A stretch of 50,617 bases of DNA from Chiloscyllium plagiosum (taxonomy: Eukaryota). Both the position numbers and the translations under genes were made by a program. Below are positions 1-50,617 of this stretch, one piece after another; within the stretch, counting starts at the first letter, position 1; each line of letters starts with the position of its first letter. The notes under the pieces were generated by a model. That model searched no databases. It had not been told where the DNA came from and saw nothing but the letters and a program-made list of their open reading frames with translations. Location: positions 3,294,692 to 3,345,308 of the forward strand of contig NC_057755.1 of the NCBI RefSeq assembly GCF_004010195.1, read 5' to 3'.

Positions 1-125
1 GAGATAGGGAGGTGTGTCGGGTGTGGAGGGGGTCACAGAGATAGGGAGGGGTGTAGGGGCTGGATGAGGGAACAGAAATAGGGAGGGTTGAGAGGTAGGA
101 AGTAGGTTACAGAAAGGGAGGTGGA
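1..125. repeat. Degenerate G-rich minisatellite (gagatagggaggggtgtaggggctggag...)
   Basis: About three diverged ~37-bp units. Confidence 0.6.
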
Positions 126-170
126 TGGGACAAGGATCAAGGCATAATCTGAAAGTAAAGGATGATAATG

Positions 171-257
171 TTAAAGCTCCACCATCTCATAACATCTCTC
201 TGCAGCATGGAACAAGCTTCTGTCTTTTAATGGATTAACGTGAGAGAAGTCTGCCAC
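171..257 (-). CDS. MS4A: Probable terminal exon of the MS4A gene (VADFSHVNPLKDRSLFHAAERCYEMVEL* if read in phase 0)
   Basis: Strong acceptor ttttcttttgcaaattaattttcAG; 28 open codons with a YxxV motif, TAA at 173-171. Coding status depends on the upstream TGA or on donor choice. Confidence 0.5.
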   Translation of the reverse strand: MADFSHVNPLKDRSLFHAAERCYEMVEL

Positions 258-559
258 CTGAAAATTAATTTGCAAAAGAAAATAAGTTATTACTTTTGTA
301 ATGATAGCAAGACAGATCCAGAATATATTCAAAAACCTTACAGAGTGTTAGCCCTGGATCATAAAGTAGCTGATGTCTTGTTCTGGTAAAACAGAACACC
401 GGATAGATTATGTCAGGAGTAACAAAGCCTGGAACTGGGAATTGAGGACGGATATGTTGGCTCCAGAGGGCTAGATATCCTTTATCTGAATCTGACCAGG
501 ACTCCACTCCGAGCAAGGGTTGTGTAGAATGGATGAGTTTCCCACGGCTGGTGCCGGTG

Positions 560-800
560 TCTCGGCCAATGCTGGGTGTTCCGTCTAGTTTCAGTCCTTT
601 TCTGCCACCATTTGGTAGAATTGAGTGACTTGCTGGGCCATTTCTGAGGGCAGTTAAAAGTCGACCAAACTGCTGTGGGTCTGAATCCACACACAGGCCG
701 CACCAGGTGAGGATGGCAGAATTCCTACTCTACAGGATATTCCTAAACCAGATAACAATCAATGATAGTTTCACCATCACAATCACCGCCTTTTAATTCC
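560..800 (-). mobile_element. Old SINE, Deu-SINE/SacSINE1-like
   Basis: gagggcagttaaaagtcgacc...tgctgtgggtctg...aggatggcagattcct; reverse complement of the copy at ~39985-40160. Family name from recall. Confidence 0.5.
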
Positions 801-904
801 AGCTAGTGTATTTATCAGAGTGTGAGGGTGTGTACAAGGGTATATGTGTGCTTGTGAGTGTGGACGCATGAGTGTGCCCATGTATATGCCAGTGTGCAAA
901 TGTT

Positions 905-1092
905 GACAGGGTGGTGCTGGAAAAGCACCCAAGGAGTAGGAGAATCAATGTTTCTGGCATAAACTCTTCAGCAGGTTCCTAATGAAGAGCTTATTCCCGA
1001 AACATTGGTTCTCCTGCTCCTCGGATGCTGCCTGACCTGCTGTGCTTTTCCAGCACCACCCTGATCTCCAGCATCTGCAGCCCTCACTTTCT
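905..1092. mobile_element. Penelope-like non-autonomous palindromic fragment
   Basis: Inverted arms ggtgctggaaaagcac ... tgcttttccagcacc, with a degenerate ctaatgaagagc...cccgaaac core. Confidence 0.65.
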
Positions 1093-1340
1093 TTTGGTGT
1101 ATAAATGTGACGTGAACACTACCAGAAGAATTCCTGCGGTTCATATGTGTGTGAGAGGATGTGTAGATGTGGGTGTCTTTATGTGTCTGTGTAAATGTGC
1201 ATGTTTGAATGTGTACATGTATGAACACATGTACACACATCTTATGTACTTATGTGTGAGAATGAATGTCTTGATATTTTTGTGTGAGTTCCAGTGACTG
1301 AATGATCAGCAACTGTTCTTACCAGATAACTGAGAGCCAC

Positions 1341-1448
1341 TCAGGATCGAAGGACATGCTTACAGTGGAGAACAAAAATCGCAAAAGATATGACCATTGA
1401 AGTCAGTGCAAAAATCATCAGCATTGATGTTATTGCAATTGCTGCGTT
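1341..1448 (-). CDS. MS4A: MS4A-family exon, TM4 (NAAIAITSMLMIFALTSMVISFAIFVLHCKHVLRS*)
   Basis: Acceptor tctttgttttgtAG, phase 0. Hydrophobic helix followed by CK as in MS4A TM4. TGA at 1343-1341; the exon probably continues to the donor CTG|GTAAGA at 1323. Confidence 0.8.
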   Translation of the reverse strand, partial: NAAIAITSMLMIFALTSMVISFAIFVLHCKHVLRS

Positions 1449-1689
1449 CTACAAAACAAAGATATAGAAATAAATCAAACACCTCAGTAAATCACTGCTT
1501 AGGCCTCAGCTCGAGTATTGTGTATTACTGTGAGTGCCAAGACTAGATAAGACAGCAGTTATAACACAAAATAAAGTCTTTCAACAACTCTCTGACCTTT
1601 GCCTTGCCAATGGTGACAGAACATAAGTCATCCAAGTGCGTGAATCATAGAAGGTTAGGATGCAGGTGCAGCAAGTGTCAGGAAAAAGT

Positions 1690-2522
1690 CAGAGAGCCAT
1701 ACAGCATGGAAACAGACCCCTAGGTTCAACTCGTCCATGCTGACCAAGTTTCCCAAACTGACCAAGTCAGACTTGCCTGCATTTGGCCCATATCCCCCCT
1801 AAACCTTTCCTGTTCATGTACCTGTACAAATGTCTTTTAAATGTCACTGCACCTGCATCCACCACTTCCTCTGGCAGTTCATGTCACATACAATGTGACA
1901 CGTTGGCTCAGTGGTTAGCACTACTGCCTCCACAGTGGCAGGGACCTGGGTTCGATTCCAGCCTCAGGTGACTATCTGTGTGGAGTTTGCACGTTTTCTT
2001 TGTGGGTGGCACAGTGGTTAGCACTGCTGCCTCACAGCGCCAGAGACCCGGGTTCAATTCCCGCCTCAGGTGACTCTCTGTGTGGAGTTTGCACATTCTC
2101 CCCAACACTGTAAGTAATCTAATACAACCCACCCTCTGAAAAAGCTATCCCTCAAGTCCCTTTTAAATCTTCCTCCTCTCCCCTTAAAAATATGGCCCTT
2201 AGTTTTGAACTGCCCTACCCCAAGGGTAAAGGCTTTTGCTATTCACCTCATCTATGCCCTGCATGATTTCATAAACCTCTATATGATCACCCCTCAACCT
2301 CCTACGCTCCAGTGCATGTCCCAGACTCTCCCCATTACTCAAATCTCCAGTCCCCGCAACATCCTGGTAAATCTTTTCTGAACCCCCTCCAATTTAATAA
2401 TATTGTTTCGATAGCAGGGTGACCAGAACTGTATACAATACTCCAAAACTGGCCTCTTATACAACCTCAACATGACGTCCCAAGATCTAAGCAATGAAGA
2501 CAAGCGTGCTAAATGCCTTCTT
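1690..2522 (-). mobile_element. CR1-family LINE 3' fragment interrupted by a SINE
   Basis: Minus-strand peptide LYKRPVLEYCIQFWSP...LEGVQKRFTRM (CR1 ORF2 C-terminus) plus 3' UTR. Confidence 0.85.
1898..2125 (+). mobile_element. Truncated HE1-like tRNA-derived SINE with duplicated head
   Basis: Two tandem box A/box B heads (tggctcagtggttagc...ggttcgattcc), then a gtaagtaatctaat tail. Confidence 0.8.
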
Positions 2523-2634
2523 ATTGGGAAGGGGATTGGATGCAAGAGTAGGAAAGTTATGCTTCAGTTTTACTGGAGATTGGAGAGACTGCATCTGGAG
2601 TACTGTGTGCACTACTGATCACCATACATACAGA

Positions 2635-3317
2635 AGACCATAAGAAACACAAACAAGAGTGGGTATCGTGAACCCTCAAGCCCGCTCTACCATTCAATAG
2701 GATCATAGCTGACCCGAAATTCCTCACATCTATTTTCCTCCCCTTTCTCCATAACCCTCGATTCTCCAACTGGCCAAGAACCTATCCAGGTCAGCCTTAA
2801 ATATACACAGTGAGTCAGCTCTCCATTGGAGGGAATGCAAAGACTCCCATACCTCTGAAAAATGAAATTTCTCCTCATCTCAGTCTTAAATTGGTGCCCC
2901 TTTTATTCTGAGACTCTCCCACATGGGGAAACACCCTCTCAGCATTGACCCTGTCAGGCCCCATAAGAACCTGGTAGGTTTCAATAAGGTCACCTCTCAT
3001 TCTCCTAAACTCCAGTGAGTGAATCCCAACCTGTTTAATCTTTGCTGATAAGACAATCATCCTGTACCAGGGATCACCCTAGTGAACCTTCTCTGAACTG
3101 CCTCCAATTCAATACAAACTTTCCTTAAATAAGGGACCCATAGGTGCTCATTATATTCCAGATGTGGTCTCACTAACACCTTGTACAGTTGCAGTAAGAC
3201 TCCTCTACCCTTATAACTCCAACCCCTTGAAAGAAGGGCCAGCATTCCATTACCGTTCCAGGTTACCTGTTGCCCCTGTGTACTAGTTTTCTGTGGTTTG
3301 TGCACTAGAACCGCCAA
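2635..3317 (-). mobile_element. CR1 LINE 3' fragment, second subfamily
   Basis: LYKVLVRPHLEY...LEAVQRRFTR and RMRGDLIETY motifs. Confidence 0.85.
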
Positions 3318-3817
3318 NNNNNNNNNNNNNNNNNNNNNNNNNNNNNNNNNNNNNNNNNNNNNNNNNNNNNNNNNNNNNNNNNNNNNNNNNNNNNNNNNNN
3401 NNNNNNNNNNNNNNNNNNNNNNNNNNNNNNNNNNNNNNNNNNNNNNNNNNNNNNNNNNNNNNNNNNNNNNNNNNNNNNNNNNNNNNNNNNNNNNNNNNNN
3501 NNNNNNNNNNNNNNNNNNNNNNNNNNNNNNNNNNNNNNNNNNNNNNNNNNNNNNNNNNNNNNNNNNNNNNNNNNNNNNNNNNNNNNNNNNNNNNNNNNNN
3601 NNNNNNNNNNNNNNNNNNNNNNNNNNNNNNNNNNNNNNNNNNNNNNNNNNNNNNNNNNNNNNNNNNNNNNNNNNNNNNNNNNNNNNNNNNNNNNNNNNNN
3701 NNNNNNNNNNNNNNNNNNNNNNNNNNNNNNNNNNNNNNNNNNNNNNNNNNNNNNNNNNNNNNNNNNNNNNNNNNNNNNNNNNNNNNNNNNNNNNNNNNNN
3801 NNNNNNNNNNNNNNNNN

Positions 3818-4040
3818 TTTAAGACAGATGTCAGAGGCAGGTTCTCTACTCAGAGAGTGGTAAGGGCGTGGTATGCCCTGCCTGTCAATGTAGTTAACTC
3901 AGCCACGTTAGGGAGATTTAAACAATCCTTGGATAAACACATGGATGATGATGGGACAGTGTAGGGTGATACACTTAGATTATTTCGGGGCAACATTGAG
4001 GGCTGAAGGGCCTGTTCTGCGCTATATTGTTCTATGTCCC
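3818..4040 (+). mobile_element. CR1 LINE 3' end
   Basis: FSTQRVVRAWYALP...FKQSLDKHM and 3' UTR gggctgaagggcctgttct. Confidence 0.8.
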
Positions 4041-4819
4041 TAGGACTTGTTTTCCTGATCCTCCCATCCTTTTCTGCTTCCTTCTTTCCCTGCTTAATTT
4101 CTCCTCCTGATCCTTCCATCCTCAGTGATGTCTTCTCTCCAATTTTCTTTATCTTCTTTTTTCTATCCATCCTTCTTCCAATCTTCTTGCTTTAGCTTTG
4201 TACTCCCAAATCTTTTTTCACAAGCGATCCTTCCATTCCTTTACTCAGGAACCTGTAAATCTGCTGACCTACGCAGAAGATGTTGACTCTGGAAGTCTTG
4301 AGGACTACTGTCAAAATGGCTGCTAAGATGTCTGATTGACCAACAAGACCCTTTGATGGTTATCTGCAACCAGAGGTTTTGCCAGTTGGCTTGGGAGTTG
4401 ATGACAGCGAAGGAACAAGCTATCATGCTTTGGCCTGTTCGACCTCTTTGGTTGGAGGTCATTCCTACTTTGATAGAAATAAGAGATTGGGGCAAACAAA
4501 ATGGCTTCCAATAATACGGGCTGATCAAAGGCAGTCCTCACCGTGGTCTGTGATTTGAACCTGGTTCGGGACAGACTTGGATCTGTTGTCCTCTGAAGGG
4601 AAGGGGGTTGGGGGCAAATACATTGACACTTGACAACTTTGCAATGGGTGAGGGGTAGACTGGATGTAGTTGGGTTGATTGGTTAATGCCCATGATCTCA
4701 AGACAGTGGCAGTTTGGGGTCAAGGGTTGGGGTAAGTGAGGGAGCGGTTTGTCACACTTTGACCTCGTTGGCCTCTTGGGTGGGGATCATTATCACTCCC
4801 TTCCACTGTGGCTAAGTGT

Positions 4820-5572
4820 GAGAGTCATAGAGATGTACAGCATGGAAACAGACCCTCCGGTCCAACCTGTCCATGCCGCCCAACCCAATCTAATCCTACC
4901 TGCCAGCACCTGGCCCATATCCCTCCAAACCTTTCCTATCCATATACCCATCCAGATGCCTTTTCAATGTTGTAATTGTACCAGCCCCCACCACATCCTC
5001 TGACAGCTCATTCCAAACACGTACCACCCTCTGTGTGAAAAAGTTGCCCCTTAGGTCCCTTTTATATCTTTCCCCTCTCACCCTAAACCTATGCCCCTCT
5101 AGTTCTGCACTCCCCACCCCAGGGAAAAGACTTTGCATACTTACTCTATCCATGTCCCTCATAATTTTGTAAACCTCTATAAGGTCACCCCTCAGCCTCC
5201 GACGCTCCAGGGAAAACAGCTCCAGCCTGTTCAGCCTCTCCCTGTAGCTCAGACCCTCCAATCCTGGCAACACCCTTGTAAATCTTTTCTGAACCCTTTC
5301 AAGTTTCCACAACATCTTTCCGATCGGAAGGAGACCAGAATTGCCCGCAATATTCCAACAGTGGCCTAACCAATGTCCTGTACAACCGCAACATGACCTC
5401 CCAACTCCTGTACTCAATACTCTGACCAATAAAGGAAAGCATACCAAACGCTGCCTTCACTATCCTATCTACCTGCGACCCCACTTTTGAGGAGCTATGA
5501 ACCTGCACTCCAAGGTCTCTTTGTTCAGCAACACTCCCTAGGACCTTACCCATTAAAGTCCTGCTAAGATTT
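4820..5572 (-). mobile_element. CR1 (HER1-like) LINE 3' fragment, relatively young
   Basis: QRDLGVQVH, LYRTLVRPLLEYC, RRLRGDLIEVYKI and FFTQRVVRVWNEL motifs with one frameshift. Confidence 0.92.
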
Positions 5573-5574
5573 GT

Positions 5575-6330
5575 TTGAGGAGGAGGGCGAGTTGGGTTGG
5601 GTTGGGGGGGGTGGGGGGTTTGGCGCGGATCTAGGAGGGAGTGTCCGCTGTGCCATTGCGTTGACGTAAGCTACCTTCAACATCACCCTTGACCTCTCAG
5701 CGGGTACCAGAGAGGTCAAGGGGGGGAGGGGCAGGGGGATTTTGACCACAGGGTGGGACAGGGGTGGTGGCTGAAACCCTAACGGGGGTGACGTGTGACT
5801 CCTGGACTTGTTTCCACCCATCCAACCCACCCATCCATCCAACCCAACCATCCATCCAACCCACCCATCCATGCGGCCAATTGGCAACTATGAAGGGCGG
5901 GGGTCAGAGGTCCACCTGCCCACTACCTCCCCATCCACAAACCCCGCCCCCCCCCGCCATCCAACCGCCGCACGTGTCCAACCTCCCCCTGGGACAATGG
6001 GTGGGGCCGCAGCGACGGTTGGAGCGCGCTCGAGGGAGAAATTCGAATTTCAAAAACGGCGGGGCTCGCCTCCGCAGCCGCTGCGCGTGCGCACAAGCGG
6101 GGGTTTTTTTTGGAGGTGGGAGGTGCTGCCGGCGCGGTAGCGCACCGCACCTTTGTCAAAATGGCGCGGGCTTGGAGCGCTGGGACCTTATCAAAATGGC
6201 GTGAGGCGGGGGAGAAATGCCCGGACCTTATCAAAATGGCGCGAGGCGGGAGAAATGCCCGGACCTTATCAAAATGGCGCGAGGCGGTGGCGAAATGCCC
6301 GGACCTTATCAAAATGGCGCGAGGAGAGGA
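5575..6330. promoter_or_regulatory. CpG-rich island-like segment with five tandem YY1-like motifs
   Basis: TCAAAATGGCG at 6156, 6191, 6231, 6269 and 6309 in 35-40 bp units; palindrome GAAATTCGAATTTC at 6038-6051; (CCAT/CCAA)n tract at 5815-5872. Confidence 0.5.
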
Positions 6331-6697
6331 TGGCATTGAAGAGCTTTTTTTGGTCAATAAGAAGTTTCCCAGATGGGCCTCTCCATCAGCTTGAATTCCT
6401 CTAATACAGTCCTTCAGCCTAACAGTGCACCCTAACCTTTTGCAATACCTTAATACAAACAATTCGCACTAAAACATGCCTTTCTTCCAGACATGTGATA
6501 GATCCACTGTCATTAAGCACAAAATTAAGCATCTACAGTATTCAGAATGCAATCATCAATGCCATTCTCTTGCCTTAAAACATATGTATTCGTATACCAT
6601 GCCTCTGCCTCTCAGCTTCTTTGGCCTTAATACTAGGCAGGTCACGACACCTTCTTTGACCTTAGCACTAAACAGATCTCTAACCCAAAGTGTTGGA

Positions 6698-7525
6698 GAC
6701 AAAACAGAAATTGCTGGAAAATCTCAGCAAATCTGTCAGCATTTGTGGAGAGGAATCAGAGTTAACGTTTTTGTTTGAGTGACCCTTCCTCAGAATTGAT
6801 GGTAGCCAGGAATAAGTCTGTTTATATGCAGAAGATAGGGTGGGGGTGAGGCAGTCAGGAGTAAACGATAGGTGGGGATAAAGCCCAAAGAGACAGAAGA
6901 AGAGTTAGACAGACAAAGGAGTGGATAGCAATCTGGGAGGAAGTGAGGACTGAAGATGCTGGAGATCAGAGTCAAAAAGTATGCTGCTGGAAAAGCACAG
7001 CAGGTCAGGTAACATCTGAGGAGCAGGAGGGTTGACGTTTCTGATGTCATTGCTGATGAAGAGCTTATGCTCGAAATGTCGGCTCTCCTGCTCCTTGGAT
7101 AACAATCTGTCCTGGAGAGTGAATAGATGTTAATGGAGGCTTTCAGTGGCTAACAAAAGGTAGTGTGTAATAGCAGACTATGTGATAACAAGGCCTGGTA
7201 TGTGGTGTAGGGGTAAGGTTGTAGGAGAGCTCAAGCTGTAAAGTTATTGAACTCAATATTGAGTCCGGAGGGTTGCAGGGTCCCCAAGTGAAAGATGAGG
7301 TGGTGTTCTTCCAGTTTGTGCTGAGCTTTGATGGAGAAGTGCAGCAAGCTTAAGAGATATTTTGACTGGGAACAGGGTGGTGTGTTGAGGTGGCAGGTAA
7401 CTGGAAGTTCAGGGTCTTTCTTGTGGTAGAACAGTGTTCTGTGAAGCGGTCATCCAGTCTATGCTTTGTTTGCCCGATGTAGAGGAGACTACATTGTGAG
7501 CAGCAAATGTAGTAGACTAGATTGT
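6698..7525 (-). mobile_element. Penelope-like element 3' part with GIY-YIG endonuclease remnant; second PLE fragment nested at 6936-7095
   Basis: Minus strand LVYYICCSQCSLLYIGQTKHRLDDRFTEH and KLEEHHLIFHLGTLQPSGLNIEF. Nested insert flanked by a tggata(g/a)caatctg duplication (6922-6935, 7096-7109). Confidence 0.85.
7053..7085 (+). ncRNA. Minimal hammerhead-ribozyme-like motif (Penelope type)
   Basis: CTGATGA-A-GAGC/TTAT/GCTC-GAAA core with an intact stem II; stems I and III not firmly resolved. Confidence 0.5.
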
Positions 7526-7544
7526 GAGATGGCAGGAGAGTTTT

Positions 7545-8130
7545 TTTTTAGATATCCAAAGCTAAGAGGAGTGAGTGGACATTGGACCGCAGGAAAATGA
7601 GACTGAAGTAGTAATGGGGATTAAATAAATGGCAGAGGAACTGAATAGGTACCTTATATCAGTTTTCACAGTGAAAGACAGGAGCAGCAGCATACCGGAA
7701 CTTCAAGGGAGTCAGGGGCAGAGATGAGTGCTGTGGATATATCATGCAGACCGGTGAACCACACCCCAAGGTTCTGAAGGAAATATCTGAAGAGATTGTA
7801 GAAGCATTGGTGGTGATCTTTCAGGAATCACTGGAATCCAGTAGGATAATGGATCATGTAACACCCCTATTTAAGAAGGGAGGGAGGAAGTAAGAAGACA
7901 GGCATCTATAGGCCTGTTAGCCTGACGTCAGTTGTTGGTAAGATTTGAGAATCCATTATTAAGGATGAGATTGTGGAGTATTTGGAAGCGCATGTTAAAA
8001 TATGGCTGAGTCAGCACGGCTTCGTCAAGGGTAAGTCATGCCTGATAAATCTGTTAGGATTCCTAGAAGTAACGAGCAAGTTAGACAAGGGAGAGCCAAT
8101 AGACATGGTTTATTTCAGTATCCTTCACAA
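7545..8130 (+). mobile_element. CR1 LINE ORF2 internal fragment (RT N-terminal region)
   Basis: Degenerate VTPLFKKG, YRPVSLTSVVGK and SQHGFVKGKSCLINL motifs. Confidence 0.8.
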
Positions 8131-8574
8131 GATATAGAGCAGTGGAGTCCCAGAGAATATGTCCAAATGTACAGGGTGTTCTGTGACTGTATTTACAGAA
8201 TCTAGTGAGTGCATCCGTTAAGACGATTACGTTGGAGTAAACAGCGACAGGCCAAACTCTTTAGCCTGGATTTCATTCATTCCGCCCGCTTTCCTTCTTT
8301 TCTCAGTGTTCGTTTAGTTTTTGTGTTTCTCGTAGCTTTTGGAGGCCATGGAGAGAACTTGATTACTGCTAGGGCCAGCGCAAATCTGGATAGTAGTGAA
8401 GTGGTCAAGCATGGTGGTGGTCAGAGACAATGGCAAGGGATGGCTAAGAACACAAGTGCTGAACTTCTTTATTTTTGTATTTCTATAACTAAGATTTTGT
8501 ACATAAGATAGCGTTATAGTACACTTCTCATTGTACTTTTGTACCCCAAACTTGAGTACAAAATCTAAATCTAA

Positions 8575-8820
8575 TGTGTAGACCTCCTAGTGCCTGTGTC
8601 CTCATCTATAGGGGGTTCCCAATGAGTGTGAGAGTGTTTACTGGTGGCTCCCATGAGTCTGTAATTACACCGAAGCCCCAGTCTGTCTGTATTTACAGGG
8701 GTCCCGAGTGAGTCTGTCTGTATTTACAGAGGAGTCCCTAGGGCATGTGTTAAACTTTACAGGGTGGTTCCAAGAAATAGATCTGAATTTACAAGCAGTC
8801 TCTGGGGGGTTCTGCTGATG
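8575..8820. repeat. Degenerate ~30-bp minisatellite (tgtatttacaggggtcccgagtgagtctg)
   Basis: Recurring tttacag...ccc...gag units. Confidence 0.55.
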
Positions 8821-10629
8821 TGTTGGGGTTAAATCTTTAATCCCTGTTCTGCAGTGAAAAGTTTTGTTCTGTTTAATTTTAAAAAAAGCTCTTGACAAAT
8901 TGTTCAGTTGGAGAGCATATTGAACAGTTTTAATTATATCTATTGTCTATAAGTTACAGATTGTTTAAATTGTTCAGACCATGGAAAGCACAGTCACATC
9001 TCTCAAAGCAACTTTGACAAGAGACTGAGATTGGTGCTAGCTTAATTTGTCAAATAACAGTTTTGAAAAACGTGACTTGGTTGACCCTGTGTTGAATGAG
9101 TTCAGAGGTTGTGTGTTTGAAATGTTTGTTTTCCCCACACACTAGGTACCTAGACAAGGGGTTGAGGCTTCTATACTTCTTCAGAGCTCCCCAGTTGGGT
9201 GGAAGGTTCTGAGACAGGAGCATTATCTTCTTAGTTCTCTTCTCCCTGCCACTGGTCTGACTGAGGTCACTGCAGAGTCCCAACCTCTCTTACTGGGTTG
9301 AGTATGCAGTCTCCCCTCTGCCAACTAGACATTCCTCACACACATCCTGCCCACTGCTGGTTGGATGTTAGATTGTGGCAGTCATTGTTTTTGGGCTAAT
9401 CTTGTCCCAATTGAAAAGGTCTGGGAGAGTATTGGATGTTTTGTGCTGGGCAGTGGTTATTTAAGAGTCGATGGGCCTGCAGTGCCAGCAGTGCAGCCTC
9501 ACACTGAAGGTGAAATCTGTCCGATTACACAATGTGGATATTTTTCTTTTGAAGAGTGGCAAGGAGAGAATGAGACATCATGGCAGATACAAAGGCAAAA
9601 AGGGAGATGGAGGTGGGTGGTGGATAGAAAAGGCAGAGTGAGTGACAGAGACATAGACATCAAGGTGGGGGTTGGCATAAGAAATGAAAAGACAGTGAAT
9701 ACCAGAAATGAATTCCTAAGCATGGTGTGGAACAAACTGCCTTGAGCTCCCAATCACATCACCCTCACCAGCTCAATGTGACCAAGCAGGGTGAGCTGAC
9801 ATTCCAGGGTAGAGGGAAGCAGGAAGTGAGATCCAGGGCATAGCTGTAAGCAAGCATGGAGGGACAGAATGAGGGATGATATCAATTTACTGTGGCTAAG
9901 AGGATGCAAATCACATCCAGAGCATTTGAGCAAGAAGCAAGAGGGATGGTGATTACACTTATGCGCTGCCATCTCACACTGCCAACATAATTCTGTGCAG
10001 AGATTAGGGCTGTGTAACATCACCTATTGTTCAACAGCGATGAAATGATTGGAAAGATTTCTGAGCAGGGGTATAGAAAATGAACAAGGCCAACATCGAA
10101 GTGTTTACTACTGCACTAAAGGCACATCAGGAACGAGGGCGTTATGTATCAATTCTCTTCCTCTCCCAATTATCCAAGAACAGCAGGCCAGGCTACTCAG
10201 CACGATGAAAGAGAACCTCTCCTTAACTGCGGCTGCTAATGGGTATGGTGGTATCTCCTCACTCTGGGGTGCTGTAAACAAACAGACACATGTCAGCTGT
10301 CACAGAAGCATGAGCACAAGAACACACAGTAAAACGGTAATGTACTAACATTATTAGTCTGCTTACATGACTGAAAATTAATCTAGTCTGCATTATCAGC
10401 CCATCCAGTACAGCACCATAGATTAGTTTACAATGCTGTATAAAAATAAAAAAAACCCACTGTCGTAAATCAGAAACAAAAACAGAAATTGCTTGAAAAG
10501 CTCAGCAGGTCTGGCAGCATCTGTGGAGAGAAATAGAGTTAATGTTTTGGGTCGAGTGTTCTGAGGAATCCAATTGTTCCTCCAATCCTGTGCTCTGGAT
10601 TATCAGTCCAGTGACATGACCCCTACAAT

Positions 10630-13600
10630 ACTCAGGGGATTGGCAGTTCCTAGAAGACTGTCTCTTCATCTCAGGAACCTTTTCCAGGGTTTGCTTACAG
10701 CAGCTCCTGTTGCTGTCTCCTCTCTCTGGGTATGGCCAGCCCTGGCCCGGATATACAGAGCTCAGTTGACACTGAGCTGGCTCAGTGTTATCAGAGAATT
10801 CCCCTGCATTGGTACAGTGCAAGGACCAGCTGATCCTTCCAGAGCACTTCATCCCTAGTCTTTACCAAATATGACTGTTGGAGCTATAGCTGGGATCCTT
10901 CTTTCCCCAGATGTATAGTTCTGGGCCAACATGGTCTCTCCTGTTTGGAACAGCCTTAACCTTGAGGTTCCCCCTCCTCTGGCCATCTGTACTGCTTGAT
11001 TTCACTCTACTACCTCGTTGGTCTCTTCCAGCTGCAGTAAGTCAAGTCTGGTTCTCAGCTGGCTGTTGAACATGAAGTATACCAGCAAGCACTAGGTTGT
11101 TCTGTGTGGTATGTTCCTGTAGCTGTGGAGGAATTTGTTTGAGACCATTCCCATGGATGAAGGGGTAATAACAGCAGTGCCTTTATTAATGCACAGAAAT
11201 TCCACTTTCTTCTCAATCTGGAAGTCCACATTTGGTTACCAAAAGTAGCTCCTAGCTATCTCCTTCATTCGCACTGTGCTGTGGTGCCCTTGGTGCATTT
11301 GTTCCAGCACCTTTCACCCTCCCCCATTAAACACCTGTCCAATATGGACATCTCCCACCTCCTGGACAAGTCATGGTGTAATTTTGGGCTGTTTCCACAG
11401 CTGGTCCACCCCTCTCAGCTCAAAACCAGGTCATTTCCAAGTAGGTTTCACACCTGATTCACTGAGACCAACACCTTATCACTATAGGAAAAGGTAATTA
11501 TTTCTAGGTTCCAGTCGGGAACATCTTCATTCCCTGGTACTGGCAGCCCTGACAGGGTATCTGCACCGTGATGCTCCTCCACCTGCCGGTGCCTGATTTC
11601 AGATGGAGTAGGCTGACAGAGCCAGTGGCCAACTATGCAGACGTGCTGCTGCCATTAACGGGATCCCTGTACATGGGCCATAAATAGAGGCTACATGTTG
11701 GTGGTTGGTCAGTGGCTCCAAGTACCTGCTGAAAAGGAAATGGGTAAACTTCTCAACACTGAACACAGTGCTCAATCATTCTTTCTCAACTTCAGCATAA
11801 TTCTCCCCTATCTAGACAATGACCTCGATGCAAACACAATGAGCCTTTCCTCTCCATTCAGCTAAGAGGTGGCACAGCGGTTAGCACTGCTGCCTCACAG
11901 CGCCAGAGACCCGGGTTCAATTACTGCCTCGGGTGACTGTCTGTGTGGAGTTTGCACATTCTCCCCGTGTCAGCGTGGGTTTTCTTTGGGTGCTCCGGTT
12001 TCCTCCCACAGTCCAAAGATGTGCTGGTCAGGTGATGGTCAGGTGAATTGGCCATGCTAAATTGCCCATAGTGTTAGGTGAAGGGGTAAATGTAGGGGAA
12101 TGGGTCTGAGTGGGTTGCTCTTCCGAGGTTTGGTGCGGACTTGTTGGGGCCGAAGGGCCTGTTTCCACACGGTAAGTAATCTAATCATCTAATCACAGTA
12201 CAGGACCAACCCCAGAAGGCGAGGTGTCACACGCGAACTGAAGTGGTAATTTTGGGTTGAAATATGTGAACACGTCTGACCTTTTTAAGGCTTGCTTCAC
12301 TTCTGAATAAGTCTCCTCACATTCCTGGGTCCAGTTCTATGACCACCCTTTTCCCAGCAACCGATACAGGTTTTAGCACAGTTGCCAGATCAGACATGAA
12401 CTTGCCATAATAATTGACAAGTCTCAAGCATGATCACAGTTGAGATCATTTATATGATCAAGGTGCCTTCATGACAGCTCCATCTTCCTGGGTGCCTTGT
12501 GTAGTCCCTCGCCATCGAGTACATGGCCCGAGTCTTTTATGAGAAAAAAACTAGCGTTTCTCCCTTTTCACTTGTAGGCCGTGTGCCTGCAATCTATTTA
12601 GAGTTCCGAAGTTTTTCAAAGCCAGTAATCCAAATATCACCCAGATAACACGACTCCTCCTAATGGAGAAGTCGCATGTATCATTATGCTCAGGGGTGGC
12701 TGAGACTCCATGACCTCCATTTGTAGGCAGGCATGCGACAGACCCAGTTTTGAAAATGCGTTTCCTCTGTCAGTCCACTGAATAAGTTTTCTGTGAGTGG
12801 AAGGGTATTAGGTCTGCATTCTGGGGTGGGGTTAACTGTGACCTTAAAATCATAACAAATCCTCACTGAGCCAGCATTTTTATTTTTGGAAGTGGCCCAT
12901 TCACTGATGGGTCCAATGCTCTCACATAGAAGTGGAACAGCTGGTCAATTTCCAGTTTAGGCAGATGGCATACTGTACCGGACCCACCTTCAGACTCCCA
13001 GGATGAGCCTCTGTTTCAGCTGTAATTTAATTTCAACTCCTTTTGCTTCCCACAAGATTCCTTTGAAGACATGTTGGCACTTGTCCAGGATCTTTTGCAA
13101 ACTGATGTTTGAATCACCCAGCCTACTAACTGCGCCACAATTCCATCTTAATTTACATAAAGTGGCCATACTGCAGGCTGTCCCTTAACTGTACTTCATC
13201 GGAGAAGCACATAGCTCCTGAGTGGCATCACTTCATCCGTGTATGTCCACAGTATAACCTTGGCAGGCTTCAATGATAGGGCCCTTACCTCATCCTCATT
13301 GACTCATTTGGGACACTGCTGCAGCCATATCCATTTCCATTTTTACTGTCTTCCCTTCTACTTTTGGGAAGAACCCAGACATGCTCAGTTTCACCCCGAA
13401 CCAACAGGATGTTTAACCGAAACTCTCCTGACTCTGGGCCTTCTTCTTCTCCCACATATCCAGGTGACTCCCAGTTTACTCCCTCACTGACGACGTGAAC
13501 CTTATGCCTTGTCCTCAGGATTGTTTCTTTCTGACTCCCCTTCCCTCATTTGGGTCGTACCCGGCACTTTCAGGCAGTATGACCCAGTCGCTAACACCTG

Positions 13601-14693
13601 CGGCACTGCACGCCCAGTCCAACATGTTGACTCCATGTGGCCATTCTTACCACATCGGCAGCATTCTAGGGTTGGTCCAGCACTCTGCCAAGTTTCCACT
13701 ACTTGGTACACTGAGTGTCATCAGCCGATTGGGTTGCTCCACTGAGCTGCCTTTAAATCCAGGTCACTCCTTTGTAATAGTTTCTGTCGGATGGCTTCAT
13801 GTCAGAGGCCACAAACCAAACGGTCCCACAAATCAACTTAGAAGAACTTTCCAAATTCACAACGTTCCACTAACCTCTAAACCAACCACAAGTTTGGTGA
13901 TGGATTCTCCTTTGTGCTGTACCTGTGTGTAAAAAACAGCAATGTCCTGCAATTATCAGTGGCTCGTGCGCGTAATAATTTCCGAAGATCTGGCATAGCT
14001 CTTGGAATGTCTTATCCGCAAGGTTCTCTCATTGTACCAGACTCTTTAGAATTGCAAACGTCTTGCTCCCAATAGTACTTAAAAACTGGTACCATGATGT
14101 TCTCAGCAACTATGCCTTTAATAACAAATTAAAGCGTTCTGGGTATGAAGTCCCATTTTCTGACCCTTCAAATGGTCCCATCTCCACAAACTGGTCCACC
14201 ATTTTGTTTTCATGCCACTCGGGTTTAGTAACTGTTTGCAGCCAGAGTCTCTGTACTGGATAATCTGGCATCAGCCGCTAGCTCACCGGCTGTGTTAGCA
14301 TATTGGTCCTCGCTGACTTCACTCACAGCTTGATGACTTCAGTAGTTCCTGGGTGTGTATTCTCTTCTTCAGCCGTTGGACCAACTGCTGCTGTCAGCCC
14401 CACCTCCTGAGTGAGCACTTCCTTTCCTGGCATCCACTGCGGCCCAGAGTCCTTTCGCTTCCCTCAACCGTACCTCTTTATGACTTTTCTGAAGTACAGA
14501 TTGACATCTCCTCCGGACACACGGTTCATGGGCCGAATTCCATTCTCACCACCAGTTGTAATATTGGTGCTTCCTTTGGAAGCAGGAAGATGAATGGTAA
14601 ATCTGAACAGGCCCACTTTATTGATGATGTTCACAGGTCCACAACTGGGTCACTATGTCCAGCTCTCAAACGGACAGCACCTCTAGCTACACA
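10630..14693 (-). mobile_element. Degenerate Gypsy/Ty3 LTR retrotransposon (gag-pol remnants, short 5' LTR ~14556-14693)
   Basis: Minus-strand remnants SEWAT, GSVRICYDFKVTVN, YLGDI (RT) and HQGH/ARSYFW (integrase Zn finger). TG..CA segment followed by PBS-like TGGTGGTGAG. Confidence 0.7.
11866..12195 (+). mobile_element. HE1-like V-SINE, full length, nested in Gypsy
   Basis: tRNA head, V-domain ctgtgtggagtttgcacattctccccgtgtc, CR1-like tail with aatct repeats. Confidence 0.9.
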
Positions 14694-15326
14694 CATAACA
14701 ATCACCTTACACTACTGTACCCTGGATTATTAACGCAGTAAAATAACCCTACACTACTGCACCCTGGATTATTAACGCAGTAACATAACCCTACACTACT
14801 GCACCCTGGATTAATAACCCAGTAATATAACCCTACACTACTGCACCCTGGATTATTAACCCAGTAAAATAACCCTACACTACTGCACCCTGGATTATTA
14901 ACGCAGTAACATAACCCTACACTACTGCACCCTGGATTATTAACCCAGTAATATAACACTACACTACTGCACCCTGGATTATTAACGCAGTAACATAACC
15001 CTACACTACTGCACCCTGGATTAATAACCCAGTAAAATAACCCTACACTACTGCACCCTGGATTATTAACGCAGTAAAATAACCCTACACTACTGCACCC
15101 TGGATTATTAACCCAGTAACATAACCCCACACTGCTGTACCCTGGGTTATTAACCCAGTAACATAACCCCAGACTGCTGTCTCCTGGGTTATTAACCCAG
15201 TAACATAACCCCAGACTGCTGTCCCCTGGGTTATTAACCCAGTAACATAACCCTACACTGCTGTCCCCTGGGTTATTAATCCAGTAACATAACCCCACAC
15301 TGCTGTACCCTGGATTATTAATCCAG

Positions 15327-16322
15327 TGTTGGAGAATTGTCCAATTATGAATAAAGCTTGTACCCAGACCTTAGGATCGATGTACACTGGTTTATTTCAC
15401 GATATTGTGGGAAGAGAAATTGACCGCATGCATACAGAATGGTCACTCAGCCTCTTCCCAGAAGCACAGGCGCAGAGTTTTCTTTTAGATTAGATTAGAT
15501 TCCCTACAGTGTGGAAACAGGCCCTTCGGCCCACAAGTCCACACCGACCTTCTAAAGAGTAACTCATCAAGACCCATTTCCCTCTGACTAATGCACCTAA
15601 CACAATGGGGCAATTTAGCATGGCAAATTCACCTGGCCTGCACATCTTTAGACTGGGGGAGGAAACCGGAGCACCCGGAGGAAACCCACGCAGATATGGG
15701 TAAAAAGTGCAAACTCCACACAGACAATTGCCCAAGGCAGGAATTGAACCTGGGACCCTGGTGCTTTGAGGCAGCAATGCTAATCACTGAGCCACCGTGC
15801 TGCCCCTGTATCTCCATTTTTAATCGGGCTACAAGAGACCAATGTTAATTGCAAGATGATACAGTTTTGATTACAGTTGACAGTTTGACATTATTGAAAC
15901 GGGCAAAACAATGGCGTGGGTCGGTCAGTTAAACAATGGCAACAGGATGTTAGCTAATCTAAAGCCACTGACAAAGTAATCGGGAGTATCCTGTCCACAA
16001 TAGTCCTATGGGGCTGTGGGCATCCATATTGAGTATCTTGGTGACATCTAGTCTGCCGGGGGCATAGTGTTGGCTGGATCTGGGGAGGCAGAGACTGTCT
16101 TCGGGGCTTCTGGAGGTGCAGTGTCATTATGAGTTAGGGAATCCCATTAGCAGGTTGTTTAGATAACATGGTCCTCCGATGAGCTAATGGCTCGTTTACT
16201 GTTAGTTTGTAGCTAATTTGAGGCATCAATGGCATTGTGGGTAGGCCCTCTTTTAGCTAGGGACACACATGGTTTCTGTAAGTAAGTGGTCTGTATGAAA
16301 AATGGTTTTCCCTTCTTCCACA
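15327..16322. mobile_element. Solo LTR (ERV- or Gypsy-like) inserted in the minisatellite
   Basis: Begins TGTTGGAG, ends TTCCACA, flanked by tccag/cccag near-TSD; the minisatellite resumes in register. Confidence 0.65.
15486..15805 (-). mobile_element. HE1-like V-SINE nested in the solo LTR
   Basis: Reverse complement of the 11866 and 18119 copies, with (ttaga)n tail. Confidence 0.9.
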
Positions 16323-16344
16323 CCCAGTAACATAACCCTACACG

Positions 16345-17895
16345 GTATTCACACAGGAAAAAGATAATGTTGTCGAGGAGAATATTGAGATATAAGCTAT
16401 TAGACTAGATTGAGGATCATGAGGAGGAAGTGTTAGCAATTCTGGAAAATGTGAAATAGATAAGTCCCATGGGCTGGATGGGATTTATTCAAGGGTTATG
16501 TCATCATTGTCTACAGGAATAGTGCCAGAAGACTGGAGGATAGCAAATGTTGTTCCCTTGTTTAAGAAGAGGCAGAAACACAACCCTGATGATTATAGAC
16601 CAGTCAGCCTTACTTTGGTTGTGGGTAAAGTGTTGAAAAGGATTATAACACATAGGATTTATGTTCCTTTAGAAAGGAATCATTTGAAAAAGGATAGTCA
16701 ACACAGTTTTTGTGAAGGGTAGGTCATGCCTCACAAACCTTGAGTTCTTTGAGAACCGGTGGATGAGGGTAAAATGGCTGAGGTGTAATAAATGGATTTC
16801 AGTAAAGTGTTTGATAAAGTTCCCCACAGTAGACTATTGTAGAAAATACAAAAGCAGGGGGTTGAGGGTGTTTTAGCGTTTTGGATCAGACAGTGGCTAG
16901 CTGAAAGAAGACAGAGGATGGTGGCTGATGGGAAATATCCATCCTGGAGCTCGGTTACTGGTGGTGCACCGCAAGGATCGGCTTTGGGGCAACTGCTGTT
17001 TGTCATTTTTGTAAATGACCTGAATGAGGGCATAGAAGGATGCGTTAGTAAATTTGTGGATGACACTAAGGAGCTGTGGACAGTGTGGGATGATGTTGCA
17101 CATTACAGAGGGTCATAGATAAGCTGCACTGCTGGACTGAGAGGTGGCAAATTGAGTTTAATGCAGAAAAGTGTGGGCTGATTCACTTCGGAAGGAGTAA
17201 CAGGAATACAGACTATTGGGCTAATGCTAAGATTGGTGGTAGTGTGAGTGAACAGAGAAATCTCTGTGTTCATGCACATATATCTCTGAAAGTTGCCACC
17301 CAGGTTGATAGGGTTGTTAAGAAGGCATACGGTGTTAGCTTTTATTGGTAGAGAGCTTGAGTTGCGGAGCCATGAGGTCATGCTGCAGCTGTACAAAACT
17401 CTGGTGTAACCACACTTGGGGTATTGTGTACAGTTCTGGTTGCCGCATTATAGGAAGGATGTGGAAGCACTGGAAAGGGAGCAGTAGAGATTTACCAGGA
17501 TGTTGCCTGGTATGGAGGTTTTATGAGGAAAGGCTGAGGGAGTGGAGGCTGTTTTCGCTACAGAAAAGGAGGTTGAGAGGTGACTTAATAGAAACATATA
17601 AGATGATCAGAGGATTGGATAGGATGGACAGTGAGAGGCTTTTTTCACGGATGGTGATGGTTAACATAAGGGGACATAGCTTTAAATTGAGAGGTGATAG
17701 ATAAAGGACAGAGGTAGGTTCTTAACTCAGTATTAAAGGTGTGGAACTTGTGGCATGCAATAGGAGTAGACTTACCAAGGGCATTTAATTGGTCAATGGA
17801 TGATGCTGGTATATGTCAGATGGGCTTCAGATTGGTTTCACAGGTCGGCGCAACATCGAGGGCCAAAGGGCCTGTACTGCACTGTAATGCTGTAC
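16345..17895 (+). mobile_element. CR1 LINE, 5'-truncated with internal deletions
   Basis: PEDWRIANVVPLFKK, YRPVSLT, GAPQGSALGQLLFVIFVNDL, KFVDDTK and RRLRGDLIETYK motifs, 3' UTR. Confidence 0.92.
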
Positions 17896-18118
17896 ACACG
17901 ATTATTAACATAACCATACATTGCTTATCCCAGATTATTAATCCAGTAACATAATCCTACACTGCTGTACCCTGGATTATTAACCCAGTAACACAACCCT
18001 ACAGTGCTGCACCCTGGATTATTAATCCAGTAACATAACCCTACAGTGCTGCACCCTGGATTATTAATCCAGTAACATAACCCTACAGTGCTGTACCCTG
18101 GATTATTAATCCAGTAAC

Positions 18119-18450
18119 AGGCAGCATGGTGGCTCAGTGATTAGCACTGCTGCCTCACAGCGCCAGAGACCCAGGTTCAATTCCCGCCTCAGGCGACTGA
18201 CTGTGTGGAGTTTGCACGTTCTCCCCGTGTCTGCGTGGGTTTCCTCCAGGTGCTCTGGTTTCCTCCCACAATTCAAAGATGTGCAGGTCAGGTGAATTGG
18301 CCATGCTAAATTGCCCGTAGTGTTAGGTGCGTTAGTCAGGGAATGGATCTGGGTGGGTTACGTTTTGGTGGGTCAGTGTGGACCCGTTGGGCCAAAGGGC
18401 CTGTTTCCACACTGTCGGGAATCTAATCTGTAGGGAATCTAATCTAATCC
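18119..18450 (+). mobile_element. HE1-like V-SINE, full length
   Basis: Box A/B head, V-domain, gggaatctaatct tail. Confidence 0.9.
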
Positions 18451-18961
18451 AACACAACCCTACAATACTGTACTCTGGGTTATTAACCAAGTAACAACTC
18501 TACACTGCCATACCTTGGATTATTAGTTCATTAACATAACCCTACTGTTACCCTGGATTATTAATCCTGTCAATAAACTAAGAAAGTTGTAATTTGAGAA
18601 TTGTTTCTTGTTTATGAATGCACATTCCTGCCCTAATCATGAAGTGCTAACTGTGCTTTGCAGAAGGCAGACTGACTCACATGCTTGTAGTATGCCACAC
18701 AAACTGGGATTGTGACAACTAAATCCCACACACTGAATCCGATAAGTACGCATGTTAACGTCCATGGTATTAACTGGGAAAAAAAAATCAAAGCTCAAGT
18801 CAGTACTAAATTCAACAGTGATATCATGTGAACAAGAGTTGTATGTTTCTGAAGAAATCATTTTGTAAACTGTGAATCAATTACACGGAGACTCGAGAGT
18901 CAAAGCTGACAGTTTTAAAACTCATTCCCAGACTTGAGATGAAAAATCTAGGCTGCTAATT

Positions 18962-19464
18962 CAGTGCAGCGCTGAGGGAGTGCCACACTGTCGGAGGGCC
19001 AGTACTGAGGGAGTGCTGCACTGTCGGAGGGTCAGTGCTGAGGGAGCGCCGCACTGTCGGAGGGTCAGTGCTGAGGGAACGCCTCACTGTCCGAGGGTCA
19101 GTGCTGAGGGAACGCCTCACTGTCGGAGGGTCAGTGCTGAGGGAGTGCCGCACTGTCGGAGTGTCAGTACTGAGGGAACGCCGCACTGTCTGAGTGTCAG
19201 TACTGAGGGAACGCCGCACTGTTGGAGGGTCAGTGCTGAGGGGGCGCCGCACTGTCGGAGGGTCCAGCGCTGAGGGAGCACCACACTGCCAGAAGGTGTT
19301 ATGACTGAGGGAACGCCGCACTGTCGGAGTGTCAGTACTGAGGGAACGCCGCACTGTCGGAGTGTCAGTACTGAGAGAACGCCGCACTGTTGGAGGGTCA
19401 GTGCTGAGGGGGCGCCGCACTGTCGGAGGGTCCAGCGCTGAGGGAGCACCACACTGCCAGAAGG
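18962..19464. repeat. 33-bp minisatellite (cagtgctgagggagcgccgcactgtcggagggt), left half
   Basis: About 15 units; continues after the LTR element at 26089. Confidence 0.93.
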
Positions 19465-20804
19465 TGTTATGAAGGTGTAGAGAGATACTATACCTTTTAA
19501 GAGAGTTGAAAGTTAGCAAGGACTTAGAGAGGCACACAGTCCTGGAAAATTTCCAATGTAACATATGGTCCAGCAGCTAGCTGTACCTGGGTTGCTCTGA
19601 GACAAAAACAAATTCAAATTTGGCCAAACAGTTTAAATTATGCCCCAAGATACTAAACTCCAATCAAGTTTGAATTTGGTATTTTTATAATATTAAAACC
19701 GATGAAATGATCCAATGCTTTGGGGTACAAATATTAAACAAATTGAACAGGTGGAGGAGAATTGCCAAGCCACTAACATATGCAGACAGCCCACAGAATA
19801 GCTCTCTTAAAAGGTAACTTTATCAATCAATAAATTGTGAAACAGAAACCCTGAGGTCAAAAGAAGATACAAAGAAGATTTGACAGTTGCTGGTTTTGAG
19901 ATTTGAACTTTTTGGTAAATCTTAATTGGGGGTTTTATCGCACCAATATTATAGAGGGAAAAGTAAAAGATAGGTTAGAGAAAGGAGTTGTAAATAGTTG
20001 TCAGTTAATTATTCTCTGTTAGACATTTAAAAGAGATTTGTTAAGTTTTAATTTAAATAGTGACCTTTGGGATAGTTCTTGGTCTCTCAAATTGTAACAG
20101 ATTACAGAACGGGTTAAATAATTTCTGTGTTGCTGGTTTAAATTAGCACGGGGATTTAATCTATGCTGTAACAATTTGGGGCTTTCATCTGAGATTTGAA
20201 CTTCGACAGGTTTGAATAGATTTGGGGATACGAAGATTTAAACACTCGCAGGGTTTCTAGTGTACTAGATGTTTAAATAAAACGTAGGTGAAACAATTTG
20301 CTTAATTTCGTGGTTGATTAAATTTAAGGTGACAGAAATGGCTCTTAAAATTGCTAAAGAAGTTCTGGGATTTGATGATCCTCAAATTTGTCAAGAAAGC
20401 TTAGAAGGAAAGAAAAAGGCCATACTTTTAGAATTAGCAAGTAAGTTAGATTTGGGTTTAACCAAGGACAAAAGTAAAGCTGAAATTGTCAGGGAGTTAC
20501 TCACTTAGGTGTGTCAGAGAAACAGACAAGTGCAGTAAAGGTAGATAAACTTAAAATGCAAGTGAGGAAAATGGAGTTAGAAGATAAACAGAGGGGGGGG
20601 GAGAGAGAGAGAGAGAGAGAGAGAGAAGGTTCTCTGCTGAGCAAAGAGAGAGAGAAGAAAGGGAGACAGAGAGAGAGAGAGAGAGAGAGAAAAGAAAGAG
20701 AGAAAGTCTTTAACCAAGCAAAAGAAAAGAGAGAACTTGAACCTGAGAAGTTGCGACTTAGTCAAAGTCAAGTTGACAGGATGGAGATTAAAAAGAGAAG
20801 GTAG

Positions 20805-21408
20805 TGTTATGGACTAGGCCAAACCATAACTTTGCAATTTGTTTCGGTAAGCGTACAGTGAATATTACCCAGAGTAAGTTAGCTAGGTTGACTGTCAGAT
20901 ATTAAAACAGGCAAAACTTTATTCACAAAATTACACAATGAAACACAAAGAACAGAATAACTAACGCCCACAGACCTCAGTCTATCCAAACTAGACTTAA
21001 TTATGCTGTTCCAAATATACACAGCAGTCCCAATAAGCAAACACCCTTAAAAACAGTAAAAATAGAACAAATGCTTACAGGTTGAAGTCAGAAGGGCAGA
21101 AGGAAAGAGTGAGTTTAGCAGCCTATTTCCACAGCTGAACTCCTAACTAGTTCTGGACTGAACTACTCAGCTATAGAGCTGTCCACTCCCCTTTCATTAT
21201 ACAGCTCACTTCTAAAACATGACCACGTTGGCCTGAAGTCTCATATTTTACATATTAGCAAAAGGCCTCTCAAAATCCTTTTTGATCTCTGTACCAAACT
21301 AGCCACCTCAGAGCCAGGAGAGTTTATGACCATTCTGAAAAAAATCAAGGGCAGAGTAACCTTGAGAACAGGAACAGCTTTTAGAAAAAGGAGACCATCT
21401 TTGTGACA
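20805..21408. mobile_element. Solo LTR of a different Gypsy family nested in gag
   Basis: TGTTAT...GTGACA with a perfect 4-bp TSD GTAG (20801-20804, 21409-21412). Confidence 0.88.
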
Positions 21409-22673
21409 GTAGCGATATATACAAATATGTCAAGACTCTGCCACATTTTGACGAGAAAGATGTTGAAGCCTTCTTTATTTCATTTGAAAAATTGGCTGGG
21501 CAGATGAAGTGGTTCAAGGATTTATGGGTAGTGCTAGTTCATACTAAACTAGTTCATACTAAATTTGCAACACTGTCAAATGAGGGGTCAAGAGATTATG
21601 AAGAGGCGATTTTGTGTGCTTATGAATTGGTACCAGAAGCATATAGACAGCGGTTCAGAAACACAAAGGAGGAACCAGGTCAGACTTCTGTTGAGTTCGA
21701 AAGAATGAAACATAGCCATTTTGATAGATGGGTACGTGCTTTTAAAAAATAGATAACACCTTTGAGGTTCTACAAGAGATTATTCTGCTGGAGGAGTTTA
21801 AAAACTCACTTCCAGAGATAGTAAGAATTCACGTGGAGGAACAGAAAGTTCAGGAAGTGAGCAGGTTAGCAGATTAATACATTTTGGTGCATAAGACAAG
21901 CTTCCAGCCAGAATTTTGTCCTGTGAGGGATAGAAGTTGAGAGAAAGGGAGATCCTATACTACTAAATCAAGAATAGACAGCTCCAGTTAAGAATTTACC
22001 ACAGCATTAAAAAAGAAGCCCAAGAGGGTGGAAAGGGGGTGAAAAGCCTCAGGTGTTTTCACTGTAATGGAGATGGACACAAAATGACAGTGCCGGTGAT
22101 TTCAGCAGCACACTGGGAAAAGGTGTTTTCACTGCCAGCAAGTGGAACACGTAAAGGCACAGCGCTGGTTGTTAAAGAAAGGCACTGTGGGAAACAATGT
22201 GGTAAACAAAGCTAAGCCAGTGGCATTAGTGAAGATAGTAACAGACACCACATGAAGAGCCGAGGAGCTGCACAGTCTAGGCAGGAGCTGGGTATGGAAT
22301 TAGTACCTGACCACTACAAAGAATTTGCCTCTGTGGGTAAAGTCTACTCAGAAAGAACAGGGGGAGAAGGAAAAGAAGTTAAAATTTTGAGAGTTACAGG
22401 ATCTAACCAGCCACTGTGTGCTAACTCAAGACTGGGCAAGTTACAGTGGGAGTGATTGACACAGTGTCAGTTCCAGGAATTCAGTTTGTTCTTGGGAATG
22501 ATTTGGCAGGATCCAAGGTGGGAGTGGTAGCCCTTGTTGTGGAGAAGCTCAAGGAAGACCAAGAAACTGAGGGGCTAAAATAGAAATATCCTATTTTCCC
22601 AGACCGTGTAGTAACCAGATCCCACTATCATAAGTCACAGCATGAAGCGAAAAATAATGACAAAGGTGAAGGA

Positions 22674-23024
22674 ATCACAGAATCCCTACAGTGTGGAAAC
22701 AGGCCCTTCGGCCCAAAACGTTCACACCCTCTGAAGAGTAACCCACCCAGACTCATTCCCCTACCGTATTACTTTACGTTTACCCCTAACTAATGTACCT
22801 AACCTACACATCCCTGAACACAATGGACAATTTAGCATGGCCAATTCACCTAACCTGCACATCTTTGGACCGTGGGAGGAAACTGGAACACCCAGAGGAA
22901 ACCCACGCAGACATGGGGAGAATGTTTCAATCTCCACACAGAGTTGCCTGAGACTGGAATTGAACCCAGGTTCCGAGCGCCATGAGGCAACAGTACTAAC
23001 CACTGGGCCATTGTTCTGCCCCAT
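22674..23024 (-). mobile_element. HE1-like V-SINE nested in pol
   Basis: Reverse-complement SINE head, V-domain and tail; aagga on both flanks. Confidence 0.88.
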
Positions 23025-23935
23025 AAGGAGTTGAGGTTCAGTTAGCAGACACACTGTTTGATGTAATGGTGCAGGAAAAACCTGAACAGGCAGAGGATCA
23101 GATAGAAGGGTTTAGTCCTGAAAGGTTAAGGGACTTGCAACGAGACAAGATGATAAAGATATATATAATATACACACGGACGCGTACTCCGAAAAGGAGG
23201 CAGAATATTCCAGAGGGCTATTAATTGAAAAATAAAATTCGAAGACAGAAATGGAGACCATGGCAGGTTAGTGCAGAGGAGAAATGAGCCAAAGTGCACC
23301 AGATTGCATTGCCGGTAGCATACAGACAGGAGGTATTGTGGGGTAGTACATGAACTACCTGTAGGTGGTCACCTAGGGGTACAAAAGACTCAGGCTAAGG
23401 TACAAAAACATTTTTATTGGTCTGTAATGCACAATGATGTGGTTAACTTTTGCTGTGTGTGTCATACATGCCAAATGGTAGGTAAACCACAGGCAGTAAT
23501 AAAACCAGCAGCTTTGTTGCCAATTCCCACATTTGAAGAACCTTTCACACAGGTTATAATTAATTGTGTAGGCCCCCTCCTGAGAACTAGGAGAGAGAAA
23601 GGACTGGAGAAACAGGTATTAGTTACTGCTCCACAGAATGAGGAATCAAATCCAGATGAGGTGGATTTTGATGAGCCTCAAAATAGATTAAAAAATGAAG
23701 TCCTCGAGGAGTGGGATAGGTTAGGAAACTATGTGCGTCATGAGCATAGATCGCAGTTGAAGTTGTTACTGCTTTATAAGGGCATATGTAAGAATCAGTT
23801 GGGGAGGACTAATACTATTGTACATGAAGTAGACATCGGCAATATTGCTCCGATAAAACAACACCTCTATCCTTTCAAAGCCAGACAGGTCCAGAAGGAA
23901 GTGGAGGCTATCATCGAGGACAAGGATATCATCGA

Positions 23936-24122
23936 GTCGAGAGTGTGGTGCTGGAAAAGCACAGCAGGTCAGCTTGCATTGGAGGAGTAGGAGAATCAAC
24001 ATTTCAGGCATAAGCCCTTCATCACATTCTCCTACTTCTCAGATGCTGCCTGATCGGCTGTGCTTTTCCTGCACCACACTCTCGACTCTGACCTCCAGCA
24101 TCTGCAGTCCTCACTTTTTCCC
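23936..24122. mobile_element. Penelope-like palindromic fragment nested in RT
   Basis: Inverted arms; flanking 15-bp duplication caagga(t/c)atcatcga. Confidence 0.8.
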
Positions 24123-26088
24123 CAAGGACATCATCGAACCAAGCCAGAGGGAGTGGAGTTCGCCAATTGTCTCAGTTCCCAAACTGGATAGGACGCTACG
24201 ATTCTGTGTGGATTATCGGAAGGTCAACACCGTTACAAAATCGGACTCATATCCAATTCCTAGACTGGGGGACTGTATTGAGAAAGTTGGACAAGCTAGT
24301 TACAACACCAGGTTGAACTTAATGCGTGGTTACTAGCAAGTACTTTTATCAGAGACAGAGAAAGAAATGTCTGCGTTTGTCAGTTTAAAGTGATGCCCTT
24401 TGGAATGAAGAACGTACATGCCACATTCTAAAGACTCAGGAACAGAGTTGTGGCTGCATTAACAAACTGTGCAGTCTATTTGGACAACATAGTAATCTTT
24501 AGTAAGTCCTGGAAAGATCACACGGTACAGTTGACAGAGCTCTTTGAATGACGAGAAGGAAAACTGATATTAAACTTAAACAAAACTGAATTCGCAAAAG
24601 CAGAGACATTCTTGGGACATAATGTTGGTCCTGGAAGATTGTCCCCACGGAATGCAAAGACGAAAGCCATCGAGGAATTTCCACAACCATTGAAGAAAGA
24701 GGTGCTTCTATTCTTAGGACTCAGCGGATTCTATCGGAAGTTTGTTCCAAACCTCAGCAGTGTAATGGCACTGTTAACCGATTTGCTGAAGAACAACACA
24801 AAGTTTTGGTGGACAGAACAACACCAGGAGACATTCAACCATTTGAAAGCCATATTAACCACCAAACCAGTTTTAGCTAAACCAAACTGTTCAAAACCTT
24901 TTAAAGTCATCATCAAGGCTAGTGACATTGGAGTTGGAGCTGCACTGCTCCAGGAAGATGAGGATGGGATTGAACTGCCAGTTGGTTACTTTTCAAAGAT
25001 ACACCAGAGGAAATACTCCACGATTGGAAAAGAACTGAGTTGGCACTGGACTTACAACAACAATTTGTCAGAGAAAGTTGTGCACAATCCTTTCAAATTC
25101 TTAGAACACTTTAAAGACAAGAATATGAGACTATTTCATTGGAACCTTACGTTACAGACTTTTAATTTTAAAATTATACATGTTGCGGGTCAGAAGAATG
25201 TAATCGCAGACGTGTAGTCGCAGATTTTCACTGATAACGTTTAGATGAGATTTGTATTTATCCAATGTTTCATATATATTGGAAGAGGTTAAAGTGAACC
25301 TAGATTAATGTTATTTGTATATTATGATAATGTGTTTAAAGAATAGAAAACAAAATGAAGCCATCTTTTTATTATGATGGTTCATTTTGTCTTAAGGAGG
25401 GAGGTGTTATAAAGGTGGAAGGGGTACTCTTTTAAGAGAGTTGAAAGCTAGCAAGGACTTAGGCACACAAATTACTGGAACGTTTACAATGTAACATATG
25501 GTCCAGTAGATGGCTGTGAGACAAAAACAAATTCAAATTTGGACAATCAGTTTAAATTATGCCCCAGGATACTAAACTCCAATCAAGTTTGAATTTGGTA
25601 TTCTGACAATATTAAAACCAATGAAACAATCCAATGCTTTGGGGTATAAATATTAAACAAATTGAACAGTTGGAGGACAACTGCCAAGCCACCAACATAT
25701 GCCTGCAAAATAGCTCTCTTAAAGGTACCTTTATCTATCAATGACCTGTGAAACAGAAACGCTAGGAAGACAATGAAGAAGATACAAAGAGAAGATCTGA
25801 TAGCTGGCTGGTTTTGAAATTTGAATTTTTTGGTAAATATTAATCGGGGTTTTATCGGACCAGTATTATAGAAGGGAAAGTAAAAGATAGGTTAGAGAAA
25901 GGAGTTGTAAATAATTATTAGTTATTCTCTGTTAAACTTTTAAAAAACAAGTTGTTAAGTTTTAATTTAATTAGTGACCTTTGACACAGTTCTTGGCCTC
26001 TCAAATTGTAACAGATTACAGAATGGGTTAAATAATTTCTGTGTTGCTGGTTTAAATTAGCAGGGGGGATTTACTCTGTGTCGTAACA

Positions 26089-26385
26089 GAGGGTCAGTAC
26101 TAAGAGAGTGTCACACTGTCGGAGGGCCAGTGCTGAGGGAGCGTCGCATTGTCGGAGGGTCAGTGGTGAGGGAGGGCCGCACTGTCGGAGGGTCAGTGCT
26201 GAGGGAGGGCCGCACTGTCGGAGGGTCAGTACTGAGGGAGTGCCGCATTGTCGGAGGGTCAGTGCAGAGGGAGCACCACATTGTCGGAGCATCAGTGCTG
26301 AGGGAGCGCCGCACTGTCGGAGGGTCAGTGCTGAGGGAGCGCCGCACTGTCGGAGCGTCAGTGCTGAGGGAGTGTCACACTATCA
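26089..26385. repeat. 33-bp minisatellite, right half
   Basis: About 9 units of the same family as 18962-19464. Confidence 0.92.
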
Positions 26386-26557
26386 GAGAGAGCACTGAAC
26401 CATTGGAGAATGAGTATGAAGGAATACTGCATTCTTACAGCAGGGGCTGTACTGACAGCATGACTATAATCAATATGTGAATCAATCCCTCAGGCAGTTA
26501 GGACATGCCTGAAATGAAAGTCACCGTCGCCCCAACACGATCACGATCATCACTTAC

Positions 26558-26671
26558 TGGAAGGAAGTCAGTGACAAGCATCAAGGAGAGACTTGTCGAC
26601 ATGCCATACATGCAGATGGCGATCAATGTGGACGTGACTTGCAAGGCATTAATCACGAGTGTGGTCTTTTT
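26558..26671 (-). CDS. MS4A: MS4A-family exon, TM3 (KKTTLVINALQVTSTLIAICMYGMSTSLSLMLVTDFLP)
   Basis: Acceptor cttgcctttgcAG, 114 bp, phase 0-0, donor GTAAGT. Hydrophobic helix with the conserved Asn (LxxN). Confidence 0.82.
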
Positions 26672-27057
26672 CTGCAAAGGCAAGCCATCAGATAAAAGCA
26701 GGCAGCAGGGTCAAAGTAGCAACCAACAACTCAATTTAACTTTGACATTGGGACCTGTCCCTGACTGGAGGTCCAAACCAAGCGTGCATGGCCCAGCCTG
26801 TCCCTGTTCAAAATGCCAGTCTCTAATTGTCGCACAGGAACAAAGAACATTTTCTAATCAACCTGTTCAAATGTCGTATGACACACCTCTAGAAAAAAAG
26901 ACGGACCTGAGGTGGGACCTGAATCTTGGGTTTGTGGCTCAGAAATAAAGTAGTTCTGCTGCACCATGAAGCTCCCAGCCCCAACACCCCGTGTCAAACA
27001 CAGCTACAAAGTGAATATTGTGTCAGGTTCAAGTCCCATCTGCTTCAGAACAAGATC

Positions 27058-27265
27058 TGAAAGAACTGCGAATGCTGTATGTCAGAGACAAAAATAGAAA
27101 TTGCTGGAAAAGCTCAGCAAGTCTAGCAGCATCTGTGAAGAGAAATAAGAGTTAATATTTTGGTTCGAGTGACCTTCCTCTAAGGAAGAATGTTCCTCTA
27201 AGGAAGGTCACTTGACCCGAAACATCAACTCTGCAAACGTTTTCCAGCAATGTCTATTTTTCCAT
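27058..27265. mobile_element. Penelope-like palindromic fragment
   Basis: gaaattgctggaaa ... tttccagcaatg arms with aggaaggtcacttgacccgaaac core; related fragments at ~10470-10570 and ~33945-34000. Confidence 0.6.
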
Positions 27266-27787
27266 CTGCTTCAGAGTTGTGTCAGAGCATATCTGAATAG
27301 GTCAGCAAAAAAAAAAAGAGCTGGGTTCAGCTTCCTGCCTTTCTTCCATGGCCATGAGAGTGTCCAGATTTCCTTAGAGAAGGGAATATGTTGTATCCAC
27401 CATCACCCTCGAAGCTTTGAGAGAAAAGTGGATACTGCAAGGACTAAACTTCCTACTCTTCCCCTTTGTTATTGTTAGTGTGTGTGTGTTTTTTTGAGGG
27501 TGGGGTGGGTGAGGGTGGGGATGGGGGGTTGCAACTCTATTTTGACCAGTGGCATGGTTGACTTGATGGTGGTTTATCAAACACTATATCTTTGGTGTTA
27601 CTGCACTGCCTTTAATGGACTCTGCATGTAATTTGAACAGTTGGAAACATAGATGGTTTAATAGTGGTGATTAATTGATGTAAAATATCACAAGTAATTT
27701 AATAGTGGGAAAGGCCATTTGGTTGTGTGATAGCCCTTCCAAATGTTTTTTTAAAAAGACCTGGATTTAACTGCCTTGCCCTCTTTT

Positions 27788-28868
27788 AGAGTCATACAGC
27801 ACAGAAACAGACCCTTTGGTCAAACCGTCCATGCTGACCAGGTATCCAAAACTGATCTCATCCCAATTGCCAGCATTGACCCATAGCCCTCGAAACCTTT
27901 CCTATTCATCTACCAATCCAGATGCCTTTTAAATGTTATAATTGTACCAGCCTGGCAGCTCATTTCATACATGCACCACCCTCTGCATGAAACAGTTCCT
28001 TCTTGCGTCCCTTTTAAATCCTTCCCCTCTCACCTTAAACCTGTATCCTCTGGTTTTGGAATGTGCTATGCTGGGGAAGAGACCTTGTCTGCTTACCCTA
28101 TTCATGTCCCTCATGATTTTATAAACCTCTATGATGCCACTCCTCAGCCTCCGACACACTAAAGGAAAAGGCTCCAGCCTATTCAGCCTCTCCCTGTAGC
28201 TCAAACCCTCCAGTCCTGGCAACATCCTTGTAGATCTTTTCTAAATCCTCTCAAGTTTCACAACATCTTTCCTATAGCAGGGAGACCGGAATTGAACACA
28301 AACTAAAAGTGGCCTAACCAATGTCCTGTACACCCACAATATGACACCCCAACTCCTATAGTCAATACGCTGACCAATGAAGGCAAGTGTGCCAAACATC
28401 TTCATCACCCTGAGACTCCACCTTCAAGGAAGTATGAACCTGCACCCCCTGGATCCCTCTGTTCAGCAACACTCCCCAGGGCCTTACCATTAACTGTATA
28501 AATTTTGCCCTGCCTTGCCTTACCAGTGTAACACCCCACATATATCTGAATTAAACTCCATCCGTCACTCCTCAGCCCATTGGCTCACTGTATTCTGAGA
28601 TAACCTTCTTCGCTGTCCACTACACCACAAATTTTGGTGTCATCTGCAAGCAAACTAATCACATCTCCTATATTCACATCCAAATCATATCAAACTTATA
28701 TATAAAAGAGAAAATGTAGTGGACTGAGCAGTAAACATTGCAGCTCAAGCCTCCAGTCTGAAAAACAACCCTTCACCACCACTCTCTGTCTCCGAACATC
28801 GAGCCAATGTTGTATCCAATCAGCTGGCTTCCCCTGGATTTCACATTATCTAACTTTGTTAACCACTG
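27788..28868 (-). mobile_element. CR1 LINE 3' fragment
   Basis: MLPGLEGLSYRERLNRL...IIEVYKIMR motifs and 3' UTR. Confidence 0.88.
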
Positions 28869-28869
28869 G

Positions 28870-30230
28870 ATTCTAGAGGAATACCAGAGGTTTGAAGAAC
28901 TGTCAATGTGAAACCCCTACTCAAAAAGGGAGAGAGGCAAAAAGCAAGTAACTATAGACAGATTAACATTTAATGTTATAGAATGTATTAGAATCAATTA
29001 AGGAAAATCATAATCTAATGAAGCTGAAATTGTGTTTAATTTAATTAAGTCATCTCAATCTGAGTGGAACCAGTAACGTGTTATATTTTGAATTCCAGAA
29101 GGTGTTTGAAAGGTACCTGACAAAAGGTTAGGTCATAAAAGACCACAGTGTGGAGGCAGTACATTGGTGTAGACAGAGAATTGGTTTAGGGACAGGAAAA
29201 AGCGAGTGGGGATAAGGGGTTCTTTCTCGTGTTGCCAATCTTGACCAGTGGGGGTCCCATAGGGATCGTTGCTGAGAACACAACCGTTTACAATATATAT
29301 TAATGAACTGTAGGAAGGAAGTGAATGTATTGTTGCCTAATGTGCAGATGACACTAAAATAGGTGGAAAGGTAGGTTGCGAGAGGCTACAAATAGTTTAC
29401 AGAGAGATATTGTTAGGCTAAGTAAGTGGCCAAAGAGTTGGGAAATAGAGTATAATGCATGGAAATGTGAAATTGTTGATTTTGGAAGGGAAAACAAATA
29501 GACACGTATTATTTACATGTAGACAAACTGCAGAAAGCTGCAACACAAAGGGAATCGAGTGTACTTGTCAACAACACACCGAAATCCAGCAAACAGAGCA
29601 GCAGGTAATCAAGAAGACTAATGGAATGTGGCCCTTATTTCAGGGGGTTGGAGTAGAAGAGTAGAGAAGCCTTACTGCAACTGTGCAAGCTGTTAGTGAA
29701 ACCACACTTGGAGTACTGATAGCAATTTTGGCCCCTTTATTTAAGGAAAGATATTATTTCATTGTAGGCAGTTCACAGAAGGCTCACAAGGATAATCCTC
29801 AGTATGCAGGGATTGTCTTATTGGCAAAGATTAAACAGGTTAGGACTCTACTCACTGGTATTTCAAAGATGAGAGATGATCTCATTGAAATAGATAGGAT
29901 TCTTAAGGAGCTTGACAGGGTAAATGCTGAGAGGATGTTTCCCCTCATGGGAGAGTTTAGGACCAGAGGGCATTGTCTCAGATTAAAGGGGTGCCAATTC
30001 AAGACGGAGCTGAGGAGGAATTTCTTCTCTCAGAGGATTGAGTATGTTTGGAACTCCTTGCCAAAGACAGCTGCCGGGGTTGGTTCCTTGCGATTATTTA
30101 AGTCCGAGATAAATTAATTCTTGATCGGTAGGCGTTCAGGGAAAAGGCAGGAAAGAGGGTGTGAGGAAGGTCAGATTGGTCATGATTCTGTTGAATCGGC
30201 CTATTATTGCCTTTTGTTTCTACTATTATT
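28870..30230 (+). mobile_element. Degenerate CR1 LINE ORF2 3' portion
   Basis: GVPxGS, ADDTKIGG, MRDDLIE and RRNFFSQR remnants. Confidence 0.8.
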
Positions 30231-30279
30231 TCCACTATTTCCTGTTCCTATTTCTTATGTCTTAAGGACATCCAAATCT

Positions 30280-31055
30280 CTATCAGGCAGTTTTCTGCAA
30301 CCTTTCCTAATTTGAATAATATTCAGCTCCTCTGTGCGTTTATGCATTTTGGCAGGAATAATAATTTCCCTCATTACTTTCCATCTGCCGAGTTTCTGCT
30401 CTCTCGGTTAGCTTGTCCGTATCCCTCTGTAGACTATCTTCACAAGTTTCCTTCCCACCTATTTTTATGTCACCTGTAAACTTGGCTTTAGTACATTCAC
30501 TTTTGTCATCCAAGTCATTAATGTATTTTAAATAATTGCGGAACTAGCACTCATCGCTGTGGCACTCCTTGCAGGTTACCAGCCTCAAAATGTGTCCTTT
30601 ATCCCAACTATGTCTTCTATCAGTCAAGGTATTTATTTAACAATTCTGCCACTTCCTGGATCCCCGTTATTTCCCAAGTCCCATTCTCGAAAGGGTCTAT
30701 GTTCACTTTGGACTCTCTTCATTTTTACATACTTAACAAGCTCTTACTATCAATTTTTATATTAGTTGCTAGTTTACTCTCAAAGCTTTTTTTTCCTTTA
30801 TTACATTTATGGTCATCTTTTTGTCGGTTTTAAAACTTGCCAATTCCTTGAGTTGACCATTAATCTTTCCACATTATAGTTTTGTTTCTCTTTCTTCCAA
30901 TTTGACCCTATCCTTAATTTCCTTGGTTAACCATGGTTGGTTCCTAAAATTCTTCCTCCTTATTTTTGTTGAGAGCCATGAACTTTTTTTTGTAAGTCTG
31001 CCATTGTTTATCAATGTACTTTTCTGTTAAACTGCTTTCCCAGTCCACTCCAGGA
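30280..31055 (-). mobile_element. Old CR1 LINE fragments
   Basis: Degenerate similarity to CR1 ORF2 on the minus strand. Confidence 0.45.
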
Positions 31056-31321
31056 GCAAACAATAACACCTATTTCCAGGGCCGTATTCTGGCTTGAGAC
31101 CCCGCCCTAGTCTTGAGGCCACTGTCCCTCTGCAAGGAGTCTCCATTGCTTCAAGGTGCTGCCTCTTGCACAGGCCACCCTGTCAAAAACCCTTCATTAT
31201 CTTCAAATACTTGCATCAAGCCACCCACTTCATCCTCTCTCCTCCTAGAGTAGAGAGCCTGGGCCTGTACAATCATATCCAGAGAAACAGCCAAGCATAT
31301 AAAAACTCCATCAATACTTAC

Positions 31322-31378
31322 AAACTCCTCAGTGGGTGCTCCAGCACAGCGAATACATACTACTCCGGAAATGATAGA
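31322..31378 (-). CDS. MS4A: MS4A-family 57-bp exon, end of TM2 (SIISGVVCIRCAGAPTEEF)
   Basis: Acceptor ttttttgcAG, donor GTAAGT, phase 0-0. A short exon opening with IISG is characteristic of MS4A. Confidence 0.88.
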
Positions 31379-31874
31379 CTGCAAAAAATTGGGGATGGAA
31401 AGGACACGGGAGACACATGATTACTTGGCAGGTAACAAGTTGTGGAATGAGACAAAGTGACTTGGGAGCAGTTTGAGAAGCAATGATGTTGGGAAACAAA
31501 AGCTGAGCTTGCTAACTTACAGTGCCATATTGTCTAAGAAACACCAGATTGTTCAAACTGTCAGCCACTTGATCAAATATCTGCACAGGCACCATCACTC
31601 ACCAATACGCTTCTCAAACTCCTCCAGTCCATGCAACCCACCGTATCTCTATAACCGGTTGCAGTCTTGACAATCCTCCTTATCTCTAACCTTCTCCAGA
31701 TCTCACAACACTTCCTGTGTAATCGCCAACAGCTTCTACACTCCTCTCTACCTCTGTAACTTCCACCAACCCCGAGCAAAATTTCGGTAAACGCTACTCC
31801 CTCCAGCCCCTCTATCCTTCCCTATCTCTGAAGCCTTCTCCAGTCCTATGTACACCATGCAGGACTGCTCCTCT

Positions 31875-32150
31875 GACACTGCACAACTCACTATTGAACA
31901 CCTAACTGCATACCACCCTCAGTTCTAACCCTGCAACAGTGCAGGTCTGTCCCAGTAATGACCCTCTGGCAATGCAAAACTCACAGTCCTGACCCTCAGA
32001 GCAGTACTCCTCCAGTATTGCTTCTGACGGTGCAGTACTCCCACAGTACTGACCCTCTAACAGTGCAGGTCTTATTTGGCACAGACCCTCTGATAACACT
32101 GCACTCTTCTAGCACTGACCTTTTAATGCAGCATTCCCTTAGTACTAGAA
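31875..32150. repeat. Decayed copy of the 33-bp minisatellite
   Basis: cagtactgaccctc...cagtgcag periodicity. Confidence 0.65.
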
Positions 32151-32320
32151 CCAGGAATCCTGTTAGCCTGGGTTACAGAGTCGGTGTCCCAGCAGAGTTC
32201 AGCATCTGTCTCACTAAGCTACTGCTGCCAGCAGTTGGTGAAAAGTGACTAGCTTCTGCTGTTCCCCAAGCACTGCCAATGAACATCGTACCAGACCGCG
32301 AGCATGTAGAAAGAACAAAC

Positions 32321-32434
32321 CATAACTCCTGACCACCAAGGGGTGGCAATCTTGACGGCAGGCGAGTAGGGCACCGTGATAGCCAGGACAATTCCTCCCA
32401 GTACCTGGACCACGCCCAGAAGGACCTGCATCAC
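32321..32434 (-). CDS. MS4A: MS4A-family exon, TM1 to start of TM2 (VMQVLLGVVQVLGGIVLAITVPYSPAVKIATPWWSGVM)
   Basis: Acceptor ttttcttctccttgcAG, 114 bp, phase 0-0, donor GTTTGT. QxxxGxxxxxxG helix and PWWSG match the MS4A P(F/W)WGG motif. Confidence 0.88.
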
Positions 32435-33169
32435 CTGCAAGGAGAAGAAAATTGACACTGAAATCAGTGGCTGCAGGAAATCAGTCTCGAACCCACATCA
32501 TTCAAACTAGTTTGAGGACAGCCAAGGTGGTTGATGAATCAGTGAGCAAAGCACAACACGTTCCAAATAAGCAGGTGCTTGGTTGGTTGAATCTTACTGA
32601 AAGAGAGACATGTCGAGGAGCTTTTGTTGTGCACACAACAGGACAAACAGAGGAATGTATGATTACATATATGCTCACAAGCATTTCGACTGAAGGAGAA
32701 AGAGATTTGTTTATAGGCACGTCAACGTCTGACCAGTCAAGGCACCTCCATGGAGAAAGCCAGAGGGCAGCTGTTAGATGGGATCCCACAATGGGATGGC
32801 ACTTAGGAATCTTGACAGCATTAGTAGCTGCCTTAAGTTGGTTGTTAATGCATTCACGTGGGTTTGTAATGTGGCTCATTTACACTTGTGAGAGTGACAT
32901 ATATTAATATGCAGGGCCCATTTTCTGCAAACAAAAGTATAGGTCTGTTACTTGGGAACTGGCTAAGTCTACAATTCCCCTTTGTTATCATCCACTCACT
33001 AACCAATCAGCATTCCTTCTGTCCTGGACGAAAAATTGTTGTGACCGTTAGAATTTGGTATTCTTCTGTACTGAAGGAAAATCTCCAGAAATAGGATTCT
33101 TCTAAACAAGATTCAAAATAATCACTAAAACAACAAGCACTGCAAATCCAACATAAAAACAGAACATGG

Positions 33170-33940
33170 CCTTGGAGTGCAGGTTCATAGCTCCTTGAAA
33201 GTGGGGTCGCAGGTAGATAGGATAGTGAAGGCAACGTTTGGTTTGCTTTCCTTTATTGGTCAGAGTATTGAGTACAGGAGTTGGGAGGTCATGTTGCGGT
33301 TGTACAGGACATTGGTTAGGCCACTGTTGGATTATTCTGTGCAATTCTGGACTCCTTCCTATTGGAAGGATGTTGTGAAATTTGAAAGGATTCAGAAAAG
33401 ATTTACAAGGATGTTGACAGGGTTGGAGAATTCAAGCTATAGGGAGAGGCTGAACAGGCTGGGGCTGTTTTCCCTGGAGTATCGGAAGCTGAGGGGTGAC
33501 CTTATAGAGGTTTATAAAATCATGAGGGGCATGGATAGGATAAATAGACAAAGTCTTTTCCCTGGGGTGGGGGAGTCCAGAACTAGAGGATATAAAAGGT
33601 ACCTAAGGGGCAACGTTTTCACGCAGAGGGTGGTGCATGTATGAAATGATCTGCCAGAGGAAGTGGTGGAGGCTGGTACAATTACTACATTTAAAGGCAT
33701 CTGGATGGGTATATGAATAGGAAGGGTTTAGAGGGATAAATGAGCTGCCAGAGGAAGTGGTGGAGACTGGTACAATTACAGCATTTAAAAGGCACCTGGA
33801 TGGGTATATGAATAGGAAGGGTTCAGAGAGACATGGGCCAAGTGCTGGCAAATGGGACTAGATTAGGTTGGGATACCTGGTCAGCATGGACGAGTTGGAC
33901 TGAAGGGTGTTTCCATGCTGTACATCTCTATGACACTATG
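33170..33940 (+). mobile_element. CR1 LINE 3' fragment with ~96-bp internal tandem duplication
   Basis: 155-aa CR1 ORF2 C-terminal ORF; ctgccagaggaagtggtggag...aataggaagggtt occurs twice. Confidence 0.92.
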
Positions 33941-34567
33941 TTGAGGAAACTCAGCAGGTCTGGCAGCATCTGTGAAGAGAGAGAAATAGACGGTGTGTTT
34001 TGAATCTGATCTGATTATGCTTCAGAGCTGAGGCAGAAAAGTGGTGGGTTTTACATTGTAAAGAAAGGTGAGGATCAGCAAATAGGACACAAGGAACAGT
34101 TAAAGCATGAGTGAGATCAGAGATTACAGATGTCATGGAAAAGGATGCAGTAATGGTTGTAGAGAAGAGAGATGGGTCAAGAGTTGGACTTTAATGGTAG
34201 ATGTTAATGGCAGAAATGGCTGAAACCAAAACCAAGAAAATCAGACACACTGCTTGGTGGTGGTAAGGCAGGAAACAAAACACATTCAGAGTTGATGGCC
34301 TGAAGTTGTTGAACTGAACGCTGAATCCAGGTGGTGACATGGCAAAGGAGGTGCTGCTGCTGCAGCTGCATTATTTTCACTGGAACATTGCAGCAGCCTA
34401 CGACAGAACTGTGAGCATGTTTACCGAAACATTGTATAAGTGACTGGAGGGTCAAAATTGTGCTTATGGACAAAGAGGAGGTGTTCCACAAACCGTCACC
34501 CAGTCTAGAGTTTGCTCTGCCCTTTATAGAGGATGATGTGGAGGTGCCAGTGGTGGACTGAGGTGGA

Positions 34568-34747
34568 CAAAGCTAAAAATCACACAATGCCAGGTTATAG
34601 TCCAATAGGTTAGTTTGGAAGCACTAGCTTTCAGCACGCTGCTCCTTCATCGGGTAAGTGTGATTCCAAGGAACAGCAATCCGAAAGCTAGTGCTTCCAA
34701 ATAAACCTGTTGGACTACAATGTGGTGTTTTGTGATTTTTAACTTTA
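34568..34747. mobile_element. Palindromic Penelope-derived element nested in an older PLE remnant (~33945-34980)
   Basis: Long imperfect inverted repeat aaaaatcac...gaagcactagctttc / gaaagctagtgcttcc...gtgattttt. Confidence 0.7.
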
Positions 34748-35499
34748 TTGAGGAGACGGCACTGTGAAATCACTGTTTCATTTGGCAGTATTTGGAGCTT
34801 TGGGGAGCGAGGAAGGAACAGATAAAAAGGTATATGTAAAGCTTCTGTTTACAGTAAGAAGTCCATCACTTTTCCACTCTCTTCACTTCTGAAGAGCAGT
34901 CATAAGTGACCTGAAATGTTAATTCTGCTTCTCTCTCTACAGACACTGAGGGACCTTGTGAGTTGCTCCAGCATTATGTTAATTTAGAATAGTTGACACA
35001 TGCAGAGAATGTTTGCATCTGGAGGGTGTTGACAAAAGGGAAACAGAACAGAGGCAATCGCGACTTTCAGTGGAGGAGTTAGATAAATACTTGAAGGGAA
35101 AAAACAATTTGCAGAGATCATGTTGGCAAAGTATAGGAAAAGTATGGGACAATTCATAGTACAGTTTCAAAAGGATGCTACAAGAACAATATGCTGAATG
35201 ACTGCCTTCTATACTGTAAGGGAATTTGTGGGTATCAGCAAAAGCAGACCATGTGTGTCAAGAAGAGCAGTTAGGTCACAGATAGTCCTGCAAGTCTGCT
35301 GATGAGTCGAAGTGGGATTTGTACAACACTTCACCCACACTTTCTCCTTCAGACCATCTCAAAGTCAATCTGTGATCCTATCTACGAAAGGGTGCAGGAC
35401 TAAAACACTGACCTGCTTTCAGGAAGATAGCTGCAAGCTTCCAGATTTGCCTGATGTAACATTGGATTACAGATGAACATTAACATGCCAGCAGCATAG

Positions 35500-36922
35500 C
35501 CCACCCTCAGTACTGACTCTCCCACAGCGCCAGCCTAAAACAGCGCAGTACTCCCTCAGCACTGACCCTCCGACAGTGCGGCCCTCCCTCAGCGCTGACC
35601 CTCCGACAGTGCGGCCCTCCCGTCCGACAGCGCGGCGCTCCCTCAGCGCTGACCGTCCGACAGCGCGGCGCTCCCTCAGCGCTGACCGTCCGACAGCGCG
35701 GCGCTCCCTCAGCGCTGACCGTCCGACAGCGCGGCGCTCCCTCAGCGCTGACCGTCCGACAGCGCGGCGCTCCCTCAGCGCTGACCGTCCGACAGCGCGG
35801 CGCTCCCTCAGCGCTGACCGTCCGACAGCGCGGCGCTCCCTCAGCGCTGACCGTCCGACAGCGCGGCGCTCCCTCAGCGCTGACCGTCCGACAGCGCGGC
35901 GCTCCCTCAGCGCTGACCGTCCGACAGCGCGGCGCTCCCTCAGCGCTGACCGTCCGACAGCGCGGCGCTCCCTCAGCGCTGACCGTCCGACAGCGCGGCG
36001 CTCCCTCAGCGCTGACCGTCCGACAGCGCGGCGCTCCCTCAGCGCTGACCGTCCGACAGCGCGGCGCTCCCTCAGCGCTGACCGTCCGACAGCGCGGCGC
36101 TCCCTCAGCGCTGACCGTCCGACAGCGCGGCGCTCCCTCAGCGCTGACCGTCCGACAGCGCGGCGCTCCCTCAGCGCTGACCGTCCGACAGCGCGGCGCT
36201 CCCTCAGCGCTGACCGTCCGACAGCGCGGCGCTCCCTCAGCGCTGACCGTCCGACAGCGCGGCGCTCCCTCAGCGCTGACCGTCCGACAGCGCGGCGCTC
36301 CCTCAGCGCTGACCGTCCGACAGCGCGGCGCTCCCTCAGCGCTGACCGTCCGACAGCGCGGCGCTCCCTCAGCGCTGACCGTCCGACAGCGCGGCGCTCC
36401 CTCAGCGCTGACCGTCCGACAGCGCGGCGCTCCCTCAGCGCTGACCGTCCGACAGCGCGGCGCTCCCTCAGCGCTGACCGTCCGACAGCGCGGCGCTCCC
36501 TCAGCGCTGACCGTCCGACAGCGCGGCGCTCCCTCAGCGCTGACCGTCCGACAGCGCGGCGCTCCCTCAGCGCTGACCGTCCGACAGCGCGGCGCTCCCT
36601 CAGCGCTGACCGTCCGACAGCGCGGCGCTCCCTCAGCGCTGACCGTCCGACAGCGCGGCGCTCCCTCAGCGCTGACCGTCCGACAGCGCGGCGCTCCCTC
36701 AGCGCTGACCGTCCGACAGCGCGGCGCTCCCTCAGCGCTGACCGTCCGACAGCGCGGCGCTCCCTCAGCGCTGACCGTCCGACAGCGCGGCGCTCCCTCA
36801 GCGCTGACCGTCCGACAGCGCGGCGTTTCCTCAGCGCTGACCCTCCGACAGCGCGGCGTTCCCTCAGCGGTGACCCCCCGACAGTGCGGCGCTCCCTCAG
36901 CGCTGACCCTCCGACAGTGTGG
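35500..36922. repeat. Highly homogeneous 33-bp CpG-rich minisatellite (ccctcagcgctgaccgtccgacagcgcggcgct)
   Basis: About 36 identical central units with diverged edge units; same family as 18962 and 26089 in reverse orientation. Confidence 0.97.
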
Positions 36923-37032
36923 CAATTCCTTGGTAACATAGCACCACCACCTCCTCAACCCTCAAACACTGTCTGTACCATGGCATCTGTACCATAGCCT
37001 TCATGGACAGCCCAAGTGGCGCAGGCCCTTAC

Positions 37033-37128
37033 ACCTAAAAACTTCACGTGTCCCTGGAGACATCCACCGTCTGCGGCGCAGCCTTTCAGAAACGTGCAGC
37101 ATCCGGGTGTTTTATCCGTGGTTGCCAT
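37033..37128 (-). CDS. MS4A: MS4A/CD20-family membrane-spanning protein, first coding exon (MATTDKTPGCCTFLKGCAADGGCLQGHVKFLG)
   Basis: Polypyrimidine tract then CAGCAG acceptor, strong Kozak AGA-ATG-G at 37128, 32 open codons ending KFLG, phase-0 donor GTAAGG. An xKxLG|xxQ junction is typical of MS4A genes. Family-level call only. Confidence 0.8.
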
Positions 37129-37299
37129 TCTGCTGCAACAGAGAGAAAGAGGTATTTGCTCAGCTGTTTATACAAGCAGGAGCCCGCAATCTTTACAACT
37201 GAAGCAAGACCCTTAACCAATTTTGAGCATGCCTAGAAAATGATCCCCACAGCTGTCTGCCAAAGACACTCAACTCTCAGGGAGAAGAAACACCTCTTC

Positions 37300-38760
37300 A
37301 TCTTGGTCGTACATTAACACCCCAATATTCGGAGACTATTCCATTGTCCTAGACATTTAATTTTTGTGTGTGCAACTATAATTCCATGACTGATCAACTT
37401 TAAAATCTGTTTCAGGTGCAACAAAAAATAACTGGACTTTGCTTTCATGTTTTCTGCATCCCACCCACCCTCTCTTCCCAAAAGATGGGTTATGCTTGTC
37501 ATTTTTCAATCTACAGAACCTTTCCAGAATAAAAACAATGGAAATTTTGGAAAATCAACACCAACAGATTGAATACCTCATTAGCAACCTGTTTTAAGAC
37601 TCTAGGATCCACAAATTAGGACCCAACCGGACCCATGAATTTGTAGGCTGCAACTCCCTCAGTCTGCTATCTGTGTGATTGCAACTTCACAAAGTTTATC
37701 TCTCCCTTTCACCTCCTGACATATTGTTATAACTACAACCTTTGTTCATTTAATCCACCACATAATTGTCTATTAACACCCACTCTCACTCTCCAAAGCA
37801 TAAACACTCAATGTACTTTATTCTTTATCTTTTTAAATACCTGTCAAAACGCTTATCATCCATTTTCACATTTCTTGCTAGCTTCCTCTTATATTCTAAT
37901 TTTATCCTCCTGATTAACCTTTCTTTCATTCTGCCATTTTTTATATTCTGACCAATTATGTGACCTGTCACTTACCCTTGCAAGTTTATATGATTTTCCC
38001 TAAAGTTTAAGGGTTTCTTTAACTAACTAGTGATGGTCCTCCCCGAGTATTTTATTTAAAGTAAGAATATATTTATTCTGAAATAAGACTTTACCCTGCA
38101 TCTCACTTGATGTATCCCTAAGCCTAGTAGTATTTCAGTTCATTTCACCTAGCTCAGCTCTCATATCTACGTTTTTGCACCATGTTTAAGCTTATAGTTT
38201 GTTTTACACCCATTCTTCTCCCTTTTAAACAGGATATAAAACTGAATCACTTTTGTGGTTGCTGCTGGAGGTATTAACTAATCCCATCACGTTACGCAAT
38301 ACCAAGTTTAGTACAACCTGCTCCCTCGGTGATTCCAGAACAAGCTGCTCTAAGAATCTCTCTCAAAAGGATTTTATGAATTCCTCTTCCTTGCTACTAC
38401 TGCCAGTTTCTGTGTAGATTAAAGTCACCCATCACTATTGCTGTTCGATATCAAAAGCAAACAATATTTCTTCTTGTACCTCATTGTACTTACTGTTGGA
38501 GTCCTGTGGACTACTCCCACTATTGACTTATTTCTCCTACTATACCTGATCTCCACTTAAACTGAATCTATATGCTGATCTCATGAACTAAAATCATATC
38601 TAACAAATGTCACCTTGATTAACAGCACAACACCTCCACTTTACCCGGCTTCCTATTCTTGAATGTCATGCATTTCTCAACGTTCAAGACTCAATCCTAG
38701 TCAGCCTGCAGCCAGGTCTCCCTATGGCTATCTGATCATATTTATATACAAAGCCATAAG
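37300..38760 (-). mobile_element. Old degenerate CR1-like LINE fragments
   Basis: Weak remnants, e.g. gattaaagtcacccatcact reads VMGDFN (endonuclease motif) on the minus strand. Confidence 0.45.
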
Positions 38761-39494
38761 CAGCATAGGAGACATTTTTCCCCTCACCTAGGAGTTAATA
38801 ATCAGGAAGGGGGCAACTAGGAAGTGAGCAGATTTAAGGTAAACAGCCGAAGGTTGACATTTGAGGAACACTGTTTGCATCAGAAAGTGGGAGAGACCTG
38901 CCTTAAAGGATAGTACAGACAGATACAGCATATTTTATAACTGGCACCTCATGATTCAGCACTCTTGATAAACTCGGCAAAAATTATATACCTGAAATAC
39001 CAGAAGTTTACTGTATTGTTGCAATCTCCGCTGAGGGTATAAGTGAGAAGGCTCTCTGTCAGTAAGTTAAGGCAAAGTTACACTATTATTTAAATGATTT
39101 ATGTTGTGAATAAAGTATAACAGTGATGTGTATACCCTTGCATTATGTTTTCATTACTTAGAATGTGTTCTTATGGTGATTATGTGGACCTCTTAATCGA
39201 CTGGAATATTTAATCAATTGGCATACTCTTGACCCACAGATGCTGGCGTCTCTCAGTGGTATATATGCACTACATAGATTGTTCACTAAATCTTGTAAGA
39301 TCTGTGTTCTCTCTACTATACATAATGTGTAATGTACAAAAACATTGTATATTGGCATCAAATCACACATTATTTCATATTTACACTGGATCTGGTTTGA
39401 TCGTTTGTGCAAAAGGTATGGAAGTGAAATCTTATCCAACAGTTTTACTTTTTTTGGTAAACTTTTAGTTTGAAGGTACCCATAGGAATCATAC

Positions 39495-39570
39495 CTTCGT
39501 TTCCTCTTTCTTTATCCTTCCATGTGGAGTTCTGAGGTCTGTGCTGGGCAGCAACTTCCAAAACCAGAGG
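39495..39570 (-). other. Candidate non-coding 5' exon of the MS4A gene
   Basis: The first coding exon has an acceptor, so an upstream exon is needed. Good donor AAG|GTATGA at 39495/39494 in unique sequence; 5' limit unknown. Confidence 0.3.
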
Positions 39571-39765
39571 TCAGGGGTGGGACTGATGAATGGCACACAT
39601 AGGCCCACATCGTGTCTGGGTACACTGATTGTAACAACTTTCAAAAAGGGAATGAATTAAATAAACCTGTTATCTGACACGTGGTTCAAAGACCCACACA
39701 GGTATACACGCCATGTATGTGACTCTATAACAGCCACATTAATCTCATGAACAGCGTTTTGGTGG

Positions 39766-39940
39766 ATGGTGATACATCTGGAGGAGGAGGAGGAGGAGGA
39801 GGAGGAGGAGGAGATGTCGAGTAAAAAGCCCTTACCGATCACAAAAACGTCAGAGGTGGTAATCAGAGAGGAGACAGGACCTCAGTCACGAGCTGACAGT
39901 TGCAAACCATTCCTGAAACACAAAGGCAAAGCTCAGCAAG
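39766..39940 (+). other. Possible plus-strand exon containing a (GAG)n run (MSSKKPLPITKTSEVVIREETGPQSRADSCKPFLKHKGKAQQ)
   Basis: Open frame after about 11 GAG units, donor-like CAAG|GTCGGT. Its phase (1) does not join the downstream exons identified. Confidence 0.25.
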
Positions 39941-39984
39941 GTCGGTGTTGTTTTCCATCAACACCCTTGTCAAAGCCCACCTAA

Positions 39985-40165
39985 CTCAATACAATCCCTT
40001 CGGGGAGGAAACTTATCGACCCAACCTGGGTTACATGGCATTCCAGACCCACAGAAAGGGAGTTGACCCTTGACTGCCCTCTGAAATGGTCACTTCAAGG
40101 GATACTCATGAATGGTCAAAAATGCTGGCCAGGACAGTGACACCCATATCCCATTAAAGAAGTCA
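39985..40165 (+). mobile_element. Old Deu-SINE/SacSINE1-like fragment
   Basis: ccagacccacag...gttgacccttgactgccctctgaaatgg; mirrors the copy at 560-800. Confidence 0.5.
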
Positions 40166-40885
40166 AATTAAACATTCACAAGCCAGAGTGAAAAAAAAAT
40201 TCTCATCAGTCCAAAATGGTCACTGCAAGATCCTCCACAATCTATCATCCAATGCTACAATATAAAAAAATTTGAAATCAGCATCCCTGACTTTATGACC
40301 AAATCTCTTAACAATATAATCTACTCCAACCATACAAATCTCTCCATCCCTAAACTCCTTCAGTACCTAAAACCCTCCCCATCTGNNNNNNNNNNNNNNN
40401 NNNNNNNNNNNNNNNNNNNNNNNNNNNNNNNNNNNNNNNNNNNNNNNNNNNNNNNNNNNNNNNNNNNNNNNNNNNNNNNNNNNNNNNNNNNNNNNNNNNN
40501 NNNNNNNNNNNNNNNNNNNNNNNNNNNNNNNNNNNNNNNNNNNNNNNNNNNNNNNNNNNNNNNNNNNNNNNNNNNNNNNNNNNNNNNNNNNNNNNNNNNN
40601 NNNNNNNNNNNNNNNNNNNNNNNNNNNNNNNNNNNNNNNNNNNNNNNNNNNNNNNNNNNNNNNNNNNNNNNNNNNNNNNNNNNNNNNNNNNNNNNNNNNN
40701 NNNNNNNNNNNNNNNNNNNNNNNNNNNNNNNNNNNNNNNNNNNNNNNNNNNNNNNNNNNNNNNNNNNNNNNNNNNNNNNNNNNNNNNNNNNNNNNNNNNN
40801 NNNNNNNNNNNNNNNNNNNNNNNNNNNNNNNNNNNNNNNNNNNNNNNNNNNNNNNNNNNNNNNNNNNNNNNNNNNNNNNNNNNNN

Positions 40886-43800
40886 CCTACCTGAGGGAGA
40901 GAGAGAGGCCTACCTGAGGGAGAGAGAGGGACCTACCTGAGGGAGAGAGAGGGACCTACCTGAGGGAGACCTACCTGAGGGAGAGAGAGAGAGGGACCTA
41001 CCTGAGGGAGAGAGAGAAGGACCTACCTGAGCGAGAGAGAGAGGGTCCTACCTGAGGGAGAGAGAGAGGGACCTACCTGACGGAGAGAGGGACCTACCTG
41101 AGGGAGAGAGAGGGACCTACCTGAGGGAGAGAGAGACTTACCTGAGGGAGAGAGAGGGACCTGCCTGAGGGAGAGAGAGGGACCTACCTGAGGGGGGCCT
41201 ACCTGAGGGAGAGAGGGACCTACCTGAGGGAGAGAGAGACCTACCTGAGGGAGAGAGAGAGGGACCTACCTGAGGGGGACCTACCTGAGGGAGAGAGGGA
41301 ACTACCTGAGGGAGAGAGGGACCTACCTGAGGGAGAGGGTGACCTACCTGAGGGGGAGAGAGAGACCTACCTGAGGGAGAGAGAGAGGGACCTACCTGAG
41401 GGGGACCTAACTGAGGGAGAGAGGGACCTACCTGAGGGAGAGAGAGAGGGACCTACCTGAGAGAGAGAGGGACCTACCTGAGGGGGAGAGAGACTCACCT
41501 GAGGGAGAGAGAGGGACCTACCTGAGGGAGAGAGAGGGACCTACCTGAGGCAGAGAGAGACTCACCTGAGGGAGAGAGAGGGACCTACCTGAGGGAGAGG
41601 GGGACCTACCTGAGGGGGCCCTACCTGAGGGGAGAGCGACCTACCTGAGGGAGAGAGAGACTCACCTGAGGGTGAGAGAGGGACCTACCTGAGGGAGAGA
41701 GAGAGGGACCTACCTGAGGGGGAGAGCGACCTACCTGAGGGGGAGAGAGAGACTCACCTGAGGGAGAGAGAGGGACCTACCTGAGGGAGAGAGGGACCTA
41801 GCTGAGGGGGAGAGCGACCTACCTGAGGGAGGGGGAGAGCGACCTACCTGAGGGAGAGAGAGAGACTCACCTGAGGGAGAGAGAGGGACCTACCTGAGGG
41901 AGAGAGAGAGACTCATCTGAGGGAGAGAGAGGGACCTACCTGAGGGAGAGAGTGGGACTCACCTGAGGGAGAGAGGGACCTACCTGAGGGAGAGAGGGAC
42001 CTACCTGAAGGAGAGAGAGAGGAACCTACCTGAGGGAGAGAGAGAGGGACCTACCTGAGGGAGAGAGAGGGACCTACCTGAGGGAGAGAGTGGGACTCAC
42101 CTGAGGGAGAGAGGGACCTACCTGAGGGAGAGAGGGACCTACCTGAAGGAGAGAGAGAGGAACCTACCTGAGGGAGAGAGAGAGGGACCTACCTGAGGGA
42201 GAGAGAGGGACCTACCTGAGGGAGAGAGTGGGACTCACCTGAGGGAGAGAGGGACCTACCTGAGGGAGAGAGGGACCTACCTGAAGGAGAGAGAGAGGAA
42301 CCTACCTGAGGGAGATAGGGACCTACCTGAGGGAGAGAGGGACCTACCTGAGGGGGACCTACCTGAGGGAGAGAGGGACCTATCTGAGGGGGACCTACCT
42401 GAGGGAGAGAGAGGGACCTACCTGAGGGAGAGAGAGGGACCTACCTGAGGGAGAGAGGGACTTATCTGAGAGGGACCTACCTGAGGGAGAGAGAGATACT
42501 TACCTGAGGGAGAGAGGGACCTACCTGAGGGAGAGAGAGAGAGAGACTTACCTGAGGGAGAGAGGGGCTTACCTGAGGGAGAGAGAGGGACTTACCTGAG
42601 GGAGAGAGCGGGACTTACCTGAGGGAGAGAGGGGCTTACCTGAGGGGACCTACCTTAGGGGGACCTACCTGAGGGAGGGAGAGAGAGAGAGAGGGACTTA
42701 CCTGAGGGAGAGAGAGAGGGACCTATCTGAGAGGGACATACCTGAGAGGGACTTACCTGAGGGAGAGAGGGATTTACCTGAGGGAGAGAGAGAGAGAGAC
42801 TTATCTGATAGGAACTTACCCGAGGGGGAGAGAGGGACTTACCTGAGGGAGAGAGGGACTTACCTGAGGGAGAGAGAGAGACTTACTTTCCTGAGGGAGA
42901 GAGAGGGACTTACCTGAGGGAGAGAGAGGGACTTACCTGAGGGAGAGAGGGACTTACTTGAAAGAGACTTCCCTGAGGGAGAGAGGGACTTACCTGAGGG
43001 AGAGAGAGAGACTCACTTGAGGGTGGGAGATTTACCTGAGGGAGAGAGACTTACCTTTGGGAGGGGGACCTAGCCGTGGGAGACAGATCCCCTGAAGGAG
43101 AGAGATTAACCTGAGGGAGAGAGACTTGCCCGTGGGAGGGAGATTTACCTAAAGGAGAGGGATTTACCTGAGGGAAAGGAAGATTTATCTGAAGGAGGAA
43201 GATTTACCTGAAGGAGAGATTTATTTGAAAGGGATTTACTGTGGGGCAAGGGAGTGATTTACTTGAGAGGGAGAGAGTGGATTGTGATTTACCTATTGGA
43301 GGGATAGGGGATGATTTACCTGACATAGGGTCAGGAAGTTTTACCTGAGAGAAAGAGAAGGGAGATATTTTTACCTGAGAGACAGGGATAGATTTGCCTG
43401 ATAGGGACAGGGAGTTTTACTTGAAAGTGAGGGAATCATTTACATGCGAAAGAGGGACAGGGAGTTTTGAGAGAGAGTGGGAGAGATTAACCTGAAAGAC
43501 CTGAGTGAGGATCTTTTATCCGAGAGAGTGAGATTGTCCAGAGAGAGGGTGAAGGGCTTTTGCCTGAAAGAGAGATTTATCTGAGACAGGGAGATTTACC
43601 TGATAAAGAAATTGACTAACTGGAGAGAGATTTTCTGAGGGGAGGGTGTGATTCACCTGCAAGAGAAGCATTGATTGATCTGTGATAGAGAGAGGGAGCA
43701 ATTTATCTATGAGAGAGGGTGTGATTTAACTGAAAAAGATAAGGCAAAATTTATCTGAGAGAGAGAGAGAGATTGTATAATTTATCTGCAAGAGGAAGTA

Positions 43801-46720
43801 GGATTGCCTGAGAGAGAGGTACTTACCTAAACAGGAGGGATTACCTTTGTAGGAGCGCCAGCGAGATTTGCGTCAGAGAAGAATTATCTGTCAGATTGGA
43901 AGAAAAAGCGATTACCCGAGGGGTGTAGGGGGGACAGATATACATTTACCTTTGAAGAGAGGAATCGAGATTTACTTGAGGAAACAGGATATAGACGTTT
44001 ACTTGAGAGCGGGAAGAGTCAGAGATTTACCTGAGAGAGGGTGAGGAAAGGTCATGGAGATTTAGCTGAGAAAGAGGGGATGGTTATACATATTTGACTG
44101 AGAGGAGAAACAACTTAAAAATTTACCTGAGAGAGATAGATGGAGGTAGTTATTTACCAGAAGGAGGGAGAGAGATAGATAGGAATATACCAGAGAGGGA
44201 GGTAGGAAGATAGGGATTTACATGAGATACGGATTCATTGAGAGTGAAGAAAAGCATTTGCATGTGAGAGAGGGATTACCTGAGACAGGACGAGGACGGG
44301 AGGAAGATTACCTGAGAAAGGAATAGGTAGTGAAATAGAGATTGACCTAAAATAAGGGTTACCTGAGGAAGGGAGAGAGGAGGAGAAAGAGGAAAGTTAT
44401 CTGAGAAGGAGGAGGATTACCTGAGACACAGGCAGAAAGGGATTACCTGGGATAGAGGGAGAAGGGCAAAGGCAGCAACAGAGGTAGGGAAAGACCTTGG
44501 CTGAGAGATTGAGGAAGAGAGAGATATCACCAGAGAGGGACACATCATCTGATAGGTCTCTTTGCTCCTCACTATCATCCATAAAAGTGGAAAGCACAGA
44601 GCAATATCACCTGACAGCAAGGAGAAGAGATTGATATCACTTGGGAGTGTGAAGCAGGAGGAGCTATCACCTGAGAGCAAAGAATTGACAGATACATTCA
44701 ATTGATAGTGGAGGAAATAGATGTCAAAGGACCATAGAATTACATCAACTAATAGAATTACATCATCTAATAGCGAACTAGGGGAAGGAAGAGGAAAGGT
44801 ATCACCCACAAGAAGAAAGGTATAATCTGAGACAACAAGAAGGAAAAGGAGAATCAACTGATAGAGATAAGAAAGACCATCTGAGAGAGAGGAGAGACAT
44901 TACCTGAGGAGAACACGGGAGCCAGCACCTGACACACTTAAAAGTAAATCACTTCTTGGAGAGAGAGTGTTACCAGTGACTTGGAATCAGTGGTACCAAT
45001 ACCTGAGGGAGAGAAAGAGCACAGTGCCATCACCTAAGGAATAAATACAGGTAATTCCTTTCTACCTGAAGTGCCACAACCTGAGAAAGACTGTGGTACC
45101 TAGAAGAAGGTGGAATACCTACCCAAGATGGAATAGGCTGCACCAGAGAGCAAGTGAAACACAAAGTGATGCCAACACCTGAAATACATTCAATACAGAG
45201 ATACTTTTACCAGAGAAAAACAGAAGTCAGCATCAGAGAGAGAAACAGTAGTGCCAATATCTGAGACACAGAGGTGCCAATCAACACCTGAATGAGAGAC
45301 GGGATAAAACATAAGCGAGACATAACAAACTTTGATACCAATATCTAAAAGAGATAGAGGAGATCACCTCTGAGAGAGAGAATACTAGATGAAGAAAGTA
45401 GATCAATGGTGACAATAGCTGAGAGTGGAGAAAACACCCATGAGAGGGAAAATACAGTTCAGGAAATATACTTCTGAAGGGGATATTGAACTTGAGAGTG
45501 AAATATACCTGGGACACAAAAACATCCTGGAGCAGAGCTTACGACTAAGGAACACGACAGCATTCAAGGGAGAGGAACGAACATTTGTGAGAGAGGTGAC
45601 GATATCTGCACCCAGAAACACCAGCTGAGATAGAAGGAGAAAGTTGAACTCTTGAGTGGATCTGTCATGTGGGACTGGAGCAAAGACTTGAGAGAGAACT
45701 GAAACAGGTGACAGAGAGAGAAAGTAAGCACTTGGGCAGATATTATAGTGCCTGAGAGACTGAGGAATAACATCTAAGACTGGAACATATCTGTGTAACA
45801 GAGCCTCCAGCATCCCAGACAAAGAGAGTAGAGCATCTCCAGGACGGAAGACACTACAGAGAGAGGACATCTCACTGAAAAGTTGAGGTAGAGGATCAAA
45901 CAGCTAAGACAAAGAAGACACACCAGCTGACAGTGGAGCATTCACAGACACAAGCACAAAACCTGCTACTATGTCTGAGAGGAGGCCATAGAATACCAAT
46001 GAGAACAGCACACAAGCTTTTAGAGGACAAAATAAAGTAAGGCAAAAGTAGTTTACACTATTTCCACCTGATACAATTGTGCACATGTAATAGAGGAACA
46101 CACAGCAGTTGTGGGAGGAGAGTGAGTAATTGAGAGTAGGGGGAAATACATTTGAGAGAAGAGTATATAACTGAAAAGCAAAACAATACAGCAACGGAGA
46201 GAGGTAGGAAACTCCATACGAGGAAACAGCAATTTTAAAAGATTTGAGAATCCATGAAAGGAAAATGTAGCAGAGAAAGCTATAGATAATACCTGAGAAG
46301 TGTATGCACACGTGAAAGAATACTTGAGAGGCAACACATATCTAAAGGAGTGACATCTACATAAGAACATGGTAAATGCTGAGGGAGGGATATAAACCTG
46401 AGAGTGATATAGACCCAAGCAGAAATATATACTGTTTGAAAGTGATACTGCCTGAAGGACTGATATATGCCCGAGTGTGTGATTTACAACTGAAGGGGGG
46501 ATATCCATTTGAAGCCATAACAGATACCTGAAAGAGTAATATATTCATCTGAGAAAGCCAGATATACTAGAGAGGCATCTGAGAAGCACATATTCCTCCA
46601 CAATAGTGATATACACCTGACAGAGTGATATACAACATCTCAAGCTGATATACAACTCATGGAACAGTGATATAACACTAAAGGTGACATATAACACTTG
46701 ACTAAGTGATATACAACATT
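40886..46720. repeat. ~6 kb purine-rich tandem array, core gacYYACCTGAG(GA)n, degenerating rightwards
   Basis: Roughly 100 clear 15-27 bp units up to ~43100, then increasingly diverged ACCTGA-cored units; 138-bp higher-order repeat at 41952, 42090 and 42228. Confidence 0.9.
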
Positions 46721-46790
46721 TGAAAACTAATTATATAGCAGCTGAGAAAGGAGAAGATCCAAGAGAGAGAGTGAATATACCCAAGATAAG

Positions 46791-46840
46791 ATGATGGACC
46801 AAAAGGAGGACATCAGTGATCAAGAAGATTCAAGCTCTGA
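46791..46840 (+). CDS. Putative first coding exon of an unidentified plus-strand gene (MMDQKEDISDQEDSSS)
   Basis: ATG with upstream in-frame TGA at 46743; donor GA|GTAAGT is phase 2, matching the next exon. Confidence 0.55.
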
Positions 46841-47110
46841 GTAAGTGGTAATTGGGCAAGTCAAACATTTCAAGTATACCAATGCCATTCAGTGTGTGAT
46901 GTGTTACCAATATTAATAAGCAAGATGTTGCATGTTCTGCAAGATGATGTATAAAAGTCTTGTTGAGCTTGTACTTTCAAGTGAGGTTATCTTGAGCAAA
47001 CTGTTATTTTCTGTTAAAGCACAATTCTGTGAAGATTAACTTCATTTAGATGCAGCATAGGAAAGTTTATTTTTAAACTTGTGGCCTTTTCTTTTAAAAT
47101 AATTTTACAG

Positions 47111-47246
47111 TGTGGAGGATCCAACTGCAGGCAACTGGACCCATGACACTCCACCACAAACCACAGAGAGTGCTGGGACAATGCAAAGCCTTAATGCTGA
47201 CCCTGCAGTGCCACCTTCACCCAAGCCACAGCATCTAACATTCAAT
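47111..47246 (+). CDS. Putative exon of plus-strand gene (D-VEDPTAGNWTHDTPPQTTESAGTMQSLNADPAVPPSPKPQHLTFN)
   Basis: Acceptor ttttacAG, donor AAT|GTAAGT, 136 bp, open in phase 2 to 0. Confidence 0.65.
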
Positions 47247-47639
47247 GTAAGTATATGAAATAAGACAGAAATTATGTCCTTTAACCTGCAGATGGATTGT
47301 TGAACCTTGCTGCATGATCGCACAGCATTAGGCATCTTCTCACTAATCCTTCTTCCAACTCATACATCCCTCCGCCCCATGTCAGCCCCCTGCCTTGCTC
47401 ATTCTCTGTATGTTAGCGATGATGATGTAATATCCTTAACTCCCATCAAATCCTACTTACCCATGTTTGCTATCCTCCATTGGCTTCTGGTCCAGCATTT
47501 TAAAAAGCTCATTCTTTTCTTAAAATTCTTTCATCATCATACCCATCCCTCTCTCTGTAACTCCAGCCCTGTAATACTTCAAAATCTGCACTGTCCTTCA
47601 ATTCTATGATAATCCTGTTCCCATCATTGGCACTTATAT

Positions 47640-48270
47640 ATTCAAGGAGAGATAAGCTAGAGGAGGGTGGGGGTGGGGAGAAAGTAGCATAGAGTAAGCA
47701 AATGTGGCTGTGGTAGCGAGTTTGTTTCACGACATGGTTGAAGAGCTTCAGGGCAGAGGAAATGACCTGGGAGTTGCAGTGAGAGAGGGACTCCCTGAGA
47801 TTCTTGTAGAGAGAGGAGGAAAACTTCTTCAAGGCAGGTATCCTTGCAAGAGGATTCGCAGTAGGGTTAAAATCAACGAGGTAAAAACAATGCCTGCAGA
47901 TGCTGGAAACCAGATTCTGGATTAGTGGTGCTGGAAGAGCACAGCAGTTCAGGCAGCATCCAAGGTGCAGCGCAATCGACGTTTCGGGCAAAAGCCCTTT
48001 ATCAGGAATAAAGGCAGTGAGTCTAAAACGTGGAGAGATAAGCTAGAGGAGGGTGGGGGTGGGGAGAAAGTAGCATAGAGTAAGCAGGGTGCACGACGTG
48101 GTTGAAGAGCTTCAGGGCAGAGGAAATGACCTGGGAGTTGCAGTGAGAGAGAGACTCCCTGAGATTCTTATTTTACTGCTCCTTGAATGCTGCCTGAGCT
48201 GCTGTGCTCTTCCAGCACCACTGATCCAGAATCTGGTTTCCAGCATCTGCAGTCATTGTTTTTACCTCAC
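47640..48270. mobile_element. Rearranged Penelope-like element end with direct and inverted terminal copies
   Basis: Segments ~47646-47700 and ~47730-47806 repeated at ~48032-48168; arm 47879-47960 inverted at 48190-48266. Confidence 0.8.
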
Positions 48271-48764
48271 TTATATATTCAACTCTCTTGATCCTAGGCA
48301 TAGAGTTTCCTGTTTCAAACCTCTTCCTCTCACTCTGTGTCTCCTTTATGAAAGCTCTGTTTGATCAAACTTTATTTTTTTTTATGTGACATGGTGATTC
48401 CTTGTTTCACCTGGGATGTTTTACCACGTTATTGCTGCTTGTTACTTTTTTACTTGTATGGCTGGTGCCCACAGAGCATGCCCTGAAATTTGTCCAACTT
48501 GGATGCTCTATGGAGTAAACAGCAAGCCGAAGTTAACAGGTATCTGCTCTAATCTTCATGTTGAGAATTCTTGACTTTTAGTTCGTTTACAGCGGGTGCT
48601 ATGACAGAAAGCTGCATATTAATGAGGTGAGATCTGCAGTTAATAAGGTAGTTAGCAAGGAATAATTCCCTATAACTCACTGCTGCCGACCGAGAATGAT
48701 GTCTCAATGCCTGGAACTTAGTTAAAAGATGCAATGTGTTGTTCTATGTCAAGGTAGGTCTCGC

Positions 48765-49470
48765 TGGACTTACCTTGTGGTTTGGTCACATTTCTGACCC
48801 CAGCAAGATTTTGCTCAACATCTTGAATAAAGTGAAATGTCTCAAGGCAGTTCATAATATCCGGTATCTAAAACAAAATTGAACAATGAGCTACATAATG
48901 AGTTCTTAGGATGAGTGACCAAAAGGTCAGTCGAAGGGCGAAGTTTTAAGGAAGAGAGTGAGTTGGAGAGTTTTATAGAGAGAATTCCAGACTGAGGGGT
49001 CCAGGTGCTGAAGGCATGGCCACCAATGGGGAAGCCATTATAATTGGGCAATGCTAAAGAGGCCTGAATTGGAGGAGCAGAGAGATCACGGAGAGTTGTA
49101 GGAGATTACAAGGATAAGGGGAGTTGTATGCGCTGGAGGAGGTTAGAGAATGGGGGAGGATTGTTAGGACTGAAGGTGGTTACTTGGTTGGAAGGTTTGA
49201 TGTTAATCAGAGAGACAAAGAGGTCTGTAATAACAGTAGGTGGTTGTATAGACAGGGAAAATTGAAGGATCTGGAGGATAGGGAGGAATCTAGGAGCTGA
49301 AAGAGGTTATTGAGTAAGGGTTGGGAATAGAGGAGGTTACAGGGATAATAAACTGAGGTGAGGCCACGGTGAGCTTTGAACTCAAATATGGAGAATTTTA
49401 AAATAGAGCTAGTTGTCAGTTCAGGAGGCATGACTTATTGTAAATTAGAAAACTGGGCAGTAAGTTTCTG
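48765..49470 (-). mobile_element. Old L2-like LINE 3' fragment
   Basis: IGGHAFS...P-type C-terminal remnant and degenerate tail; similar plus-strand remnants flank 47640-48270. Confidence 0.45.
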
Positions 49471-49729
49471 GATTCTATCATCTTTACTGTGTTCAGTTCC
49501 CTTGCTTGCATGTCCACCTTTTGCTCAAAACTCAGTCCACAATTTTTCCCTCTGCAATTTATAAGAAAAAATTAAAAGAAAGCTCTCCAGAAAGTGCACA
49601 CTGCTCATGCATCTCATCCGTCACATTCACTGTTTGTGAAATTACCATTTCAGAGATTTCTAGGAACACAACCCCTGAAAACACAGGATTATACAGCATT
49701 TTAAAAATGGAATCTCTTCTGTCTTCTAG

Positions 49730-49858
49730 CCAGTTGTTCAGGAACGCCAGGTGCAATTGGAGATGGAAACAGCAGCACCAGAACCAGTGGCAATACCAAC
49801 TCCTCATTTCACCAGGATTGCACCAAGTATACCACAGCAAAATCCAAAGCAGCTAACA
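49730..49858 (+). CDS. Putative exon of plus-strand gene (PVVQERQVQLEMETAAPEPVAIPTPHFTRIAPSIPQQNPKQLT), possibly the N-terminal tail of a second MS4A paralog
   Basis: Acceptor tctcttctgtcttctAG, donor ACA|GTAAGA, 129 bp, phase 0-0. The PKQLT| ending resembles MS4A PKxLG|. Confidence 0.62.
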
Positions 49859-50099
49859 GTAAGATTTCTCTACCATTTATACATGTAAACTGTTAGTGAC
49901 ATAATTTGTAAATATACCTGTTTATTCCTTTCTCACGCTTTTAGTGATGATTTAACTTAACCCAGCTTGTATGCTATTCTCTCCATTTACCAGCAATGTC
50001 TGGTATTTTTGCATTTTTTGAGTTTAATGCTTTATTTTATTCATTCCTTTTAATAAGTGTGTCACTGACAAATCCTGGTTTGTGTTGCCAATCCTAATT

Positions 50100-50617
50100 T
50101 AGAACATAGAACAGTACAGCACAGAACAGGCCCTTCAGCCCACGATGTTGTGCCGACCACTGATCCTCATGTATGCACCCTCAAATTTCTGTGACCATAT
50201 GCATGTCCAGTAGTCTCTCAAATGTCCCCAATGACCTTGCTTCCACAACTGCTGCTGGCAATGCATTCCATGCTCTTACAACTTTCTGTGTAAAGAACCC
50301 GCCTCTGACATCCCCTCTATACTTTCCTCCAACCAGCTTAAAATTATGACCCCTTGTGTTAGTAATTTCTGCCCTGGGAAATAGTCTCTGGCTATTGACT
50401 CTATCTATGCCTCTCATTATCTTGTATACCTCAATTAGGTCCCCTCTCCCCCTCCTTTTCTCCAATGAAAAAAGTCCGAGCTCAGTCAACCTCTCTTCAT
50501 AAGATAAGCCCTCCAGTCCAGGCAGCATCCTGGTAAACCTCCTCTGAACACTCTCCAAAGCATCCACATCTTTCTTATAATAGGGCGACCAGAACTGGAT
50601 GCAGTATTCCAAGTGCG
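50100..50617 (-). mobile_element. Young CR1 LINE 3' end, runs off the window
   Basis: Intact EYCIQFWSPYYKKDVDALESVQRRFTRM...GDLIEVYKIMRG...WNALP ORF and (ttctatg)n tail. Confidence 0.93.

Follow-up and report, generated by a model that had tools for sequence, protein, structure and literature searches.

The tandem array between two head-to-head MS4A-like genes of Chiloscyllium plagiosum is best explained, with a probability of roughly 0.7, as a single-locus neutral minisatellite that grew from one side and whose splice-site look is unselected and without function in splicing. The array lies in a window of 50,617 nucleotides (contig NC_057755.1, positions 3,294,692 to 3,345,308), which is the whole stretch of DNA analysed and to whose first letter all positions refer. 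Growth likely proceeded through slippage and unequal exchange, and the resemblance to splice sites would likely be an unselected by-product. As most likely read, the array matters little, since splice-like minisatellites are numerous in this genome, though it documents clearly how a repeat grows from one side.

Anatomy and age gradient of the array

Between 40,886 and 43,065 we parsed 100 splice-site-like units in tandem on the minus strand, a number that refers to the assembled part only, the left end of the array being a 500-N assembly gap (40,386-40,885). The array runs into this gap, which probably holds more of it and possibly also the unplaced contig C77555. A unit comprises a CT run and a TCAGGT core in 15-27 nt, with periods of 14-33 nt, mostly 21, 23, 25 and 15 nt. 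CAG/GTAGGT is the prevalent form (55 units), followed by CAG/GTAAGT (12), CAG/GTGAGT (8) and CAG/GTAAAT (2). YAG/GTRRGT is present in 75 units and AG/GT in 87, and the spacers are nearly pure pyrimidine (20 purines in 1,250 bases). The splice-site-like architecture and the approximately 100 minus-strand sites described in an earlier sequence-only reading were thus affirmed, as were GTAAGT and GTGAGT as common variants; GTAAAT, also listed there as common, was found in only two of the 100 young units and in six at 43,065-44,460. The units show the juxtaposed YAG/GT and pyrimidine tract of recursive-splicing sites, 75 of them have a donor-like site as in the VNTRs of F7 and CBS, and, being arranged head to tail at a single locus with lengths in the range of about 10-100 nt, they qualify as a minisatellite (VNTR).

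The youngest and most homogeneous block, made of (C/T)n-CAG/GTAGGT units (40,886-42,490, minus strand), holds 53 GTAGGT, 8 GTGAGT and 1 GTAAGT units and three copies of a 138-nt higher-order block, with an exact run of 261 nt. Since 59 unit types were distinguished among the 100 units and this block is repeated, the copies are not independent. On the same strand follow a block dominated by CAG/GTAAGT (42,490-43,065, 11 such units), decayed units with the hexamers GTAAAT and GTAATC (43,065-44,460), in which CAG/GTRRGT does not occur (0), and an oldest, heavily decayed tail of GTGATA- and GTATAT-type units (44,460-46,780). The previously assigned extent, 40,886-44,450, does contain the array but its right limit does not hold, as decayed copies continue to about 46,780: CAGGT occurs 16 times at 44,450-46,800 compared to 2.8 +/- 1.6 in 200 dinucleotide shuffles (maximum 8). 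The right flank was not enriched relative to shuffles (5 versus 2.9 expected), and the left flank was borderline (9 versus 4.0 +/- 2.0, shuffle maximum 9). Contig pieces from DNA run X1 back the decayed part at 43,250-43,678 (2 other letters) and 43,853-46,258 (5), and a 21-nt insertion at 45,080 in one DNA contig of this run represents a unit-sized polymorphism.

Along the gradient from the decayed units near 46,780 to the homogeneous units at the gap, the identity of neighbouring units climbs from 0.44-0.57 to 0.85-0.93, and the hexamer turns over from GTATAT/GTGATA through GTAATC, GTAAAT and GTAAGT to GTAGGT. Variant blocks in order and one homogeneous end are typical of polar minisatellites, and we infer that growth takes place at the homogeneous end. 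The MS32 minisatellite shows polarity. Directionality is described for the WDR7 VNTR as far as the cited account goes (PMC8327921), and the shark array resembles such polar minisatellites in its ordered variant blocks, block duplications, single homogeneous end and candidate length polymorphism, but differs in that its gradient, read from sequence, covers about 6 kb and ends in units that can hardly be recognised.

Genome-wide, the pattern CAG/GTRRGT-gap-Y5N-CAG/GTRRGT had 61 matches, 55 of them in this array, compared to 8 for the reversed control, and the core 19-mer had 46 matches, six on C77555 and the rest in the array. This rules out a genome-wide satellite; a scattered distribution, named beforehand as evidence against a splicing role, is not what was found. 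A pair with the two-unit pattern on C18 was rejected as an array because it is a duplicated non-tandem stretch, and no similar arrays were detected upstream of other MS4A paralogs within 240 kb. Triple-donor matches numbered 230 versus 121 in the reversed control, and at least 19 loci among the matches listed are donor-bearing minisatellites elsewhere in the genome, none being this array. Donor-like arrays exceed the reversed control 2-3 fold, implying that some arise from real donors, which, like the rarity of the pyrimidine-spacer form, counts against the neutral reading. A literature search, with subscription journals and supplements outside its reach, found no report on this array or on a shark minisatellite of fused acceptor and donor sites, and the available portion of a report followed up as a lead on lampbrush loops (PMC11602149) held nothing of relevance.

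Conservation of the splice positions

Variation staying within the donor consensus had been taken as a sign of constraint, and excess conservation of the splice positions had been proposed as the check. Transversions at the four invariant AG/GT positions amounted to 4 of 400 cells (1.0%) and purine changes in the spacers to 17 of 1,250 (1.4%, leaving out one AAG duplication of 3 bases), event numbers small enough for weak selection to remain compatible with them. The invariant positions therefore mutate at the spacer rate, and this within-array test in a single species found no conservation of AG/GT above the spacer. Both common variants amount to simple A/G transitions. Departures from G+1 occurred in 7 of the 100 units, compared to 1, 1 and 2 at positions -7, -4 and -3. 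Five units carry G+1>A, and four of these represent one 15-nt variant; a donor-killing variant has spread within the array. In the decayed block, anchoring on YYYCAG showed G+1 retained in 16 of 25 cases, A+3 in 22 of 25 and A+4 in 24 of 25, and anchoring on +2 to +7 showed G-1 and G+1 each retained in 15 of 20, which makes G+1 the worst-kept base among the older units. The TCAG/GT core outlasts about six changes of the adjoining hexamer, which speaks against the neutral reading, although this persistence is partly circular because the same core was used to define the units. A crude count of U1 pairing was set aside, because the AGGT inside GTAGGT confounds it. The variation in the array shows nothing pointing to selection for splicing, and the conservation tests favour the chance satellite motif that the sequence-only reading had kept as its fallback.

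These tests bear on the function inferred in the sequence-only reading, in which a transcript from the minus strand would use the array as a ladder for recursive splicing or as a sink for U1 and U2AF. Such a function, which might brake MS4A expression in a length-tunable way, is very unlikely. It would accord with the 75 YAG/GTRRGT units behind pyrimidine tracts, an architecture almost unique genome-wide (55 of 61 matches here), and a weak branch point might be supplied by the CTCAG of the unit before, whose A precedes the next AG by 21-25 nt. However, the invariant bases lack excess conservation, donor-dead variants have spread, the units on C77555 include some without a donor, and, spaced 15-27 nt apart, the sites would achieve no shortening. 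CTRAY and YNYTRAY are branch point motifs, and neither consensus occurs in the young block (0). According to the portion of a review cited here (PMC5126111, including Sibley 2015), recursive (ratchet) sites of the form YAG/GT are single, isolated sites that split long introns and are conserved above the surrounding intron, and their proof consisted of junction reads and saw-tooth coverage. The shark units share with them the juxtaposition of acceptor and donor, repeated in every unit, but they form about 100 sites without extra conservation and are known from sequence alone. With similarly small probability, the array would be read in sense orientation within a long transcript of the minus strand, from MS4A or a divergent non-coding one, and act as a length-variable splicing rheostat that loads U1 and U2AF and so would tune splicing, chromatin retention or read-through; retention of RNAs on chromatin by U1 motifs is known, as the cited text has it (10.1101/310433). 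If used by the spliceosome, the array would offer a natural experiment on how splicing copes with some 100 fused acceptor/donor sites and on repeat length as a dial for gene output.

U1 likeness and coding potential of the plus strand

On the plus strand, the core had been given as ACTTACCTG but is mostly ACCTACCTG (12 versus 55 occurrences). The exact ATACTTACCTG previously noted at 42,496-42,506 was affirmed as the sole occurrence; it corresponds to a consensus donor in reverse complement, goes back to a single C>A substitution at +7 in one unit, and is the one exact 11-mer resembling a U1 5' end complementary to donors. Because a U1 'mimic' follows automatically from the reverse complement of a donor-like unit, it does not constitute the separate evidence it had been taken for, and the array cautions that such a mimic may be a donor in reverse reading. 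A plus-strand RNA whose ACUUACCUG/ACCUACCUG copies mimic the U1 5' end and block donors in trans is the least probable of the readings weighed here. The plus strand would be the transcribed one if the CpG island of C77555 drives the plus gene, but there are just one exact 11-mer and 12 nine-mers, the match is the automatic one described above, its surroundings are the repeat itself, and excised introns are short-lived.

It is scarcely more probable that the plus strand preserves the decayed remains of a coding repeat (DLPEGER-like), formerly an N-terminal extension of the plus MS4A protein. Acidic repeats appear in one plus frame, and no strong acceptor separates the acidic first coding exon from the decayed tail that abuts it. 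However, only 51 of 99 periods are divisible by three, each plus frame contains 111-131 stops over 40,886-46,900, and the C. punctatum RefSeq ortholog (P0001) begins at the same Met; as weak evidence, a set of 5,602 candidates 553-2,000 aa in length contained no longer relative. A coding repeat on either strand was rejected. Single array units are too short for introns. Tandem duplication of proto-splice sites within coding exons creates a viable intron, as stated in the cited part of one study (PMC2891723); the array resembles such duplications in its duplicated AG/GY with acceptor- and donor-like flanks and differs from them in being non-coding.

Flanking MS4A-like genes and contig C77555

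Both genes flanking the array encode MS4A-like membrane proteins. P0001 and P0004 scored 58.4 and 38.7 bits with PF04103 (curated cut-off 27.9), and both map to the flanking exons. In the plus gene, the first coding exon with the ATG (46,791-46,840), matching P0001 residues 1-16 at 100% and followed by GTAAGT, precedes coding exons at 47,111-47,246 and 49,730-49,858, and the transmembrane exons are located outside the window at about +67.8 kb. The minus gene (LOC122544064, isoform X2) has its ATG exon at 37,033-37,132 and its first transmembrane (CD20-family) exon at 32,321-32,434; it has three RefSeq transcripts with one common protein. Since the ATG exon has its own acceptor, there must be a non-coding exon upstream of it. 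The array is, as had been stated, co-oriented with this MS4A gene and antisense to its neighbour, which itself proved to be MS4A-like.

This layout bears on the possibility that the array began as the duplicated end of a real minus-strand exon and now provides silent pseudo-donors in a first intron. The source would be a 5' non-coding MS4A exon or belong to a divergent non-coding RNA with its start near 46,800. Human F7 intron 7 contains a 37-bp VNTR whose extra donor sites are functional but silent (PMC1557585), and the 31-bp VNTR of CBS (c.1444_1467+7) has a donor-like site per unit (PMC2630376), as far as these sources are cited here. The shark array shares with both the tandem units with a donor-like site each. 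In F7 and CBS, however, a real exon-intron boundary runs through the first unit, whereas no source exon was found for the array, whose units also contain a pyrimidine tract and AG and may miss the sense strand of any pre-mRNA. Such an origin is unlikely, although it fits the co-orientation, the upstream exon implied by the acceptor, the three transcripts with one protein, and the position of 2 of 22 other donor arrays examined directly behind coding exon ends, one at a RASSF5/Nore1-like coding exon and the other at a first exon that we take to be C8orf82-like. Against it, no minus-strand exon was identified at the old end by coding-exon evidence, the oldest units have the weakest donors (GTATAT, GTGATA), the pyrimidine run ahead of CAG is unlike an exon end, and the candidate promoter on C77555 would fall between array and gene.

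C77555 begins inside a same-strand array beside a CpG island. Its array is flanked by unique DNA, it shares most 14-mers with the gap-proximal block, and 6 of its 13 complete units have GTCCCT or GTATCT instead of a donor hexamer. No overlap of the contig with the left flank of the gap was found, matches outside the array being common repeats. A GGG/GTGAGT donor at C77555:332 is on the strand that matches the reading direction of the plus gene. The same-strand array, the core 19-mer, the shared 14-mers and the unique flanking DNA suggest that C77555 is probably the other end of this array, and we infer that its CpG island would be a promoter shared by the head-to-head genes. For the tissue in which these genes are expressed, CHR/E2F/CRE motifs hint at testis, as a guess. 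The array also directs attention to an unplaced contig as the probable location of the promoter missing for both MS4A-like genes.

If the island is this promoter, the splice-like strand would be located upstream of the start of the minus gene, and the first intron of the plus gene would read the purine-rich strand, to which the array is antisense. Its sites would then rarely meet the spliceosome, which would explain the tolerance of so dense an array in the neutral minisatellite reading; should transcription cover the splice-like strand, its units would probably act as silent pseudo-sites, as in human F7. Sponge, telescripting and recursive roles require minus-strand transcription of the array, and the likely position of the promoter argues against it.

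In poly-A single-cell RNA run X5 (about 2% read), reads on 43,250-50,050 mapped almost only to the SINE-like 47,560-48,470 and none to the plus gene exons at 47,111 and 49,730, so that this sample, in which expression of the gene was not seen, is uninformative. Run X6 yielded 0 reads on 43,250-50,050 and run X7 small pieces only. The minus strand of the array is U1-rich and contains one A[AT]TAAA in 5.9 kb, a combination that would suit long transcription, a point against the neutral reading, but also follows from the low A content.

Composition and growth of the array

On the minus strand at 40,886-43,065, where the sequence-only reading had located it, a script parsed the array into 100 units, most of them a pyrimidine spacer followed by CAG|GTNNNN, with | marking the acceptor/donor junction. 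CAG|GTAGGT accounts for 55 units and 23 have other forms; of the variants previously called common, CAG|GTAAGT (12) and CAG|GTGAGT (8) are well represented, but CAG|GTAAAT occurs just twice. Purines occupy 20 of 1,250 spacer bases. The commonest plus-strand core is ACCTACCTG (55 copies) and not, as had been stated, ACTTACCTG (12).

Bounded at its left end by a 500-N assembly gap (40,386-40,885), the array fades gradually on its right side without a sharp end. It is present up to 44,450, the limit first assigned to it, but CAGGT remains in excess through 44,450-46,800 (16 observed vs 2.8 +/- 1.6 in 200 shuffles); the right flank is flat, and left of the array the count is borderline (9 vs 4.0 +/- 2.0 in shuffles). 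Contigs of the DNA run X1 match most of the decayed part, with a 21-nt insertion extra at 45,080. Hexamers following TCAG form ordered blocks, running from the oldest toward the gap as GTATAT-/GTGATA-like, GTAATC, GTAAAT, GTAAGT and GTAGGT, and adjacent-unit identity rises in the same direction from 0.44-0.57 to 0.85-0.93. A 138-nt block is present in three copies, and the 100 units comprise 59 types. The array is a polar minisatellite, which would have grown one-sidedly at the gap end while older units decayed behind; directionality of VNTR growth is described in an earlier study (PMC8327921).

Tests for selection on splice-site appearance

Selection on the splice-like appearance was not detectable by within-array tests. 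Transversions at positions -2, -1, +1 and +2, counted from the junction, affect 4 of 400 cells, compared with purine changes at 17 of 1,250 spacer bases, or 20 when one 3-base duplication is included, which gives no support for reading the variation within donor consensus as constraint. G+1 is changed in 7 of 100 units, versus one each at the neutral positions -7 and -4; five of these changes are to A, four of them representing a single short variant that spread. Both variants that succeeded differ by an A/G transition, at +3 and +4; with 9 of 14 core positions tolerant of transition, simple arithmetic gives a chance near 0.4 that both fall on tolerant ones. At 43,060-44,460, G+1 is retained in 16 of 25 units, A+3 in 22 and A+4 in 24; when this interval is anchored from the other side, G-1 and G+1 are each retained in 15 of 20. 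Such retention looks like G/C-to-A/T decay, not like constraint.

We consider it probable, at roughly 0.7, that the array is a neutral one-sided minisatellite, a real feature with an ordinary explanation. Against this, TCAG|GT was kept through every hexamer turnover (a partly circular observation), few events could be counted, and units with pyrimidine spacers are a rare form, with 55 of its 61 genome matches in the array (control, 8). A functional splice ladder or U1 sink is very unlikely. The array carries the letters of recursive sites (PMC5126111), YAG|GTRRGT being matched by 75 of 100 units and AG|GT retained in 87, but unlike such sites it shows no extra conservation of its splice bases, AG|GT being no more conserved within the array than the spacers. 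It contains no consensus branch motif. Chromatin retention of RNA by U1 motifs is reported (10.1101/310433); it would apply to the array only if its minus strand is transcribed. Least probable of all is a U1-mimic RNA: the U1 5'-end mimic noted by the sequence-only reading is the reverse complement of the donor and adds no evidence, and its exact 11-mer is present on the plus strand in a single copy, at 42,496. A literature search on this locus found nothing.

Flanking genes and the unplaced contig C77555

Exon by exon, the minus-strand gene corresponds to LOC122544064 in the RefSeq annotation of Chiloscyllium plagiosum (ATG exon, 37,132-37,033). The plus-strand gene agrees with a C. punctatum protein of 315 aa, whose start falls at 46,791, and the proteins of both pass PF04103. 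The array is therefore flanked by two head-to-head MS4A-like genes, the neighbour to which it had been called antisense being itself a paralog. Since an acceptor precedes the ATG exon of the minus gene, the gene start lies further upstream; more candidate acceptors are found at 39,912 and 39,030. The plus gene has a long proline-rich N-terminus over four exons; it was not seen expressed in the runs aligned over 43,250-50,050, one of them (X5) covered to about 2 in 100. Within 240 kb there are four first-transmembrane exons of the CD20 family, which in window coordinates are at -48.3 kb (+), 32,434 (-), 67.8 kb (+) and 108.6 kb (+). They belong to an MS4A-like cluster of at least four genes at ~3.246-3.404 Mb of C46, the contig on which the window spans 3,294,692-3,345,308. 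A coding repeat was rejected, and a decayed one is less probable than a splice ladder: of the 99 periods, 51 are divisible by three, each plus frame holds 111-131 stops, and the plus gene's ortholog begins at the same Met.

A genome search revealed no scattered satellite: all 46 matches to the 19-nt core fall in the array (40) or the first 200 bases of the unplaced contig C77555 (6), and no second copy of the decayed part was found. C77555 opens inside an array on the same strand and lacks the donor hexamer in 6 of 13 complete units. Per 250 nt, it has 77-135 14-mers in common with the gap-proximal block, 35-49 with the GTAAGT block, 8 with the edge of the latter and 3 with the tail. Directly after its array lies a unique 422-nt CpG island (C77555 229-650; GC 0.64, CpG o/e 0.99), in which we take certain words to be E2F-like and CHR-like (mirrored at both ends), CCAAT, CRE and NRF1-like. 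No further non-repeat CpG island was found between the two genes; such an island does lie upstream of the 108.6-kb paralog. We give about even odds, or slightly more, to C77555 being the array's far end, located within the gap, with its island as the promoter common to both genes; no overlap proving this placement was found. The island is a candidate bidirectional promoter absent from the C46 assembly. If both hold, the minus gene would start downstream of the splice-like strand, and the array would lie antisense within the first intron of the plus gene, with a candidate donor at C77555:332 and a weak candidate acceptor at 46,607.

Other repeats were noted in the window. A GC-rich 33-nt minisatellite (35,551-36,917; 39 copies, 99% identity) occupies the intron that follows the ATG exon of the minus gene, with relatives at 18,967-19,456, 26,089-26,372 and the end of C77555, and a 42-nt minisatellite lies at two sites in introns of that gene (14,696-15,327 and 17,906-18,119). 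Downstream of it, a CpG island at 5,800-6,400 contains a 40-nt repeat with a CHR-like word and AAAATGGCG, presumably YY1-like. An LTR-retrotransposon-like stretch at 20,200-25,300 (+), in a minus-gene intron, is broken, with gag, RT, RNase H and integrase-like pieces recognized by eye; a second, at ~11,000-14,300 (-), is decayed.

Donor-like arrays elsewhere in the genome

Triple CAG|GTRRGT motifs with 6-22-nt gaps gave 539 genome matches versus 183 in the reversed control, and triples of perfect CAG|GTRAGT 230 versus 121; among the matches listed for the latter (100 of 230) are at least 19 loci, this array not among them. We inspected 22 arrays, 19 from the perfect and 3 from the CAG|GTRRGT search: two lie directly behind a coding exon end, five, as judged by eye, behind SINE/LINE-like ends, and 15 are without evident exon. 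The class therefore has several origins, mostly unrelated to splicing.

That the MS4A-locus array is a silent exon-boundary repeat is unlikely, if less so than a splice ladder. Its donors resemble those of the F7 (PMC1557585) and CBS (PMC2630376) VNTRs, but the source exon that defines them was not found here.

One exon-end array, following a RASSF5/Nore1-like exon (E 5.9e-08), is a clear F7-type exon-boundary repeat, a 32-nt minisatellite on contig C19 (55,855,300-55,856,100) with ~9 copies of the last 23 nt of the exon plus donor. The other, on C5 (117,414,376-117,414,970), comprises 18 perfect CAG|GTGAGT units from ~40 nt behind the GTAAAT donor of a first exon that we take to be C8orf82-like, and its donors are nearer consensus than this real one. 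On C12 (22,817,240-22,821,460), an unrelated pyrimidine-rich 31-nt array of ~120 units, 42 reading CAG|GTGAGT, with CGG|GTGAGT and TGG|GTGAGT as further variants, enters a gap and may be preceded by a 15-nt microexon. A 16-nt array on C82806 (104-3,250) holds 153 GTGAGT units, more perfect donors than the MS4A-locus array.
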